Virus record (IMG/VR): IMGVR_UViG_3300021197_000864
Location: 31,572 to 95,571 of that record
Source of the DNA: a virus
Reading direction: 5' to 3' (one strand)
DNA: 64,000 nucleotides
Shown here piece by piece: positions 1 to 64,000 of the stretch (positions are counted from its first letter, which is position 1; every line of letters starts with the position of its first letter). Under the pieces are notes generated by a model. It was not told the DNA's origin and made no database searches. It saw only the letters and a list, made by a program, of their open reading frames with translations. Made by a program: the position numbers and the translations under genes.

Positions 1-960
1 CCTTCTAGAAATATAAATATAAAAATCTTCAACAAACCCCGGAGTACCTTTAGCATTCAACAGTGTTTTGACTTTCTCACTTTCAGTATTATTTGCTACA
101 TTGATAGGAGTACCCATTAATCTTGTTCTAGCCCTAGTAGTAGCAAAGTTTCCTGCCTTTGTGGTGAACTCATCATCTCTAACCATAACTTTCATCATTT
201 GTCTAATTTCTGAAATACCCTCATATGCAAACTTTGCCGCACCTGCCTGTTCTATTTTTACAGGAGCATCTTCTTCAATATGATGTACTACATCTATTAT
301 TGCTTTAGCACCTGCTGTAACAACAGCAACTAACCCCGGTTTATTAAATGGTGAAAGACTTCCATCACCATAAATTGCTTGCCACATTGGTGGTGTAGCC
401 TCACCCTTACTTGTATCCCACCAAGAATCATCTGCTGCTCTAACACTTTCAACTTTGTTTTTATAGTCAGTTCTATATTCAATATAATCATCAGTTCTAT
501 AATGACCATATATTGTTTTCTTTACTGGTTTTTTAGTTCTAGGTCTAATACCTACAATACCCTCGAATGCAATATTTCTAGGATTCAAATCACTATCCGT
601 TGCCCCATGTTCGTTTAACTTACCTATTATCGCTTTAAACTCTTTAGATTCCTGTGGACTGAAAGTAGGTTGTTTCGCCATCCTTTCTAAAAGTTCTATC
701 TCTTTAGCCAAACCCGGTGTTTCTTTTGGACCTGAATTACCCATTATTCTACCATCAATACCATGTCGCATTAGAATATCATAAAGAGTTCCCTTGAATC
801 TAGTTACACCCATACTTGCTGCTGAAACTCCTTTAGCGGCAGTTTTCCAATCATTAAATAATTTAGAAAACTCTTCACCTGAATACTCTACGCGAGATTT
901 ACCAGTACCCATTGAAATAACAGGTTCAACTTTCTTTAGTGGTTTTTTTCTTTTTGCCAC
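1..960 (-). CDS. Hypothetical protein, truncated at the window edge (MAKRKKPLKKVEPVISMG...)
   Basis: Manual translation from GTG at 960 after a GGGG RBS; the first ~85 and last 20 codons were checked as open. Probably missing from the ORF track because no stop lies in the window. Confidence 0.7.
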   Translation of the reverse strand, partial: MAKRKKPLKKVEPVISMGTGKSRVEYSGEEFSKLFNDWKTAAKGVSAASMGVTRFKGTLYDILMRHGIDGRIMGNSGPKETPGLAKEIELLERMAKQPTFSPQESKEFKAIIGKLNEHGATDSDLNPRNIAFEGIVGIRPRTKKPVKKTIYGHYRTDDYIEYRTDYKNKVESVRAADDSWWDTSKGEATPPMWQAIYGDGSLSPFNKPGLVAVVTAGAKAIIDVVHHIEEDAPVKIEQAGAAKFAYEGISEIRQMMKVMVRDDEFTTKAGNFATTRARTRLMGTPINVANNTESEKVKTLLNAKGTPGFVEDFYIYISRR

Positions 961-1075
961 GCTTTACCCTCCTATTAACAGTTTTATTATTAAAAAGAGG
1001 ACTTGTAGCGGCAGAAGTAGTAGAAACTGTGCCTGTCATTTTTAATTGTTCAAACCAATCTGATAACTTTTCCAA
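926..1075 (-). CDS. Small basic protein (MEKLSDWFEQLKMTG...KRGKKKKTTKES)
   Basis: Manual translation; TTG start after a GAGGTGG RBS; WFxxLK motif like the paralogues at 2111-4270. Confidence 0.5.
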   Translation of the reverse strand: MEKLSDWFEQLKMTGTVSTTSAATSPLFNNKTVNRRVKRGKKKKTTKES

Positions 1076-1215
1076 ATTACCACCTCAATATACTTACTAG
1101 CCACCTCAAAAGATTTTTACGAGCCTTTGGTGGATTTAACTCAATTACTTCCTCTTCTTCAAATAAAGAGTTCATAAGATTGTCATGGTTGTGACATTCT
1201 AACATCGAATCCAAT

Positions 1216-1929
1216 TTACTCCCTCTTAATGGTATCTTTCCAATCTAATGATTTGTATTCTCTCATTTTATCCTGCCAAGTTTCTACATCTTCTATAACA
1301 AACTCATCTGATACATCTTTTGGAGGGTCAGGGTCAACAGCAGTTAAATCCTCTAATCCACCCATATCTTTTATTTGTTCAACAATTAACATATCGTATG
1401 CTCTAATGAAGGTATGTCCTACATAATTCTTAAACTCAGATGATTCTGATATTTGTTTTAAAGCATGGTTAATAAGCCGTTTTAACTCAAGTTGCTCAGT
1501 ATTAGATAATTCCCCTTCCTTAACTTTTTGTAATATTTTTTCTTTTATCTTACCATCCATTTCTGCTGCTGCTGCATCAAATAGACCTATTTCTTCTAAT
1601 TGTTTTATTGTTTCTGCACCTAAATCCTTAGTTGATGTATCTAAAGACATAGGTTCTTCATTTTCATCTAATTCTTCCATCTGCTCTTTAGCAGCCTGTA
1701 AAGAAAGGGTTAATGGTTCTCCTAGTATTGGTACAACGAATGAAACTAAAGTTTCTTCTGTTAGTCCACCAACAGTAAACTTATTGAAATCTTCTAATGC
1801 TAAACCCGATAAATCCAAAGCAGTTTCTTCTACAAATCCACCTAATCTATTGAATATAGGTAAGAAACCAGTAGAAGATAATACAGTACGATAATCAACC
1901 ATTAGACCACAACCCGCTATCACTAGCAA
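1216..1929 (-). CDS. Acidic hypothetical protein (likely start MVDYR at ~1902)
   Basis: 237-aa ORF in the local gene orientation; no family recognised. Confidence 0.65.
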   Translation of the reverse strand: MLVIAGCGLMVDYRTVLSSTGFLPIFNRLGGFVEETALDLSGLALEDFNKFTVGGLTEETLVSFVVPILGEPLTLSLQAAKEQMEELDENEEPMSLDTSTKDLGAETIKQLEEIGLFDAAAAEMDGKIKEKILQKVKEGELSNTEQLELKRLINHALKQISESSEFKNYVGHTFIRAYDMLIVEQIKDMGGLEDLTAVDPDPPKDVSDEFVIEDVETWQDKMREYKSLDWKDTIKRE

Positions 1930-1962
1930 GCAGTCAACATTGGCTAAAGGATATAATGCTGC

Positions 1963-2109
1963 CTATTCTTCTTCCAAAATATGATACATTCCTAACCATT
2001 CTAAGAAAGCAACTTTCATGGGTTTTTCTGTATTCCAATTCTTTTTACCATCTATGTAATAGGGGTTTGAAAAACCTAATAATTGTGCTTCCCAATAATC
2101 CCAATCCAT
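1963..2109 (-). CDS. Small hypothetical protein (MDWDYWEAQLLGFSNP...)
   Basis: Manual translation, 48 aa, directly downstream of 2111-2869. Confidence 0.5.
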   Translation of the reverse strand: MDWDYWEAQLLGFSNPYYIDGKKNWNTEKPMKVAFLEWLGMYHILEEE

Positions 2110-2110
2110 A

Positions 2111-2869
2111 CTAATTCCATTTAAATTCTATATCCTTATAATGTTTTTTAATTTGTTTTAGAGCATCATCAATTCTATATTCCTCTATTGGCACACTCCC
2201 CCACTCAATTACACCTAATGTTATGCTATTACTCATATGAAACTCATAGGGGTATTTATCTGAATGTATGTGAAGACCTTTTCTTTTACTTACACCATCT
2301 CTTAAACTTAAATTTACCAAATTTTCACCATAATATTCTCTAGGGTCATAATATATTTCCCAATCACCAACCTTATATGTTTCTTTGATAAAACTACCAC
2401 CATTGACGACAGTAGGTACTTGAGCAATTAAATCTAAAGCACGACAATAAACTTCTTCAGGAATTTGTTCTGCTTGTTTATTCATTGTGTATCTTGTTTC
2501 CTCTACTGTTATTGTTATTCTACTTTTTTTCTTAACATCTTTAATTTGTGCATTTGTACCAGTATTAGGATATATATAAAATTGAGATACAAAATGGTCA
2601 GGGCCACGTTTTTCAACATAACCTGTGGGAGATGGTTCTCTAGTAACGCGATAATATTCAATTCCTCCATCTTTCCCTTCATTACTAACTTTATCGAATA
2701 TACTATTATCATCATACAGTGGGGTATTTTGTATTTTATTTTGTAGTGCGAACATTCTATCTTTACAGTCATCTTTATCTTCATCAGGTTTGTTTACATC
2801 AAAAGGTTTCACTTTGAACTTAGGTAAGTTAACTGTTCTCATCTCATTTTTAAGAATATCAAACCACAT
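2111..2869 (-). CDS. Hypothetical protein, paralogue 3 of tandem family
   Basis: Shares WFDILKNEMR..NLPKFKVKPF, CKDR and IPEEVYC blocks with its two neighbours. Confidence 0.8.
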   Translation of the reverse strand: MWFDILKNEMRTVNLPKFKVKPFDVNKPDEDKDDCKDRMFALQNKIQNTPLYDDNSIFDKVSNEGKDGGIEYYRVTREPSPTGYVEKRGPDHFVSQFYIYPNTGTNAQIKDVKKKSRITITVEETRYTMNKQAEQIPEEVYCRALDLIAQVPTVVNGGSFIKETYKVGDWEIYYDPREYYGENLVNLSLRDGVSKRKGLHIHSDKYPYEFHMSNSITLGVIEWGSVPIEEYRIDDALKQIKKHYKDIEFKWN

Positions 2870-2873
2870 ATAA

Positions 2874-3626
2874 TCACCATTCTATTTTTATATCTTCAAA
2901 ATGTCTTTCTATTTTAATCAATGCCGCAGAAATACCGTTAAACCATTTCGGTAGCATCTTTACCCTCTCCACATAGTCCCCAAAATTTGTCGTACGCACT
3001 CTTACCGTGTTCCAAAGTGTAATATAATTTACTCCACCCTTTTTTATAGTAATCACTCTACGTTTAATCAAACGTATCCCTAGCGATTCTTCCATCACAC
3101 GGTCAATATTTTTATATTTTATTTTCCAATCACCTACACTCTCTTCGACATATGTTCCATACCTTTGTGGAGAACCCTGACTAATCATATCTAACGCCTT
3201 ACAATAAACTTCTTCGGGTATTTCGTTAACATCTTGTTCTTTATCTTGGTCGTTATCTTCTATTATACGTACCTCAACAAATGTATCAGGGTCGGCAAAC
3301 CCATCACTTAGTGTAGGATATAAATTTAATGTTGCATAAAAAAGGTCGTCATCATCTGTTATGGAGTCACCCATTCTAAATACAAAACCACCTTGTTCTG
3401 CCATTTTTTCAATATCATCAAATAAACTTTGTATGCTACCTTTTGGATTATTGTGAATAAGTTTTGTTTGTTCTGATTTTTTCCATACTTCATTTAAGAA
3501 TCTATCTTTACAATCATTATCTTCTTCATCAGGTTTATTTAAATTAAAAGGTTTAACTTTAAACTTGGGTAAATTAATACTCCGCATTTCATTTTTAAGA
3601 ATATTAAACCAAGTCATATAGGCCAC
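2874..3626 (-). CDS. Hypothetical protein, paralogue 2 of tandem family
   Basis: WFNILKNEMRSINLPKFKVKPF, CKDR, IPEEVYCKALD. Confidence 0.8.
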   Translation of the reverse strand: MAYMTWFNILKNEMRSINLPKFKVKPFNLNKPDEEDNDCKDRFLNEVWKKSEQTKLIHNNPKGSIQSLFDDIEKMAEQGGFVFRMGDSITDDDDLFYATLNLYPTLSDGFADPDTFVEVRIIEDNDQDKEQDVNEIPEEVYCKALDMISQGSPQRYGTYVEESVGDWKIKYKNIDRVMEESLGIRLIKRRVITIKKGGVNYITLWNTVRVRTTNFGDYVERVKMLPKWFNGISAALIKIERHFEDIKIEW

Positions 3627-4270
3627 CTCATTTCATCTGCTAACTTGCTAAGTTCCTCATCAATAAACTCTGATTGTTTACCATCCACATGAAATAAAGT
3701 TTGAACATTACTACCTTCATTTAGTTTATAATCAGACCATTCAGACCAAAATAACTGTAAACCTACCCACAAAACAATGATACCGATATCGTTCCTAATT
3801 TCAATGTCTTGTTGAATACCCGAGGTATTTCTTAGTTTAACTGCCATTATTCGATAGCCCGTTCCACCAACATTGTCCTCATCTTTGTATTTAAAATTAG
3901 CACCACTTAACATATCCAACAGTCTACAAAATACTTCTTCAGGTATGCTATTGAAGTCACCTTCTTTAGATATAGATGCTTCTCTCTTAACTACATTAAC
4001 AGAAGCGTGAAGTTTTGCATTTAATTTTTTACCACCATAAGTAATTTCATTTCCATAATATGTGGTTTCTTTTTTAACCTTGACAAACTCTTGGCCTATT
4101 TCATTAGGGAATTGAAAATTCTCAGTAAAATTAGCAATTTCCATAATTTTATCTTTACATCTAGTATCTTCTTCGTTCGGCTTTGGAGTATTGAACGGTT
4201 TAACTTTGAACTTAGGTAAATTAACCAATTTGTTCTGTTTTATAACATTCCACCAATTACTCACGGCCAA
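3614..4270 (-). CDS. Hypothetical protein, paralogue 1 of tandem family
   Basis: WWNVIK..VNLPKFKVKPF, CKDK, IPEEVFCRLLD. Confidence 0.8.
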   Translation of the reverse strand: MAVSNWWNVIKQNKLVNLPKFKVKPFNTPKPNEEDTRCKDKIMEIANFTENFQFPNEIGQEFVKVKKETTYYGNEITYGGKKLNAKLHASVNVVKREASISKEGDFNSIPEEVFCRLLDMLSGANFKYKDEDNVGGTGYRIMAVKLRNTSGIQQDIEIRNDIGIIVLWVGLQLFWSEWSDYKLNEGSNVQTLFHVDGKQSEFIDEELSKLADEMRWPI

Positions 4271-4488
4271 ATCTCCCTACAAAATCAATTACCCAAATCG
4301 CCCAGTTAGGCAATATGTGAATGAAGGCGGCAGGTATCATACTTTAGCCTCTTCTATCCGGTTTAAAATGTTAACCCCGTAATTTGTCGAAAAATGGGCG
4401 GTCATTTTTTTACCACTTGCGATTTTTTTTATTTTTAAAACAATGCATTCCCGATATAAGATTGTACAGTTAGCACATTTTATAGTTC

Positions 4489-4537
4489 CTACAAATACCA
4501 CAATTAGAATTTTGTTGCTACAAATACCACAATTAGA
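4489..4537. repeat. 20-bp direct repeat CTACAAATACCACAATTAGA x2 (29-bp period)
   Basis: Exact copies at 4489-4508 and 4518-4537 in a non-coding AT-rich region. Confidence 0.9.
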
Positions 4538-4721
4538 TTATGTCTGTATCTTTATGCAAGAGCGTTTTTTTATTCTATTATATTTATATTCCCTTCTATT
4601 TAATTAAATATAGTGCCTTTTGTACTAAATAAGATAAAATTAATCACAGTAAAAAAATCTTTTTGATTGTTTTATAAAAAAAAATTTGAACCCTGCTACG
4701 CACCCATACCCCAATTACTAC

Positions 4722-4769
4722 CCATATGGTACGGTATAAAAAACGTACAACCATATGGTATGCGCTTTG
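4722..4769. promoter_or_regulatory. Paired CCATATGG / ACCATATGGT palindromes followed by CTTTG
   Basis: CCATATGG at 4722-4729; ACCATATGGT at 4750-4759 followed by atgcgCTTTG; the same module recurs at 7108, 7830, 7880 and 8555. Confidence 0.65.
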
Positions 4770-5233
4770 CCGCAGACCTCATAAAAATAAAGAAAAATCG
4801 GGTTAAGAGGTTAAACACACTTAATGAGAAGATAGTTTACCTACTGCCATGGTCTAGAGGTTTCTATCTTAACTAGTAAATGTTTTTGTTTAACATTAAC
4901 CGTCTTTTCTTGGGCTGGTACTTGTACCGTTTTTAACTTACAGACCTTTGAATTTATAATAAGGCGGAACTGCTTTCATATCCTATTGTCCCTAAAGCAC
5001 TCATGCATTAGTGGTTTACCTTTCGGTTAGGAACTCATAAACGTGGTTCAGTTTTAAGGAGTATCACCTCTTTGATACTCACACCTTATTCTTAATCTCT
5101 CTACTCTACCTAACTTCAGTGGCTTGAACAGGGTTGCGTACCTATTAACAAACATTAGGCTTGAATCCACAAACAATCTAATCTAACCGTAAGCCGATTA
5201 AATCCCTCATGTATAATCAAGAGAACTCGAATC

Positions 5234-5425
5234 TTATATTCCACCTGCTGACTGATTACGATAAATTGTAATAGCCTTTCTAAACTTAGCAGGTTTAAAA
5301 TTCTTATTTGTTTTTGTTAGTTTTTCAATTATGATATCTACCTTATCAGGTGGTACATCTATTTCAACAATCATACATACTAACCATTCAAAATGTTTCT
5401 TTGTGAATAATGAATACATACTCAT
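5234..5425 (-). CDS. Small hypothetical protein
   Basis: 63-aa ORF, last gene of the leftward small-gene run. Confidence 0.6.
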   Translation of the reverse strand: MSMYSLFTKKHFEWLVCMIVEIDVPPDKVDIIIEKLTKTNKNFKPAKFRKAITIYRNQSAGGI

Positions 5426-5607
5426 TGTATTCGCCTCTCACCTAAATAGAAAGCCCCTCTATTTGGTACTACCAAATAGATTACTTGCCATATTTTTCCA
5501 CCAATAACAACATAACCCAATGAGTTGTATTCATATCTATTCCTACTCATAAAACTATAATCTCTCATTTTAGTATTCCTCCGTATAAAAATCAAACCAC
5601 ATACCAC
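5422..5607 (-). CDS. Small hypothetical protein (likely start MRDYS)
   Basis: ORF overlapping its neighbours by a few bases; GGAGG RBS precedes the internal ATG. Confidence 0.5.
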   Translation of the reverse strand: MVCGLIFIRRNTKMRDYSFMSRNRYEYNSLGYVVIGGKIWQVIYLVVPNRGAFYLGERRIQ

Positions 5608-5740
5608 GCTTACTCAAATCTGAACAAGTTGAACCACTTGTTTCAGGGTCTTGACAATGTGATTGTGCTTCTTCAAGAGTTAGTCCTGTTTTAATTGTTT
5701 TATTATTTCCTTCAAAGTAACTCCTTACTACTTTATACAT
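5570..5740 (-). CDS. Small protein (MYKVVRSYF...TGLTLEEAQSHCQDPETS...WFDFY)
   Basis: Manual translation, 56 aa; resembles a small phage protein motif I recall (TGLTLEEAQxHC), unverified. Confidence 0.6.
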   Translation of the reverse strand: MYKVVRSYFEGNNKTIKTGLTLEEAQSHCQDPETSGSTCSDLSKRGMWFDFYTEEY

Positions 5741-5907
5741 TATATCACATCCAAAGGTAGATTAACACCACAATTCTCATTTATACATATATACCAAACT
5801 GTTGACATTGGTTTTCTAGTGAACATATTAATATCACTTCTTTTGTATGTGCAATCATTTTCAATTGCTGAACCACATTCACCACATTTCATACTATATT
5901 CTAACAT
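5740..5907 (-). CDS. Small zinc-finger-like protein (CGEC...CINENC)
   Basis: Manual translation, 55 aa; GAGGAGG RBS; TAATG coupling to the next gene. Confidence 0.6.
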   Translation of the reverse strand: MLEYSMKCGECGSAIENDCTYKRSDINMFTRKPMSTVWYICINENCGVNLPLDVI

Positions 5908-6078
5908 ACTTATTCCTCCTCATCATAAGGTTCATCTAAATATTCATGGTCATATGAAGTCATACTATCAGGATAAGGCATTATTCCTCACCCCTTTGTA
6001 ATGATAGTGTAACTTCTTCGCCACATTTACGACAATATAATTTATTTGCTGATATTATTTTACCACATATACATTCAT

Positions 6079-6855
6079 TCATTCTTCATCACCATGTTTT
6101 AATCTTGCTTCTCTAGTTAATGCTACAATATCAGGACTACATTCTGTCTTTGATTCTGTAACATGCTCAAAATAACATTCTAGTTCAGGTTCTTGTGAAA
6201 AGTTAATTTCTTCATCTGCAACATCTCTAAAACATTGTTGGAAAGCACTTTCAAATATATGTTGAATTAAACCAACATCAGAAATAATATTATCAACCAT
6301 TCTTTCTTTAATAGTAGCGGCTTTCTTTACTCTTGCAGATTCCCAACTAATATTAAATGTTAATATTAGACCATCACTTGAATTTGTAAGTTTAGAAACT
6401 AAAACAACTTTTTCATCATCAGGAATAGAATATTGAAGAAAATGTCCTTTAATATAATTATGATTAGAATTACCTACAAACTTAGATAATTCCTCAGTAG
6501 CCATATTTGTAAAATTAATTTGATTACCTTTTGGTTCATGCCAAAGTGTATTGATAACCTCTTCAGTAGTAGTATTTAACTCAACATTTTCCCATCCATT
6601 ATCTTTCATATTTTCAACTATACCAGCAGATATATATTGATATGGTGAAGTAAACATTATTCTACCATCAACTACACATTCAGATACAACAGTTGATTTT
6701 ATTTTATCATATTTACCAACGGGAGATGTTTCATACATATTAGATACATTAATACCCCAATCATCTAATGCGTGTAATAACTCATAATAATGATAATCTT
6801 TCAGTTTCGTGTTTGCATATTTCATGTTCATTGTTCTTTTGTATGTTATACTCAT
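6079..6855 (-). CDS. Hypothetical protein
   Basis: 258-aa ORF abutting 6856-7050. Confidence 0.75.
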   Translation of the reverse strand: MSITYKRTMNMKYANTKLKDYHYYELLHALDDWGINVSNMYETSPVGKYDKIKSTVVSECVVDGRIMFTSPYQYISAGIVENMKDNGWENVELNTTTEEVINTLWHEPKGNQINFTNMATEELSKFVGNSNHNYIKGHFLQYSIPDDEKVVLVSKLTNSSDGLILTFNISWESARVKKAATIKERMVDNIISDVGLIQHIFESAFQQCFRDVADEEINFSQEPELECYFEHVTESKTECSPDIVALTREARLKHGDEE

Positions 6856-7050
6856 TTATTTCAACTCCATTGTTTGAAAGGCTTTCAACCCTGCTGATAA
6901 TTCAGAAAAACATTCTGCGAAATCATCACCTTGTACAGTCAATTCCTTAATGACTAGTATTTGGGCTGAACCTGATTTCATATGTCCTACTGATAACTTA
7001 TATCTGTAAGGTTTTGTTTCTTGTATTGTATTATTAGTTGTTTGCGTCAT
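6856..7050 (-). CDS. Small hypothetical protein, first gene of the leftward early operon
   Basis: 64-aa ORF directly downstream of the promoter module at 7077-7117. Confidence 0.7.
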   Translation of the reverse strand: MTQTTNNTIQETKPYRYKLSVGHMKSGSAQILVIKELTVQGDDFAECFSELSAGLKAFQTMELK

Positions 7051-7076
7051 AATTTATCACTTTATACATCAGTCAT

Positions 7077-7117
7077 AGGGTATTTAACTGGTAGCAGTCA
7101 AAGCACTACCATATGGT
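7077..7117 (-). promoter_or_regulatory. Promoter module ACCATATGGT-N4-CTTTG-N10-GTTAAATACCCT
   Basis: Same layout as the modules at 7799-7839 and 7880-7920; archaeal TATA-like box ~30 nt before the ATG. Confidence 0.7.
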
Positions 7118-7144
7118 TGTAATATTTGCTTTGCGGTATTATAA

Positions 7145-7175
7145 CCTTAAAAAGGGCATTTCTGCCCAATTAAGG
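7145..7175 (-). terminator. Hairpin downstream of 7206-7727
   Basis: CCTTAA..GGGCA / TGCCC..TTAAGG inverted repeat. Confidence 0.5.
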
Positions 7176-7205
7176 TGTTAAGTAGGGTTGAAACTACCTA
7201 ACTAT

Positions 7206-7727
7206 TTATTCTTCCTCCTGAGAAGAAGCATTTACCAAAACAACGGGTGATTCCCCGTTCCAAAGGTAAGGCGCGTTATCTGTATTTTTGGTAAAATCTG
7301 AATATGCTTTATTCATCATTTGTCTACGGCTTGCGGTATTTGCATCAGCAAACTCAGTTGCATCAGTATAATTTCCGCCACCGGATTTACCGTGTCTCAT
7401 TTCTAGTGTGCGTATTGATTCGTTTTCATTGAAAAGTACAACCATTGCAGCATGATAAGCGGATAAAACCGCATCTCTTGCAATAAGTACAGCATCAGGC
7501 ATAGTTGAACCTCTACCTGACCTAAATGGCTTGTCTGCGATATCTGCGAAACATGTTCTGATAGCCCCATAGAGAGCATCTCTAGACTCAGGTTTCTTAT
7601 CAGCAGCAGCGATTAATTGCGGTACTGCAATTAACTCGATATTCTGTTGCCAATCAGGATGGCTTTCAAACCATGCCTCAATTAGTGTTTTCTTACTTTC
7701 CCATTGTTCATTTGTCATATCTGTCAT
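7206..7727 (-). CDS. Hypothetical protein, paralogue A of divergent pair (start MTDMT at 7727)
   Basis: ORF track 7206-7775; RBS supports ATG 7727; shares QLIA..D.KPE, P(F/W)R.G.G, HGKS and SSQEEE with 7980-8453. Confidence 0.8.
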   Translation of the reverse strand: MTDMTNEQWESKKTLIEAWFESHPDWQQNIELIAVPQLIAAADKKPESRDALYGAIRTCFADIADKPFRSGRGSTMPDAVLIARDAVLSAYHAAMVVLFNENESIRTLEMRHGKSGGGNYTDATEFADANTASRRQMMNKAYSDFTKNTDNAPYLWNGESPVVLVNASSQEEE

Positions 7728-7798
7728 AATAATTCCTCTTTTTATCTCCTTAGTTAAGTATCTATTCAACCCCACTTAACATAATATACAGTGGATAT

Positions 7799-7839
7799 AG
7801 GGTACTTAAGGGTGTTCTCAAAGTACCACACCATATGGT
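7799..7839 (-). promoter_or_regulatory. Promoter module ACCATATGGT-N6-CTTTG-N8-CTTAAGTACCCT
   Basis: Repeated module upstream of paralogue A. Confidence 0.7.
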
Positions 7840-7879
7840 TGTAATACATAATATTTCATTATACATTTAAATAAATACT

Positions 7880-7920
7880 ACCATATGGTTCTACTTTGAT
7901 AGAACCCTTTAATAAGCCCT
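7880..7920 (+). promoter_or_regulatory. Promoter module ACCATATGGT-N4-CTTTG-N9-TTTAATAAGCCCT
   Basis: Repeated module upstream of paralogue B. Confidence 0.7.
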
Positions 7921-7979
7921 ACATCGGCTATTATTATGCTCACAAAGGCAATCAGTTAATGATAATAAAGGTGTTAAAA

Positions 7980-8453
7980 ATGGAAACATGGGAAGATACA
8001 AAAAAGAAAGTAGAAACAATGATAGCGGCAGATGATAGAGGTTCACTCGATGAAGGTCTAAAAGTTGTAGCCGTACAATTAATTGCAACAGGAGATAGTA
8101 AACCTGAGATGCAAGAACAAATGACTAAGACTCTAAAAGAGGCTCTTAGAGGATGTCATGGATATCCTTGGAGAAGAGGTGGTGGAGGTATTCTTTCTGC
8201 TGCTGCTCTAAGTACAGTGGATGCAATAGTAGCAGATGTTGAAACAGCATTTGCAAATGCATTCGATTCTTGTATCGGTGTTCAAGCATTACTATTGCCT
8301 CACGGTAAGAGTAAGAATACTCATTTTGAAAATGGTGCAGATTATGCAAGCACACTCACAAAGACAATTCGTAAAAATGCAACTACGCTTTACAAAGCAG
8401 GTTGGGATGGTTCTCTAGATGGTCTAGGGATTTCTTCACAGGAGGAAGAATAA
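7980..8453 (+). CDS. Hypothetical protein, paralogue B of divergent pair (start METWE at 7980)
   Basis: ORF track 7896-8453; AGGTG RBS before ATG 7980; alignable by eye to paralogue A. Confidence 0.8.
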   Translation: METWEDTKKKVETMIAADDRGSLDEGLKVVAVQLIATGDSKPEMQEQMTKTLKEALRGCHGYPWRRGGGGILSAAALSTVDAIVADVETAFANAFDSCIGVQALLLPHGKSKNTHFENGADYASTLTKTIRKNATTLYKAGWDGSLDGLGISSQEEE

Positions 8454-8482
8454 AACGGATTGACTCTTTGTGAGTACTAATT

Positions 8483-8526
8483 GGGGGAATAGGGCTTTAA
8501 TGCCTTATTCCTCCTTTTTTTATTTT
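8483..8526 (+). terminator. Hairpin plus T-tract terminator
   Basis: GGGGGAATAGGGC-loop-GCCTTATTCCTCC followed by TTTTTTT. Confidence 0.75.
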
Positions 8527-8541
8527 AAGGTCTTAAACTGA

Positions 8542-8623
8542 CAAAGCGTTTAATACCATATGGTTGTGTATTGTTTTAAAATAGAGGCTGCCGAAACCCT
8601 TGACGGCATCCTTTATATACCCT
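8542..8623 (+). promoter_or_regulatory. ACCATATGGT palindrome (8555-8564) and CCTTG-N8-CTTTATATACCCT promoter
   Basis: Same sub-motifs as the other modules; no ORF for ~500 bp downstream. Confidence 0.6.
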
Positions 8624-8699
8624 CCTAGCCGACTTGATTTGTAGGAACTGACCAAACATCATTCGTGTACAAGAATAACCTAATTAATACTTAAAGCAG

Positions 8700-9135
8700 T
8701 ATTATTCAAAGGATAAATATTTTACCACCAATATGACATCAGTTATTATTACTAATGATTAAAGAATCATTATTAATACAATATGTATTATTTGATAAAA
8801 ATATCAGTATCTAGTATCCTATATAATATAAGATAACTAAATAATATCTTACTCATTTTGATTAACATTCTTCCTTTTCACTTAAGTGGAAACGAGAGGT
8901 AGAACAAAATGAATAAGATATACAATATATGTATATCATTATAATATACATTATCATTTACTACATTTACATACATACATACATACTTTTTTTCTCTCTC
9001 TCTTTATTTATTTCTCTCTCTATGAAAAACAGTGGAAACGAGAGAAACGAATAAAGTAGAGCAAAGTGGTAAACATATACTAACATATGTATATCATTGT
9101 GTCATTTCCAACAAGTGTAAACGAGTGGAAACAAG
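8700..9135. other. Putative replication origin: AT-rich tract plus AGTGGAAAC ORB-like repeats
   Basis: AGTGGAAACGAGAG at 8885 and 9031, AGTGGAAAC at 9124, variants at 9065 and 9114; ATATGTATATCATT at 8927 and 9085; near the coding-strand switch. Confidence 0.5.
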
Positions 9136-9155
9136 AATAGCATTAAAAAAATAAC

Positions 9156-9584
9156 GTGATTAACATGGATAAAGAAATTAAAAGAACAAATGAAGAAGAT
9201 AACAAAGAAAGGAAGATAACAATGTTTAGTGGAAAGAGTGATGTCAAATATACACCTCCACAAACAATGCAACAACCTTACACAAGAAAACCTCTTGAAG
9301 GTGTAGCACTATTAATACATGAGAAGTGTAATGATATCAAAGGAATGCTTATTGAAAAGAATGAGCAGTATGGAGATTCAGCATTGAATCCAATTAGAAT
9401 ATTTTCAACATCTAATACAGATGAACAACTGCGAGTTAGGATAGATGATAAGTTAAGTCGTTTATCTCGCGGTAATGATTCATTAGAATCAGATGATGAT
9501 ATAATTAATGACCTAATAGGTTACTTAGTTTTATTATCAATACATAAAGACACTCACCCCATAAGTGGAGAAGTTGTGGAATAG
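9156..9584 (+). CDS. DUF1599 / nucleotide-modification-associated domain protein
   Basis: KNEQYGDSA...VRIDDKLSRL...DLIGY motif pattern. Confidence 0.7.
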   Translation: MINMDKEIKRTNEEDNKERKITMFSGKSDVKYTPPQTMQQPYTRKPLEGVALLIHEKCNDIKGMLIEKNEQYGDSALNPIRIFSTSNTDEQLRVRIDDKLSRLSRGNDSLESDDDIINDLIGYLVLLSIHKDTHPISGEVVE

Positions 9585-9660
9585 TCTTAGCGGGCTATCC
9601 TACAATACTTTAGGGTGTTACAAAAAGGGTTTAATCCAAATTAAAAAAGTAAAAAGATAT

Positions 9661-10560
9661 AGTGGATGAGTGCTGTCAAGCATAAAAGTCGCTTGATGCT
9701 AATTCTAGATTAGCAAAGTAATTCAATATAGAGTAGTAGGTTATCACAAGTATTATGCTTGTAATAGTCGGTCAGGTTTGTGTGAAAGCACTTGCTTTAC
9801 TTGAAAGTTGTCATATTACCAAAACTTGTAAAACTAATATGTCTGTAATCTCAAACAGATAATCAGTAAGAATTGTTTCCGCTAGAGACAATGGTCTGCT
9901 GATGACTTACCCACGTGGTGACGGCATAGAACGGTTACTTTCCCTTTAACACTCAATAGTCAATGAAGACTTTAAAATAAAAATACTCTAGATTCGGTTT
10001 AGGGTAGAGGTTTATGCAGTAATTAGTTCAAAACATTGGTCGAGTCCATGTGTTTTTTATTGTAGTGACATGCTATTTGCATCTTGTGAACTCCCTCTAC
10101 CCTCCGAATACTAATTACACTCAAACAATTCTTGTCTTACTACCTTCGGGACTAGAACACAAGAATCATTATGAGTAGAGTTTACTGAAATAAAAAAGAC
10201 AAATCGAGGTGGATTAGATTTCCACCCAAAGCAGTGATTAAATGACCTGCCCAATCTTGAAGTTTTGTTGATGCATTAATTTTCGAGTATCAGTAATGTG
10301 GTTTTCACCCATGTCTTTCTCTACTATTCACACTCACGACTACTTATGTAGTTCACAATTAAGGTTTTATCTTAATAATAAAATCTTCTAGTTTCTCTTG
10401 CTTAGGGGTATATCATTCTTTTATGTGGTGTTTTGGAATGATAAGTGCGTCATGCGACCTCAGTTTATTAGAACTAGAAGATTTTCCCTTAGTTGAGAGT
10501 CGGGTTTGTCAGTTAATACATCGCGGGTAACTGAGCAAGAGCCAAAAGATGTTCCCGACT
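9661..10560 (+). ncRNA. Cluster of putative structured non-coding RNA domains
   Basis: No ORF of 60 aa or more in ~0.9 kb; several long closing stems with internal hairpins (see findings). Strand inferred from neighbouring genes and G-U pairs. Confidence 0.5.
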
Positions 10561-10574
10561 AATCACATTCCAAT

Positions 10575-10832
10575 ATGGAGATAATTAAAATGAAGATAGA
10601 CTTAAGCGAAACAAAACCTGTATATGAATTACACATTTGGTATGAATTAACACAATCACCATTAGGTGAGTTTGATGACTTTGAAAAGTTTGATGATAAA
10701 GACAAGGCGTTAGAAGCATATCACAAATTAGATTGTGCTTACAAGGTACTCATAGAGTATGCAGGTGATGATGGTGATGTGTTGTTGGAATACAGCCACT
10801 ACACTGATGATGGTAGGGGTGATGACAAATGA
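10575..10832 (+). CDS. Acidic hypothetical protein
   Basis: 85-aa ORF with ATGA overlap to the next gene. Confidence 0.65.
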   Translation: MEIIKMKIDLSETKPVYELHIWYELTQSPLGEFDDFEKFDDKDKALEAYHKLDCAYKVLIEYAGDDGDVLLEYSHYTDDGRGDDK

Positions 10833-11377
10833 ATATATTTATACTAAGTAACACACCAAAAGAATGCGCTAAACAGATGTTAGATAAGCACGTAGTTAAA
10901 ATGCCAACAGAAAGTATGCAGATGATTTCAACGATTTTACATCATCATGGTATAGATTCACCTTACAAACCTGTAATGTTAAATCACCCTTGTACTATTT
11001 GGGCTAGAAAAAGTAGACAAAACTTTAGTTTTCTTTGGGAACATTGCTTTGAATTGTGCAAAGAATATACAAAGCGTTATGGAAAAGTACACAAAGTCGA
11101 AGAAACTTTACAAGAGTATGCAAGTAAAATTGCAGAAATGTACATTTTGTTACCTGATACTGGACTAACACCGTTTGCTCAAGCAATGCCTGACAAATAC
11201 AAAAATGAAGATGCAGTGAAAGCATATCGTGAATACTATCTAAACGAGAAATATACTTTCGCTACATGGAAAACACAAGAGCCTGATTGGTGGCCTGATA
11301 ACCATTACAACAATATGATAGACTTAAGAAAGAAACAGTTTCAAGATAAAATGAGGAGAAATAAATATGCCATATAA
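10829..11377 (+). CDS. Pyrimidine-dimer DNA glycosylase-like protein (T4 DenV-related)
   Basis: MNIFIL..P..CA....DKHVVKM..E..Q, NHPCTIWAR, EY..RYGK.H, TPFAQAMPD and AYREYY motifs. Confidence 0.7.
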   Translation: MNIFILSNTPKECAKQMLDKHVVKMPTESMQMISTILHHHGIDSPYKPVMLNHPCTIWARKSRQNFSFLWEHCFELCKEYTKRYGKVHKVEETLQEYASKIAEMYILLPDTGLTPFAQAMPDKYKNEDAVKAYREYYLNEKYTFATWKTQEPDWWPDNHYNNMIDLRKKQFQDKMRRNKYAI

Positions 11378-11900
11378 TAATTGCCAAAAAATAATGGAAG
11401 ACGGACACAGATGTAATAAACAGTTTAGAGTACCTTCACATAAATGGAAGATGAAATTCTGTCCTGAGTGTGAAACTAATCCTAAACATAAAGGGAATAG
11501 GATGAATGCCTTAGCAAACGAATTACAGATTAAAGATTATCTTAGAGCATTAATGAAAGAATATCCTAGTGTTAAAGATATAGTGCCTAGTCAAACTCAA
11601 ATAGATGAAATACGCAAAGTGTTGAAGAGTTTTAGTGATGAATTAGATAGAATGAGACTCACAAAAGGAGAAATTGATAGAGGACTTAGGGCTAATAAAA
11701 CACATCTATCTAAAAAAATAAATGAATATAGTAATATAATCAATGAAGAATTGAATGTTGCTCGAAGTGAATTAAAGGAATTAACTAAACCTGAATCGGA
11801 AAAGTTACAGAGACAAATGCTCACACTAAGTAATAGACTTACTAAGTTAGAGAAAAGGCTAAAAGTAATAGAAGATGATTGGAGTGATGTTGATTGTTGA
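11367..11900 (+). CDS. Zinc-finger plus coiled-coil protein
   Basis: C..C...FCPEC N-terminus; heptad-rich C-terminus. Confidence 0.6.
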   Translation: MPYNNCQKIMEDGHRCNKQFRVPSHKWKMKFCPECETNPKHKGNRMNALANELQIKDYLRALMKEYPSVKDIVPSQTQIDEIRKVLKSFSDELDRMRLTKGEIDRGLRANKTHLSKKINEYSNIINEELNVARSELKELTKPESEKLQRQMLTLSNRLTKLEKRLKVIEDDWSDVDC

Positions 11901-12014
11901 AGTGTAGTGAATGTCATGACACTGGGATGGTAGTTAAACAAGACGCAACAGGTGAAATGGATGTTGAAATGTGTATTTGTAAATCACATGCGTATAAGGA
12001 TTGGTTGATTAAAT

Positions 12015-12248
12015 ATGGACTTAAATGATATTAAGAATTTTGAAATGATGAAGCATCATTTTAATCAGATGATAGAGTTCTATGAGAAGATGCCACCATT
12101 GGTAAGTAATATCCATAGAACGATAATTGAAGATTCATTGACTTCAATAGCAGCCGTTATGGAAGGAGTAACAGCACAGTTATTAGAAATAATTGATGAT
12201 GATTCAGTAATAGTAGATGTGAAGAATATGATGGAGGATGAATTATAA
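12015..12248 (+). CDS. Hypothetical protein
   Basis: 77-aa ORF in operon orientation. Confidence 0.6.
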   Translation: MDLNDIKNFEMMKHHFNQMIEFYEKMPPLVSNIHRTIIEDSLTSIAAVMEGVTAQLLEIIDDDSVIVDVKNMMEDEL

Positions 12249-12564
12249 TGGAGTTCTTTTTAATCATGTTAGTAATATTTATTAGTTTACGTTTATTGGG
12301 GTTTAAGATATGACTATTAGAGTTAGAAGATGTAAGATTTGTGGTAAAAACCACCGCATCAAAGACCAATATGCTAGTAGGATTTGTGAAGAATGCTACC
12401 AAAAAAAAGAAGGAGAAGAATGAATATGAAATTATTATGTAAAGGGTGTCTATATGTTATGGAACACCACAAAAGTAAAATTAGCAACAGGTGGCTTTGT
12501 ACTAGATGTAGCAAGCCGTTTATACCTGAAGGATATACATCTATAAAAATAGGAGAAAAGTAAA

Positions 12565-12756
12565 ATGAAAACAACAATGAAAACAACAACAGGTGAAACG
12601 ACAATAGATTGGTCAGAAGTTTGTGCAGTAACAGTCTGCCGAGTTTGGTCAACTGAATTTGAGATGATGCTAGAAGAATATCATGTGCATCTTAAATCAG
12701 GCACGATTTTTGTAACACAAGATGCAAAGATTAAATCCGTAGGGTGGTGGGCTTAG
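12565..12756 (+). CDS. Hypothetical protein
   Basis: 63 aa; AGGAG RBS. Confidence 0.6.
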   Translation: MKTTMKTTTGETTIDWSEVCAVTVCRVWSTEFEMMLEEYHVHLKSGTIFVTQDAKIKSVGWWA

Positions 12757-13011
12757 ATGAATACATTTCAAATGGAAATAGAAACTAAATTAATTAATGA
12801 TATTGATTTACCACCATTGATTGTCAAGATGGATGAAAATGATTATCCTAAGATATTAATTAATACAGCACACAAGACTTGGTTGATGTTATATCGTAAA
12901 GAAATAGCAGGATGTGCAGAACATTTATTTAAACAATTAGATAGAGTTCTTACAGCGCACCTACAAGAAATGCGCTCATTTGAGAAAATGGAAGATGAGC
13001 AAAATGACTGA
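12757..13011 (+). CDS. Hypothetical protein
   Basis: 84 aa; abuts the previous gene. Confidence 0.65.
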   Translation: MNTFQMEIETKLINDIDLPPLIVKMDENDYPKILINTAHKTWLMLYRKEIAGCAEHLFKQLDRVLTAHLQEMRSFEKMEDEQND

Positions 13012-13576
13012 TGATAGTTTTCTTCTAGAGTTAAAAGAAGGGGCGACTGAAAAAGGTAAACTGAATATTAGATTATTGATGAACACTTACTATCTATCAA
13101 TCAGAGCAGGATTAAGTGATGCTTTGTGTTTGACTTGTCATGACCCTATTGATATAAATCAAATTTTAGGTAGTGGTCAAAAGTATAATTTGTTTTGTTC
13201 ACTTACGTGTAGAAAAGAAATGTATGATAGTCGAAAACCACAGTTCCCTCCGACAACAAAACATTGTGAAAATTGTGGAGTTCCTTTTACGGTGCATAGT
13301 GCAAAAATGCTAGGGGTAAGAAAATATTGTAGAGAACAATGTCAAGTTGAATCAAAGAACAAAAGAAAATTAATTAAGAGAATAGATGACATACAGAATT
13401 TCAATGCTCTTAAAAATAGATTAGAAAGAAACATAGCATCATTCAAAAAAGGTAAAGGTGTTGAATGTTTGGAGTGTGGGAAATTGTTTATTGGTAAGTC
13501 AAGTAAGAAGTTTTGTTCAGACCAACCTTGTGGTCAAACATATAGAAGAAGACAAAAGAAAAACGGAATGAGATAA
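12980..13576 (+). CDS. Multi-zinc-finger protein
   Basis: Three CxxC...(F/Y)CxxxC-type units. Confidence 0.7.
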   Translation: MRKWKMSKMTDDSFLLELKEGATEKGKLNIRLLMNTYYLSIRAGLSDALCLTCHDPIDINQILGSGQKYNLFCSLTCRKEMYDSRKPQFPPTTKHCENCGVPFTVHSAKMLGVRKYCREQCQVESKNKRKLIKRIDDIQNFNALKNRLERNIASFKKGKGVECLECGKLFIGKSSKKFCSDQPCGQTYRRRQKKNGMR

Positions 13577-13577
13577 A

Positions 13578-14753
13578 ATGATAGAAGAAGAATACAAATA
13601 TAAAAGAGAATTAGGTGAAGGAAAGTGGGACAAGATTCTGAAAAGAAAGATGGTAGAACTATCCGTTGCTGATAATTATGATGAAGCAAAGCATGAATGG
13701 ATAGCAACAGGTGAATGTTGGTGGAGTGGATTAAGTGAGATGCCTGAATGGGTTACAACTCACCCACGCAAATGTTTATGTTCACACAATATTGTATATC
13801 ATTTTGAGATATTAAATACTGAAAATGGTATACGAGAGTGTGTAGGTTCAGACCATATTAATTCATACTTAATCTTGAGAGCAATTGCAGAAGATACTGG
13901 ATTAGATATTGACTCAATATCAGAAGATATGATTGAGAAATGGATTAATGTTAGAGTCGAATCTATGAAGAAAACTGCGTGGTGGCATACTAATGGTGAT
14001 ACATTTACAACAATGTTTGACCATGTTAAAGATTTAGATATGAGAGTGAATGTTCGTAAAGTAGGTAAATACTATAATCATGAATATAAACAGTATTTTG
14101 ATAATACTAAGATTCGTAAATCTAGTAAGGGTACTTATGGCGCACCAACATATAAGATGGCTAGTATCGTTTGGAGATGGAATAGTCCTGAAAATCCAAA
14201 GAGACAGATTTTAACAAGAGGTTATCCAACTGAGAAGTTGATGAATGATTTAACATTGTTTTATGCTATGTTTGAAATGCATCAGACATTAACAGAGAAT
14301 GAGGATAAGAAACTTGCTGAAAGACTTCTTGAGGTTCAAAAAGAGAAGGATGACTTAATATCAAGAAGACAAAGATATATGGAAATAGAGAGAAATAAAA
14401 TGATTGCTTCTAATATTGAAGAGAATCAAAATGATTCAGAATTTGAGGACAAATGTAACTATTATGGTATCAGAATGTTTTCAGAATTAGATGGTATTAA
14501 TGATTGGGAACGTAAGTTCTTAAGTAGTATTAAGGATTGGATTATGTCGGGCAAAGAACCTACTGAGGCACAACGCCAATCACTAGTAAAAATTCTAAAC
14601 AGAGACAATGGAGATGTTCAAATGGCAACAGAAAAACAATGTAGTTATTTGAGGAACTTAGGCTATGAAGGAGACTTTGCAAGCCTAAGTAAACACGATG
14701 CATCAGCAGCCATTTCAACTCTGTTAGAAGAAAGGAGGAAAGGATATGAGTAA
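13578..14753 (+). CDS. Hypothetical protein with Cys/His metal-binding motif
   Basis: CLCSH...CVGSDHI; C-terminal ATEKQ..YL motif. Confidence 0.75.
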   Translation: MIEEEYKYKRELGEGKWDKILKRKMVELSVADNYDEAKHEWIATGECWWSGLSEMPEWVTTHPRKCLCSHNIVYHFEILNTENGIRECVGSDHINSYLILRAIAEDTGLDIDSISEDMIEKWINVRVESMKKTAWWHTNGDTFTTMFDHVKDLDMRVNVRKVGKYYNHEYKQYFDNTKIRKSSKGTYGAPTYKMASIVWRWNSPENPKRQILTRGYPTEKLMNDLTLFYAMFEMHQTLTENEDKKLAERLLEVQKEKDDLISRRQRYMEIERNKMIASNIEENQNDSEFEDKCNYYGIRMFSELDGINDWERKFLSSIKDWIMSGKEPTEAQRQSLVKILNRDNGDVQMATEKQCSYLRNLGYEGDFASLSKHDASAAISTLLEERRKGYE

Positions 14754-14812
14754 GATAGGAGCATTGGCGAGATTTGCAGTAGGCGTAGTAGTGGTATCAA
14801 CATTATGGCCTA

Positions 14813-15046
14813 TTGGATTATTCGGAGATGAGTAAAATGAGTAAAAAGAAAAGTGTAAAAACAGAAGAAGCAGAACCAGTGAACGCAGAACCAACTGTTG
14901 AGGATTATATTGCCGAGATAAATAAGGCACAAAATATAATCAATCAACTAGTTGCAGATTTGAACAACCATAAGGCATTATGTGTTCAATATGAAAATAC
15001 AATAAACGCTTTAACAGGCCGTTTATTAGAGGGAAGGTCGCAATAA
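14813..15046 (+). CDS. Coiled-coil hypothetical protein
   Basis: 77-aa ORF. Confidence 0.6.
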   Translation: MDYSEMSKMSKKKSVKTEEAEPVNAEPTVEDYIAEINKAQNIINQLVADLNNHKALCVQYENTINALTGRLLEGRSQ

Positions 15047-15093
15047 TTATAGACCTATAAAAATGTAGAGAAAAATACAAGGAAAGTGAAAAT

Positions 15094-15303
15094 ATGAAAT
15101 TAACAATAGCAAATGAAACCGGACATACGGTAATGGAAAATATGACAGTAGATGATATGCTTGACCAAATACAAGACCATCCAACACATTGGATATATCT
15201 TGATGGGATTCAAGTACCTAAAGAAACAATTACAGCAACAGACTGGGACTCAGTAGCAGATGTACTGCTAATGCCCGGTATGCAGGGTGGAGGCAACCAA
15301 TAA
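15094..15303 (+). CDS. Ubiquitin-like beta-grasp protein (ThiS/MoaD/SAMP-type) precursor
   Basis: 69 aa; C-terminus VLLMPGMQGG-GNQ matches the hydrophobic-strand-P-x-x-x-GG end of SAMP/MoaD, plus a short extension. Confidence 0.7.
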   Translation: MKLTIANETGHTVMENMTVDDMLDQIQDHPTHWIYLDGIQVPKETITATDWDSVADVLLMPGMQGGGNQ

Positions 15304-15334
15304 ATACCATTTAGGTATTTATGTCTCTACAATT

Positions 15335-15380
15335 GAGGTGGCAGCATTCCCTCACAATTTGCTGCCCCTCATACCTTTTT
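15335..15380 (+). terminator. GC-rich hairpin after the Ubl gene
   Basis: GAGG(T)GGCAGCA...TGCTGCCCCTC followed by a T-run. Confidence 0.55.
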
Positions 15381-15394
15381 AGGAGAGGAATCCT

Positions 15395-15775
15395 ATGTTA
15401 TGCGATTATGCGAATATATTACCGACTGGAATATTACCAGTCTTTTTGAAATCACAAGGTTGGCTTTACCGTGATAGTAAAAAATATGAAGATTATACTT
15501 TAATGAAGCCCGACTTTTACCCTGTTGGATATGTTCTAGCAGTGAGTATGAAAGCAGTTATTATTTGTGATGGGGAAACCTTGATTGAATATAACAATAA
15601 ACAATATAAAGATGTAGATGATTTAATTTCAGAATATGGAATTGATGTAATTTCTACCTTCCCATCTTGGAACTTTTTGGTCGAGAGAGAATGGGTCGTA
15701 AAGAAGAATGGTGAATATGTTCATTCATTCTCTTCATTTGACCAAATAGTAGAAAGAAAAAAATTAAGGTGTTAA
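15395..15775 (+). CDS. Hypothetical protein
   Basis: 126 aa; GGAGAGG RBS. Confidence 0.65.
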   Translation: MLCDYANILPTGILPVFLKSQGWLYRDSKKYEDYTLMKPDFYPVGYVLAVSMKAVIICDGETLIEYNNKQYKDVDDLISEYGIDVISTFPSWNFLVEREWVVKKNGEYVHSFSSFDQIVERKKLRC

Positions 15776-17661
15776 AGATGAAAGAAATGGAACTACAAAA
15801 TAAAGTGCTATCAGAGTTTAATGTATTTACGAAGTATGCTAAATATAGAGCAGATGATAATAGAAGAGAAACGTGGGATGAGATTTGTGAAAGAAACAAA
15901 CAAATGCATCTTAAAAAATATATTAATAGAGGTAATCCTCAATTGATTGAAGAGATAGAAAATGTATATGAGAACTTTGTTAAACCTAGAAAGGTAGTTC
16001 CATCAATGAGGTCTTTTCAATTTGCAGGTAAACCCGTAGAACTATCACCTAATAGATTATACAATTGTGCATATATGCCAATAGATTCTTTAGAGTGTTT
16101 TTCTGAGTCTATGTTTTTGTTATTAGGTGGAACAGGTGTAGGGTATTCCGTACAACGTCATCATGTAGAACAACTACCAACTATCAGAAAACCCAATCCT
16201 GATAAGTTTAGAAGAATATTAATTAATGATTCTATTGAAGGTTGGGCTGATGCAATTAAAGTTCTTTTTGAATCATACTTTGGTATGAGAACATCTTCTC
16301 CTAATTTTGATTATGATGATATTAGACCTAAAGGTGCGCCACTAAAAACTAGTGGTGGAAAAGCACCCGGTCCAGCACCACTAAAAATAGCATTAGTTAA
16401 AATTGAAACAATGTTATTACAAAAAGAAGAAGGTACACAACTAACTCCTTTAGAGTGCCATGATATATTATGTCATATTGCTCATGCAGTTTTATCGGGT
16501 GGTATTAGACGAGCAGCATTAATATCTTTATTTAGTGCTGATGATAATGAAATGATTAATTGTAAAGCAGGTAAGTGGTATGAACAGAATCCACAAAGAG
16601 GTAGAGCAAATAACTCAGCATTCTTACTTAGACATAGAATAGAAAAAGGATTCTTTGAAGATTTATGGGAAAGAATTAGATTATCTAACTCAGGAGAACC
16701 GGGAATATATTTCTCCCATGATAAAGATTGGGGAACAAATCCTTGCTGCGAGATTGCTTTACGCCCATATCAGTTCTGTAACTTGTCAGAGTGTAATGTT
16801 TCTGATGTTTTATCTCAAGAAGATTTAGAAGAGAGAGTAAAAGCAGCCGCTTTCTTAGGAACTTTACAAGCAGGTTATACAGATTTCCACTATTTACGGG
16901 AAGTTTGGCAGAAAACTACTGAAAAAGATGCACTTTTAGGTGTGTCTATGACGGGAATAGGTAGTAATAAAGTAACTTTATTAGATATTGAACAAGCAGC
17001 AATCGTTGCAAAGAATGAAAATGAAAGAGTTGCTGAATTACTTGGGATAAATAAAGCAGCAAGAGTTACTTGTGTTAAACCATCAGGAACGGCTAGTTGT
17101 GTATTAGGTACTTCATCAGGTATTCATCCTTGGTATGCTCCATTCTATAATAGAAGAGTTAGAGTAAACAAAGTAGAACCTGTATATCAATATCTATTAG
17201 ATAGAGTACCTGATTTAATAGAAGATGATTACTTTAGTGCTACTGAAGCAGTATTCTCTATACCACAAAAAGCACCTAAAGGTGATGTAATAACTAGACA
17301 TGAGTCTGCAATTAATATGTTAGAACGTGTAAAGCGTTTTTCTGTTGGTTGGGTTCAACGTGGTCATAGGGATGGATTGAATACTCATAATGTATCTGCA
17401 ACTGTTCAAATTCGTGAAGATGAATGGGAAGATGTAGGTGCATGGATGTGGTTAAATAGACATTATTACAATGGTCTAGCAGTTTTACCATATGATAATG
17501 GTTCTTATAAACAAGCACCATTTGAAGAAATAACAGAAGAAGAATATAATAGTATGAGGTCTAAACTATATGATTTAGACTTTACACAAGTAATAGAATT
17601 AGATGACAATACCGATTTACAAGGAGAAATTGCTTGTGCAGGTGGAGTTTGTGAAATATGA
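15769..17661 (+). CDS. nrdJ: Class II (adenosylcobalamin-dependent) ribonucleotide reductase
   Basis: RETWDE, PSMR, YNCAY, GGTGVGYSV, GGIRRAA, TNPCCEI, KPSGT and C-terminal CAGGVCEI motifs; no small-subunit gene nearby. Confidence 0.93.
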   Translation: MLKMKEMELQNKVLSEFNVFTKYAKYRADDNRRETWDEICERNKQMHLKKYINRGNPQLIEEIENVYENFVKPRKVVPSMRSFQFAGKPVELSPNRLYNCAYMPIDSLECFSESMFLLLGGTGVGYSVQRHHVEQLPTIRKPNPDKFRRILINDSIEGWADAIKVLFESYFGMRTSSPNFDYDDIRPKGAPLKTSGGKAPGPAPLKIALVKIETMLLQKEEGTQLTPLECHDILCHIAHAVLSGGIRRAALISLFSADDNEMINCKAGKWYEQNPQRGRANNSAFLLRHRIEKGFFEDLWERIRLSNSGEPGIYFSHDKDWGTNPCCEIALRPYQFCNLSECNVSDVLSQEDLEERVKAAAFLGTLQAGYTDFHYLREVWQKTTEKDALLGVSMTGIGSNKVTLLDIEQAAIVAKNENERVAELLGINKAARVTCVKPSGTASCVLGTSSGIHPWYAPFYNRRVRVNKVEPVYQYLLDRVPDLIEDDYFSATEAVFSIPQKAPKGDVITRHESAINMLERVKRFSVGWVQRGHRDGLNTHNVSATVQIREDEWEDVGAWMWLNRHYYNGLAVLPYDNGSYKQAPFEEITEEEYNSMRSKLYDLDFTQVIELDDNTDLQGEIACAGGVCEI

Positions 17662-17945
17662 GATATAGGTCAAAACTGAATAGAGAAGAGTTTCTAGAAA
17701 TAGAACAAGAAATATATGATATGTTTTCTAATGATACAGTTAAAAACAATGTGCATAAGAGATTCAATCAGTTGAGGGATGGTAATATGACTCCCCTAAC
17801 ATTTATGCATAACTTATTGCGTACAATGAATACTATCAACAATATAACGAGGAGTGAAGCCCTCACAAAAATAGTGGAAACACACGAATATAAAAAATAT
17901 AAAGAGAGGAATATAAATGAAGATAATTTACGAGAACATACCTAA
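17658..17945 (+). CDS. Hypothetical protein
   Basis: 95 aa; ATGA overlap. Confidence 0.6.
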   Translation: MRYRSKLNREEFLEIEQEIYDMFSNDTVKNNVHKRFNQLRDGNMTPLTFMHNLLRTMNTINNITRSEALTKIVETHEYKKYKERNINEDNLREHT

Positions 17946-18174
17946 GAGCAAAATAATAAAAGCATATAGAAATAAACTGAAAGAATCAGGACTTTATACC
18001 AAACGGTATAATACTTCTGATTGTGTACCTGCTTTGGTACGGCCTAATGTTATGGGTTCTACAATGAGTTGGGTTGACTTTCGTAGATTACCTAGAGAAA
18101 TGGTTGCAATGCATTGTTTTATGCAAGGTCTAACTATTGATGGGGTTCAAACTATTATGGAGGAAGAAGAGTGA
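17917..18174 (+). CDS. Hypothetical protein
   Basis: 85 aa. Confidence 0.6.
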   Translation: MKIIYENIPKSKIIKAYRNKLKESGLYTKRYNTSDCVPALVRPNVMGSTMSWVDFRRLPREMVAMHCFMQGLTIDGVQTIMEEEE

Positions 18175-19391
18175 AAGTTAAGTTACATGTTCCGAGAGCA
18201 GATGATAGTCAGATATTTGATACAACAAGTTTTCTATATCGCACTACTGATTTGAAACGTAATTATCGTAGTAAACTAAATAGATTTGGTGAATATAAAG
18301 TAGTAAGTACTCTTGACTTAGATAAAAAAAATAGTTTAGACCCTATTTATGCAGGAATTAGTAAAGCATTAAATAAATTTCTATTTATGTCAACCAATGA
18401 TAATGTTACAACTATTATTACCTTTAAGTATAGGGATGGGGACTCAACTATTGTTTTTCAAAAGAATAAACCTCACTTTTTCTTAAATGGTGAGAAAGAT
18501 AGTAAAGGTATTATTATAGATAATTTAAGTAAGATTTTTTATCGTTCTTGTTTTGAGAAGAGTAGTACTAAGATGGATAGATATATTCGTAGGTTGTTAT
18601 TATTTCCACCGAATGTAATGTATTCAGTAGAAAATAGAACACCTTATTCATTTTATAGTAATGATGGGTCAATGGTGAAACAGAATGTTAGGATTAAAAC
18701 AAAGATAATTTCTGATAAAGAATGTGCATTAGAAATTTCTGATGGTGTTTGGGCTAGTATTACAATAAAAGATTTAAATTCATTTATTAATTACCATAGG
18801 CATGGTCATAAACGCTCTGAAAAATGGGGAGTTTCACCGGAAAACCTATGGAAAAAATTGTTAAATTATGAGCCTAGTAAGTCTCAAGTAAAATTGATGT
18901 ATGCTTTTCTAGAGCAAAATAGAACTCAATCATTAGTTGAAAAGAGAGCCGAAGAACTATTAGCAGAATTAGAAACTAAGTTTCCTAGTAAAATTAAAGT
19001 CTTTAAGTTGGGTAAACGTAAGCAAACTATTATGCTAGTTAGAGGTCAGAGATGTGATTGGGTATTAAAAGAAAACCCTTCTTCTTCTGATACTCAAAAA
19101 GTTAATACTCATAGATTTGTAGAAAATAATGATGGTGAAGCAAGTTCCAAAGGGGCTTTAATACATCCTCATAATTCTACGGTACTAGGTACTTTATCAG
19201 CAGTATGTATAGATAATATTCATAAAAATTCTAGTCTAGGCGACCAATTTGCTGCAAGAGCAATGTTTCTTATGAATGATGTTATGTCAAGTTCACAAAT
19301 CAATACAATGAGACTACCCGAAAAGGAACATAGGATACCTAATGTATATTGGGATAACTTAGATGAAATTGTTGCGAGGGGAAAACTGTGA
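18171..19391 (+). CDS. Hypothetical protein; C-terminal HP..G..VCID motif (speculative E2-like)
   Basis: 406-aa ORF; HPHNSTVLGTLSAVCIDNI loosely resembles the UBC motif HPN...G.ICLD. The gene is solid, the function speculative. Confidence 0.6.
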   Translation: MKVKLHVPRADDSQIFDTTSFLYRTTDLKRNYRSKLNRFGEYKVVSTLDLDKKNSLDPIYAGISKALNKFLFMSTNDNVTTIITFKYRDGDSTIVFQKNKPHFFLNGEKDSKGIIIDNLSKIFYRSCFEKSSTKMDRYIRRLLLFPPNVMYSVENRTPYSFYSNDGSMVKQNVRIKTKIISDKECALEISDGVWASITIKDLNSFINYHRHGHKRSEKWGVSPENLWKKLLNYEPSKSQVKLMYAFLEQNRTQSLVEKRAEELLAELETKFPSKIKVFKLGKRKQTIMLVRGQRCDWVLKENPSSSDTQKVNTHRFVENNDGEASSKGALIHPHNSTVLGTLSAVCIDNIHKNSSLGDQFAARAMFLMNDVMSSSQINTMRLPEKEHRIPNVYWDNLDEIVARGKL

Positions 19392-20290
19392 AATGTATAG
19401 AATGTGAATCAGAAAGAAATATGTTTGATGAAAGATTGGGTGAGCAAGTTTGTTTAGATTGTGGACTTGTCTTGGTGAAAAATATATTTGAAGATACTAT
19501 CAAAAATATAGATTATAATATATCAAATGTAGATTACAAAGGCGCACCTAACAAGTCTTGGGATTTAGGTTCAACTATTCATAAAGGAGATGTGAATAAG
19601 TTTGGTGTTATGGGTAGGAAATTATTCTTTACTCAAAGACATAACAACCCATTGAATGAATCTTATTTGAGGATGTTAAAATTATCTAATATGAATCTAT
19701 CATATTATAATGTAGCACCTGTACTAAAGAGTAGAGTAAGTAAATATTATAATTTGTTAAATAAAAAACAGGCATTAAGAGCAGTGCCTATTGATAATAG
19801 AGCAGCAAGTTTAACTTATTATATATTAAAAGAAGCAGGTATTGCAGTAACAGTACAGAAGCATTCTAATGTAACTAAGATATCTAGAGGTGAAATATCA
19901 AAATATGCTAGAGTGATAGCAACTCATTTAGGTAAGCCTTGGGTCTTTTCTCAAATGAACATTGAAGGTTTGATTCAAGAAGTTGGGTCAAAATTATATT
20001 TACCTAACCCTCAATATATTGGGGATGTAAGTAAATTATCAGAACACGTTTATCAAAAACTAGATGCTCACGGTGTGCAATTTACAATAGCAACTTTGTC
20101 TGCATGTTTTTATCTAGTGTCAGTATTTAGACGGGAAAATTATACACAACAAGAGGTTGCTAAATTAGTCGGTACTACCGAAGTATCACTAAGAAAGAAC
20201 ATGAAAAAGATTTTACAATTATATAATGTAGATAAAAATAAATTAAATTATATGGTATTAAATGATTTTATTAATGGAATTAGAAAGTGA
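19388..20290 (+). CDS. tfb: Transcription initiation factor IIB (TFB) homologue
   Basis: N-terminal Zn ribbon CIEC...GEQVCLDCGLV, then two cyclin-like repeats ending TQQEVAKLVGTTEVSLRK. Confidence 0.88.
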   Translation: MKCIECESERNMFDERLGEQVCLDCGLVLVKNIFEDTIKNIDYNISNVDYKGAPNKSWDLGSTIHKGDVNKFGVMGRKLFFTQRHNNPLNESYLRMLKLSNMNLSYYNVAPVLKSRVSKYYNLLNKKQALRAVPIDNRAASLTYYILKEAGIAVTVQKHSNVTKISRGEISKYARVIATHLGKPWVFSQMNIEGLIQEVGSKLYLPNPQYIGDVSKLSEHVYQKLDAHGVQFTIATLSACFYLVSVFRRENYTQQEVAKLVGTTEVSLRKNMKKILQLYNVDKNKLNYMVLNDFINGIRK

Positions 20291-20531
20291 TTTTATGATT
20301 AAAGACAGTGAGTTCTGGAAAAAATGGAGAAACTCTCATAATTATGATATTGGTTATAAGGGATATACTGTGTTAAAAGGTAGGTATGTTAAAGTAACGG
20401 TAGTTGATATTGAATATTATGAGTCATCTCCTAAAAAAATATGGAGATATGTAGTAGCAACAAATTGGGGTCATAAATTAAAGAGAGTTTCACTCTTTAC
20501 AAAAAAGGAAAAAATAGAATGGAGTAGTTAA
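20262..20531 (+). CDS. Hypothetical protein
   Basis: 89-aa ORF between tfb and the E1 gene. Confidence 0.55.
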   Translation: MILLMELESDFMIKDSEFWKKWRNSHNYDIGYKGYTVLKGRYVKVTVVDIEYYESSPKKIWRYVVATNWGHKLKRVSLFTKKEKIEWSS

Positions 20532-20532
20532 A

Positions 20533-21108
20533 ATGAAAAGAAAGATAATGATAATAGGTGCAGGTGGTATAGGTAGTATGTTAATACATAATTTAGAAAG
20601 ATTAGGTATTTATGACATAACTGTTTTTGATGATGATAAGGTAGAGAAAAAGAATTTAACTTATCAACATTATAATGAAAGCCACTTAGGAGAAAATAAA
20701 GCAGAAGCAATTAGTAGTCAGTTTAATGGTATTAAAGCCGAACCGTATTTAGTTTTAGTACCAAAACAGTTGAAAGGTTATGACCTAGTTATTTGTTGTG
20801 CAGATAATTTAGATGTAAGACGCTTGCTTTATAGGCAAGGTACAGGTGATGATGCTAACGTGAAGTGGTTAGATTTACGCGCACAAGGCAGAAATGCTAC
20901 GCTAATATCATATATGCTTAATCCTAATTTAGTGGATACTGTATTAACAGGGGAAGAAGGTTCTTTTTCCTGTCAAGCACAATCTTGGGATGGCTCTGCT
21001 AAAGGTGTTAATATGATGAATAATGTAATCGCTTCTATTGCTGCTCAATGGATTCAGAAATGGTTCAATAAGCAGGAAGTAACTGCAAGTATGGTGTTTA
21101 ATATATGA
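20533..21108 (+). CDS. ThiF/MoeB/E1-family adenylyltransferase
   Basis: IIGAGGIGS, DDDKVEKKNL..Q, NKAEA and CCADNLDVR motifs; candidate catalytic Cys in GSFSCQ. Confidence 0.9.
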   Translation: MKRKIMIIGAGGIGSMLIHNLERLGIYDITVFDDDKVEKKNLTYQHYNESHLGENKAEAISSQFNGIKAEPYLVLVPKQLKGYDLVICCADNLDVRRLLYRQGTGDDANVKWLDLRAQGRNATLISYMLNPNLVDTVLTGEEGSFSCQAQSWDGSAKGVNMMNNVIASIAAQWIQKWFNKQEVTASMVFNI

Positions 21109-21347
21109 CCGATAAAGTTGATGACGATTTAGAATTATCAGATGAGGAGATAGGTGAAATAATAAGTATTATTTCTAAGGATGGGATTTATCTTAGGTCT
21201 GAAATAGTTAGAGTTTGTTGTCATGTTTGTGGTGAAGAGTTTATAGGAACAAAAAGACACGCAGGAGGCTTTCTAAGTGGGCATCAAGTATATCATGAGT
21301 CTATTATTAAAGAGAGTATTAGAGCATCCCAACAAGGAGGGGTCTGA
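21105..21347 (+). CDS. C2H2-type zinc-finger protein
   Basis: CHVCGEEF...HQVYH. Confidence 0.65.
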   Translation: MTDKVDDDLELSDEEIGEIISIISKDGIYLRSEIVRVCCHVCGEEFIGTKRHAGGFLSGHQVYHESIIKESIRASQQGGV

Positions 21348-21645
21348 TATGGGATTAGAGGATTGGAAGCCCTCTAGCGATAGTAAAGCATCAGAAATTG
21401 ATGTAGTTAATGTTGTGTCAAATTGGACTAATGAATATCCAACAGAGTTTGGCATGACTAGTTTCCTAAGAGACAAGATATTTGCTGTATCTAATACAGG
21501 TAAGAGTGTGTTAGTGCATATGATGAATGGTCAAACATTTACAATAACTATTAAAAATAGCCCTATTCCTTTTTTTAAGGATGATAGGCTTACTAATGAA
21601 ATTGTAATCAAAGAATTAAAAGGTGAGAAAAATGAAAAAAAATAA
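21277..21645 (+). CDS. Hypothetical protein (likely start MGLED)
   Basis: GGAGGGG RBS before the internal ATG. Confidence 0.6.
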   Translation: MGIKYIMSLLLKRVLEHPNKEGSDMGLEDWKPSSDSKASEIDVVNVVSNWTNEYPTEFGMTSFLRDKIFAVSNTGKSVLVHMMNGQTFTITIKNSPIPFFKDDRLTNEIVIKELKGEKNEKK

Positions 21646-22003
21646 AGTTAAGAAAGGAAAATGGGATGAGCATGAAGTAAAGTTACTTTGTGTTTGTTTG
21701 GATGAAGGTTTGGATGTTGAAGAAACAGTATTACGATTTGATGGTACTAGGACTTCTGCACAAATTAAAAGTAAGATTTCATCCAAAGCAATAAGAGAGC
21801 GTCATGTTGATTTAGATATAGAAGAGATGCATGAGGACTTGGTTAAAGAAGAAGAAATGGAAGAACATCTAGAAAAGGTAAAAGATGTTCTCGATGAGAA
21901 AATAGCAGAAGTTAAGAAAACTAACAATAAAATGGTGTTTAGATTAGTTCTAATTACAGCAGTAATTGTTGGAGTATTAATACAAACAGGGGTAATAGAA
22001 TGA
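21623..22003 (+). CDS. Myb/SANT-like HTH protein with C-terminal transmembrane helix
   Basis: KKGKWDEHEVKLL...RTSAQIKSK; hydrophobic tail LVLITAVIVGVLI. Confidence 0.6.
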   Translation: MRKMKKNKVKKGKWDEHEVKLLCVCLDEGLDVEETVLRFDGTRTSAQIKSKISSKAIRERHVDLDIEEMHEDLVKEEEMEEHLEKVKDVLDEKIAEVKKTNNKMVFRLVLITAVIVGVLIQTGVIE

Positions 22004-22575
22004 AGATAAAGAATAGTGAAGAAGAATATGATAAGAATGATAGATTTAGTGACGACACTAAATTATATGTAGATATAATGGAAAAGGTTGTTAAAGATAA
22101 CGAATGGAAAAAACCTATTAGAGAATTATGGGAAGTATGTTCTGATAGTATGGAATGGGTGTATCCTGATTTTGGTACAGAAGCATTCCTGAGTCAAATA
22201 TACAAACAATCTATTGAGCATTTTGATATTCCTAGAGAAGTTCAAGTGTTAGTAGATGCTAATAATAATCTATTCATGAGTGTTGGGACACCGGGTTTTG
22301 TATCTTTTGCAAATCAAGATGATGAGTTATATGGTAGTGAAGAACCAATGAAATTACCTATTAAATGTTGGATTCACACTCATCCTAATATGTCAGCGTA
22401 TTTCAGTGGAACTGATTGGGCAACTATTGATACTTGGAAAGGTAATTTAGATAGTGCAATTGTTTTAGGTCAAGGTGAAATGTGGGCTTATGATTGTAAA
22501 ACTGAAATAGGTAAGCACGTATCATTTATTAAGACCAATAGTGGTAGGTATTCTGTAACGGAAGGTGAGGAGTGA
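22000..22575 (+). CDS. JAB/MPN+ (JAMM) metalloprotease
   Basis: E (REVQV) followed by HTHPNMSAYFSGTD = E-x(n)-HxH-x7-S-x2-D. Confidence 0.85.
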   Translation: MKIKNSEEEYDKNDRFSDDTKLYVDIMEKVVKDNEWKKPIRELWEVCSDSMEWVYPDFGTEAFLSQIYKQSIEHFDIPREVQVLVDANNNLFMSVGTPGFVSFANQDDELYGSEEPMKLPIKCWIHTHPNMSAYFSGTDWATIDTWKGNLDSAIVLGQGEMWAYDCKTEIGKHVSFIKTNSGRYSVTEGEE

Positions 22576-23060
22576 TGGATATTCTTAATTCAAGACAAAC
22601 TACATTAAGAGAATTTGGATTAGTATTTCTAATGACATTTATGTTAGCAGGGTGTACTATACCATCCCCTGAAGAAGTATTTGCAGAGGAAGAAGAATGT
22701 GTAAAGGGGTGGTCTATGATGAATGGTTCATTCACATATTTAATCAATGATTTGAATAACTCAACACAAGAAACAGTGGTGTTAGATTTTAACACAACTC
22801 ACGGTCTAATTGAATTAGATTATTTCTATTACAACTTGACTCATCTGAGTTTTGATATCATAAATAATACTGTAATATTTAATAATTTTACTTTTAATGC
22901 AGAAGGCTATGTACAACAAGGGACTCATTTATGGTCTAATGGTTATGCACCTCAATTTGGTAATGCTACCTTAGTATTCCCTGTATTTCCTTTTGACGTA
23001 ACAGTTGAATATGAAGTTAAATATAGAGTATGGAATGGTAGAGAATGCAGCCAACAGTAA
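22572..23060 (+). CDS. Putative lipoprotein / glycoprotein
   Basis: Hydrophobic signal with LAGC lipobox; eight N-x-S/T sequons. Confidence 0.7.
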   Translation: MMDILNSRQTTLREFGLVFLMTFMLAGCTIPSPEEVFAEEEECVKGWSMMNGSFTYLINDLNNSTQETVVLDFNTTHGLIELDYFYYNLTHLSFDIINNTVIFNNFTFNAEGYVQQGTHLWSNGYAPQFGNATLVFPVFPFDVTVEYEVKYRVWNGRECSQQ

Positions 23061-23446
23061 CCGTAACTTTCCCTGCCCCATTACCCGCAGAAGTTCCTTG
23101 TCCTATTTGTGAAGGGAATAAATGTAAGGTTTGTGAGTGGAGTGGTAAATTACATATTACTGTTGATGCAAAAATACCTATACAAAGAGCGCACATCGTA
23201 AAGTTTGTAGCAGAAAATATGAGTAGTATGTCAACTCTATTAAACAAACAATATGGTTTAAGTCCTGAAATAGAAACAGAAGAGATGATTCAATATCAGG
23301 GCGGTGTGTATGAAGTTGTCAGGATTAGTAGTCTTGGTGGTGCAATGTGGATGGTGCATAGAGTGGATAAACTAGAATCCCCTAGATATTTTAAAACCTA
23401 TAAAGAATTAAAGACATTTAAGGGAGGATTAGCATATGAAGAATGA
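23045..23446 (+). CDS. Zinc-binding hypothetical protein
   Basis: CPICEGNKCKVC. Confidence 0.65.
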   Translation: MQPTVTVTFPAPLPAEVPCPICEGNKCKVCEWSGKLHITVDAKIPIQRAHIVKFVAENMSSMSTLLNKQYGLSPEIETEEMIQYQGGVYEVVRISSLGGAMWMVHRVDKLESPRYFKTYKELKTFKGGLAYEE

Positions 23447-23678
23447 AAGAATCGTAGTAAGAATACCTAGAAATGCTACGTCAGAATTACTTGTGGTAAC
23501 AGGTAATTATTGGAATATTGATGTATTGGATATTCGATGGTATGATAATGGTAAACCTACCAAAAAAGGTGTTAGAATGAATATAGACGAAGCCGAGTCT
23601 CTAAATAAGGCATTAAGGAGAGCATTAAATGATAATATCAATAAGAAAACTAAAGAAAGAATTGAAGAAGAGACTTAG
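23436..23678 (+). CDS. PC4/Sub1-like ssDNA-binding protein
   Basis: LDIRWY...PTKKGVRM...L signature. Confidence 0.75.
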   Translation: MKNERIVVRIPRNATSELLVVTGNYWNIDVLDIRWYDNGKPTKKGVRMNIDEAESLNKALRRALNDNINKKTKERIEEET

Positions 23679-23862
23679 AACAGGAACATACATCAGTGCA
23701 GATATCTATCCTATTATGGATAAGTATATGAGATTTAGTTTAAATGAACTAAATTTAGAAATTGCTAACATATATACTGAAAGTGGCGATAGAAAAATTA
23801 CTACTATTCATGTAGAAAAGGCAATGTTGAATTTGCTTTTATCTAAAACAGAGGAGGAATAA
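23629..23862 (+). CDS. Histone-fold protein
   Basis: IRKLKK...ISADI...A......GDRKITTIHVEKA follows the archaeal histone pattern. Confidence 0.65.
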   Translation: MIISIRKLKKELKKRLRTGTYISADIYPIMDKYMRFSLNELNLEIANIYTESGDRKITTIHVEKAMLNLLLSKTEEE

Positions 23863-23965
23863 TTATGGATAAAGAAAGAAGAGAGAATATGAAAATACTC
23901 ATGGAACTTATGAATAGAAATAAGAAACATGATGTAGAAAGATTAGCAAGAATGGAGGAAGAATA

Positions 23966-25615
23966 ATGTACACTATTCAAACAGGTAGTTTGAGTAACTT
24001 TGCTAATGTTTGTGAGATACTTGAGTTCCAAACACCTAATGAAAAAGCAAAAACTATCTCTGATAATCTAAGTGCATTTAAGTCTAAACCATTGGTGATG
24101 CAAGTGTTTTCATTATCGTATCCTACCAACAACATTGGTAATATTAAAGCAGTATCTTGGATTGCTTCTGCATTAGGTTTGTTCGATGATGAAGTTAAAT
24201 CTGCTGCTAAAATGTGGGGAGATTTAGGAGAAGGTCTATATCAAATGTATGAAGGTGAGAATAATCATTCTGATATTACATTTGGAGAGTTTTATTCTTT
24301 ATTACTTTTAGATTGTTCTTCTATTAGTAATTCTTCATATGAAACATTTGCTTCTGCACTTAGACAAATGTCTGCTTTAGAATTAAAATGGTTTGTAAGG
24401 TATTGGTTAAGAAAACCTAGAAATGGTGTGAACAATAAGATACCTTTGAAAGCATTGGCTTTACATTATAGAAGTAATGATACTACTATATACAAATATG
24501 CTCAATATAATTCAGCAAGTGAAATTTGTTCTAGCCTAGAGTTAGGTCAAACTCCTGAGTGTAGATTATCTCACGGGCAATTCGTACAACCTATGTTAGC
24601 GAAGGCACGTAAAGGTAAAGAAAGACCTGATAATTATTATGTAGATGCTAAGTATGATGGAAATAGATATCAGATACATAAGAGTCAAGATTTATCTGTA
24701 ATAATCTTTAATCGCAAAGGTAAAATTGTAACCGAACAATTTCCTGATGTTGAAGACCAAATGTTAGAACTAGAAGTGGATGATTTCATAATTGACACCG
24801 AAATATATCCAATCAATATAGATGGTACACCTGCACCTCACAAGAAGATGGGTAAGAGAGTTCATAAATTAGATAAAGAAGAAGCAGTAAGAGAATGCCC
24901 TGTTAAAATGGTAGCGTTTGATATACTATATTGGAAAAATGTAAGTTTCTTGGATTTAAATTTTAAAGATAGATTAGAAAGATTGTCGTGGTTATTACCA
25001 AAGGATTTGATAGCGAAAGGTTTTGATAATCAAACAATAGAGGGTGCATATAATACTGCAATTAGTTTAGGTTTTGAAGGTATAATGATAAAGGATTTGG
25101 ATATGGTATATCAAGCAGGTAAAAGAAGTAATGCTTGGTTAAAATATAAACCTGCTAGAATAAGTTTAGATGTTGTAATAACAAGTGCGACCTATGGTAC
25201 AGGAGATAGGTCAGATGTATTTGGTTCATTTGGTATATCTTTAAGGAATATTGCTTATCATAAAGCCCCAAGAAAAAATATGCCTGAAAGCATACCTCAT
25301 GGTGGTGATAAAATATTGGTAAATATGACAGGAATGAAAGGTAAAGAATATGTTTCTATTGGTTCTGTTGGTACAGGACTTTCTAGATTGGATTTGTTAA
25401 ACTTAACAACAGACTTGAAGAAGAATGTATCTTCATATGAAAAAGGAGTATTTACTTTCTTACCGAGAATAGTACTAGAAGTAACGGCTGATTTGGTAAC
25501 ACAAGATGCTGATGGTAATTATGGTCTTAGATTTCCTAGAGTAGTTAGGATAAGGGATGATAAGTTTGCTAAAGATATAGATACACTTCAAAATGCACAG
25601 AGGATGATACTTTGA
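23966..25615 (+). CDS. lig: ATP-dependent DNA ligase
   Basis: PMLA, KYDGNR (motif I), EGIMIK, WLKYK, VGTG and LRFPR motifs. Confidence 0.93.
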   Translation: MYTIQTGSLSNFANVCEILEFQTPNEKAKTISDNLSAFKSKPLVMQVFSLSYPTNNIGNIKAVSWIASALGLFDDEVKSAAKMWGDLGEGLYQMYEGENNHSDITFGEFYSLLLLDCSSISNSSYETFASALRQMSALELKWFVRYWLRKPRNGVNNKIPLKALALHYRSNDTTIYKYAQYNSASEICSSLELGQTPECRLSHGQFVQPMLAKARKGKERPDNYYVDAKYDGNRYQIHKSQDLSVIIFNRKGKIVTEQFPDVEDQMLELEVDDFIIDTEIYPINIDGTPAPHKKMGKRVHKLDKEEAVRECPVKMVAFDILYWKNVSFLDLNFKDRLERLSWLLPKDLIAKGFDNQTIEGAYNTAISLGFEGIMIKDLDMVYQAGKRSNAWLKYKPARISLDVVITSATYGTGDRSDVFGSFGISLRNIAYHKAPRKNMPESIPHGGDKILVNMTGMKGKEYVSIGSVGTGLSRLDLLNLTTDLKKNVSSYEKGVFTFLPRIVLEVTADLVTQDADGNYGLRFPRVVRIRDDKFAKDIDTLQNAQRMIL

Positions 25616-26100
25616 TTGGTGTAGATATGATGACTATAATTGACGACTACCCATATAGATGTATTAGGGTTTATCAAAATATAGCAGTATTACAGCCAGT
25701 TGGTAATCCAAAGAGAACTATTGAAGTTGATATTGATACTTGTCCGTATATAGATTCTGAATCAAAGAAACTAATTACACCCAATAAGGAATTAGTAATT
25801 AAAGCAAAGGTTAAGAAACAAAAAAGACATAAAGCGAAGACTATTGATATAATGAAAATTATAAAAGATGAAGTTGATATGTCAATATCTAGGGATTTAG
25901 TTTATTTTGTACGTGACCATATTGAAACCCTTATTGCTAACTTAGCACTTGAGGCTCAAAACAATGTAATTAGAAACGGTGATAAGCGACTAGCACCTAG
26001 ACATTGGTACTGGTTGGAAGTCCCAATACACGGCACACAACATATTGTGCGAGAACAAGATGAAATTGCATCGGAAATAAAAGAGAATTATTGGGAGTGA
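25612..26100 (+). CDS. Two-domain protein with C-terminal histone fold
   Basis: IMKIIK...SISRDL...LALEAQN....GDKRLAPRH. Confidence 0.6.
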   Translation: MIGVDMMTIIDDYPYRCIRVYQNIAVLQPVGNPKRTIEVDIDTCPYIDSESKKLITPNKELVIKAKVKKQKRHKAKTIDIMKIIKDEVDMSISRDLVYFVRDHIETLIANLALEAQNNVIRNGDKRLAPRHWYWLEVPIHGTQHIVREQDEIASEIKENYWE

Positions 26101-26104
26101 TATT

Positions 26105-26503
26105 ATGTTTAACCGAAGCCAACTTGAAGGCATATTATTATCACATCCTAAATGTGAAATTAATGTGTCTAGAGATAAAGAAACACACATTGGGTATAGA
26201 GTTAGGCTAAAGGTTAGTTTTAGGGGTAAGAGTGAGTTCCTATTGGGTATTCAGCGCACTCTTTTGCAGCATGAGATAGTTGCTAAGTATAAAGAAGAAG
26301 AACACAAGACAAGACCTAGACCAATATTGACTATAACAGGTAAAAAAAATCTATGGAACTTATGTAATATTGTTCCCGACAATTTACCTACTGCTAAAGG
26401 AGAATGGGAAACTTTCAAACAGGCAGTAATAATAGTTGATTCAAATCGACAACACACTGAAAAAGGTCTAGATGAAATCTTAGCATTAAAAGGGGTAATA
26501 TGA
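26105..26503 (+). CDS. LAGLIDADG-fold protein, probably nuclease-inactive
   Basis: GYRVRLKVSF, then HTEKGLDEI; the signature helix reads LEGILLSHP with no terminal acidic residue. Confidence 0.7.
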   Translation: MFNRSQLEGILLSHPKCEINVSRDKETHIGYRVRLKVSFRGKSEFLLGIQRTLLQHEIVAKYKEEEHKTRPRPILTITGKKNLWNLCNIVPDNLPTAKGEWETFKQAVIIVDSNRQHTEKGLDEILALKGVI

Positions 26504-26847
26504 TGAGATGCCACCGTTGTAATGTTTTTGAAGTTGAAGAAAATCAGTTATGTAGCACTTGTAAAATTGCTGTAAACTTTTTGAATGAACCTAAAGAACG
26601 TGCAACGGATGAGCAAATACTAGAATCTTCTATGTTAATGAAAATGAAAGAAGGTTGTAGAGAGTGTGGTAGCAATGACTTTGGTTATAATGCCGGAGTA
26701 TTAGAAGAAGGTAAACTAAAGTGGTTTATTATTCAAGTTAAGTGTCATAGTTGTGGTGCAGACTATGATGAAGCATTAGATGTGAGGATTAAAAATGAGT
26801 TTAATAAAAATGAAAAACAAGCAAAGGCCAATAATAATAGTAGGTAA
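26500..26847 (+). CDS. Double zinc-ribbon protein
   Basis: CHRC/CSTC and CREC/CHSC. Confidence 0.7.
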   Translation: MMRCHRCNVFEVEENQLCSTCKIAVNFLNEPKERATDEQILESSMLMKMKEGCRECGSNDFGYNAGVLEEGKLKWFIIQVKCHSCGADYDEALDVRIKNEFNKNEKQAKANNNSR

Positions 26848-27655
26848 ATCAAATAGGAATTGTATAGATAAGGCGTTAGAACTTTTATCTAGTTCTGATA
26901 ATCCTATTATACGATATGCAGATGAATATGATATAGAAGATAATTATTCTCTTCCTAGAAATAGGGGTCTAATTATTAGAGAAGTTAACATTAAACCTAA
27001 GACGGATTTGATAATCAAATCTATCCTAGAGTATAGAGGAACTGTTATATTAACATCATCTAATCAAAAAGATGTTCCCAAATCCATACTTAAGTTAGTG
27101 AAGTTGACTAGGGCTACATCTGATTCAGAAGATATATTGAACATAAAGAAAATATCACCTAGAAGTAATCCACCAAAAGAATATGATTTAGATATTTTTA
27201 AGATTATGATGGACTATTTGAAGAATCCTGATAGAGAAGATGTATTAGAGATTCTTAAAATAAACAAACCATCTGATACTCAACTATTAAGTTGGTTAGC
27301 ACAAAATGTACATCCTAACAAATTAATGTATATTGATTCAGAAGTAAAAAGGAAATGGTCATCAGATTATTTCTATGAGTTATTGGCATATTCACATGAA
27401 GGAAAAACTCATGGTAAATTGGTTATGCCTAAGAGAAGACCGCAAAGTGAAATGCGGGATATATGTAGAAGATTAAAATTAAAGAGAGAGCAACAGCATC
27501 TACTAAAACATTTATTAGAAGATGATGAATTTAGAAAATATGCTAAGTCTAGATTAGATAATAGACAATGCAGACTCCTAAAATTAGGAGAAAAAAAGAA
27601 AATAAAAACAAAGCAACCAACGGTTGTTACAACAACATTGGATAAGTGGTTATAA
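26795..27655 (+). CDS. Degenerate clamp-loader (RFC large-subunit-like) protein
   Basis: RPIIIVGK eroded P-loop; C-terminal PIP-like TTLDKWL; lies just upstream of the RFC small subunit. Confidence 0.5.
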   Translation: MSLIKMKNKQRPIIIVGKSNRNCIDKALELLSSSDNPIIRYADEYDIEDNYSLPRNRGLIIREVNIKPKTDLIIKSILEYRGTVILTSSNQKDVPKSILKLVKLTRATSDSEDILNIKKISPRSNPPKEYDLDIFKIMMDYLKNPDREDVLEILKINKPSDTQLLSWLAQNVHPNKLMYIDSEVKRKWSSDYFYELLAYSHEGKTHGKLVMPKRRPQSEMRDICRRLKLKREQQHLLKHLLEDDEFRKYAKSRLDNRQCRLLKLGEKKKIKTKQPTVVTTTLDKWL

Positions 27656-27903
27656 TGGCAAGAAACAATAAAAATTATTACAGGTATAAAGCGTTACACG
27701 AAATTGGAAACGACAGAGCAGAAGAAGAAATGAATATTCAGGAGATAATGACATTCATTAATAACTATAAAAATAGTAAAGGTCGTTTACATCGGCATGT
27801 TAATTCTATGACTAATGTTATAGTAAATCTGATGTATCAAATGCCTGAATATGAAATAGTAAAAAATGGGGTATGGGTATATACTCCTATCGGAGATGAA
27901 TAA
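27646..27903 (+). CDS. Small hypothetical protein (possible winged helix)
   Basis: 85 aa; helical, ending NGVWVY. Confidence 0.55.
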   Translation: MVIMARNNKNYYRYKALHEIGNDRAEEEMNIQEIMTFINNYKNSKGRLHRHVNSMTNVIVNLMYQMPEYEIVKNGVWVYTPIGDE

Positions 27904-28816
27904 AATGTTATGGACTGAAAAATATAGACCTCAACACTTAGATGAAATAGTGGGTCATTATAATTTAATAATGGATGCAGAAGAATGGCTACAAAATAAA
28001 GAGATGCCTAATCTTCTTTTATACGGTGTAGCGGGTACAGGTAAAACTGCATTCGCAGGAGCATTGGCTAATGATATATTAGGTGAGTTCAAAGATTCTA
28101 ATTTCTATGAAATTAACGCCTCAGATGATAGGAAACTTGAAACAGTTAGGACTAAGATTAAGGAAATAGCATCTACATCTAAAATAGGTGATGTACCATT
28201 CAAAATAGTTTTACTCGATGAGATGGATGGTATGACTAAAGATGCTCAAAATGCACTAAAAAGGATTATGGAAAGATATTCAGAAAATTGTAGGTTTATA
28301 ATAACCTGTAATGAAAGAAATCGTATCATATATCCTTTACAATCTAGATGTGCTAATTATCTATTTATTAGATTGAGTGATGAGAATATGTCATTCATAT
28401 TAAACAGAATATTAACACTAGAAAAAATAACAAGTGTTGATAAAGAAGAACTCGATTCTTTTATATTGGGGCTGCATGGTGATATTCGTAGAGGAATTAC
28501 CGAATTACAAGCATCAATTTCTAGTAAGAGTCCTCTATCAAAATTAAATCAAGAAAGCCTTGAGCCGTATGTTATTATAATTAATATGTTAAATGAAAAT
28601 AAATATGAACAAGCATTAGACGAGGTACATAAAATGATTTACAATTCTATTGACATGGCATCGTTGTGTGTTAATTTACATGATGCTGTTGTAGCAAAAG
28701 AAATGCAACACAAAAAGAAATTCCAATATCTGCGAGTAATCGGGGAGGCTGAATGGCGTAGTAAAACCATGACTCCAAAATTATTAGCGAGTTGGATGAT
28801 AGCACAAATGATATGA
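27866..28816 (+). CDS. rfcS: Replication factor C small subunit (likely start MLWTEKYRP)
   Basis: WTEKYRP, GVAGTGKT, EINASDDR, LDEMD, AQNALKR and LQSRC motifs. Confidence 0.93.
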   Translation: MGYGYILLSEMNKMLWTEKYRPQHLDEIVGHYNLIMDAEEWLQNKEMPNLLLYGVAGTGKTAFAGALANDILGEFKDSNFYEINASDDRKLETVRTKIKEIASTSKIGDVPFKIVLLDEMDGMTKDAQNALKRIMERYSENCRFIITCNERNRIIYPLQSRCANYLFIRLSDENMSFILNRILTLEKITSVDKEELDSFILGLHGDIRRGITELQASISSKSPLSKLNQESLEPYVIIINMLNENKYEQALDEVHKMIYNSIDMASLCVNLHDAVVAKEMQHKKKFQYLRVIGEAEWRSKTMTPKLLASWMIAQMI

Positions 28817-28838
28817 AAAAAAAAGAAAAAAAGAAAAG

Positions 28839-30110
28839 GTGAAAAAAATGGAAAATAATGAAAATATTGAGAAATTAATGAAAGAAGTGGAATTGGGAGC
28901 AGGTCGAGTAGATTTAAGTCTAGAAGATGCTGTTCTAAAGATAGATGAAATCTGTCAACAAAATGGTTTAGATAAAAACGAAGAACCATTAGTTGTGATG
29001 AATCTATGGAGACAGTACGTTGCAAGTGTAATGATGTCAAGAAAGAAAGATTCTGCCGATAATAACGAAAGCCCGACCAATGCGCCTAGCAACGGTTGGT
29101 TAAAACAAGCATTTGGTATGTTTGTATCTTTAGATGAATCTAGAGATATGATGGAATGGAGTAGGAATAATGTATTCAATGAATATAATATGGATAAAGA
29201 AACTACCCTTGAATCAGGTAAAGTAGCAGTAGTAAATCAATTTGAAGATGATACTTATCAGGTGATTAGATATCATGAAGGTGAAAGACAAGAAAGATTC
29301 ATTCAGACATTACCTGCGGGAGCAATGCCGTTAGATGATGAAAAATGGTGGATAGTACCTTTAGATGCAGTTGCTAAATACAGAGAAGACCCTAACCCTA
29401 ATTATGGTAAACCATTACCTAAAGAAGAGTTTAGAAGAAGTGGTGTATTTGTAGGTGAAGTTGATGGTAAGTTTGGTAAGTATTACTTTAATTATAAAGG
29501 TGAATCTTCTAAGGCTTTTGAACCAAAGACCTTTGATTGGGTATCATTTAACTGTATCATAAACAGTTTTGATGAAACTAAGATTCATGGTATAACTACA
29601 AGAACTCTTGCTTCATTAGTTGTTAATGATGAATTACCTGATGATGCTGAAAGTAAGAGAGATATGAGTCAAACATCTAAACCTGATTTGATGATGGAAT
29701 ATGCTAGAGAGCATTATGTACCATTAAATGATTTGGATAGAGCGCATAGTATGAATCTATCTAAAACATACTTAGAAAGGTTTGTTGTTACTGATGGTAA
29801 TGTAGCAAGTATGATTCTTACACCTACTGCTAATGGCAATAGAATAGTATCTATATCAGATTTGAATGCTGATTTTGAGTATGATGGAGATGGTTATGTA
29901 GGTACAACTTGTTGGATACCTAGTAGCATTGATATTGATTTTGGTGTAGGTTCTGATGTTATTGTAGTAGGTAGAACTTCACAACGTACAAATGATGATG
30001 GTTCTTTAGATGGAACTACACTAAATGTTAGTGGGTTGTTTGTAACTTCAAAGCGAGGTAAAGTTGTAGAAGTAGAGATTCCTGTTGAAGATGATACAGA
30101 TTGGTTCTGA
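28839..30110 (+). CDS. Putative OB-fold ssDNA-binding protein
   Basis: Position in the replication block, OB-like C-terminal region (GSDVIVVGRT) and acidic-aromatic tail EDDTDWF. Confidence 0.6.
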   Translation: MKKMENNENIEKLMKEVELGAGRVDLSLEDAVLKIDEICQQNGLDKNEEPLVVMNLWRQYVASVMMSRKKDSADNNESPTNAPSNGWLKQAFGMFVSLDESRDMMEWSRNNVFNEYNMDKETTLESGKVAVVNQFEDDTYQVIRYHEGERQERFIQTLPAGAMPLDDEKWWIVPLDAVAKYREDPNPNYGKPLPKEEFRRSGVFVGEVDGKFGKYYFNYKGESSKAFEPKTFDWVSFNCIINSFDETKIHGITTRTLASLVVNDELPDDAESKRDMSQTSKPDLMMEYAREHYVPLNDLDRAHSMNLSKTYLERFVVTDGNVASMILTPTANGNRIVSISDLNADFEYDGDGYVGTTCWIPSSIDIDFGVGSDVIVVGRTSQRTNDDGSLDGTTLNVSGLFVTSKRGKVVEVEIPVEDDTDWF

Positions 30111-30119
30111 GGATATAAT

Positions 30120-30389
30120 ATGTATCAGATATCAGGGCAGATAATACATAGTCATAGTTTTGCTGTTCCATTAGAAACAGTAGAATTTTTGACAGTTAGG
30201 TTAAATGAAGAAACTGGTGAATACTGGTTAAAAATGCATTTGCCTTCTAGTAAAGAAATAAGAATAAAAGTAAGTGAGGCAGAAGTCAATTCCATATTAG
30301 GAGAATGGGCTATGTCTAAGGGTAACGATGTTTATCCTGAATTTAATGGTGATAAAAATGAGTTGGAATACAGAAAAGGTAGAAGATAA
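30120..30389 (+). CDS. Hypothetical protein
   Basis: 89 aa; GAGG RBS. Confidence 0.65.
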   Translation: MYQISGQIIHSHSFAVPLETVEFLTVRLNEETGEYWLKMHLPSSKEIRIKVSEAEVNSILGEWAMSKGNDVYPEFNGDKNELEYRKGRR

Positions 30390-31227
30390 TAGTGACACTT
30401 TTGCAGAAGCAAAGGCGAGGATTAAGGCACAGATTAAGGCACGAAATGAAAGGGAGAAATCCTTTTTATTGTGTTCTATTACTGGTGAGCCAAAGGTAGG
30501 TAAAACAGGAACAGCAATGGATTGTAGAACCACCAAAGAAATTGAAGAAGGATACAAAGTATTTATTCTAGATTTTGATGATGGAGCAGAACCTACTTGG
30601 GATTCAGGATGGGATAGAGATGAAAATATAGTAATCTTTAACCCTATTGAAATGAAAGGTGATGGAACAGTTGATTGGAATGAGACATTTCAGAATGCAC
30701 ATTCTTTCATAACATATGTTAAGGAAGAAATTGCAGAAGGAATACTTGTTAAATCAATAATCTTTGATGGTGTGGATAAAGCATTTGAAGGGTCAGGTGA
30801 TGTATTAAGGCAACATTTGGTAAGGTCTTCAAAGAGAGATGGATTGATTATACATGATACTGATTCTGTAACAGTTAAACCTCTAGATTGGAAGATTAGA
30901 AATAGAGTTTATAATCGTCTTTTAGATGCGTTTATTGCTATTAATACAGATAGGTTTTTGATAACACATATGAAACCTATCTATGGTAACATAGTTAATC
31001 CAGTACCTATTGGTGTTGTACCTGATTGGCATAAATCTACACCTGCTAGATTTACTCAAATGATACACATTAATAAAATTAAGAGTGGAGCAACAACTAA
31101 TTATATTGCTGAATTACAAGCAAGTAAAACAAATCCCTCAATAGTAGGAAAGGAATGGACTGTATTTGTTACCAATGGTGAAAATGCATGGACAGGTATT
31201 CCTGAACTACGTGAGGGGAAATTATGA
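30328..31227 (+). CDS. RecA/RadA-superfamily (AAA_24-like) ATPase
   Basis: Walker A GEPKVGKT, ILDFDDG, Walker B IIFDG, LITH. Confidence 0.75.
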   Translation: MFILNLMVIKMSWNTEKVEDNSDTFAEAKARIKAQIKARNEREKSFLLCSITGEPKVGKTGTAMDCRTTKEIEEGYKVFILDFDDGAEPTWDSGWDRDENIVIFNPIEMKGDGTVDWNETFQNAHSFITYVKEEIAEGILVKSIIFDGVDKAFEGSGDVLRQHLVRSSKRDGLIIHDTDSVTVKPLDWKIRNRVYNRLLDAFIAINTDRFLITHMKPIYGNIVNPVPIGVVPDWHKSTPARFTQMIHINKIKSGATTNYIAELQASKTNPSIVGKEWTVFVTNGENAWTGIPELREGKL

Positions 31228-32012
31228 GATTTGTAATAGATAATAAAAAGTTTATTGATGCATTAAGTGCAGTAGCATTGAGAGGTAAATATCCTAGTGG
31301 CGGTGCAACTAAGATTAAATCATTGTCAGATTATGCGTACATAGTTGCTGATATGAACGATGGGCTACCGTCATCAATTACTTTGTATAATGCAAATGAC
31401 TCTACTGCTTGTTCTATTAAAGTACAAGATAACGAAAACTTGAACATGGTTCACATTGGGGGTGAATCTGTTCTTGATATTTCTAAGTTGAAGAAGTATC
31501 TTAAACCTATGAAAGGATTAGTTACTGTAAATATTGGTGAAACTATCACGTTGGATACTACAACTAAACATGCTACAATACCAACAGTAATTAACCATCC
31601 ATCATTCTCTATGATTCAATTGGTTAGAAATATTGATTTAGATGGTAAAGATGTAAATAACTTACCTACATTTGGTAAGGCTAATGTTCAGTTTGAGGCA
31701 GCAGTTATGTTAACTTCTGATTCATTGAAAGATGCTTGTACCACTTGTGATGTTGCTAACACATCTAGATACATATTAGAATCTACTTCTAATGATTTCA
31801 GAATAAGTATTCCTGAAGTTAATACAGAAACGATTGTAGTATATCCTGAAACATTAACCGTTGAAGGTGAAGAAGCAATAGTAGAATTGACAGGTGAGTT
31901 TGCTCATTTTTTAGATGGGATAACTACCATCTATCTTAAAGATGACTTTCCTGTTTTGATTACATCCCCTAATAGGGTATTAATTAAAGCACCAAGATTT
32001 AATCCGAGGTAA
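31224..32012 (+). CDS. pcn: DNA sliding clamp (PCNA-like)
   Basis: 262 aa with two-lobed beta-rich pattern ending LIKAPR; immediately upstream of PolB. Confidence 0.7.
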   Translation: MRFVIDNKKFIDALSAVALRGKYPSGGATKIKSLSDYAYIVADMNDGLPSSITLYNANDSTACSIKVQDNENLNMVHIGGESVLDISKLKKYLKPMKGLVTVNIGETITLDTTTKHATIPTVINHPSFSMIQLVRNIDLDGKDVNNLPTFGKANVQFEAAVMLTSDSLKDACTTCDVANTSRYILESTSNDFRISIPEVNTETIVVYPETLTVEGEEAIVELTGEFAHFLDGITTIYLKDDFPVLITSPNRVLIKAPRFNPR

Positions 32013-32017
32013 TATAT

Positions 32018-33721
32018 ATGATAATTAGTGAAACAACAGAAGGAATATACACAGCATGGAGGGATGATACGGGTAAAAGAGAATCCTGTATCACCCCCCA
32101 CATGGTTTTTAGACCATATTTCTATATTTTAGCAAGTGATTCTAAACCTGAGAATATTATTAGTAGAGATAAATGGGGCAATAGTAGAGTATTAACTGTA
32201 TCTTATGAAGAAAATAGAGCATATAAAAGTCTACAAAACCTACCTTTAACTAGAGTTTACTGTAAAAACCCTCAAGAGATGAGGAAGGTAAAGGATGAGT
32301 TTGCTACTACTTTTGAAGCAGACGTAAGATATACACATAGATATGCTGTTGATGTATTTTACAAGACTAATAGTGAAACGATACGTTTCTTTGGTGAAAA
32401 AGGATTTCCTGAATATGATTTAAGAAAGTGTTATTGGGACATGGAATGGATGCAAGGTGGAGAACATGATGGTAAGATTACTTGTATAGTTATGTATGAT
32501 AATTTTGAAAAGAAGTTTCATAGATATAGTTGGTTTCCTACGAAAAGAAACTTAAGTGAAAATACTGTAAGAGAAGATACAGAAGAGTTTGTCTTTGATA
32601 ATGAGAAAGCAATGATACTTTATTTCCTAACAGTGATAAATAAACAAGACCCTGATATGTTAATATCTTGGTTTGGAAACAGATTCGATTTACCTAAGTT
32701 ATTAGAAAGATGTGCCGCACTTAATCTAGACGCTAGGTTATTATCACCTGTTTGGGAAGTTGATGGGTTCAAGAATAATAAAAATAGTTATTCGTTTAAT
32801 AGAGATTTTTTTGGTCCTATTGAACAACCAATTAAAGGAAGAATAACATTGAGTTTAGATGTAGCGTTTGAGAGACAATGGAATGATGCTCAACGCGGTA
32901 CTCTTCCTTCACTATCATTAGATTATGTATCGAATCTAGTTCTAGGTTCTAAGAAATTAGTTAGTGAAAAGTTTCCTGATAAACAGGAGTTTTTCAGAAG
33001 AGGATGGTTAGAGGATTCTGATACCTATTTGCAGTATGCCTTAATAGATGTAGAACTAATTAAAGAATTAGACGAAACAAACTATTTGTCAGAAGCGGTA
33101 TTGTCATTACAGCGTTTAATTAAAGCCCCATTTGATGCTTGTTTTTATGCAAGTAATATGGGTGCAATATATTTCATGCGTAATGCTTGGTGGAAAGCAC
33201 CATCATCAACTGATGGAGTCAAGATTAACTACGAAGGTGCAATGATATATGACCCGTTGAAAGAAGGTACTAATGGTTTACATCAAGGTGTAGCAGCATT
33301 TGATTATGCACAACTATATCCATCAATGATGATAGCACGTAATATATCTTGGGAAACTAAATCAGATGTTCCAACAGAATTTGCTGTAAACATTTCTACT
33401 CCTAGAGATTTCTCACCTGCTAAAACTAAAACAATGTTATATTACAAGACTGATGAATTAGGAATATTACCTAAATCAGTTTTAGAATTAAAAGCATTGA
33501 GAGATGAGTACAAAAAGAAAATGAAAGAAGCGACAACTAAAGATGATAAGGTTAAATGGAATAACAATCAGTTAGCAGTAAAGCGATTGATGGCGAGTTT
33601 CTATGGTATCATCGGGTATCAGGGTTTTGGTTGGTCTGATGTAGATATAGCCGCTAGTATTACTGCTAGTGCAAGGCAAGCAATTAGATTTGCTGCATTA
33701 AAAGTGGAGGGATTAGAATAG
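32018..33721 (+). CDS. polB: Family B DNA polymerase, N-terminal part (3'-5' exonuclease plus motifs A and B)
   Basis: WDMEW (ExoI), GNRFDLP (ExoII), YALID (ExoIII), FDYAQLYPS (A), KRLMASFYG (B). Confidence 0.93.
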   Translation: MIISETTEGIYTAWRDDTGKRESCITPHMVFRPYFYILASDSKPENIISRDKWGNSRVLTVSYEENRAYKSLQNLPLTRVYCKNPQEMRKVKDEFATTFEADVRYTHRYAVDVFYKTNSETIRFFGEKGFPEYDLRKCYWDMEWMQGGEHDGKITCIVMYDNFEKKFHRYSWFPTKRNLSENTVREDTEEFVFDNEKAMILYFLTVINKQDPDMLISWFGNRFDLPKLLERCAALNLDARLLSPVWEVDGFKNNKNSYSFNRDFFGPIEQPIKGRITLSLDVAFERQWNDAQRGTLPSLSLDYVSNLVLGSKKLVSEKFPDKQEFFRRGWLEDSDTYLQYALIDVELIKELDETNYLSEAVLSLQRLIKAPFDACFYASNMGAIYFMRNAWWKAPSSTDGVKINYEGAMIYDPLKEGTNGLHQGVAAFDYAQLYPSMMIARNISWETKSDVPTEFAVNISTPRDFSPAKTKTMLYYKTDELGILPKSVLELKALRDEYKKKMKEATTKDDKVKWNNNQLAVKRLMASFYGIIGYQGFGWSDVDIAASITASARQAIRFAALKVEGLE

Positions 33722-33852
33722 GTAAAATAATATTTATTAGTAAAATATTTAAATGTAAATTGTGTAAGTTTCATAAAACGGATAATGCATTTACATTAGA
33801 AGAAGGCGGCATATGTTGTGAAGAATGTTGGGGTAATATGAATGAGAAATAG
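33718..33852 (+). CDS. Micro zinc-finger protein, ATA start
   Basis: Manual translation IGKIIF...CKLC...CEEC; GGAGG 7 nt before ATA; no ATG upstream of the Cys motifs. Confidence 0.4.
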   Translation: MGKIIFISKIFKCKLCKFHKTDNAFTLEEGGICCEECWGNMNEK

Positions 33853-33931
33853 ATTAATATGTAGATGGTGCAAAGCCAAAGTAACTTGGAAGCATGATAG
33901 ACGAAGACGATGTGACAGTTGTAAGGAATGA
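33842..33931 (+). CDS. 29-aa zinc-finger microprotein
   Basis: MRNRLICRWCKAKVTWKHDRRRRCDSCKE. Confidence 0.5.
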   Translation: MRNRLICRWCKAKVTWKHDRRRRCDSCKE

Positions 33932-34029
33932 TAATTATGAAAGATAAAATGTTAATAAGAATGATATATGTAATAGGTAAAATATCTACACTGATAAGTA
34001 GATTTAATAGTAGTAGGTGGAGAAAATGA
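33928..34029 (+). CDS. 33-aa microprotein coupled to the PolB C-terminal gene
   Basis: ATGA overlaps at both ends. Confidence 0.4.
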   Translation: MIIMKDKMLIRMIYVIGKISTLISRFNSSRWRK

Positions 34030-34931
34030 AAGTGGTTTACGGTCATACTGATTCTATTTATGTTAAGTGTGAAAGTATTGAGAAAGGAGAAGAGATTTGT
34101 GCTATGTTGAATGAGTCTGTAAGAGAATACTTCCCTAATGTTTTAGGGTTAAAAGAACATCCTGTAACACTAGAGTTTGAAAAGTATTTTGAAACACTAG
34201 GAGTCGGTGCAACAAAGAACAGAAATGCAGGAATGATTTCTTGGAAAGATGGTGATTTCTTAGATAGTAAAGAGTTTGTTATGACAGGTTTTACCGCTAA
34301 AAGAATATCAGAAACGGCACTTGCTAAAGAGGTACAAATAAAGGTTTTGAAAATGTGGGTAATGAACAACTCAGAAGAAGAAATACTAGATTATTTAGTA
34401 TCTATTTATCAAGATACTTTACAAGGTAGATTAACACTTGATAAAATATTAAAGCGTAGTAGATATAAAGAAGAAAGATTTCATGTTTATTGTACTGTAT
34501 GTAAGAAATCATATCATTTAGATGATGCTAAATGTAACTGTGTTCTTACTAATAAGAAATCTGCACTAACTACTGCTAGAAAAAGTGGCAAAGGTTGGGC
34601 TTCGGCAGGAAAAAGACCTACTGTTGGTGCAGGTATATTGGGTGTACTAATGTACAATAAAACTAACACTACACCAATAGAAGATACTTACTTGTATCTT
34701 AAAATGAAAGACTATCCATCTATGATTAATCACCCAATAACAGGGAACTCATTTGTTCCTAATTATATGGCGGGATTAACAGAAGAGGATTTTAAAACAA
34801 TTACACCTGATTGGGAACATTATGCTCAATCAGTTGTTAAAAAAGCAAGCCCAATATTTGATGCTATGGATTGGGATACATCTAAAATAACAAAAGATGT
34901 ACATCAAAGAACACTAGATGAATGGTGGTAA
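34017..34931 (+). CDS. polB: Family B DNA polymerase, C-terminal part (motif C, thumb, PIP box)
   Basis: YGHTDSI, LEFEK and KNRNAG motifs; C-terminal QRTLDEWW PIP box; likely start ATG 34026. Confidence 0.92.
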   Translation: MEKMKVVYGHTDSIYVKCESIEKGEEICAMLNESVREYFPNVLGLKEHPVTLEFEKYFETLGVGATKNRNAGMISWKDGDFLDSKEFVMTGFTAKRISETALAKEVQIKVLKMWVMNNSEEEILDYLVSIYQDTLQGRLTLDKILKRSRYKEERFHVYCTVCKKSYHLDDAKCNCVLTNKKSALTTARKSGKGWASAGKRPTVGAGILGVLMYNKTNTTPIEDTYLYLKMKDYPSMINHPITGNSFVPNYMAGLTEEDFKTITPDWEHYAQSVVKKASPIFDAMDWDTSKITKDVHQRTLDEWW

Positions 34932-35815
34932 AAAATATGAATGAATACACATACCAATGGAATGCAGAACAATATGAAGACAGTGAGGACAGAACAGAAC
35001 CAATATTGAAGATTTCTAAATCTTCTTTAGGTTCTTTTCAATGGTGTCCTCAAAGATATGAATACCAGTATCCACTAAGGATGCCGATAGACCAAACTGA
35101 TGTAATGAGAAAAGGTAGCATAATACATAATGCTAGAGAAGATTGGTTCAAAGATGTAGATATCAAAAAGGCTGAAACACTATCAGGTGATGAACTTGCT
35201 AGTTATTTTTTGAGTGTATATCCTATTGATGATTATAGTGATATGTATCAAATAATGGCGATTGATGATGCTAACAGATTTATGGATTCTAAGATGGAAG
35301 AGAAAGTAGAAGAGTTCTTGCCTGTTGTTAATGAGATAATGTTAGATGCTGAAATAGTAATACCTAGAGATATTATGGGTGATAAGTTCACACTTGCACA
35401 CGATTATGTTGTACACTTACAAGGTATTATTGATAGAATGTATGTAGAGGATGGAGGCTATATTCCTATGGAGTTAAAAACAGGTGGTTGGAAAGACTGG
35501 AAAAAGACTATGATGAGAAAAGAAATGGCCTTTTACCAAATACTATTTGAAAACTGCCCTAGAGAAACTTTGTTATCACATAATATAGACCCTGATATTA
35601 GTATGACTCATTGGGGTTGGTATTATCCTGCTGCAAATTATACTTATGTTGAAGAAGTAAAGAAGTCTAGTAAAAAAGCAGTCATGAAAGGCATAGCAAA
35701 ACTATTGCATTCATATGAACTAAGAGACTTTGAGGCTAAATTTTATGCAAAGACTTGTATCAATTGTAGTTTTTATGGTATATGTCCTGCTGCAACAAAT
35801 GATGGGTGGAATTAA
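34922..35815 (+). CDS. Cas4-like PD-(D/E)XK exonuclease with Fe-S cysteines
   Basis: WCPQR, GSIIH, GIIDR, ELKTG and CINCSFYGIC motifs. Confidence 0.85.
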   Translation: MVVKNMNEYTYQWNAEQYEDSEDRTEPILKISKSSLGSFQWCPQRYEYQYPLRMPIDQTDVMRKGSIIHNAREDWFKDVDIKKAETLSGDELASYFLSVYPIDDYSDMYQIMAIDDANRFMDSKMEEKVEEFLPVVNEIMLDAEIVIPRDIMGDKFTLAHDYVVHLQGIIDRMYVEDGGYIPMELKTGGWKDWKKTMMRKEMAFYQILFENCPRETLLSHNIDPDISMTHWGWYYPAANYTYVEEVKKSSKKAVMKGIAKLLHSYELRDFEAKFYAKTCINCSFYGICPAATNDGWN

Positions 35816-35954
35816 AATGAATGTAGATGAAAGAATAAAGATGATTTGGTTAGAGTCCTGTGGAACAGGAAATACAATGTCTTTGGAGGATTGGTTAAAT
35901 GAAGTGGAAAGAATATTTTAGAAGAAAGAAAGAATATAGAGAGAGGAATAAAAA

Positions 35955-36296
35955 ATGAAAAAAGATGAAGTGGTATATATGTTGGGTTATTTAACTCACA
36001 GCCAAATGATAGATGCAGTAAAAAATAAAAGTGTACGTGCAAGTAGTATGATTGATATTTGTGAATATATGAACGAACACTATTGGGGTGGATATGAAGG
36101 TTGTATTAGGTATTGTAAGTTCTTTCAAGAAGATGAAGAGTTGGCAAAGATGTTTGAAGAATGGTTTATGACAAGTGATGGTCATTTATATGATGCTAAT
36201 GGTGATGACACTTTTTACAATGGAGTAGCCGATATTAAAGATTCAGAACAGAACTTTAGAAAGGAATACGAAAAAATGAAGTTGGTGTCAAAATGA
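35955..36296 (+). CDS. Hypothetical protein
   Basis: 113 aa; GAGG RBS. Confidence 0.6.
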   Translation: MKKDEVVYMLGYLTHSQMIDAVKNKSVRASSMIDICEYMNEHYWGGYEGCIRYCKFFQEDEELAKMFEEWFMTSDGHLYDANGDDTFYNGVADIKDSEQNFRKEYEKMKLVSK

Positions 36297-36649
36297 GAGA
36301 TTTAAGATATCCACCGGATAATCAAAATGCTAAAGAAGATAATTGTCCTATATGTAGTATCCCTTTGAGAGATGATGCAAATTATCAAGCAAGAGAGGCT
36401 ATATCAAGATTTGATAATACTACTATGGTCTGTTGCCATTGTGGTAATTCAGAAGCAGTAGGTCACATAATAACTGGTACATTAACAAAACATATGGTTG
36501 CTTTCTTAGTTAAGGCTAATTCAAGTGGATTAACTGATTGGGAATGGCACGTTATGATAACATTACTTCGTAGAGGTTCGATGTTAGGCTATGCTTATCA
36601 AGGAGATATGCTTAGGAAAAAAATGATTAAAAAAATGGAGGAAGAGTAA
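36293..36649 (+). CDS. Zinc-finger hypothetical protein
   Basis: CPIC...AISRFDN..VCCHCG..EA. Confidence 0.65.
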   Translation: MRDLRYPPDNQNAKEDNCPICSIPLRDDANYQAREAISRFDNTTMVCCHCGNSEAVGHIITGTLTKHMVAFLVKANSSGLTDWEWHVMITLLRRGSMLGYAYQGDMLRKKMIKKMEEE

Positions 36650-36847
36650 ATGAATAAAACATATTTTACAGTAGCATTTAGATACACAACAGATAGTAAT
36701 GACCCTTGTAATCCACCGCCTCATTTTGCAGAAAGATTAGCAATGGCTATGAATGCTTTACATGAGGAAGGTTTTGCTATGGATGTAATTTACGGTCAGG
36801 CTACTGATAAAACATTCACTAAATTAGATGAGGAGATGCACAAATGA
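36650..36847 (+). CDS. Hypothetical protein
   Basis: 65 aa. Confidence 0.55.
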   Translation: MNKTYFTVAFRYTTDSNDPCNPPPHFAERLAMAMNALHEEGFAMDVIYGQATDKTFTKLDEEMHK

Positions 36848-37227
36848 AAATGAAAGATAAAGTTGAAGAAATATTAAGTTCTAGAGAATGGACATTTGCA
36901 GATTTAACTAACATGAATCTGTTGGTAAAAGATTTCTCAGAAGAAATATATACTCAGTTAGATGCTAAGGAAAAATTGACTATTGTATGGGAAGAAGAGA
37001 TATTCCAAAAAACAATTCGATTTGGAAGTTTCTTTCAGAACCTAGTAATAGAACAAATACAATTACAAGTAGCAAGTATTTTACAAGAACAACTACTAAG
37101 TGCAAATGTAAACTTTAGTAATAATAAAAATAAGGAGGAAATTAGAAATGAAATACCCAAAGGAAGTATGGGCGGGAAGTCATCTGAAAAACGCAAGACA
37201 GATGAAGCGGCACATAGTGAAGAATAA
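36844..37227 (+). CDS. Hypothetical protein
   Basis: 127 aa; upstream of the primase. Confidence 0.6.
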   Translation: MKMKDKVEEILSSREWTFADLTNMNLLVKDFSEEIYTQLDAKEKLTIVWEEEIFQKTIRFGSFFQNLVIEQIQLQVASILQEQLLSANVNFSNNKNKEEIRNEIPKGSMGGKSSEKRKTDEAAHSEE

Positions 37228-38176
37228 AAGTGAAATGATAGAGTGGATTAATCAGTATAATGGTAAGATGAATTGCTATTATACTATCTACGACTTTACG
37301 TTCTTTTCTGAAAAGGAAAAGATAGAATCTTCTGTAATCAAAGATAGAGCATTTTTAGATTTAGATGCTCATGGAGATATGCCCCTCAGTAGGGCATACT
37401 TCGATTTACAACTCTTAGCAAGAAAGTTTCTAAAACAAGATATATTATTTCAAATGTATTTTAGTGGTAAAGGGTTTCATGTTATTGTACACGGTGAGAT
37501 TGCTAATGATATAAGACAAATCCAATCTTGGTATAGACAAACTAAGAATCATGATGGATTTGTTTTAGAGTCTTTAGATGATAGCGGAATACAAACTAAC
37601 AGATTAAGGAGAATACCAAATACAGTTAACTTGAGTAGTAGTGATGAGAATGGTGAGCCGTATTTCTGTATTCCTATCTTAAAAGAGGATTTAGATAGAC
37701 CGTTAGAGTATATTACTGAATTAGCAAAAAAGCCTAGATACATCCAAAGTAAATACGGACACAAACTAACAAAGTGGCCTGATGTTAAACCGATTGAAAT
37801 GTCTGATATAGAAGTTGAAGCCGTTAGACCAATTGGTAATTTACCAATATTACCTTGTTTACACAACGCTATAATGGTTCAAAATCCGGGACATTACGCT
37901 AGAGTATATCTAGTTCAATGGTATAGGGACATACTAACTATGGGAAATAAGAATCTTTCTTTAGATGATAAAAAAAGAGTAGCGAAAACTATTATGGATG
38001 AACTAACTAAAATAGCAGAAAAAGATGATATATGGTTAGATTGGAATGCTAATAAGACTAAAAACTATGTATGGGGTATAGTAAATAAAGGGTACAATGC
38101 ACCCAGTTGTTATAATGTATTAATCCCTGACGGTTATTGTATCGGCAAATGTTGGAGGTATCACGATGTTAACTGA
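37148..38176 (+). CDS. Archaeo-eukaryotic primase, PriS fused to a PriL-like Fe-S domain
   Basis: FLDLD, FSGKGFH and RRIPNT motifs, then LPCL...YNAPSC...YCIGKC. Confidence 0.87.
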   Translation: MKYPKEVWAGSHLKNARQMKRHIVKNKSEMIEWINQYNGKMNCYYTIYDFTFFSEKEKIESSVIKDRAFLDLDAHGDMPLSRAYFDLQLLARKFLKQDILFQMYFSGKGFHVIVHGEIANDIRQIQSWYRQTKNHDGFVLESLDDSGIQTNRLRRIPNTVNLSSSDENGEPYFCIPILKEDLDRPLEYITELAKKPRYIQSKYGHKLTKWPDVKPIEMSDIEVEAVRPIGNLPILPCLHNAIMVQNPGHYARVYLVQWYRDILTMGNKNLSLDDKKRVAKTIMDELTKIAEKDDIWLDWNANKTKNYVWGIVNKGYNAPSCYNVLIPDGYCIGKCWRYHDVN

Positions 38177-38284
38177 TGAAAGAATAAATGACATATGGAA
38201 ACTAGATGAAAATGGTGGGATATCAGAAGAGTATCTTAAGGAAATAAAAAAGATTCAGAAATCAGTAGATACGGAGGAAGAGGA

Positions 38285-38995
38285 ATGAAATTAATAATTG
38301 ATAGTAGAGAAAATTCTTCTTTAACTGAGTGTGTTGAAATAGAAGCACTCGGTCTTAAGATTGATACTCAAAAAGAGTGGTTAGAAATAGGAGATTATGT
38401 CTTTGATGATGTTTGTTTTGAAGCAAAATCTTCATTTGATTTCTTACAGTCTGTAATAAATAAAAGAATTTGGAGTCAAATTGACAACATGGATAGGGCA
38501 TTTGAAAATAATAATGTGATTATTTATGGAAGTCTTGACAAGGCTATCAAAGAATATCGTAAAAGAGTAACCAAGGTTAGTCTTAGAGGTGAGGGTATTT
38601 TTGGAAGACCTAGTTTTTTACATAACAAGTTTATGGGTGCAATAGGTAAAATAATATTAGATACAGATTGTAATGTAATATTAGTAGATAACGAAAAAAT
38701 GGCGGCTAAAGTTATATGTGCTGTATGCAAAATGAAGCCAATTGATAGGTCTGTATATCAGCCTAGAATAATAAAACAAAAGAAAATCAGCACAGCAGAT
38801 TTGCGTATAGACGTATTGATGACTATAAAAGGTATCAGTGAAACAAAAGCACAAATGTTAATTGATGAATTTGGTTCAATAATGGAAATAGGTGAATCAA
38901 CTATCAAAGAAATATCTATGATAGATGGTTTTGGTAGTACATTAGCAAGAAGAGTAATAGATACTCTTAACTCTGAAGAAAAACAGGTGATATAA
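38285..38995 (+). CDS. ERCC4/XPF-family nuclease with HhH domain
   Basis: IIDSRE, LEIGDY, FEAKS..DF..S, IKGIS and IDGFG motifs. Confidence 0.88.
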   Translation: MKLIIDSRENSSLTECVEIEALGLKIDTQKEWLEIGDYVFDDVCFEAKSSFDFLQSVINKRIWSQIDNMDRAFENNNVIIYGSLDKAIKEYRKRVTKVSLRGEGIFGRPSFLHNKFMGAIGKIILDTDCNVILVDNEKMAAKVICAVCKMKPIDRSVYQPRIIKQKKISTADLRIDVLMTIKGISETKAQMLIDEFGSIMEIGESTIKEISMIDGFGSTLARRVIDTLNSEEKQVI

Positions 38996-38997
38996 AA

Positions 38998-40470
38998 ATG
39001 GAAAATGTAAAGAATGTAAAAATAGAAAATGAAGAAGATAGTGTGTATTATGGTTTTATTGAAGACGATAATATGGATAGGAGTGAAAGCCATAGGGTTA
39101 GGCTACCTGCATTTATACAAGAATATGTAGCAAATGCAGTTCAAGTATCAAAGTATAATAATATCCCTGCTGCACTTACTGCATTTAATTTATTAGGACA
39201 ATTATGTAAAGATAAGGTGGTGATAGTTAGAGGTCAAGGTAGAGAAGATACTAGAGTTCCAGTATTGTGGCTACAAACTTCAGGTACAGGTAAGTCTGAA
39301 ATGTACAATTTCTTTGGACCTATATCTAGAAAGACCTTTGAGATTTTAAATGAAAAGCATGGTACTAATTTTACTATTTTTGATGTAACAGAAACAACAG
39401 ATGCAGCATTAATAGGTTCTATGAAACAAGAACAAGAAGTGGTTGAAGATGAAGATGGTAATACTCGTACCGTATATGTAGATGTTCAGACTAAAGGTGC
39501 ATTTGAAGGAGATGGCCTTATTGTTTATGATGAGTTTGAATATTCAGGTGTCTTTAAACAGTCTCAACATAAAGAGAATATTATTTTATATTTGAATAAG
39601 TTGATGAATAGTATTCATGGTGAAAATTATATAATTAAAAAGAAATTAAAAGATGGTGATGAGAATATTATTTGTGAGAGTAAGCGTTCTCCTTATGCTA
39701 CTTCTTATATCCCTAAAGGGTTGACAGTGGTTATTGCAGAAAAGGGTGTACTACAAAGAATGTTAATATTCATTTGGGAAGTACCACCTGAAATACAAGA
39801 TGAAATAAGAAAATCAGTAATAATGGAAGTAGGTAAAGAAGTTAATAGGATTGCACCTGTTAACAAGTTTGCAAATGGGTTTGTTAAAATTTATGAAACT
39901 TTAGATGAAAGATTTAAAGAAGTAAATGAAAATCCTAAAGAAGTTGTTAGATACTCAGAAGATTATACTGATGCATTAATGCGTGAATATGAAAACATGA
40001 AAGCATATGTAGCAGATAGTAGACCTGAAGTATTTGAAATTGCAAATAATTTTATCACTAGAATGAACAACCAAATAATTAGAATGTCAGTATTATGTTG
40101 TATAGCAGAAGCCCCAAGTATTAGTGATAAATCTAAAAGGTATATTGTGAATAGTAACCACGTTTTACAAGCATCTTCATTAGTCCGTCAATGTTATAAG
40201 AGTCTCGTATCGTGGTTAGATGTAGCCCTAAAGGTGCAAAAGGAGACTCTGCAAGAAAGAGCCAATATCGGTGCGTTCAAAGAATCGTATTTAGAACTAA
40301 AAGATAATGACGGTTGGGTAAATAAAACAATGTTACTAGCGGAAGTACGTGTAAAAACAAGAAAAGGTAGTAGCACAATTTACAAATGGTGGAGAAAAAT
40401 CGAAGATAATTTTGAAGAGAACCGAGTGCATAAGAAAGTCTACGTTAAACTAAAGGAGGAAAAGAAATGA
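38998..40470 (+). CDS. AAA+ ATPase, putative MCM-like replicative helicase
   Basis: SGTGKS, TDAALIGS, VYDEF, LQRM; C-terminal wHTH-like region. Confidence 0.7.
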   Translation: MENVKNVKIENEEDSVYYGFIEDDNMDRSESHRVRLPAFIQEYVANAVQVSKYNNIPAALTAFNLLGQLCKDKVVIVRGQGREDTRVPVLWLQTSGTGKSEMYNFFGPISRKTFEILNEKHGTNFTIFDVTETTDAALIGSMKQEQEVVEDEDGNTRTVYVDVQTKGAFEGDGLIVYDEFEYSGVFKQSQHKENIILYLNKLMNSIHGENYIIKKKLKDGDENIICESKRSPYATSYIPKGLTVVIAEKGVLQRMLIFIWEVPPEIQDEIRKSVIMEVGKEVNRIAPVNKFANGFVKIYETLDERFKEVNENPKEVVRYSEDYTDALMREYENMKAYVADSRPEVFEIANNFITRMNNQIIRMSVLCCIAEAPSISDKSKRYIVNSNHVLQASSLVRQCYKSLVSWLDVALKVQKETLQERANIGAFKESYLELKDNDGWVNKTMLLAEVRVKTRKGSSTIYKWWRKIEDNFEENRVHKKVYVKLKEEKK

Positions 40471-40745
40471 AAACAATGAAAGAAATAAAAGAATTTGCCT
40501 TTGAGGATTTAGAACTATACTATTTCCTGCAAAAGTCATTTAACGAATTGCAAAAATTTGTTGATTTAATTAAAGGTAGGGATAAAGATAGTGATGAGTA
40601 TTTGTATGGTAGGTATTATTTAATGCCTCACAGCGAAAGAAAAGTTGTAGATGGTGTGATTAATCGCGCTAAGAAATCTACTCATCATGACAATGTTTAT
40701 GCAGCAATGTCCGTTCTAAGTGATGCGATACACTCAACGGAGTAA
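40467..40745 (+). CDS. Hypothetical protein
   Basis: 92 aa. Confidence 0.6.
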   Translation: MKTMKEIKEFAFEDLELYYFLQKSFNELQKFVDLIKGRDKDSDEYLYGRYYLMPHSERKVVDGVINRAKKSTHHDNVYAAMSVLSDAIHSTE

Positions 40746-40755
40746 GTGAATACCG

Positions 40756-40995
40756 ATGGAAAAATTTGAAACACAGTACATTATTTTTGATGTAAAGGAT
40801 GGTCCTAAAACTATAACTGAGTCAATTAATACATTAGGAAAAGAAGGATGGTGGCCTAGTTCAATGTTACCCGTTGGTGGTAGTAAACTATGTCTTTGGT
40901 TAACAAAGAATATATCTTCTAAAACTCCTGACCCCGCAGAAGCGGAAAAGAGTAGGTTATCTGAATTATGGTCTGATATCACAGGTGATGATTGA
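40756..40995 (+). CDS. DUF4177-like small protein
   Basis: INTLGKEGW motif. Confidence 0.55.
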   Translation: MEKFETQYIIFDVKDGPKTITESINTLGKEGWWPSSMLPVGGSKLCLWLTKNISSKTPDPAEAEKSRLSELWSDITGDD

Positions 40996-41588
40996 TGAGT
41001 GTTCTAGCACTAGACATAGAAACTAAGAACTTATCTCATGAAATTGGTGGTTGGCATAATACTCACATGTTTAAAGTGTCAACAATTTGTACATGGGATG
41101 GAGATATAGGAACAATTTATATTGATAAAGCAGTAGATGATTTAAAAAAATCTAATATACAAATTAAACCAATATCACAATTAAAATTTGACTTAGATGA
41201 CCACTTTGAAAAGGGTGGAACTTTGTTAGGACACAATATTGTAGGATTTGATTTAAAAGTTTTGAAAGATGCTTTAGATATTTATTGTATTAAAAAATAT
41301 TTAGACAATAAAGCGTACATAGATACTAGTCTTTATCTTCAAAAAGAATATGGTGAGAGAATTAGACTAGATAATTTGGCACAAAATACATTAGGTTCAG
41401 AAAAACTAATGAACAGTGCAGATGCACCCGCAGTTTGGAAGGCAGGTAGATATTCGGAAGTTGCAGAATATTGTTTAAAGGATTGTGAGTTGGTGTATGA
41501 CTTATGGAAGTATGGTCAAAAAGAAGGCATTGTCAAATGTCTATCTTTTAACAAAGAAGAAATAATTGATTTAAAAGTGAGGTGGTAA
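40992..41588 (+). CDS. DEDDy 3'-5' exonuclease (RNase H-like)
   Basis: LDIET, GHNIVGFD and EYCLKD motifs. Confidence 0.85.
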   Translation: MMSVLALDIETKNLSHEIGGWHNTHMFKVSTICTWDGDIGTIYIDKAVDDLKKSNIQIKPISQLKFDLDDHFEKGGTLLGHNIVGFDLKVLKDALDIYCIKKYLDNKAYIDTSLYLQKEYGERIRLDNLAQNTLGSEKLMNSADAPAVWKAGRYSEVAEYCLKDCELVYDLWKYGQKEGIVKCLSFNKEEIIDLKVRW

Positions 41589-41590
41589 TT

Positions 41591-41746
41591 ATGGATACCG
41601 TAGAAATTATGGTATGGATTATCTTCGTTATAATAATATCTTTATTATTTTTCGCAGCATTTGGAAATTCTAAATATTCAGAATCTTCAATCGAAGAATA
41701 TATGCAGAAATTAATTGACGAGGAAAAACGTAATGACTCTCCGTGA
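41591..41746 (+). CDS. Small single-pass membrane protein
   Basis: Manual translation MDTVEIMVWIIFVIIISLLFFAAFGN...; GAGGTGG RBS. Confidence 0.65.
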   Translation: MDTVEIMVWIIFVIIISLLFFAAFGNSKYSESSIEEYMQKLIDEEKRNDSP

Positions 41747-41882
41747 GCAATGTTTCTTGTGTGGTGAATATACCATTCCAAAAAGAATACATGGTATATA
41801 CATCGGCTCTGCATCATCAATTAAAATTTGGGAATGTAGAGAATGTAAAGCCTTGTGGTCGGAAAAAACTAAAATCGATTAG
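41733..41882 (+). CDS. Small zinc-ribbon protein
   Basis: Manual translation: CFLC...WECRECKALW. Confidence 0.65.
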   Translation: MTLREQCFLCGEYTIPKRIHGIYIGSASSIKIWECRECKALWSEKTKID

Positions 41883-41899
41883 TTTATCCGGCTGCTTGG

Positions 41900-41925
41900 C
41901 TATTTTTTTTTAATTTTTTTTTAAA
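41900..41925 (+). terminator. Oligo-T terminator at the convergence of the replication and virion blocks
   Basis: Two T9 tracts separated by AA, directly after the last plus-strand gene. Confidence 0.6.
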
Positions 41926-42167
41926 ATTTTAAACTTTTTAATGGATATTTTTATTCTGTTCTAAACCTTCTCGATATAAAGTTTCTACAAGATAAATAAT
42001 TTGAATACCCATAATAACAAAAAATGTATTTACATAATACATAGACAATTCTATATCATATGGTTGAGATAAAATGTGTTCTAATGTTACCATATAACTT
42101 TCCCCAGTGTAGTTCTAACACTAGGTAGTTAATTTACATTGTGATTTTTTTAGCAATCTACACCTAA

Positions 42168-42740
42168 TTATTGGGGTTGGGGTATAGACTCCCAATTACC
42201 CATTGTAGTAACGTAATCTCCATATTTTTCGTACATTAATTCTTTGTATTGTCTCATGTTCATTGGATTATCTACTAACCAAGTATCAAACCAACCATAA
42301 TCCCAATGACTATCTTCGGGTATTTCCCACGTTTCTATATCTGCTGTAATTAAAGTAAAGGTTTCATCTTTAGCACAATGTTCCCAAACTAAATCTATTA
42401 CATCTTGACTGTTTTCTATTATAGTTACAGATGTTACATTAGGATTATCAATTAATTTTTGATGTACCATTCCTATACCTAGTCCACCTATCAATACATC
42501 TCCTGTTGCATTATCCCAAAGTTGTTGATGTTCTCTATATTCAGCATAAGAATCTTGCATTATAGGCCAAGGACAACTTTCTTTAGTTAATACTGTGTAT
42601 TCTTCTGCTGTTTCACTTTTCATATTCAAATATCTTTCCCAATTATAATCAGTAGTTTGACCGTTAAAATGTCTAATTGCGAAGTCTCCTGATATTCCTT
42701 CAGGTAAAATAACTCTTTGTCTTGTAGGCATAATAATCAA
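42168..42740 (-). CDS. Class I SAM-dependent methyltransferase (spermidine-synthase-like fold)
   Basis: GDVLIGGLGIG, VTIIENSQDVI, ADI and DYGWFDTW motifs. Confidence 0.75.
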   Translation of the reverse strand: MIIMPTRQRVILPEGISGDFAIRHFNGQTTDYNWERYLNMKSETAEEYTVLTKESCPWPIMQDSYAEYREHQQLWDNATGDVLIGGLGIGMVHQKLIDNPNVTSVTIIENSQDVIDLVWEHCAKDETFTLITADIETWEIPEDSHWDYGWFDTWLVDNPMNMRQYKELMYEKYGDYVTTMGNWESIPQPQ

Positions 42741-43303
42741 ATCACATAGTCATAGGTTAAAGTTACCGTACTAGCATTAGTAGTACCATTAGAATTAGTA
42801 GCACTACCTGTAAACTTTAGCACAATCTCATCACCTGCTGCGGGGTAAGTTAAACCTCCCCTTCCTCCACCAAAAGCAATAATCAATGTTAATCCTATGT
42901 CTCCGGTACTAGCATTAGTTTCATCTTGGTCTGTTGAACCGGAAACTACTACAGAAGCACTACAAGAATTACTTAAACTAGAACTGTGAAGTGAACCTCC
43001 CCATTGAAAACTTGTTGCACCTGTTGCACGAATATATCCTTTAAATGTTTGAGTTAATCCGTTTGCACACCCCGGATAATGATTACCAAACTGACTAACA
43101 TCAGGGTTTACTGTTCCTGAACCACTAGAAAACTCACTACCCGCTACTGACATTCCTGCAAAATTACAATTTGCTGCACCTGCCGCTATAGCGTTATCAT
43201 AATTACCGGAAGCACTTGTAGCGATACTAACACTTGTAGGTGCGGTTGTTATTGCGCCTTGTGCTGCTTGTGCAACAACTCCAACTACACCAATAAAACT
43301 CAA
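42737..43303 (-). CDS. Putative virion / tail-associated protein
   Basis: S/G/T/A-rich beta protein directly after the giant fibre gene. Confidence 0.6.
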   Translation of the reverse strand: MSFIGVVGVVAQAAQGAITTAPTSVSIATSASGNYDNAIAAGAANCNFAGMSVAGSEFSSGSGTVNPDVSQFGNHYPGCANGLTQTFKGYIRATGATSFQWGGSLHSSSLSNSCSASVVVSGSTDQDETNASTGDIGLTLIIAFGGGRGGLTYPAAGDEIVLKFTGSATNSNGTTNASTVTLTYDYVI

Positions 43304-43308
43304 TTAAC

Positions 43309-46300
43309 TCAACCTACCATAATCCAATTATTAGCAGTAACACAAATAAACGATGCTAACTCATGGTCTGCTATTGCTGCATTTGTAAAGCCTGAAATCA
43401 TAGAACAATTAGTGCTATTAAGCGCAATAGAAGCCTGACTACCTTTGTTATTAATTACAGTATATTGAGTTCCTACTGTTCCGCTTGCAGGTAAAGTTAA
43501 TGTCCCACCTGTCCAATAAACGTATGAACCTGATTGTGCTATTGTTAATGTTGTATTACTTGATGCCGCTACAACATTTGCTCTACTTGTCATTTGACCG
43601 GGAATTGCTACTTCACCACTACTACCTATGGTTAATCTCGCTGTTCCACCTGTTGAGAATCCAAAATTGTTGTCACCGATTCGATACATTCCTGTATCAG
43701 TATCGCCATTGAAAGTGTAGTAAGGAGCGGCTTCCGTTCCACTCAAAGCCATAAACTTACCCGAACCACCACCGATATAGAAATTGGTAGCAGTAAAACC
43801 AACATCACCATGCACTTGTAATTTATTACCGTATGATGCACCACCGATAGCAACATTACCGCTTCCGTTTATTTTGAAAGGTGTTGAATCAACATTTGAT
43901 GAATCTTCGACAATAAAAGCATCTCCTGAACCTGTTTGTGTAATTCTTAGTAGTTGTTGGTCTGATGATGCACTAATAACAAACTTTTCAGATGATGAAG
44001 TGTTATCATAAGTAAATGACGCTATTCCATCTTCTGTACCACCATTGTTATACAATAATTCAGTATCACTACCGCCAACTGTGCCGCCTGATGGTGTCTC
44101 CCAAGCAACTCCTGAACCTGTTGAAGTTAGAACTTGACCGTCAGAACCATATGAGTTTCCAATCTTCAATTTTGAATCAACTAAATCAACAGCACCATCT
44201 GAGTATATTTTTAGTCTTGGACTTCCACCTGTTCCTAAGAATATAGCATTCGTATCTTCTCTACCCATGCCGCAATCGTTGTCGTCAATAAATGTGAAAG
44301 ACGGAGATGTATAACTGCCCCCACCAAGAGATATATTTGCTGCTACTGATGCAGTTGAATCAACAGTAAGATTATCAGTTTTTACTGTTCCATCAAAGTA
44401 TGCGTTTTTAAACTGACTACTACCTGTTCCTAAATCTATATCATCATCAGTAACAGGTTCTATTACACCATCTTTAATGAATAATTGAGCAGTTCCATCT
44501 ATTGTAAATCCTATTTGATTTTCTGCATATCGGTATATTCCTGTATTATCATCACCTGCTAATGATAATCCGGGTGCAGTATTAGAACCTGCGATAATCT
44601 CAAATCTTTTATTTGCTTCAACCTTAGAGGATTGCATATACATAGCATTAGAACCACCAACTGAGAATGCTAAAGTATCACTTGTTAATCTATACATTCC
44701 TGTATTAGTATCAGAAGCAAATGAAAATGTAGGTGCGCTTGCTGAACCATTAACACCACCTGCGTTTGTATCGCCACTACTAACAGTAGTGAAACTTAAA
44801 TTTCCACTTCCATCAGTTTGAATGACTTGATTTGCAGAACCATCTGATTGAGGTAAATAATAGAGGCCGTTAATTTGTACCTTACTTGTTGAATCTCGAC
44901 CAAGAACTACTTTACTATTAGCATCATCACCATTGTTAATGTAAATACTTCCCGATGTGGAATCGTTTATCTGAATATATGGCTCAGTCCAACCTGCATT
45001 TGTATTGGTAGTTAGAACCAAATCTTGTGAACCGTTTGAAGATATCTTGGCCGTAGCAGACCCCGTTCCAAATAGAGTTGTAACACTACCCAATGTTTTG
45101 TTAGTGAGGGTTTGAGTACCTGTTAATGTAGCAACTGTTGAATCAATGTTCAATGTTGCACTACCACTTGTAGCCCCACCACTAAGCCCTGTACCTGCAA
45201 CTACTGCTGTTATATCTCCTGAACCTGAACCAAAGTTTTGTGCTGCTATATAATCATAAACTGCATCACCATCAACTAAACCTGTATTACCATTTCCTAC
45301 TGTTCCTGAATCAGCCCATGCTCCATCACCACGAAGATAAGTTGCTGTTTTACCTGCGGGGATTGAAGGTACTAAACCTGCTTTACCTATTGAAGAAGCA
45401 CCTGCACCTTCAAATCTTGGAATGAATATATCTTTTGAACCGCCTACTGTAACCTTAACTCCTTCAGGGGCTTTAATAGTAGTATTATCACTATGGCCTA
45501 CCGCAGTTGTACCTGCATGGCCTCTTACTGTTCCGGTTGTTTGCCCGTTACCGTCAATACCTGTATAATAGACTAATTCATTACCTATTTCTAATAATCC
45601 TCTAGTTGGAAAACCTGTTGCGTCATCTAATTTAATATGGTCTGTTGTGCCTAAATCTGCATCATCTAAACTAGTTGCCGCTATTTGAGAATAAGCCGTT
45701 GTAAAGGCACTAACTTTATCACCTGTTACTGCACTATCTGCTAATTCTGCTGTATCAATAGCATTAGCACCTACCTTATCATTAGTAACTGCACCTGTTC
45801 CTAATCTTGCTTCTGTAATAGCACCTGTACCTATTCTTGATGCAGGTAAAGTTCCTGCTGTTAATTTTTCAGCATTGATTCCTGTTGCTAATTTATCATT
45901 AGCAATAGAACCTGCTAACTTATCTTGTGAAATTGAACCTGCTAATTGTGCATTAGTTATTGTACCTACCAAATTGCTAGTAGTATATCCGGTAGCATTA
46001 GTTAATGTTCCACTTGCAGGAGTTCCTAATACGGGTGCAACTAAAACCATACCACTAGCCATTGTTCCTTGAGAAACTTGTGCAGCAGGTAATGCTGTTG
46101 CGTTTGTTAATACTAAAGCAGAAGGTGTTCCTAATGCGGGTGTAGTAAGAGTAGGACTTGTTAATGTTTTATTGGTTAGAGTTTGTTCTTCTGTTAACTG
46201 AACAATGTTGCTGTTTGTTATAGAAGCAATCTTAGTAGAAGTATCAGCATTACCTGTTAAATCTCCAACAACACTACCACCAAAACTTGTTGCAGTAAAT

Positions 46301-49300
46301 CTTCCTGTACTTGGATTGTAATTAAGTCCTGTATCAGTTTCAACTCCTTGAGTGCCAGTGGCACCATCAACGAATGTTAAATATACAGTTTCATTAGCAG
46401 TATTGTTAGCACTAACAGTTACATTTGTTGCTTCAGTAGAAGTAGATGCATTACCAACAAAACTAGTAGCCTGTAAAGGTACGTTAACTGCTAACCTTGT
46501 ATTACTATGGTCATAAGTTAAAGTTGGTATAGTTCCTGATGACCATCCTGAACCAAATGTTAAACCTGCTCCATTTGTTGCGGCTGATGAACTAGCATCC
46601 TTAGCAACTGTAATGTTTAAATCTGTTACTTCTAATGTAGCAACATCTAATGTTGTAGCAGTACCACTAACTAATAAATCTCCTGTTACAGTTAAGTCTC
46701 CTGAAATAGTAGTATCTACTGTACTAGCACTACCAATAGTGACGTTAGAATCTATGTCTACTAACCTATCTATAAGATTAGCAACATTTACATCTACGTC
46801 TGAATTACTAGTAAATGTTAATGAACTTTGCATATAAGTGGCTAAATTAGCCATTGTTGCTTTTCTATTAGTACCATCTGCACCATCATCAACAATCATT
46901 AAATCTGTATTAACTAAGTTATTGTTAAGAGCAGTTGCACCATCTATATTCAATGCAGTTAATGCAACCTTATCAGCAGTAGAAATTGTAGAAAGTTTAG
47001 AATCAGCAATAGAACCTGCTAACATAGCATTACTAACTTGAACTTCTGATATTACACCTGCTGATGTTGCACCTAATACTCTATTATTTGTTGTAGTATG
47101 TTGTAATTTTGCATAAGTTACTGCATCGTCAGCAATCATAGCAGTTGCAACTTGAACTTCTGATACTGCTCCATCTGCACTTGAACTTCCTAATACTCTA
47201 TTTGCAGTAGCAATATTTTGCATTTTAGCATATGTTACTGCATCAGCAGCAATTGTTGTAGCACCATCACCACTTGAAGTTACATCACCTGAATGGTTTG
47301 GATGACTATAAACTGTATCTGTATCAGGCAAAGTAATAGCCATTACATATGGGTCGCTTGTTGTTCCACTACCTGATAAATTAGTCCCTGCTGTTCCTGT
47401 TGCCGCAGTAAACTTGATGAACTCATTTTCAGTAATGATTAGGTCATCATTATCATCATCTCTAATTTTGAATCCATCACCCATATCTACCGTATTAGTA
47501 AATGAAGTAATATAACCATAATCCTCAATCTTCTCTCTAATAGCACCTGCTGTCATTAAAGAAGTATCATTGTCTGCAAATCCAGTACCCGTATGAATAG
47601 TAGTAATACCGACCGTTCCTGTTGAAGCATCGTCAAAAGTCCATGTTCCTGTTGTTGTAAAACCTGCGGCAGTTATTGTTCCTGTTGTAGTATCATTAGC
47701 ATCATTCTTCAAGAATGCATCATCAACACTAAACTCTGTTCCACTTAATGTTAAGTTAGTTCCTGCTGTGTATTCGGTGTTAGTATTAGTATCAGTAGAA
47801 GAAATAGTTACAACACCATCTACTTCTGCTAAAGTAATATTACTACCTTTCTTTAATCTTAATGCCTCAGTCGAAGTTAGAGTATTATTAACAGAACCAT
47901 CACCATTTGTATCTAACTCTATTGTTCTAAATGTATTAGTGTTGGCTACATCGTTAGTAATAGTTAATGTTCCATCAGCACTTGTATCAGTTGAAATTCC
48001 TGTACCACCTGCAATAGTTAATGTTTCACCTTCAACAATAGTGGTTGCATTTGAATTAGAATCTCCTACTACAATGAATCCATCACCCATATTTATGGTA
48101 TCAGTATTAGTATCAGTAGAGGATATTGTTAATTCAGTAGCACTTGTTCTTGTTACTGTAACATTAGTTCCACCTGTTATAGTGATGTCATCATTACTTC
48201 CACTAGAAGGGTCTAATCTTAAAACGGGATTATTGTTATTACCCCCTGTTTGTTCTAAGGTTAAATCATAAGTTGTGTTAGTATCGGTATTTGTTACTGT
48301 ATTAGCAATTGTAATTACTCCATCAGAAGTAGATGTAGTAGTTATTCCTGTACCTGCTGCAATAGTAATAGTATCATTATGACCAACAGTAGTAGGTGCA
48401 GTGTTAGTTGTACCTCTTAATGTGAATGTAGTTAACTGATTAGTGTTAGTATCAGTATTTGCTAAGTTTGTTAATATTGAAGCACTATTAAAATAAGTTG
48501 TTAAATTATCAATAGTCATTTCTCTCAAAGCAGATTCAGATGTATCGTGTATTATTAGTGAATCACCTGAAGCAACATTGTTTCCTAAATCAGTAGCACC
48601 TGTTATATCACCTGTTGCAAAGTTAGAAGCACCTGCCGCACTAGCACCAATAGCCGTTCTAAAGTCTGCATCACTTAATGCTGAAACGGTATTATCCGCA
48701 TTCAATCTTGGAAATGTAATTGCACTAGGGTTAGTTAATGTGAATAAATTAGCACCAACAGTAGTAGCACCTAATCCTGTTCTAGCACCACTAACGGTAG
48801 TAGAACCTGTACCTCCACTTGATATTGCTAGAGTAGAAGATAAACCACCCGCAGTTCCCGTAGTATTTTCATTTTGTAATGCTAAAGTACCTTGTGTATT
48901 AGGTAATGTAATTGTAATATCATTATTAGACCCACTTGGATTACCACCTACTAATGTTGTCTCACTATTATCAGCAGTAGAACCTTCAAAGACTACACCA
49001 TTACTTGTTGATACAGTTTCTACATTATTTGTAGTTACTGTGCCTGTTACTGTTAAATCACCCGGAATTGAAACTGCTGTATTACCGTCACCAATAGTAA
49101 GAGCATTACTTGGCATTGCCGCATTAAGAGCAGAATGAACATTTGTCGTATCTGTTACATCAGCAGATGTTTCTATGCCATCTAGTTTATCGAACATTTC
49201 ATCAGACATAACACCCCAATTATCTGTATCTGCTAAAGGTAGTTCTGCATTAGTACCATCAGAAGATACAACGTGTAATTTAGTTCCATCTCTACTTACA

Positions 49301-52300
49301 GATAAATTAGTTGATACGTTTGTGACTTTATTAGTATTAGCCGCAACAGCAGAAGCATCAGTGTAACTAACCTTAGCATTGTTAGCGGTAATGTTATCAA
49401 ATATTTCATCAGATATTACACCCCAATTATTTGTGTCTGCTAACGGTAAAGATACATTATTACCATTAGTAGTAGTAATACTTAATGATGTACCATTTGC
49501 AACTGCCGCTAGATTACCTACTACATTAGTATCCTTTGCTGTATTAAGAGCAATAGCATCAAATATACCTGTTGACATTACACCACTTACAGATGTAGTC
49601 GCAACAGGTAAAGTGAATCCTGTTCCATCAGAATTAGTTATTGTTCTTGCACCTGTCGTTCCCGTAATCGCTAAATTAGAAACCACGTTAGTAGCCTTAA
49701 CATCATTCAATGCTACTCTATTTTCTAACTTACCTATACCAACTAATATAGAATCTGTTGCACCTACTGTTCCACCGGATGATACACTTAAATTAGTTAA
49801 TTCTTTTCCTGTTACTTCTGTTGTACTTAATTGAGTATCAGTAGCAGTAATAGTTATATCACTAGTATTAGATGTTAAAGTAATATTTGACCCTTGTTTT
49901 AATTTCTTAAATTCTAAGTCTGCACCATCTTTTTGTTTGAATACCCCTACTTCTGTACCACTACCTGAACCCACGTTAGAAGCAGTATTAGATTCACCAC
50001 TAGCCGCAGATAAGGCATAACGACCATCTAAATCAACCGTTAAATCGCCTAATGAACCCGTTCTACCCAGTGTAAAGACACCTGAACCAGTGTTAAACGC
50101 CACACTTTCTGCATAATTATTCGTGTTGGAAACGGTATTAGTGAAAGTAATTTTATCACTACTTCTTGCTATACTTAATCCTGTACCTGCTTCAAGTACT
50201 ACATCATCAGTACCACCTGCACTATCAGTTAACCGAATCTTTTCTTCATCAGTATTATCACCATCAACCGCAGATATTGAATAAGTTGTATTGTCATCAG
50301 AAGATTGGTCAGCAACTACTAGTTGTATTTTACCTGCACCTTCACCACCATCAACATAAGAAGTAACTATTCTTGTTTCTGAATTACTCTCAAACATATT
50401 ACCTACAATATCTTGTACTGCTTCTGTTGATAATTGGTCATTATCATAATTACCTGCATGAATATTTGTAGAACCTTGGTCAGCAGTCCAATCTATTATT
50501 TCATTATCTGAAATACCTAAATCAGAACGAACCTCTGCTGTCGTTCTTGCTTCTAATGTATTTGAATCTGTAAACCTAGCATATTCAGTTGCATTTACTG
50601 TTCCTGTTGTATCAACTGTACCTGCACTTGCAGTAGCATTTGCTTCTGCCGCAGGGAAACCAATTGATTCCCATTCTCCTGAAGTAACTTCATCTGCACC
50701 CGCAGAATGAGCCTGATACATTCTATTATTATCATCGGTATCAATCCAAATATCACCTGCTGAAACGGCAGTAGGTACACTTGTTTGTCTAAATGTTCTA
50801 CTTCTTGTAGCACCATCTTCAGGTAAAGTAGTAGTGAAGAGTTTACCACTACCAACTACATGAGAAGAAGCAATACTAGCATTCTTAACATCTGCATCAC
50901 TTAATGTTGTAGAACCATCTGCTGCTTTAAGGTTAGTACCTAATCTAGCACCAACGGTAGCGTTATTTGCAGGTGCGTTTGCTGTACCTGCTACATCCGA
51001 CCAATTAGTATTTGCATTTAATGCAGTAGTATCTGTTAACTTAGTACTACCATCTTCTAATAATATATTTCCACTAGAACCTAATGTTCCACCAACAGTA
51101 GCATTGTCAGCAGGTTTAGTATTATTAGCATCTTGAATCTCATCATATTCTGTTTTTCTATTATCAAATACAACATCAACAGGAGTACCTGCGGTATCTT
51201 GTATAGTTGTTGTAGAACTACCATCGAAAAATTCTAACTTACCTGTGGTAGCATTAACCCTAACTGCTAGATTATTTGATAATGCCCTACCTGCTACTGT
51301 TCTAGTAATAGGAACTTTACTTGCTAAATCGGTTGATAAATCTTCTATTTTAGATTGTGCTAATGTAGGTATTCTGCTAGTACCAAATTCACCACTACCA
51401 ATTTTATCAGCAGGTAATGTTGGAATTAACCCATGAGTTACAGCACCCATTAATTGTGTTAATGTTATTTTTCTATTTGCAGACGCAGTAGCATCATAAA
51501 ATGCTAAAGTGTCATTAGTGAGATGAATGCCTGATTCACCAATTAAAGCATCTATATCTAAATGCTCATCAGTAGATGAAAAAGAAACTGTATCTGTACC
51601 ACTAGTTGTTGTAATTGAAACATTAGTCCCACCTACTAAAGTAAGAGTATCTGTTTTAGCATCAGCCGCAACAGTTGTTTGACCACTTACTGCTACATTA
51701 CTGAAAGCATTTTGATTTACTTCTCCACCTGATGCAGTACCTAAAGCAACCCAATTACCCCCATGATAATATTCTATATTTCCACCATCATATCTTATTG
51801 ACCCTGCGTCAGTAAGATTACTAGTAGTTAATGTAATTCCATTACTTGTCTTTAATTGATTCGGTATAGTAACTATACCTGTTTGGGTTATAGATAAATA
51901 TGAGTTATCTGCTCTAAATACTGAATCAGCATCATTAGATAAGAAACCATCTTGGTATCTTTTATCTGCAACAAACCCTATTTGTAATAATCCTGTACCT
52001 GTTCCCGCAGTAGAAAATTGTTTTCCAATACCCCAAGTATAATCATCATCTTGATTACTTGTATTTGTATCTTCATCGTGTGATAAAACAAGACCTGCTC
52101 TATGTTGATTGTTTTGAGTTTCAATAGCATATACTGCACCTGTTCCATAATATTCTATACCTGCACCTGTACTCTCAGCAGCAGCATCAACAACTAATCT
52201 TGCTTCTGTATATTGAGTGTCTTTTAATTCCATTTGTGGGTATCTAAGGTTACTATAATAAGCACCTGCATTGAATAATTCATTTGCCGCAAAAGTAGTT

Positions 52301-54471
52301 GCCCCTGTTAATGTAGCAACACCTTGTATATTTTTACCTACTAATATTCTATCAACAGCAGATATTTGACTAACTGCTTCAATCTTTGGAGAAGATAATA
52401 CATTGGTACTAGCATTGAAAGTTAATGTAGTATCAGTTTCTATTTCCTTTGCCCCTGTTGTTCCATTTACAAATGCAAGGTTAAATGCTGTATTTACAGT
52501 ACTACTATCTTTTGATGTAACCGTATCTGCATTACCCGTTACATTTCCTGTTAAAGCACCTGCAAAACCTACTGAAGTTAGAATACCCGTATTAGGTTTG
52601 TAACTTAATTTAGTTTCTGTTTCAAGACCCTGCGTACCTGTTGCACCATCTACAAAGACGGGATATACAGTTTCATCAGTTTCATTGTTATCTGTTATTG
52701 TTACTGTTCCTGCATTACCTGTTGTATCTTGGTTTAATGTTGGTATATCTGTACCTGCTAATGCTCTAAATGCAGGTGCAGCAGCATTACCTGTTGTTGG
52801 TCCTGCATATACAAAAGTAGCAGATGTTGTACCTGCTAGATTTGTTGCAGTATCAGCATTACCAGTTGTATTTGCATTTGCTAACGCTAATGTTCCTGTT
52901 GTTGAAGGTAAAGTAATAGTTACATTAGAGTCAGAAGGGTCTTGTGCCTCTAGTATTACTTCTCCATCATCACCACTAGAATCATCACCACCTGCATTAG
53001 TTGCGAAGAATGATATTTTGTTATTGTCTGTAATTCTAATAGTTTCATTGTGGTATGTTGTATCTCCTGTTACTGTCAAATTACCTGCTATTGTAATTGT
53101 ATCATCTGCTTGTGTGCCAATAGTTATATTCCCACCTAAGTCAGCATTTAGAGCAGATACTACATCAGCAGTTGTTGTAGTATTTGTCTGATGAGTATCA
53201 ATCATACTATGAATATCAGCAGGTGTAAATCTTCTAATTGTTGATACAGTTCCATCTGTTCTTTCTTGTGTAGTAACTGCTGTAACTTGATTGTTGTATG
53301 CAGTCTCTACCTGTGCATCAGATAATTGAGTATTTGTGGTAGTATCAGTTGGTACACCCCATGACCCATCTCCTTTCAAAAACTTTACATTATCTCCTGC
53401 TGATGGTGCTTTAACTAAACCTTGTGTACCTGCATTAGTACCGTCTGCACCTGTATAATCTGAATACACTGTATTAGTAGGAATAGCCCATGTAGAATCT
53501 CCCCTTAAGAATTTTACATTATCAGTAGCAGCAGGTGATGTAACTAATCCTGTTGTTCCTGCATTACTTCCATCTGCACCTGTAAAAACTGCGTATTCAG
53601 TGTTGCTATCAGTAGCAGACAAAACACCGTTAGTAATACTCAAATTAGTTCCTACTTTAATACCACCTAAAGCATTAGCAGTAGCAATTGGTAATGAGTA
53701 ATTATTTGCAGAAGCATCAATCCCATCTAACTTAGTTATCTGAGTTGATGTAGCCAAACCTGTTTGAGATGCAGTTGCGTTTGGTATTGCAGAAGTATAT
53801 TCTATATCGGAAGTTAATGCAACTGTACCTGTTGTAGCAGGTAATGTTAATGTTGTTGCTGTTCCTGAAACTGTTTTTGTAATAGTACCATCAGCATTAA
53901 TTCTAATAGTTTCAACACCACCACTAACCGCAGAAAACTCTTTTGTATTTTGAGTATAACCTAAAAATTGTATTGGTCTATTTGTTAGATTAGCATTAGT
54001 ACCACCTACATATTTAACTACTGCAATTGGTATGTCGCCATCTGTTATTGCGGCAACAGTAATATTGTCAGTATCTAATTTACCTGTTGATAACGTATCT
54101 CCACTAGCAGGAGTACCATGTCTCCATTTTAGAGTGTTAGCAGATTCACCACTTTCAGTTCCATCACAAACAACTAGTACACCATACCAATCTTTAGTGT
54201 TTGAAGTACCTGTTGAAGCAGAAGTAGTTACATCGTCTGCAACAACCGATTCTAATTTACCGAATCTTAATACTTTACCCGCAGTTACAGCATAATGAGT
54301 GTGGCTATTTGTAGTTCCTTGAGTAATATTAAAACCACTAATTGCTCTATTTTCACCACTAGCAGCATTAAGGTACATTATGATAGCAGAGTGAATTGAA
54401 TCGGTTGCATCGTCTATTTGAGCAGTCGGGGAAGCACCCAATGTACTTATGTTTCCTGTATTTGTTACCAT
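43309..54471 (-). CDS. Giant tail fibre / adhesin (3720 aa)
   Basis: T/G/S/D/N-rich, with fibre-type repeats (TLTNKTL, DAVTYAK, TIAAGTGI, F..DT.TGMYR, DGSANQVIQTDGSGNLSF). Confidence 0.85.
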   Translation of the reverse strand: MVTNTGNISTLGASPTAQIDDATDSIHSAIIMYLNAASGENRAISGFNITQGTTNSHTHYAVTAGKVLRFGKLESVVADDVTTSASTGTSNTKDWYGVLVVCDGTESGESANTLKWRHGTPASGDTLSTGKLDTDNITVAAITDGDIPIAVVKYVGGTNANLTNRPIQFLGYTQNTKEFSAVSGGVETIRINADGTITKTVSGTATTLTLPATTGTVALTSDIEYTSAIPNATASQTGLATSTQITKLDGIDASANNYSLPIATANALGGIKVGTNLSITNGVLSATDSNTEYAVFTGADGSNAGTTGLVTSPAATDNVKFLRGDSTWAIPTNTVYSDYTGADGTNAGTQGLVKAPSAGDNVKFLKGDGSWGVPTDTTTNTQLSDAQVETAYNNQVTAVTTQERTDGTVSTIRRFTPADIHSMIDTHQTNTTTTADVVSALNADLGGNITIGTQADDTITIAGNLTVTGDTTYHNETIRITDNNKISFFATNAGGDDSSGDDGEVILEAQDPSDSNVTITLPSTTGTLALANANTTGNADTATNLAGTTSATFVYAGPTTGNAAAPAFRALAGTDIPTLNQDTTGNAGTVTITDNNETDETVYPVFVDGATGTQGLETETKLSYKPNTGILTSVGFAGALTGNVTGNADTVTSKDSSTVNTAFNLAFVNGTTGAKEIETDTTLTFNASTNVLSSPKIEAVSQISAVDRILVGKNIQGVATLTGATTFAANELFNAGAYYSNLRYPQMELKDTQYTEARLVVDAAAESTGAGIEYYGTGAVYAIETQNNQHRAGLVLSHDEDTNTSNQDDDYTWGIGKQFSTAGTGTGLLQIGFVADKRYQDGFLSNDADSVFRADNSYLSITQTGIVTIPNQLKTSNGITLTTSNLTDAGSIRYDGGNIEYYHGGNWVALGTASGGEVNQNAFSNVAVSGQTTVAADAKTDTLTLVGGTNVSITTTSGTDTVSFSSTDEHLDIDALIGESGIHLTNDTLAFYDATASANRKITLTQLMGAVTHGLIPTLPADKIGSGEFGTSRIPTLAQSKIEDLSTDLASKVPITRTVAGRALSNNLAVRVNATTGKLEFFDGSSTTTIQDTAGTPVDVVFDNRKTEYDEIQDANNTKPADNATVGGTLGSSGNILLEDGSTKLTDTTALNANTNWSDVAGTANAPANNATVGARLGTNLKAADGSTTLSDADVKNASIASSHVVGSGKLFTTTLPEDGATRSRTFRQTSVPTAVSAGDIWIDTDDNNRMYQAHSAGADEVTSGEWESIGFPAAEANATASAGTVDTTGTVNATEYARFTDSNTLEARTTAEVRSDLGISDNEIIDWTADQGSTNIHAGNYDNDQLSTEAVQDIVGNMFESNSETRIVTSYVDGGEGAGKIQLVVADQSSDDNTTYSISAVDGDNTDEEKIRLTDSAGGTDDVVLEAGTGLSIARSSDKITFTNTVSNTNNYAESVAFNTGSGVFTLGRTGSLGDLTVDLDGRYALSAASGESNTASNVGSGSGTEVGVFKQKDGADLEFKKLKQGSNITLTSNTSDITITATDTQLSTTEVTGKELTNLSVSSGGTVGATDSILVGIGKLENRVALNDVKATNVVSNLAITGTTGARTITNSDGTGFTLPVATTSVSGVMSTGIFDAIALNTAKDTNVVGNLAAVANGTSLSITTTNGNNVSLPLADTNNWGVISDEIFDNITANNAKVSYTDASAVAANTNKVTNVSTNLSVSRDGTKLHVVSSDGTNAELPLADTDNWGVMSDEMFDKLDGIETSADVTDTTNVHSALNAAMPSNALTIGDGNTAVSIPGDLTVTGTVTTNNVETVSTSNGVVFEGSTADNSETTLVGGNPSGSNNDITITLPNTQGTLALQNENTTGTAGGLSSTLAISSGGTGSTTVSGARTGLGATTVGANLFTLTNPSAITFPRLNADNTVSALSDADFRTAIGASAAGASNFATGDITGATDLGNNVASGDSLIIHDTSESALREMTIDNLTTYFNSASILTNLANTDTNTNQLTTFTLRGTTNTAPTTVGHNDTITIAAGTGITTTSTSDGVITIANTVTNTDTNTTYDLTLEQTGGNNNNPVLRLDPSSGSNDDITITGGTNVTVTRTSATELTISSTDTNTDTINMGDGFIVVGDSNSNATTIVEGETLTIAGGTGISTDTSADGTLTITNDVANTNTFRTIELDTNGDGSVNNTLTSTEALRLKKGSNITLAEVDGVVTISSTDTNTNTEYTAGTNLTLSGTEFSVDDAFLKNDANDTTTGTITAAGFTTTGTWTFDDASTGTVGITTIHTGTGFADNDTSLMTAGAIREKIEDYGYITSFTNTVDMGDGFKIRDDDNDDLIITENEFIKFTAATGTAGTNLSGSGTTSDPYVMAITLPDTDTVYSHPNHSGDVTSSGDGATTIAADAVTYAKMQNIATANRVLGSSSADGAVSEVQVATAMIADDAVTYAKLQHTTTNNRVLGATSAGVISEVQVSNAMLAGSIADSKLSTISTADKVALTALNIDGATALNNNLVNTDLMIVDDGADGTNRKATMANLATYMQSSLTFTSNSDVDVNVANLIDRLVDIDSNVTIGSASTVDTTISGDLTVTGDLLVSGTATTLDVATLEVTDLNITVAKDASSSAATNGAGLTFGSGWSSGTIPTLTYDHSNTRLAVNVPLQATSFVGNASTSTEATNVTVSANNTANETVYLTFVDGATGTQGVETDTGLNYNPSTGRFTATSFGGSVVGDLTGNADTSTKIASITNSNIVQLTEEQTLTNKTLTSPTLTTPALGTPSALVLTNATALPAAQVSQGTMASGMVLVAPVLGTPASGTLTNATGYTTSNLVGTITNAQLAGSISQDKLAGSIANDKLATGINAEKLTAGTLPASRIGTGAITEARLGTGAVTNDKVGANAIDTAELADSAVTGDKVSAFTTAYSQIAATSLDDADLGTTDHIKLDDATGFPTRGLLEIGNELVYYTGIDGNGQTTGTVRGHAGTTAVGHSDNTTIKAPEGVKVTVGGSKDIFIPRFEGAGASSIGKAGLVPSIPAGKTATYLRGDGAWADSGTVGNGNTGLVDGDAVYDYIAAQNFGSGSGDITAVVAGTGLSGGATSGSATLNIDSTVATLTGTQTLTNKTLGSVTTLFGTGSATAKISSNGSQDLVLTTNTNAGWTEPYIQINDSTSGSIYINNGDDANSKVVLGRDSTSKVQINGLYYLPQSDGSANQVIQTDGSGNLSFTTVSSGDTNAGGVNGSASAPTFSFASDTNTGMYRLTSDTLAFSVGGSNAMYMQSSKVEANKRFEIIAGSNTAPGLSLAGDDNTGIYRYAENQIGFTIDGTAQLFIKDGVIEPVTDDDIDLGTGSSQFKNAYFDGTVKTDNLTVDSTASVAANISLGGGSYTSPSFTFIDDNDCGMGREDTNAIFLGTGGSPRLKIYSDGAVDLVDSKLKIGNSYGSDGQVLTSTGSGVAWETPSGGTVGGSDTELLYNNGGTEDGIASFTYDNTSSSEKFVISASSDQQLLRITQTGSGDAFIVEDSSNVDSTPFKINGSGNVAIGGASYGNKLQVHGDVGFTATNFYIGGGSGKFMALSGTEAAPYYTFNGDTDTGMYRIGDNNFGFSTGGTARLTIGSSGEVAIPGQMTSRANVVAASSNTTLTIAQSGSYVYWTGGTLTLPASGTVGTQYTVINNKGSQASIALNSTNCSMISGFTNAAIADHELASFICVTANNWIMVG

Positions 54472-54813
54472 CTAATTCACCTCAATCCTTATTGTAAAAG
54501 TAACTGTGTCACTAGCCGCTACAACGCCTGTGCTTGTAAAGGTAATCCTACTCAGTAACTTACTACCATCATTTTTGAAAACTCCTAATTCTGAAACACC
54601 GGAAGAAGGAATATCAGAACCCAAAAAATCTACATTCCATACTAAAGTAGAACCCACTACGGATGGAGTTATACCTGCTTTTTCTGCTACAAAGTGGTCT
54701 AAACTAGTTTGTGAAGCAGATGTACTATCTGCACCATCCCCAATTTTAATTAATTTATAATTACTAGCAATATAATTAGTTGCTATATCTTCTTTTGCGC
54801 CATTAGTTATCAT
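54472..54813 (-). CDS. Tail/baseplate small structural protein
   Basis: MITNGAK...IKIGDG...SELGVF pattern typical of fibre-attachment proteins. Confidence 0.65.
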   Translation of the reverse strand: MITNGAKEDIATNYIASNYKLIKIGDGADSTSASQTSLDHFVAEKAGITPSVVGSTLVWNVDFLGSDIPSSGVSELGVFKNDGSKLLSRITFTSTGVVAASDTVTFTIRIEVN

Positions 54814-54815
54814 TA

Positions 54816-57800
54816 TTACACATCCTTTTCACTCTCATATGTGGTATTAGTAGTGGTACTTGTTTCCCCAAAGCCTAAAGTATTTCCGAATCCAAGAATT
54901 AAATCTGCGCCCATAGTAGTACTATCAGAAGTTGATTTAATTTCATATTTAATAAGGTTATTATTAATTTGTATTTCATCAAATAATGCTTTACCAACAA
55001 CATTTTCAGTTGCATTTTTAGTAAACAATGTAAAGTTAGCATTCTGTTGTTCTAAGTTAATTTCAGATAGTCTTTCTGCAATTGATTTATCAAATGTACC
55101 TACGGTAATTTCTGCTGTTCCTGATAAAACATTTTCTATATCAAAAACCATATAATCATCTCTAGGTATTTGTTGATTAGGGAAATCTAAAGATATAATA
55201 TCTCCCGCCTCTAAAAGTTCTATTCCTTTCTTTTGTAGAACTAATTTTATCTTTCTTACATCTTTATTGTGGTGATTTAATAACTTTATTGCTTTTATTT
55301 TTGCTTCGTCAGGAGTTTTAATAGAAGCATCTACATGACGTAATACTTGTGGAGTATTATTGGTTGGTAATTCCATTTCTGCTTTTACACCATCTCCGAC
55401 AACTATTACTTTGGTCTTTTTATCGAATAGTGTTTTATTAGATTGTACACGTATTAAATTATTATCTTTGCTATATGATACATGATATTTTCTTAAAGCA
55501 TATGGACTAGATAAATTTCTAGTAATTATAGCATTATTTTTAATTTTAAAATCTAAATCTTTCAAGTTAGCCAAATAGTTGATTGCACTAAAAGAATCTA
55601 CTGATTCAAATTTAACATTAGTAACAAATGTATTTTTATTTCTCTTAGTAAGTTCATCGAAAGGTGAAGGAGTAAACACTATTCCTCCTCCAAAGGTCAC
55701 TGAAAATGCACCACTAGTAGTATTTTTATCCGTAATTTTACCAATTAGATAGCCATCTTGATTATATATCACATCATTGATGGCTACATTTACCGGACTA
55801 CTACTTAAAGTGACTTCATTTCCACTAGAATAATTACTTTTTACAATTAAATCGGTATATTCTTTCAAACTTTCTTCAATATTTAAATCTAAACCCGATT
55901 CTTTAGCAATTTCTTCAAGAACATTATCAACTTTACTGCCTAATCTAACAGTAGTTCCTAAAAATGCATTCTTAGGGGTGATGTTTAACTTCTTAGGAAG
56001 AGTCAAATTGATTACTTTACCAAAAGAAACACAACCATTTGCTGAAATCTTACCATCATATTCAAACTTTAATGCGCTATTTGATTTTGTTACAGATAAA
56101 GATTTTCTCTGCTCATTTATACCATCACTAATAAAACAATCAATCTCTTCGCCATCTGTAAACATACTCATGTTAGCGAATAATCTTCTTTCTAAATATG
56201 TATTAGCAGTATCTATTTCTAATAACATATGCATAGAATATACACCTTCCGAATCAGTAGACTTAACTCCTTCTACACCGCCTGTTTTGAAGTCAGCAAA
56301 TACTTTATCATGTTGTAAGCCTGAATCATCCATTACATTAATTTCAAAGAAATCAGGTGTTTCATCGAATGTGGTTTCTGATATTCTCATTAATCTATAT
56401 GTACCCGCAGCACTCAAATCTTTATCGAAAGTAATTGTATGTTGCCATTTGTTACTAACTACTTTTTTTGTATGGCTAATTATTTTACCAATATATGATG
56501 GAGTACCCTTTGTAGTTATATTTGGCCCAACTATATATTGCCCTGTTAAATCTACCATATAGTGTAGCCAATGATGTGTAGAAGTACTATCCATAGTTCT
56601 AGTAATCACACTAGGGGTACTACTATAATCACCTGAAAGAATATTAAATTGTGGTTTTATTAACATTTGGGCAGCAAACATTCTACCCTCTTCATCACCA
56701 CTAACGGTTTCATTATGTACAATATCCGCGTCATTATCCCCTGATATTTTATTCACATTTAATTTGGTTAATCCATTGACTAAAGGATAAGATTCAGTTT
56801 TCATACCGATAAATGCGGCATCTAAATGTCTAAGTGTGCTTGTTGTGTGAAGACCTTCCCTAATTAATAAATTTTTAGAATGTTGATTTTGTGTGGTTAA
56901 AGATACATCAACATTACTAGATGAAGTATCATTATAACTATTATCTATGGTAAGTAAAGAACTAGAATCAAAATCATATAGATTGCTTGCATCCTTACTA
57001 GTTATATTTTTAATATTTCTAAATACAGCAACACAATTATCATAAATAGTTTTAGATGGAAAATCAGCATAATAATGTGGAGTTGTAATCCCATTAGCAG
57101 TTTTAAATAAAGGAGAAGATAATCCCGATAAAACTGCTGAACGGTGATATAAACTACCACTAGAACCTCCATTTACATCTGAATCAGCCGCATTCATTTT
57201 CCCATAATGTACGCCCGAATTAGTTTTTGATTTTGCATTATTAGAAGCACCTGTTGGTAAACCTGTTTCTGAAATAATTGGTAAAAATACATTATGAACA
57301 TCATAACCAAAATTAGAACCATGTTTTAAAGCATTATAAGAAAAGTATAATTCATCCTTATGAGTCAATGCTAAATTAGGTATAGCAAAATAGGCTAATG
57401 TAAAATCAACACTACCTGATGTATTATAAGTTCCATTATCCCCAAGACTATATAAATAGTCATCAGAAGAATCTAGTAAATCAAATGCAGGTCTACTATT
57501 TGTTTGTAATGTAAAAGTTCCATCTCCATTGTCTGTTGCATTAGCAAATCTTCTTAGTTTAATTATAGGAACTCTAGGTATCTCATCTCTATTTTTTAAT
57601 GCATCAGAGTCTATTGGGTTAAAGTGCCAATCAAAAGTTGCTTCGGTCAATCTGATTATACCCCATCTTTGTAATTCTTTAGTATTAGTTGCATCAGAAT
57701 CATCTATTATTGTTATATCATAATCTTTGTCTTGCATTTCATCAGATGTAGTTTTTCCAACATAATTAGTATGTTCTCTTTGGCTTCCTTTGCTTCCTTT

Positions 57801-60800
57801 ACCTTCTAGTAAAAGCCCATAATTTTTGATAGGAGAGTCAATTGAACTATGAGAAATATGATTATATCTTAGGTAAGAATCAGGAAATACATCACCTCTC
57901 GCAAATAACTCATATGTTCTAGCCCTGTAATCTTTTTGGATAAATAACTCTGCTTTATCTTCCAAACTATTACCTTCATTAAATGTACTCGCTACGAGAA
58001 ATCTAGTACCACTACTAAGAGCATTCAATTCCCAATAATTATTTGTGGCCGGTGCGTTATCTTGACCATCAGTAGTCATGACATTTGCTGTTCTAACTGT
58101 GTTAGTTGTGCCTGTTTCTGTAAAGTTTTGTATTAAATTATTATTAGTCGTAATTGCTGTATTTTTATCTACTCCTTCAATAGTAATATTATGTGCTAAA
58201 GTATATCCACTTATTTTACTGGGGGTTTTCCCATTTAAATAAATACTACTAGAATCATTATAATAAATAGTACCCGGTTCAAATGACTGCAAATCTACAT
58301 ATCTAAAAATGTCTTTAGAGGTATAAAAATTGTTAAAAGTATCATTTAATCTATGTAGATACCCACCTCTAGGTAGATTAGGATTTAACAAATACATACT
58401 CGCAGCATTTGTGTGAGTTGCATTAATTCTCGTATCAGAATTATTTACATCAATTACCCCTAAAGTGATAGGAAACTGTGAAGAAACTTCTATTACAGTA
58501 TTATTAGTTTCTGATTCTACCACATTTACTACTGATAGATAATTAGAGGACTGAATAGATTTAGTAATATGTGTTACATAATCATCTTGTTCATTTGCTA
58601 ATTTTAATAAAAATTCAGAATCAAAATCACTAATAGATTTAACAGAATTAACATCATATCCTAGTTGTGACTTATCACCAACATTAGATGACAAGTTTAA
58701 ATTTGTAGTTGCAAGTGTGGTATCAAAAGATAGACCCTTTTCAAAGGTAAGACCTACATCACTAGCCCCATTTAAATCAGTGGGATGCTTATTCATCAAC
58801 GTATTAGCACCCATTGCTTTATTTAGAGAAATAAAATTACTTTCACTAAATGGATTATAATAGTAATATGTACCTCCATTTTCTATACCAACATATGCCT
58901 TATCTAGTAATGTTATAGTACTAGTACCTGATGAGTGAGTTATACTACTAACTTCACCAATCAAATTTTTATTTGTATCAAATAATAAGGTATATTTTGG
59001 TAATAAACTTTCCATATCACCATTTACAGTAGCAGTAGTGCTAGTTATATCTGTATCTATATCAGTAGAACCACCTGTAACTTGAGCCAAAACTAAACTT
59101 GGATTTAAAGTAGATTTAACTATATCATTTGAATAATTTAAATTTTTAGTAAATGTATTACTCAATAAACTTGATGTATTGTCTCTTCCTACTATATCAT
59201 AATTTAACATACCATTTTCCATTGATGAAGTTATATCTTCTATTTTTCCTGTAAATACTTCTTCATGTAAAGTATAACTACCACCATAATAATATACTCT
59301 ATCTTTAGGTGTTTTCTGATAATATTTATCGGTAGCCGACTGCAATGAAAGATATTTTAAATTTCTATCACCGTAATCTACTTTAATATCATGCCCTTTA
59401 AACCCATTAATATATACTCTAGAATTATATAATTTAGTAGATTCCTTTGTAACAGTATGGTTATCCATTGTGATTCTATTGTTTTGGCTAGTTATAATTT
59501 CTGTATCTGCTGAAAACCCTGTAATTAATTTAGAGTTAGAATATACAGAAACATAAACATCAGCAGAACTTACTGTTGGAGGAGTAGAGTCTTGAGTCCA
59601 TGTTGATGCAGTTTTTAACCGTTTATGTGAAACACTAAACTTTTGATTAACCCCATCGGCCTTAGCATCTATTGCATATACTCTATAATAATAATCACCT
59701 ATTAAAATAATTGAATCTACTCCTAATATAGCAGAATAATCATATTTCCAACCTGTATCAGCATTGTCATTAGATTTATTATTGAACGCTAACTGAGTAT
59801 CAGTATTAGTTACTTTATGAAATAATAATTGCATATCTAAGTTATTAGAATAGATACCATTTCTAACTACTAACTTATCTTCTTCTTTATATTTAAGATG
59901 TTGAATACCTGCATTATCTAATCCCTTGACTCTTGCTAATTTAGATAGTTTATTTCTAGGACTATTAACTACGGTATCCATTACAACAGGTAATTTATCG
60001 TTTTTGAGTTCAGCACTTTCCCATGTTATATATTTAGCAGGGCCATTTATTTTTCTATGGGGTGAATCAGGAATAGTATGAAGTGATTCCTCATAAGTTA
60101 AGGTATGGTCTTCTTCATGTCTTTTCATTTTAGGAAATGTTTTATGCCAAAATATAGGGTCTATATTACTATCAGCATCATCTGCAACCATATTATTATC
60201 AACTAATACAGCATCTAATCTACTTCTACCTAAATTCTGTATAGTATTTCCATATTTTCTTTCTGTTCTGAATACTACATTCTGTATAGTTGTACCTACG
60301 GTTACTGAAGAAATAGTACCAAGATTTTGTCTAGCATAATCTAAATAAAATCTATATGATATTGTACCAAGCGGGTCATTTGCGTATTTAGATTCTACAT
60401 TACCTATGTAAGTAGTGCCACTAAATAAAGACCCACCTTCGGTTAGTTGATTATACCCAGTAGAATTAATTGTAAAATATTTTGATGTCGAGCCTTGTTC
60501 ATATTGAGATAAATTACCCCCAGTAGTAGCAAGTATGCTAATAGACTGAGAACCCCAATACCTAACAGAAGTTAATGTATATTTTTCATTATAATCTAGT
60601 TGATTCTTTACCTCTAACCTATCATTGTAAAAATAAAATGTAGGAGTATTAACTATACTTATCTTATCATATTTATTAGTTGAAGCATCAGTATCGCCTC
60701 TAAGACCATAACTAACTGCAACTACATCACTATCATTTGTTTTATGTGGTCCTTTATATATTTCAAACTTAGTTCCTTTAACAATTTCTCCTGTATATTT

Positions 60801-61421
60801 AGGCTCAAACTCAACTCCATCACCAAACTCATCAAAAGTAGTAATTCTAGTTATTCTAGCAAAATGTGGTCTTACTGTATCTTCTCTTGTAACATGGTCA
60901 TATATTTCAGGATTTAATAAAATAAAGTAGTCTCTATTCTCTATATCTAATCCAATATTACTGTCAGGACAATCTGAAACAGTAGAGTAAGTAGCCTTTC
61001 TGTTTGTAGATGTATTTGTTTTAGTAGAGTCATAAATTTTAACTTTATATGATGGAGTATTTTCTTTATTTGTAGCGTAAGTAGATAGGGATGTGGAAGC
61101 AGTTGGTAATAATCTATTCTGAATACTACTAGTACATTGTACTGATATTCCATCTGTATGTGGGCCTTTTCTTATTTCTGTAAACATTGCTGATGCAATA
61201 GGAGGATTCCCACTAGCAGTACTCACATAATCTGTTTCATTTTCTAATCCTAATGTAAGTAGTGTAGGATTAACTGATACTTCTTTGTATGCGTTTGCTC
61301 TACAAGTAGAATTACCTCTTGAAGTATAAATATTATTATTACCAAAATCATTTTCAAATGTGGATTCTACTACTCCTGCATTTAGTGGTAATATCATTCT
61401 TCCGCTAACAGCCATATTCAC
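54816..61421 (-). CDS. Large virion structural protein (tail hub / baseplate-like, 2201 aa)
   Basis: Location in the tail block; C-terminal VIVVG...LEAGDIISL hub-like region. Confidence 0.7.
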   Translation of the reverse strand: MNMAVSGRMILPLNAGVVESTFENDFGNNNIYTSRGNSTCRANAYKEVSVNPTLLTLGLENETDYVSTASGNPPIASAMFTEIRKGPHTDGISVQCTSSIQNRLLPTASTSLSTYATNKENTPSYKVKIYDSTKTNTSTNRKATYSTVSDCPDSNIGLDIENRDYFILLNPEIYDHVTREDTVRPHFARITRITTFDEFGDGVEFEPKYTGEIVKGTKFEIYKGPHKTNDSDVVAVSYGLRGDTDASTNKYDKISIVNTPTFYFYNDRLEVKNQLDYNEKYTLTSVRYWGSQSISILATTGGNLSQYEQGSTSKYFTINSTGYNQLTEGGSLFSGTTYIGNVESKYANDPLGTISYRFYLDYARQNLGTISSVTVGTTIQNVVFRTERKYGNTIQNLGRSRLDAVLVDNNMVADDADSNIDPIFWHKTFPKMKRHEEDHTLTYEESLHTIPDSPHRKINGPAKYITWESAELKNDKLPVVMDTVVNSPRNKLSKLARVKGLDNAGIQHLKYKEEDKLVVRNGIYSNNLDMQLLFHKVTNTDTQLAFNNKSNDNADTGWKYDYSAILGVDSIILIGDYYYRVYAIDAKADGVNQKFSVSHKRLKTASTWTQDSTPPTVSSADVYVSVYSNSKLITGFSADTEIITSQNNRITMDNHTVTKESTKLYNSRVYINGFKGHDIKVDYGDRNLKYLSLQSATDKYYQKTPKDRVYYYGGSYTLHEEVFTGKIEDITSSMENGMLNYDIVGRDNTSSLLSNTFTKNLNYSNDIVKSTLNPSLVLAQVTGGSTDIDTDITSTTATVNGDMESLLPKYTLLFDTNKNLIGEVSSITHSSGTSTITLLDKAYVGIENGGTYYYYNPFSESNFISLNKAMGANTLMNKHPTDLNGASDVGLTFEKGLSFDTTLATTNLNLSSNVGDKSQLGYDVNSVKSISDFDSEFLLKLANEQDDYVTHITKSIQSSNYLSVVNVVESETNNTVIEVSSQFPITLGVIDVNNSDTRINATHTNAASMYLLNPNLPRGGYLHRLNDTFNNFYTSKDIFRYVDLQSFEPGTIYYNDSSSIYLNGKTPSKISGYTLAHNITIEGVDKNTAITTNNNLIQNFTETGTTNTVRTANVMTTDGQDNAPATNNYWELNALSSGTRFLVASTFNEGNSLEDKAELFIQKDYRARTYELFARGDVFPDSYLRYNHISHSSIDSPIKNYGLLLEGKGSKGSQREHTNYVGKTTSDEMQDKDYDITIIDDSDATNTKELQRWGIIRLTEATFDWHFNPIDSDALKNRDEIPRVPIIKLRRFANATDNGDGTFTLQTNSRPAFDLLDSSDDYLYSLGDNGTYNTSGSVDFTLAYFAIPNLALTHKDELYFSYNALKHGSNFGYDVHNVFLPIISETGLPTGASNNAKSKTNSGVHYGKMNAADSDVNGGSSGSLYHRSAVLSGLSSPLFKTANGITTPHYYADFPSKTIYDNCVAVFRNIKNITSKDASNLYDFDSSSLLTIDNSYNDTSSSNVDVSLTTQNQHSKNLLIREGLHTTSTLRHLDAAFIGMKTESYPLVNGLTKLNVNKISGDNDADIVHNETVSGDEEGRMFAAQMLIKPQFNILSGDYSSTPSVITRTMDSTSTHHWLHYMVDLTGQYIVGPNITTKGTPSYIGKIISHTKKVVSNKWQHTITFDKDLSAAGTYRLMRISETTFDETPDFFEINVMDDSGLQHDKVFADFKTGGVEGVKSTDSEGVYSMHMLLEIDTANTYLERRLFANMSMFTDGEEIDCFISDGINEQRKSLSVTKSNSALKFEYDGKISANGCVSFGKVINLTLPKKLNITPKNAFLGTTVRLGSKVDNVLEEIAKESGLDLNIEESLKEYTDLIVKSNYSSGNEVTLSSSPVNVAINDVIYNQDGYLIGKITDKNTTSGAFSVTFGGGIVFTPSPFDELTKRNKNTFVTNVKFESVDSFSAINYLANLKDLDFKIKNNAIITRNLSSPYALRKYHVSYSKDNNLIRVQSNKTLFDKKTKVIVVGDGVKAEMELPTNNTPQVLRHVDASIKTPDEAKIKAIKLLNHHNKDVRKIKLVLQKKGIELLEAGDIISLDFPNQQIPRDDYMVFDIENVLSGTAEITVGTFDKSIAERLSEINLEQQNANFTLFTKNATENVVGKALFDEIQINNNLIKYEIKSTSDSTTMGADLILGFGNTLGFGETSTTTNTTYESEKDV

Positions 61422-62476
61422 TCACCAAATGTATAATAAAAAAGTATATTGCTATAACTAGGAGATAGTGTATTTAATGACTGAGAAGGTTGATTACCTT
61501 TAGATAAAGATACTTCATATAACTCCCCCATAAATTGCCAATGTTCTCTTTCACCGGATGCTTCATCAGCCTTTTGTCCTATGAAAACATCATCGGCTTT
61601 GAATGCAAATGTAGGTTCACTAGAAAACTTTTCAGATTTAATTAAAGAATTATTTAGATATATATCTACACTACCACCTTTGTTAAATACACAGGATATT
61701 TTGTATAACTGTTCTACATAAAATGCTTCTTTAGGTTGTGAGACATATATTGCTGCTGTATGATTAGAGGCATCCGTAACTGTAACTGTTTCTGTATTAT
61801 TCTTTTCTGTAACAACACCTAAACTAACCCCATTACTATTGAACAGTTCTGAACCATCTGCTAATTTTGCTACATTGACCGCCCCATCAGAAAATCTAAT
61901 TTGATTACCACTAGGATTTGTCGTATCTGCTTGTAGTAAAGTTAAACTTGTATTATTCCCATCATAATATCCATTTAAGTCATAGTATCCATGAAGAGTG
62001 TTTATTGATTTTATTACTGTTCCCGTTTCTATTGGGTCATAATAAACAGGAGAACCTGATGCAGTATTTGCTAATTTAACTACTATCTTATATTCTGCGG
62101 GTTGATTAAAATTATGAGCAGTTGTATTTTCTAAATACACTTGAAAATGTCCATTATAAAATAACATCATTTTATGTGAAAATCTAGCAGTTCCAAAGTA
62201 TGTACCACTCTCAAAGTTTGCGAGTGAATCACTATTAGCAGGGCATGGTGGAGTTTTAGTTGAGTCTAATGTATCTTTACTACTATCAGTTTCATGACCA
62301 AATCCATTAACATCATAAGGTGTAATAATAGTTTCAAAAACAAAACTACCATTATGATTCCAAAGATTACCCTTAGATGTACTTAGGTTAGTATCATCAT
62401 ATTCTATTTTCAAATAGCCATCACACATAACAGGAAAAACTAGTTTTCTTGAATCCCCAACATATACGTTTGCTAT
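61418..62476 (-). CDS. LamG/concanavalin-like virion protein (frame extends to an ATA start at 62476)
   Basis: FVFETIITP...YKISCVF...IYLN...FIGQ...FMGELYEV; open frame upstream of the track start (62428) to a GGGGGTG RBS. Confidence 0.7.
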   Translation of the reverse strand: MANVYVGDSRKLVFPVMCDGYLKIEYDDTNLSTSKGNLWNHNGSFVFETIITPYDVNGFGHETDSSKDTLDSTKTPPCPANSDSLANFESGTYFGTARFSHKMMLFYNGHFQVYLENTTAHNFNQPAEYKIVVKLANTASGSPVYYDPIETGTVIKSINTLHGYYDLNGYYDGNNTSLTLLQADTTNPSGNQIRFSDGAVNVAKLADGSELFNSNGVSLGVVTEKNNTETVTVTDASNHTAAIYVSQPKEAFYVEQLYKISCVFNKGGSVDIYLNNSLIKSEKFSSEPTFAFKADDVFIGQKADEASGEREHWQFMGELYEVSLSKGNQPSQSLNTLSPSYSNILFYYTFGE

Positions 62477-62490
62477 TTTTACACCCCCAA

Positions 62491-63210
62491 TCAGTCAAAG
62501 AAATTGTCTGCAATAACAGTCGCTTCTTCAAACTCCATAGTGAAATTTACACTAGGATATTCTGCTCCCGAAAATGTAGTGCCAAATGAGCGTATAAATC
62601 CACCAAGACCAATATGATTACTAGTTTTATTTATTATATCAAAAGCAGTAGAAGGAGAATCAGTTGTATTACCACTTCCCGCAGTAAATGTATTATCATA
62701 TGCTCTATTTTTCCAATTCCAAGGTATTAACGGTGCATCACCAATATCTAATGCTACCATTTCAGCAGCAGTTATTGTGTTTCCTGCTTTGTCTGCAAGC
62801 CTTTGGTTAAAACTATTATCTACTTTACTAGGATAAAATACTAATAATTTGTTTACATTTTGGTCATCTTGAAAACTACTTGAGTCAGTATAAGAATGAA
62901 TTAATTGTGCCAATTCGTAGGCAGTAAATGTGACCGTTTTAGTATCTCCTTCTTTATTATTCTTCACAATTTCTTGTTCTAATAATACACCTGTTATACT
63001 TACAGTTTTTTGTGCAAGTCCCATATCAAATGCTAGATTAGTAGATTCACCACGTATTGCTCCTGAAAAGGGAATACCAACATTAGGTACAGTTTTATTT
63101 GTATTAAATGATAATTCAGTTACATACAGTGGTATTCTATTAACGTGGCTATTCGTTCCACTAACATCAGACCGCCTTGCTAATTCTAAAAATACTACTA
63201 ATTCTGTCAT
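62491..63210 (-). CDS. Distal-tail-like structural protein
   Basis: Follows the tape-measure-like gene; beta-rich, ending FTMEFEEA. Confidence 0.6.
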   Translation of the reverse strand: MTELVVFLELARRSDVSGTNSHVNRIPLYVTELSFNTNKTVPNVGIPFSGAIRGESTNLAFDMGLAQKTVSITGVLLEQEIVKNNKEGDTKTVTFTAYELAQLIHSYTDSSSFQDDQNVNKLLVFYPSKVDNSFNQRLADKAGNTITAAEMVALDIGDAPLIPWNWKNRAYDNTFTAGSGNTTDSPSTAFDIINKTSNHIGLGGFIRSFGTTFSGAEYPSVNFTMEFEEATVIADNFFD

Positions 63211-63998
63211 ATCATACTCACCGTTGAACTTGTTTGATTCATTCTAATATTAATTTCTTTAGCAACCTTATTTGCTATATCTCGTATCTCTGTATCAGAA
63301 GCACCAACTCTACCATTGACATGAACATTGATTGTATTACCTCCTGAACTAGCAGCCCTAGCCGCTACCATTTTACCTGAATCTGCATTAGAATAAACTC
63401 TTGAACCAGTTGGTAATTTAACTAATTCAGGGCCTTTTTCTCCTACTATGGATAAACCTGAACCAGTTACACCTCCCTTAGAAAAGCCGGGAAGGAAAGA
63501 TAATTTTTCTAATGCCGCACCAATTGCTAGTGCAAATACTGCACCTAATGCAATTAACCAACCTCCTGTAAAGAATGCAACTAAAAATAGTACAGCAGAA
63601 GCAATATAAGCAATCTTTGACATAGTTTTGGTTGCGCTATCACTAGATTTAGTAGCCCAAGCAACAATTCCCATAATACCTGCGTGTATTAATTTTAATA
63701 CTACTATAAGTGCTAAAGATAATAGTGCTAAAGAAGCCATAATTATCCCACCTAAAATCTTTAACAGCCCTTCAATTACTAAAAAGAATTTACCTTCTTG
63801 AAATCCTGTAACAATATCTCCTATACCACTTGCTACTAGTTCTAAGAAAGGTAATACCATCATTGTAAATAGTGATTTAGTTTGTTCCCAAATCTCACCC
63901 AATTTTTCTCTAACCCCTGCACTCTTAAATGCTCTATATAATAAGAATAACGCCAATATTGCTAATCCAATTGATACAAATGCTTTCTTAGCAAACAT
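63207..63998 (-). CDS. Tail tape-measure-like protein, C-terminal part (truncated at the window edge)
   Basis: Hydrophobic helices, then FSKGG...VGEKGPELV..P.GSRV motif common at TMP C-termini. Confidence 0.75.
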   Translation of the reverse strand: MFAKKAFVSIGLAILALFLLYRAFKSAGVREKLGEIWEQTKSLFTMMVLPFLELVASGIGDIVTGFQEGKFFLVIEGLLKILGGIIMASLALLSLALIVVLKLIHAGIMGIVAWATKSSDSATKTMSKIAYIASAVLFLVAFFTGGWLIALGAVFALAIGAALEKLSFLPGFSKGGVTGSGLSIVGEKGPELVKLPTGSRVYSNADSGKMVAARAASSGGNTINVHVNGRVGASDTEIRDIANKVAKEINIRMNQTSSTVSMI

Positions 63999-64000
63999 CA

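What the first reader, a model, noticed from the sequence alone, without database searches (positions are those of the whole stretch)
7176..8476. Early genes whose 5' and 3' UTRs base-pair (stem-closed mRNAs)
Seen: paralogue A is bracketed by a 16/17 inverted repeat (7176-7192 vs 7765-7781) extended by a further 10-bp arm (7195-7204 vs 7751-7760); the mismatches become G-U pairs on the coding strand. Paralogue B is bracketed by TGCTCACAAAG-GCAATC (7937-7953) and GATTG-ACT-CTTTGTGAGTA (8458-8476). The two stems differ in sequence, so pairing rather than sequence is conserved between paralogues, and both 5' arms begin about where the TATA boxes predict the TSS. Inference: the ORF is looped out by a terminal duplex for stability, processing or circularisation. 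I found no canonical bulge-helix-bulge motif.
Basis: partly seen in the sequence, partly recalled or inferred. Interest (0 to 1): 0.8.

Follow-up and report, generated by a model that had tools for sequence, protein, structure and literature searches.

The report
Archaeal-virus mRNAs that pair their ends
Two neighbouring early genes of a marine virus, probably one that infects archaea, have matching sequences just before and just after each gene; these sequences co-evolve across many related viruses, so each messenger RNA most likely closes on itself by pairing its first bases with its 3' untranslated region.

Summary
Gene A (7206-7727, -) and its paralogue B (7980-8453, +) are each bracketed by complementary arms.

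- **Position.** The 5' arm starts at the predicted first transcribed base, 22 nt after a TATA-like box. The 3' arm starts 0-4 nt after the stop codon and ends before a hairpin and oligo-T.
- **Chance.** A 17-bp repeat alone is not rare genome-wide (0.76 expected per strand). Position and conservation make the case.
- **Conservation.** Arm sequences differ between virus lineages (three classes for A, two for B, six in other family genes), yet each 5' arm fits its own 3' arm. Two relatives with 91% identical coding sequence show four fully compensated changes in one 14-bp helix.
- **Strand.** Mismatches favour G-U on the mRNA strand (43 vs 24).
- **Excluded.** No bulge-helix-bulge motif, no viral RNase III or RtcB, no inverted copy in about 34 loci.

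A split family-B polymerase marks the virus as a probable group B magrovirus of Marine Group II archaea.

Best reading: an RNA duplex closes the mRNA and leaves the ribosome-binding site free, probably for end protection. Function and transcript ends are untested. This scan has noted end-paired mRNAs before in bacteria and phages. I found no description of this architecture for an archaeal virus.

The parts
7206..7727 (-). Gene A, 173 aa, family of unknown function
   Evidence: ORF. Paralogue of B. No Pfam or PHROG match. Profile search finds 118 family representatives.
7765..7780 (-). A, 5' arm, outer helix (mRNA GUUAAGUGGGGUUGAA). Predicted +1 is the G at 7780.
   Evidence: The TATA-like box lies 22 nt upstream.
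7751..7760 (-). A, 5' arm, inner helix (UACUUAACUA). Purine-rich SD-like sequences follow directly.
7195..7204 (-). A, 3' arm, inner helix (UAGUUAGGUA), beginning 1 nt after the stop codon
7177..7192 (-). A, 3' arm, outer helix (UUCAACCCUACUUAAC)
7149..7167 (-). A, hairpin plus T5 run (terminator), outside the 3' arm
7803..7810 (-). TATA-like box of A (CTTAAGTA) at -30..-23
   Evidence: Sequence. Conserved in relatives.
7831..7838 (.). CCATATGG palindrome of the A promoter module
7881..7888 (.). CCATATGG palindrome of the B promoter module
7908..7915 (+). TATA-like box of B (TTTAATAA) at -30..-23
7938..7953 (+). B, 5' arm (GCUCACAAAG-G-CAAUC). Predicted +1 is the G at 7938.
7980..8453 (+). Gene B, 157 aa. 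Confident all-alpha model with no informative structural match.
8458..8475 (+). B, 3' arm (GAUUG-ACU-CUUUGUGAGU), 4 nt after the stop codon
8483..8521 (+). B, 13-bp hairpin plus T7 run (terminator), outside the 3' arm
8355..8375 (+). Internal coding copy of the B 5' arm. It competes for the 3' arm in this lineage and has no counterpart in the distant clade.
   Evidence: (D6)

Best explanation
Each of the two genes is a monocistronic early transcription unit of a probable archaeal (Marine Group II) virus. Its mRNA closes on itself. The first 16-30 nt of the transcript, starting at the predicted +1 G, pair with the stretch of 3' UTR between the stop codon and the hairpin/oligo-U terminator. This gives a 15-35 bp interrupted duplex.

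Shown: the complementarity, its placement, its co-evolution, and its presence in thermodynamic folds.

Inferred: the duplex forms in vivo on the mRNA strand. It buries the 5'-triphosphate end and blocks 3'-to-5' decay beyond the 3' arm, so that complete transcripts are stabilised. The ribosome-binding site and start codon stay single-stranded.

The closure also puts the stop codon within about 10-25 nt of the ribosome-binding site across the helix junction, which may help ribosomes re-initiate on the same message.

In A-type genes each arm can also fold as its own hairpin, presenting a 9-11 nt G+C-rich complementary loop. That would nucleate the long-range pairing through a loop-loop kiss.
For: (1) Strength and specificity in the window. 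MFE and centroid of the predicted A transcript both contain the 16+10 bp closing duplex from nt 1, with the SD/AUG region unpaired.

(2) Full-length folds of 12 transcripts from different lineages hold 14-26 5'UTR-3'UTR pairs in 11 of 12. 24 control genes have a mean of 4.5 and a maximum of 14.

(3) Co-evolution without any alignment: cognate 5' and 3' flanks pair at -27 to -49 kcal/mol. Flanks from a different arm class pair at about -14 to -32, mostly within a few kcal/mol of the shuffle means of -12 to -25. There are three arm classes for A and two for B.

(4) Tool count on the gene A alignment: 84.9% of cells paired against 77.9% in shuffles. 26 double-change cells against 11.6. Covariation score 0.225 against 0.141, all 0/500. 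Slid registers give 27-47% paired.

(5) Family genes in other viruses carry different complementary arms: L035/36, L041 (17 bp), L044 (two genes), L045/46 (two genes).

(6) L046 and L045 have 91% identical CDS and show 4 fully compensated double substitutions in one 14-bp helix. L018 against L030 shows 2 more.

(7) Geometry: in most units the arms start 51-58 nt after CCATATGG, i.e. at the TATA-predicted +1 within a few nt; the best ungapped helix lies further downstream (61-65 nt) in a few units and misplaces in three. The 3' arm starts 0-4 nt after the stop in A and B lineages and lies upstream of the hairpin and oligo-T.

(8) Strand asymmetry: 43 G-U against 24 A-C mismatches (p 0.027). Units with G-U in excess number 15 against 4 (p 0.019).

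(9) Local arm hairpins with complementary loops occur in A-type genes.
Against: - No transcript ends are mapped. TSS and terminator are predictions, and the archaeal host is itself inferred.
- Metatranscriptome contigs were too shallow to show ends, and one contig even runs across the A/B promoter region.
- Strand asymmetry is modest and the rows are phylogenetically related. At the level of distinct lineages for gene A alone it is not significant.
- Column-wise covariation for gene B on a MAFFT alignment is no better than shuffles, because the 5' arm is invariant within the near clade and the far clade is out of register.
- B in this window has a competing internal partner (closure probability 0.03).
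- Some family genes lack closure: L037-39 (operonic) and L040. L042/43 are weak.
- MFE folds tend to pair RNA ends anyway: 4 of 24 controls had 10 or more such pairs.
- Nothing tested bears on the proposed function (stability, re-initiation).
Confidence: 0.6

Rival explanations
1. The arms act at the DNA level. They would be two inverted copies of a protein-binding or recombination site that bracket the gene (an operator pair, an invertible segment, or the ends of a small mobile cassette). The two copies would co-evolve because they serve the same protein.
For: Inverted repeats are symmetric, so covariation alone cannot separate DNA from RNA. A-type arms are themselves imperfect palindromes. 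The whole unit is embedded between palindromic CCATATGG/CTTTG modules at both ends. Strand asymmetry is only modest.
Against: - The gene has the same orientation relative to its promoter in all of about 34 loci fetched.
- The locus is syntenic, with promoter and terminator outside the arms.
- The neighbouring ORFs searched (6079-7050 and 9156-9584) have no Pfam match and only a function-unknown PHROG, so none is a recognisable transposase or recombinase.
- Arm sequences differ between the two paralogues and between close relatives, which is hard to reconcile with one DNA-binding protein.
- G-U exceeds A-C on the mRNA strand.
- The arms track the +1 site and the stop codon.
Confidence: 0.1
2. 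The duplex is a processing stem. A host or viral endonuclease cuts within it, as RNase III does at bacterial rRNA stems or the splicing endonuclease does at archaeal BHB motifs. The result would be a trimmed or circularised mRNA.
For: A 25-35 bp helix formed by the 5' and 3' flanks that loops out a functional RNA is the architecture of rRNA processing stems. A conserved internal loop separates the two helices in all A lineages.
Against: - No canonical bulge-helix-bulge motif in any of 18 units.
- The virus encodes no RNase III or RtcB. A sub-threshold RNA-ligase-like hit lies in a distant 850-aa ORF.
- No joints were seen in RNA contigs, though that data set is very weak.
- From general knowledge, most archaea lack RNase III.
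Confidence: 0.12
3. The arms are two independent local hairpins with no long-range pairing: a 5'-terminal stabiliser hairpin and a post-stop hairpin.
For: In gene A both arms fold locally in most lineages: 7-9 bp stems, z -2 to -4.6.
Against: Local hairpins do not explain why the loops are complementary over 9-11 nt and covary (GGGGUUGAA/UUCAACCC becomes GGGGCUGAA/UCAGCCC, then GGGGCUAA/UUAGCCCC). They also do not explain B-type and other units, which lack local hairpins yet keep 5'-3' complementarity.
Confidence: 0.08
4. Chance inverted repeats in A+T-rich intergenic DNA.
For: An ungapped stem scoring like the 17-bp arm is expected 0.76 times per strand per shuffled genome.
Against: Two helices per gene sit at the same places in both paralogues. 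They are retained with changed sequence in at least 10 arm classes across about 30 loci.
Confidence: 0.01

Closest known systems
B. subtilis hbs mRNA 5'/3'-UTR interaction (Braun, Durand, Condon 2017, PMC5737220; abstract read)
   Same: A long-range helix (14 bp in hbs) joins the 5' and 3' UTRs of one short monocistronic mRNA and modulates ribonuclease access and stability.
   Different: hbs is a bacterial host gene, and its helix overlaps an RNase Y site inside a structured leader. Here the helix starts at the predicted first nucleotide, is 15-35 bp long, sits in a probable archaeal virus, and has no experimental support.
S. aureus icaR mRNA 5'-3' UTR pairing (Ruiz de los Mozos et al. 2013, PMC3868564; abstract read)
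   Same: The 3' UTR of an mRNA base-pairs with its own 5' UTR.
   Different: In icaR the pairing masks the Shine-Dalgarno sequence and creates an RNase III substrate. Here the SD and start codon stay unpaired in MFE and centroid, and no viral RNase III is present.
hok-type type I toxin mRNAs: 5'-3' fold-back (tac-fbi) closure (from my own knowledge, not checked in a paper here)
   Same: The full-length mRNA is closed by pairing of its very 5' end with its 3' end. Only complete transcripts adopt the closed form.
   Different: hok encodes a small membrane toxin with an antisense RNA partner, and 3' trimming triggers refolding. Here the product is a soluble 157-173 aa all-alpha protein, and no antisense gene is evident.
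Archaeal rRNA processing stems with bulge-helix-bulge motifs and circular intermediates (for example PMC7038931, PMC10351888; titles and abstracts seen)
   Same: In archaea, the 5' and 3' flanks pair into a long helix that loops out the functional RNA.
   Different: The defining BHB motif is absent in all lineages, and the looped-out RNA is an mRNA.
Functional 5'-/3'-UTR interplay in haloarchaeal translation control (Brenneis and Soppa 2009, PMC2636863)
   Same: An archaeal setting in which both UTRs of one mRNA must act together.
   Different: That paper shows a genetic requirement only. A text search finds no mention of base pairing or complementarity between the UTRs. Here a covarying duplex is seen but no function is shown.

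Membership tests
Intramolecular 5'UTR-3'UTR pairing of a prokaryotic mRNA (hbs / icaR kind) | Complementary segments lie in the 5' and 3' untranslated regions of the same unit | tested here: met
Intramolecular 5'UTR-3'UTR pairing of a prokaryotic mRNA (hbs / icaR kind) | Both segments lie inside the mapped transcript | not testable with these tools
   Only predicted: the TATA-like box at -30..-23 puts +1 on the first arm base, and the oligo-T lies after the 3' arm. RNA contigs were uninformative.
Intramolecular 5'UTR-3'UTR pairing of a prokaryotic mRNA (hbs / icaR kind) | Pairing is supported by compensatory change | tested here: met
   Gene A: (0/500 shuffles). Class switches. L045/L046: 4 double changes. 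Gene B on MAFFT columns is not significant, but it does show compensations in its own register.
icaR-type translational masking | The 3' UTR pairs with the Shine-Dalgarno region | tested here: not met
   SD and AUG are unpaired in MFE and centroid of A. Arms end 17-25 nt before the start codon in most A and B units. Only L044(+) extends onto the SD.
hok-type fold-back closed toxin mRNA | The 5' terminus pairs with the 3' end of the full-length mRNA | tested here: met
   The helix starts at predicted nt 1
hok-type fold-back closed toxin mRNA | A small hydrophobic toxin ORF with an antisense RNA partner | tested here: not met
   Products are 157-173 aa. The model is an all-alpha protein at pLDDT 90.9. 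No Rfam match in the region.
Archaeal BHB processing stem / circular RNA precursor | Bulge(3)-helix(4)-bulge(3) motif within the flank helix | tested here: not met
   0 hits at the arms in 18 units
Archaeal BHB processing stem / circular RNA precursor | 3'-5' junction molecules exist | tested here: inconclusive
   No joints in four RNA runs, but these are low-depth contigs only
RNase III processing stem | dsRNA of about 20 bp or more, and an RNase III available | tested here: inconclusive
   The duplex length is met. The virus has no RNase III. The host enzyme set was not examined.
Invertible DNA segment / inverted-repeat mobile cassette | Both orientations, or variable location, in the population; a recombinase or transposase nearby | tested here: not met
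   Same orientation and synteny in about 34 loci. The neighbouring ORFs searched have no Pfam domain.
Group B magrovirus (host Marine Group II archaea) | Family-B DNA polymerase split within the catalytic domain; archaeal-type replication genes | tested here: met
   PolB is in two ORFs, 32018-33721 and 34017-34931, alongside an RFC-like clamp loader and an ATP-dependent ligase. The nearest isolates by PolB are haloarchaeal tailed viruses. The split is described as unique to group B (PMC5434244). No capsid-protein phylogeny was done.

The most novel reading that the evidence does not exclude
In these archaeal viruses the closing duplex makes a functionally circular mRNA. Because the stop codon and the ribosome-binding site sit on either side of one helix junction, terminating ribosomes would be handed back to the start of the same message. 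This would be an RNA-only analogue of the eukaryotic closed loop in a host related to the archaeal ancestors of eukaryotes. Alternatively, the closed ends could be a 'self' mark that spares viral early mRNAs from a virus-induced mRNA decay programme.
Probability: 0.15. Interest if true: 0.85.

Novelty: new variant of a known kind. Interest (0 to 1): 0.62.

Why it matters
[quoted passage not shown] In archaea, UTR cooperation is known genetically but without a structure.

This locus provides a whole protein family, with 118 representatives at 50% identity clustering. In many lineages its genes carry a covarying terminal duplex that starts at the predicted first nucleotide. The viruses belong to one of the most abundant uncultured archaeal groups of the surface ocean.

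That gives a concrete architecture, already varied by natural mutation, for asking how archaeal mRNA ends are protected and whether termination and initiation can be coupled on one message. It also shows that gene-bracketing inverted repeats in viral genomes should not be read by default as mobile-element ends.

Tried and rejected
- **Sequence matches for the region.** blastn of the region against the phage collection found nothing. tblastn of the 2201-aa protein against the same collection found nothing.
- **Protein function.** Pfam and PHROGs gave nothing for A, B or most neighbours. The AlphaFold model of B is confident (pLDDT 90.9). Foldseek against PDB found nothing at E <= 0.001. BFVD found only an unnamed probable family member. 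VIA-align gave generic three-helix matches with Z < 7. Function remains unknown.
- **Known RNA families.** Rfam gave only sub-threshold miRNA noise.
- **RNA evidence.** Four metatranscriptome runs hold parts of the region as Logan contigs at depth 2-19. Contig ends fall at 7175, 7217, 7723 and 7760-7763, and one contig bridges the A/B promoter region. There are no joints. This is too shallow, and the contigs too fragmentary, to define transcript ends.
- **Failed locus searches.** The search for related loci failed on broad alignments.
- **A general rule in this genome?** No. Only A stood out among 114 ORFs (B was missed because its over-extended ORF start put the arm outside the 5' window). 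The neighbouring unit at 7050-6079 is nearly leaderless.
- **Bacterial-phage reading (sigma-70 -10/-35, RNase III).** Set aside after the split PolB, the archaeal-type replication genes and the TATA spacing. Even under that reading, the -10-like TATATT/TATTAT would start transcription inside the outer helix.
- **Convergent antisense promoter at the 3' end of A.** A TATA-like A-run lies 29 nt from the arm in the window and in L018. The spacing fails for B (52 nt), and the A-run is simply the complement of the terminator's T-run.
- **Column-wise covariation on my own MAFFT flank alignments and on A6.** The distant clade is out of register, so these counts understate the signal.
- **First inverted-repeat scan with 10-nt exact seeds.** It missed the A arms.
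- **One script timed out**.
Full report
**What the window is.** The window is bases 31572-95571 of a 95,571-bp IMG/VR virus record rated complete, with about 33% G+C. It encodes a ribonucleotide reductase, an ATP-dependent DNA ligase, an RFC-like clamp loader, and a family-B DNA polymerase split into two ORFs at 32018-33721 and 34017-34931. The nearest cultured relatives by polymerase are haloarchaeal tailed viruses at about 25% identity. Philosof et al. describe a polymerase split within the catalytic domain as unique among archaeal viruses to group B magroviruses of Marine Group II Euryarchaeota (PMC5434244). Relatives come from marine metagenomes. I therefore treat the host as archaeal, as an inference with roughly 0.8 probability.

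**The observation.** Gene A (7206-7727, minus strand, 173 aa) and gene B (7980-8453, plus strand, 157 aa) are divergently transcribed paralogues with 25% identity, E 1e-14.
- For A, 7176-7192 pairs with 7765-7781 (16/17) and 7195-7204 with 7751-7760 (9/10). Both mismatches are G-U on the mRNA strand.
- For B, 7938-7947 pairs with 8466-8475 and 7949-7953 with 8458-8462.
- Flank-to-flank duplex energies are -40.8 and -35.4 kcal/mol. Shuffles average -17 and -21, and 0/1500 and 2/1500 are as good.
- Each leader's best partner within the 3.5 kb downstream is its own 3' flank.
- Among 114 ORFs of the genome, A ranks first.

Two cautions apply. A 17-bp stem of this quality at this spacing is expected about 0.76 times per strand in a shuffled genome, so the repeat alone proves nothing. 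Also, in this lineage the 3' arm of B pairs equally well with an internal coding copy of the 5' arm at 8355-8375, which the full-length fold prefers.

**Placement relative to expression signals.** Six CCATATGG palindromes occur in the genome, all within 4722-8563. Each promoter module reads CCATATGG, then CTTTG, then a TATA-like box embedded in CCC...CCC, then an A+T-rich proximal element, and then a conserved T-G step. The modules are conserved in relatives.
- Counting from the G of that T-G step, the TATA-like octamer lies at -30..-23 for both genes: 7803-7810 for A and 7908-7915 for B. From general knowledge, this is the canonical archaeal spacing.
- The same G is the first paired base of the 5' arm.
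- In most units the best helix starts 51-58 nt after CCATATGG, at the predicted +1 within a few nt. In a few it starts 61-65 nt after, because the longest ungapped stretch is an inner part of the arm, and in three units the ungapped search misplaced it.
- The 3' arms begin 0-4 nt after the stop codon in the A and B lineages. They end before a hairpin plus T5-T7 run.
- So both arms should lie inside a monocistronic transcript, and the helix should include its very first nucleotide.
- Under a bacterial promoter reading most of the arm would still be transcribed.

**Conservation.** About 22 loci carry the A/B pair in the same arrangement.
- *Alignment-free test.* Pairing each 5' flank with each 3' flank gives block matrices. 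A has three arm classes and B has two. Flanks of the same class pair at -27 to -49 kcal/mol. Flanks of different classes pair at about -14 to -32, mostly within a few kcal/mol of the shuffle means of -12 to -25. The arms are entirely different between classes. For B they are GCUCACAAAGGCAAUC against GCCCCCCAAGACGAUUAGC, each matched by its own 3' arm.
- *Tool count for gene A (15 sequences).* 84.9% of cells are paired against 77.9% in shuffles. There are 26 double-change cells against 11.6. The covariation score is 0.225 against 0.141. All three are 0/500. Slid registers give 27-47% paired. Classic series appear, such as U-A / U-G / C-G and A-U / G-U / G-C.
- *Tool count for gene B.* The same count is no better than shuffles. 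The near clade has an invariant 5' arm, and the far clade is three to five columns out of register. In its own register the far clade shows two double changes, plus pairs gained from mismatches.

**Extension to the protein family.** A profile search finds 118 representatives at 50% clustering. Loci for four distant members could be fetched.
- *Units with their own complementary arms, behind the same promoter module:*
 - L035/36: 10 + 4 bp.
 - L041: 17 bp with one G-U.
 - L044: two genes, one with a perfect 13-bp helix.
 - L045/L046: two genes each.
- *L046 against L045.* The coding sequences are 91% identical. One 14-bp helix carries four fully compensated double substitutions and no uncompensated change in its first 13 pairs. 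The paralogous gene carries one more.
- *Exceptions.* L037-39, where the gene lies in an operon without the promoter module, L040, and the weak L042/43.
- Closure is therefore a frequent property of this family's monocistronic units, not an obligatory one.

**RNA or DNA?** Covariation cannot tell the two apart, so I used four other lines.
1. Among aligned arm mismatches, G-U on the mRNA strand outnumbers A-C by 43 to 24 (p 0.027). It is in excess in 15 units against 4 (p 0.019). The rows are related and the effect is modest. For gene A alone, counted by distinct lineages, it is not significant.
2. The arms track translation and transcription landmarks: the +1 site, the stop codon and the terminator.
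3. The gene has the same orientation relative to its promoter in every locus. The neighbouring ORFs that were searched (6079-7050 and 9156-9584) have no Pfam match and only a function-unknown PHROG, so none is a recognisable recombinase or transposase.
4. The two paralogues, and even close relatives, use different arm sequences. That fits pairing but not recognition by one DNA-binding protein.

Thermodynamic folds agree. MFE and centroid of the predicted A transcript contain the 16+10 bp duplex from nt 1. The closing helix is in the MFE of 11 of 12 transcripts from different lineages. 24 control genes average 4.5 end-to-end pairs with a maximum of 14.

**What the structure does and does not do.**
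- The ribosome-binding region and start codon stay unpaired in the closed form. Arms end 17-25 nt before the start codon in most A and B units. An icaR-like masking of the Shine-Dalgarno sequence is therefore not supported.
- No bulge-helix-bulge motif occurs at the arms in any of 18 units. The virus encodes no RNase III or RtcB. RNA contigs show no joints, although that data set is too thin to count. Processing or circularisation therefore has no positive support.
- In A-type genes each arm also folds as a local hairpin whose 9-11 nt G+C-rich loop is complementary to the loop of the other arm. This suggests loop-loop nucleation followed by extension into the full duplex.
- My preferred mechanism is end protection of complete transcripts, and it is inferred. 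The 5'-triphosphate end is buried, and 3'-to-5' decay is stopped at the 3' arm. A possible side effect is that the stop codon and ribosome-binding site are brought together.

**Comparison with known systems.**
- The nearest documented cases are bacterial. In hbs a 14-bp 5'/3'-UTR helix modulates RNase access (PMC5737220). In icaR the 3' UTR pairs with the SD region and creates an RNase III substrate (PMC3868564).
- From my own knowledge, hok-type toxin mRNAs are closed by 5'-3' fold-back pairing.
- In archaea, flank helices are known for rRNA precursors with BHB motifs. A functional 5'/3'-UTR interplay was shown genetically in haloarchaea, in a paper whose text never mentions base pairing or complementarity (PMC2636863).
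- Earlier notes of this scan report end-paired mRNAs in Patescibacteria cassettes and in phages. The architecture is therefore not unique to this genome.
- I found no description of it for an archaeal virus or for this protein family.
- I class it as a new variant of a known kind.

**Limits.** Everything here is computational. Host, transcription start and terminator are predictions. The function of the proteins is unknown: the model is a confident all-alpha fold with no informative structural match. No experiment bears on the proposed role.

Noticed in passing
window 7205-7227 and 8432-8454: The last seven codons plus the stop of A and B (protein ...SSQEEE*) are 22/23 identical at the nucleotide level, although the proteins share only 25% identity. 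The stretch contains AGGAGG and can form a small hairpin (UUCUUC...GAAGAA) just before the stop and the 3' arm. This could reflect gene conversion or a functional RNA element. The L012 lineage keeps it in both genes.
   Followed up: partly
window 4722-8563 (CCATATGG at 4722, 4751, 7109, 7831, 7881, 8556): All six CCATATGG palindromes of the 95-kb genome cluster here. Each is flanked by CAAAG/CTTTG and TATA-like boxes, and they stand at both ends of the A and B units. The same module precedes family genes in distant viruses (L035, L040, L041, L044-46). It is probably the operator/promoter of an early regulon.
   Followed up: partly
window 4270-4830: About 550 nt without a credible ORF, next to two CCATATGG sites. 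It holds a 19-nt direct repeat, CTAATTGTGGTATTTGTAG, at 4536-4518 and 4507-4489 (minus strand, period 29), and long A/T runs. It is a candidate origin or regulatory region.
   Followed up: no
window 8570-9155: An ORF-free stretch of about 0.6 kb, partly very A+T-rich, lies downstream of a promoter module with a good TATA box (CCTTTATATACCC near 8615). It could be a non-coding early transcript or a long leader of the gene at 9156-9584.
   Followed up: no
window 8355-8375: An internal coding copy (81% identical) of the B 5' arm can capture the 3' arm. In this lineage the predicted B mRNA is not closed in the MFE fold. The distant clade has no such copy.
   Followed up: yes
window 32018-33721 and 34017-34931: The family-B DNA polymerase is split into two ORFs separated by about 300 nt. 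This is the published signature of group B magroviruses.
   Followed up: partly
window 43309-54471 and 54816-61421: Two giant ORFs (3720 and 2201 aa) have no PHROG match. The 2201-aa protein also has no tblastn match in the phage collection. The 3720-aa gene is internally repetitive and holds many of the genome's best inverted repeats.
   Followed up: no
genome C1:14925-15218 (outside the window; locus L047): A sub-threshold RNA-ligase-like (PF09414) hit, E 6.9e-5, lies in an 850-aa ORF of the structural arm.
   Followed up: no

Follow-up and report, generated by a model that had tools for sequence, protein, structure and literature searches.

The 990-nt gap at 9585-10574, between a 142-aa open reading frame (ORF; 9156-9584, phrog_1485) and an 85-aa ORF (10575-10832), is occupied by a tandem array consisting of a unit of approximately 390 nt (unit 1), four more stem-closed modules and two small hairpins, and not by one giant RNA (Table 1). 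Comparison among related viruses shows the array to be made of RNA structures that are conserved, covarying and specific to one strand, and whose family is not in Rfam. The explanation that we favour, and consider probable, is that the gap holds, one after another, genes for stable non-coding RNAs that each fold independently, and that several of these RNAs belong to a single family not yet described. The window (the whole stretch of DNA that was analysed, 64,000 nt in length) extends from base 31572 to base 95571 of an IMG/VR virus record that is 95,571 bases long and that CheckV rates as complete. Its GC content is about 32%, and a comparison with 50,697 GenBank phage records revealed no nucleotide similarity.

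Layout and turnover of the array

No ORF of at least 50 aa is present at 9585-10574 under table 11, table 4 or TAG=Q, which bears out the remark in an earlier note on this DNA that no long ORF occurs here, and which rules out a hidden gene read with an alternative code. Two more stretches of the window are without an ORF of at least 70 aa, namely 8454-9155 (702 nt) and 4271-6078 (1808 nt), the latter having just 36-69-aa ORFs on both strands.

The earlier note had drawn six basal helices in this region and had proposed either one large non-coding RNA or a cluster of processed small RNAs. The cluster is upheld, in that modules are independently present or absent in close relatives and, in three studies, RNA-library contigs cover unit 1 alone; the single large RNA is not; and the processing is a step that we infer. 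The 5' start of the array lies near 9553, about 100 nt before the start given at that time. Five of the six helices proved to be real, while the first, within unit 1, was probably mis-paired, as discussed below. The pairing ATTCGG-TTT-AGGGTAGAGG with CCTCTACCCT-CCGAAT in module 2 and the perfect 14-bp stem of module 4 (10380-10393/10472-10485) were found exactly as originally written. The ATTCTTGT/ACAAGAAT helix of the small hairpin cassette likewise stands, its copy in the related locus L040 being compensatory (ATTCTTTT/AAAAGAAT), as does the AGTCGGG/CCCGACT helix of module 5 (10498-10504/10554-10560), which is changed on both strands to AGTTGGG/CCCAACT in loci L044 and L026. Module 5 lies 24 nt upstream of an ATG at 10591, with GGAG at 10578-10581 as the ribosome-binding site.

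Table 1 Features of the RNA array, with positions in the window
Feature	Position	Strand	Details	Basis or folding z
Boundary motif core, first copy	9550-9556	+	ACACTCA	inside the 3' end of ORF 9156-9584
Unit 1, whole	~9553-9947	+	closed by 9624-9629/9942-9947	
Unit 1, 5' domain	9553-9623	+	hairpin 9578-9600 with invariant loop UUAGCGG (9587-9593)	stem covaries, 17 sequences
Unit 1, main domain (~320 nt)	9624-9947	+	H1 9624-9629/9942-9947; H2 9646-9652/9935-9941	frame located by script
Unit 1, tracts and hairpin		+	U-tract 9630-9632; A-tract 9643-9648; GGCAUAG-loop hairpin, conserved loop 9923-9929	
Module 2	9992-10109	+	outer ATTCGG/CCGAAT; 10-bp AGGGTAGAGG/CCTCTACCCT; inner junction with variable hairpin	z -4.8
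Boundary motif	10110-10122	+	ACTAATTACACTC	exact match to ACTAWTYACAYTC
Small hairpin cassette	10128-10166	+	8-bp stem, UUCG-type loop	z -3.0
Module 3, H1 and Px	10171-10334	+	H1 10174-10180/10319-10325; Px 10182-10188/10290-10296	R1 match, covariation
Module 3, H2, Hc and terminal motif		+	H2 10195-10201/10312-10318; hairpin Hc ~10297-10312; ACTATTCACACTC at 10323-10335	
Small hairpin	10338-10354	+	GACTAC-UUAU-GUAGUU	read from sequence; conserved in L040-L043
Module 4	10356-10495	+	H1 CAATTAAGG/CCTTAGTTG 10356-10364/10487-10495; U-tract; A/U hairpin; 14-bp helix	z -2.4
Module 5	10498-10560	+	AGTCGGG/CCCGACT; UUU after 5' strand, UU before 3' strand	z -1.7
Boundary motif variant	10558-10570	+	ACTAATCACATTC	before downstream gene also in L026, L040, L043, L044

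Comparison with shuffled sequences gives modest support for folding. The z-score of the whole gap is -3.5 on the + strand and -2.5 on the - strand (only 20 shuffles were used), and single modules range from -1.4 to -4.8 on the + strand with similar values on the - strand, so that the two strands are not separated. Folding energy alone is weak evidence; the case for the array rests on conservation, covariation and expression.

In the clade of the window the joints between cassettes are marked by a 13-nt motif, ACTAWTYACAYTC, exact copies of which occur three times in the 95,571-base genome, all on the + strand and all in the array. In distant relatives a homologous CACACTC comes immediately after the stop codon of that ORF which corresponds to 9156-9584. 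Across the wider family the motif follows 15 of 34 modules, and it is therefore taken to be a feature of the clade and not a universal processing signal. Only the 13-nt form is specific: the heptamer ACACTCA occurs 15 times in the window against 10 expected, which is not significant. Separate promoters for each module were also considered and rejected, since a TATA-like box 25 nt upstream was found for the first motif copy only.

Approximately 60 related loci, numbered here with the prefix L, were recovered from IMG/VR by means of the flanking proteins. Close relatives share the gap yet differ from one another in whole blocks. The block 10124-10321, which includes the hairpin at 10128-10166, is missing in L041, L042 and L043, and in L040 that hairpin is located within the variable loop of the next module. 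Module 2 is kept in L041-L044 with a different inner hairpin sequence; in L040 its place is taken by an unrelated cassette, and L044 (74% identity) has both module 2 and the L040 cassette. The interior of module 4 has been swapped for unrelated sequence in L044, and its copies in L041 and L043 were found by script to keep the same H1-UUU-AAAA-H2 frame. In L026, whose flanking protein is 57% identical, module 3 is found at 90% identity in a 1.6-kb array of otherwise different cassettes, and in more distant relatives the order of cassettes is shuffled. Among related viruses, modules thus come, go and replace one another as whole cassettes.

A pseudoknot family represented by module 3

The RNAs of the array match no family in Rfam, and the earlier note had likewise recognised none. 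The window has no match in Rfam 15 at gathering threshold, GOLLD, ROOL, HDV-type ribozymes, manA, RNase P, SRP and tmRNA included; within the gap, a search at E<=10 returned only noise (RT-14 at 23 bits, threshold 48.1; NEAT1_2 at 15 bits, threshold 60) and the Rfam tRNA model gave no match even at that level. Nor does any module of nine related loci match Rfam, and with ARAGORN the window and 25 of 26 related loci came out empty.

When 20 homologues of module 3 are aligned, RNAalifold returns the helices H1 and H2, each of them with compensatory changes; in H1, which the earlier note had recognised as AGTAGAG/CTCTACT, the second pair is C-G in ten of these sequences and U-A in nine. H1, which covaries in the family, is followed by UUU and then by a word that differs from virus to virus (ACUG, CUAC, GUCG, GUUC, AUUGU, UGCA, GUAC or CAAC), and the complement of this word was seen by eye at a fixed place, after a conserved UAG and just 5' of the hairpin Hc. 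In module 3 the resulting helix Px is formed by UUACUGA with UCAGUAA. Px and H2 cross, so that the core of the family is a pseudoknot closed by H1. Comparative analysis shows for module 3 the order H1, U-tract, Px, A-rich tract running into H2, variable insert, Hc, and a UU(U) linker to H1.

When tested with positions anchored, cognate Px words form on average 5.1 contiguous Watson-Crick pairs, compared with 3.4 for non-cognate words; an unanchored version of the test was swamped by G/U-rich loops and was discarded in favour of the anchored one. On a MAFFT alignment of 13 sequences, H1, Px, H2 and Hc taken together are paired in 91.6% of cells, as against 44-53% with slid partners, counts that are to be read with the knowledge that Px was found by eye in the very same sequences. 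In this alignment 11 pairs (37 cells) are changed on both sides, a figure reached by none of 500 shuffles, and the compensatory pairs include four of the six in Px and four in H2. The alignment derived from the model R1 (A7) has 93.8% of cells paired and 16 of 17 pairs changed on both sides, as may be expected to some extent of an alignment fitted to the model. Covariation, which the earlier note had proposed to look for, is thus present in the RNAalifold analysis of 20 homologues and in both of these alignments. Cells with G-U far outnumber those with A-C (42 versus 6 in the model-fitted alignment, 26 versus 6 in the MAFFT seed alignment), which puts the selection on RNA of the + strand and not on hairpins in DNA.

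The same model R1 detects 38 copies at E<=1 in 398 kb, all of them on the gene-sense + strand of their loci and all in arrays. The copy in the window, at 10171-10334, was not in the seed and scores 39.1 bits (E 7e-7); non-seed copies were found in 12 other loci at E<1e-3, and on five whole virus records the matches are in arrays only. An exact-pattern scan of IMG/VR with the module 3 signature gave 22 stretches, and among the 15 that lie on further contigs one is a true module and the rest are due to chance. Modules 2, 4 and 5 and unit 1 have no R1 match at E<=1, and have in common with the family only the outer H1-U-A-H2 frame: a helix, UUU, an A/U hairpin with an A-tract, a second helix, UU(U), and the closing strand of the first helix. 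This frame was rejected as evidence in its own right, because a loose pattern scan gives 0-8 occurrences in shuffled windows against two distinct real ones. The modules contain a UUU(U), an A-tract of 5-7 and a UU(U), from which an ENE-type U-A-U triple helix, with U-rich strands on both sides of an internal loop clamping the A-tract, might conceivably be built; the covariation is accounted for by ordinary helices.

The arrays of two relatives contain tRNA genes as well. That of L033 consists of a tRNA gene, four modules, a second tRNA gene and one more module, separated by A/T spacers of 6-11 nt without the motif; the two tRNA genes (2634-2707 and 3087-3169) score 72 and 55 bits with the Rfam tRNA model and were missed by ARAGORN in bacterial mode. 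In L018 a tRNA-Leu gene is directly 3' of a module. H1 and H2 moreover share a continuous 3' strand of about 14 nt, as do the acceptor and T arms of tRNA, and together with the tRNA genes in the arrays this makes cutting by host tRNA-processing enzymes a reasonable idea. Some other likenesses were pursued and abandoned. Several modules have ACA 14-16 nt from the end of H2, as in an H/ACA guide RNA, but inspection by hand revealed no K-turn and no guide pocket, the 3' side of the internal loop being UU(U) only; and a T-box-like UGG loop and a hammerhead-like CUGANGA, the latter in a cassette of relatives, were judged by eye to be without the defining features of those RNAs.

Unit 1 and the RNA libraries

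Four studies of seawater RNA have yielded contigs that lie on unit 1. These are X15 (9553-9926), the longest, X16 (9622-9936), X20 (9620-9860) and X18 (9560-9782); in three of the four studies, two of which are represented by libraries of only about 10 million letters, unit 1 is the sole part covered of a 4.2-kb stretch. DNA carry-over would not give such a pattern. X16 and X20 start 2-4 nt before H1 of unit 1, in contigs that show no strand, ends or level. In one contig from a relative, with loose ends at 10124 and 10176, the end of a module is joined to CACACTC, the small hairpin and the start of another module, an arrangement compatible with a common precursor. Support from RNA libraries is limited to unit 1 and one small hairpin; modules 2-5 of this virus were not covered by contigs, from which it does not follow that they are silent.

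Homologues of unit 1 were found behind the same ORF in four further clades, with a conserved set of features that includes hairpins with UUAGCGG, UAUAAAA and GGCAYAG loops and the closing H1/H2 frame. The full-length alignment across clades is too noisy to give a consensus; two hairpins hold up. In 17 sequences one pair in the stem of the UUAGCGG-loop hairpin is GC in five, CG in four, UA in three and AU in two, and another is UA in four, AU in four, CG in three and GC in two. The closing pair of the GGCAYAG hairpin is similarly varied across clades (CG 6, AU 4, UA 3, GC 3), and the H1/H2 frame is compensatory between clades, as AAGGG/CCCTT, AGGGG/CCCCT or ACAGAG/CTCTGT. A second model, R2, built on distant relatives only, finds the window at 9866-9948 with a weak E-value of 0.019. 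New copies are found with E-values from 1e-22 to 1e-25, the L026 clade at about 1e-5 and the clade of the window at 0.007-0.11, at the equivalent place every time.

It is in unit 1 that the first helix of the earlier note, 9661-9674/9787-9801, was drawn. The complementarity exists but includes wobbles and a bulge, and RNAalifold prefers a long-range helix, 9663-9672/9906-9915, which is compensatory in L044 (GTGG/CCAC to GAGG/CCTC) and for which a distant clade has a counterpart. A Px helix in unit 1, AUCCA/UGGAU, was tried as a candidate and rejected, as it loses two of its five pairs in L043 and L044 with no compensation.

Possible roles, likely host and genomic surroundings

In the proposed course of events the array would be transcribed on the + strand along with the flanking early genes and, in related viruses, together with the tRNA genes of the same arrays. 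The transcript would then be cut, or trimmed, to the closing helices, to yield nuclease-resistant RNAs with paired ends, their stability being due presumably to those ends and to the pseudoknot. The 13-nt motif, the cassette joint of the window's clade, could be a cutting signal, a recombination site, or both. Unit 1 would be the abundant product, in which the H1-U-A-H2 frame surrounds a far larger conserved interior.

The main rival to stable, independently folding RNAs is that the modules act in cis, as structures between cistrons or in 5' UTRs which, once the transcript is cleaved, would cap the mRNA downstream and block exonucleases as a 5' stabiliser or in the manner of a viral xrRNA, with the accumulated RNA a by-product of decay. 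It owes that position to the many arrays in which the last module ends just before a ribosome-binding site (1-25 nt before that of the next gene), and the contigs X16 and X20 begin as if trimming had been halted by structure; a helix-closed compact pseudoknot is also the type of fold that resists exonucleases, as has been established for flavivirus xrRNAs. Yet one such structure would be enough, whereas there are up to six modules per array with tRNA genes between them; the loop and junction nucleotides are conserved more than a mechanical block requires; and unit 1 is 600 nt upstream of the next gene with other modules in between. On balance we regard this as a minority possibility, and the next as improbable: that the array is a riboswitch-like or protein-responsive leader, with tandem aptamers controlling the 85-aa ORF and the denV-like gene downstream. 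Conserved junction and loop nucleotides and a pseudoknot are indeed typical of aptamers, the array is upstream of a gene, and a manA RNA (RF01745, a riboswitch candidate) is present elsewhere in the relative L049. There is however no evident expression platform, whether a terminator or a helix sequestering the ribosome-binding site, the downstream genes vary among viruses, tRNA genes are interleaved, and the number and order of modules vary freely. The manA RNA itself (L049:1126-1331, - strand, 83 bits against a threshold of 55.2) is about 3 kb from the module array and on the opposite strand.

The inverted repeats might alternatively operate as DNA, as part of a nearby origin or as mobile or recombinogenic hairpins, with RNA structure incidental. 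A cluster of repeats resembling the archaeal origin recognition box (ORB) and an A/T-rich stretch do lie 450-700 nt upstream, cassettes are gained and lost at a repeated motif, and folding z-scores are similar on both strands. What makes this very improbable is the tolerance of G-U and not of A-C in the counts given above, the placement of all 38 model matches on the strand of the flanking genes, the crossing helices with compensatory changes, which suit one folded strand, and the occurrence of unit 1 alone in RNA libraries. We give least credence to the idea that the modules are what is left of a viral tRNA island, either decayed tRNA genes or relics that resemble tRNA. The tRNA genes in the arrays of L018 and L033, the closing helices of about 7 bp and the continuous 3' strand of H1 and H2 would all fit such an origin; but neither ARAGORN (in the window and 25 of 26 related loci) nor the Rfam tRNA model (in the gap) finds tRNA, and relics would not be expected to have a conserved, covarying architecture of their own.

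If the modules are stable RNAs, they may act in trans. As a tentative guess, the pseudoknot core would serve as a handle for a protein of the host or the virus and the insert as a payload, so that the RNAs are decoys or scaffolds of early infection. A bolder version, which we think rather unlikely, treats the locus as the RNA equivalent of a gene-cassette array: the exchangeable RNA-gene cassettes would all share a single pseudoknot scaffold, the handle for one protein of the host or the virus, and would differ in their inserts, which would be aimed at different host targets; the joints would allow a repertoire of decoys or guides to be shuffled, and unit 1 would be its founding and essential member.

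A number of known systems offer partial parallels. The tRNA gene cluster of phage T4 contains the small stable species 1 and 2 RNAs, which are co-transcribed and cut from a common precursor. Like the RNAs of the present arrays they are virus-encoded in tandem with tRNA genes; we know of no relation to them in sequence or structure, and the present RNAs differ in having a probably archaeal host, a pseudoknot core, larger and variable arrays, and a processing that is inferred. Phages and prophages likewise bear large, elaborately folded and abundant non-coding RNAs, among them GOLLD, ROOL and other ornate kinds; each is one RNA of 600-800 nt, as against separate modules of 40-390 nt here, and no Rfam match connects them. 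Tandem xrRNAs in the flavivirus 3' UTR are also compact, helix-closed pseudoknot modules that are duplicated or lost, and they yield abundant nuclease-resistant RNA; they are those of a eukaryotic RNA virus, with a defined ring-like fold around the 5' end, and have no sequence similarity to the modules. HDV-like ribozymes share with module 3 a nested order of helices (5' strands 1 and then 2, inner hairpin region, 3' strand 1, hairpin, 3' strand 2), with Px corresponding to P1, H2 to P2 and Hc to P4; the likeness is one of topology only, since module 3 has an extra outer H1, almost no joining strand at the site of the catalytic C, and no Rfam match of HDV type. Tan1 is a 229-nt, highly abundant and complexly folded non-coding RNA of seawater metatranscriptomes, found on MG-II/III contigs (Hou et al. 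2016, PMC5069720). Compared by description only, it is shorter than unit 1 (~320-390 nt) and it was assigned to the host and not to a virus.

Archaeal viruses have so far yielded very few non-coding RNAs, and we know of none for which a fold family has been described. The archaea of Marine Group II rank, together with their viruses, with the most abundant uncultured plankton. The locus offers a defined and testable RNA architecture, a pseudoknot core with a variable insert, and evidence that its largest member, unit 1, accumulates in the sea; shared processing is suggested by the way in which the cassettes alternate with tRNA genes. As decoys or scaffolds, the RNAs would open a route into virus-host conflict in archaea not yet cultured; as nuclease-resistant caps, they would parallel viral xrRNAs in prokaryotes. 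In either case the models R1 and R2 provide a handle for tracing these viruses and their activity in metatranscriptomes.

The host of this uncultured ocean virus is likely to be archaeal, and probably a member of the Poseidoniales, on account of a split family-B polymerase, a clamp loader and polymerase resembling those of haloarchaeal viruses, and ORB-like repeats. The + arm encodes a ribonucleotide reductase (RNR), an ATP-dependent ligase, a PD-(D/E)XK nuclease, a clamp loader, for which the lowest E-values (2e-43 to 9e-42) are to the haloarchaeal viruses HCTV-1 and HCTV-5, and a family-B polymerase divided between two ORFs about 300 nt apart (32018-33721 and 34017-34931), with approximately 25% identity to haloarchaeal virus polymerases over almost the full length. 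A split polymerase is the hallmark reported for group B magroviruses (PMC5434244). The chaperonin gene typical of described magroviruses is absent from the genome, and GTDB genomes gave no link to a host, the single match being to an unrelated Granulicella.

Upstream of the array, three exact + strand copies of AGTGGAAAC, at 8885, 9031 and 9124, are clustered at 8885-9136 around an A/T-rich segment (8900-9010), the first two extended to AGTGGAAACGA. These copies agree with the core of CTTCCAGTGGAAACGAAAGGGGT, the consensus for the archaeal origin recognition box (PMC4153887, PMC1868953), which makes 8885-9136 a candidate replication origin of the Orc1/Cdc6 type beside the RNA array. A fourth exact copy is at 17873. 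In L026, repeated GATAAACG words around an A/T-rich stretch (2480-2770), also upstream of the array, replace the AGTGGAAAC repeats, and may reflect a different initiator specificity. A perfect palindrome, ACCATATGGT, is operator-like in its distribution: two copies (7830-7840 and 7880-7890) lie where the - and + gene arms diverge, in the promoter region, and a third (8555-8565) comes after a terminator-like hairpin near 8483-8520.

Some further features of the genome may be recorded. Three ORFs on one strand (19388-20290, 20533-21108 and 22000-22575) encode a protein whose N-terminal zinc ribbon is of TFIIB type (26.1 bits, where the cut-off is 29), an enzyme like ThiF/E1 (E 1e-21) and a protein with a weak JAB-domain match. 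On the - strand there are two giant ORFs, 43309-54471 (3720 aa) and 54816-61421 (2201 aa), the larger of which has a product without any PHROG match at E<=1e-5. The replication arm also contains two possible homing endonucleases, an HNH protein at 12980-13576 (phrog_1271, E 6.5e-18) and, at 26105-26503, a weak LAGLIDADG-like match.
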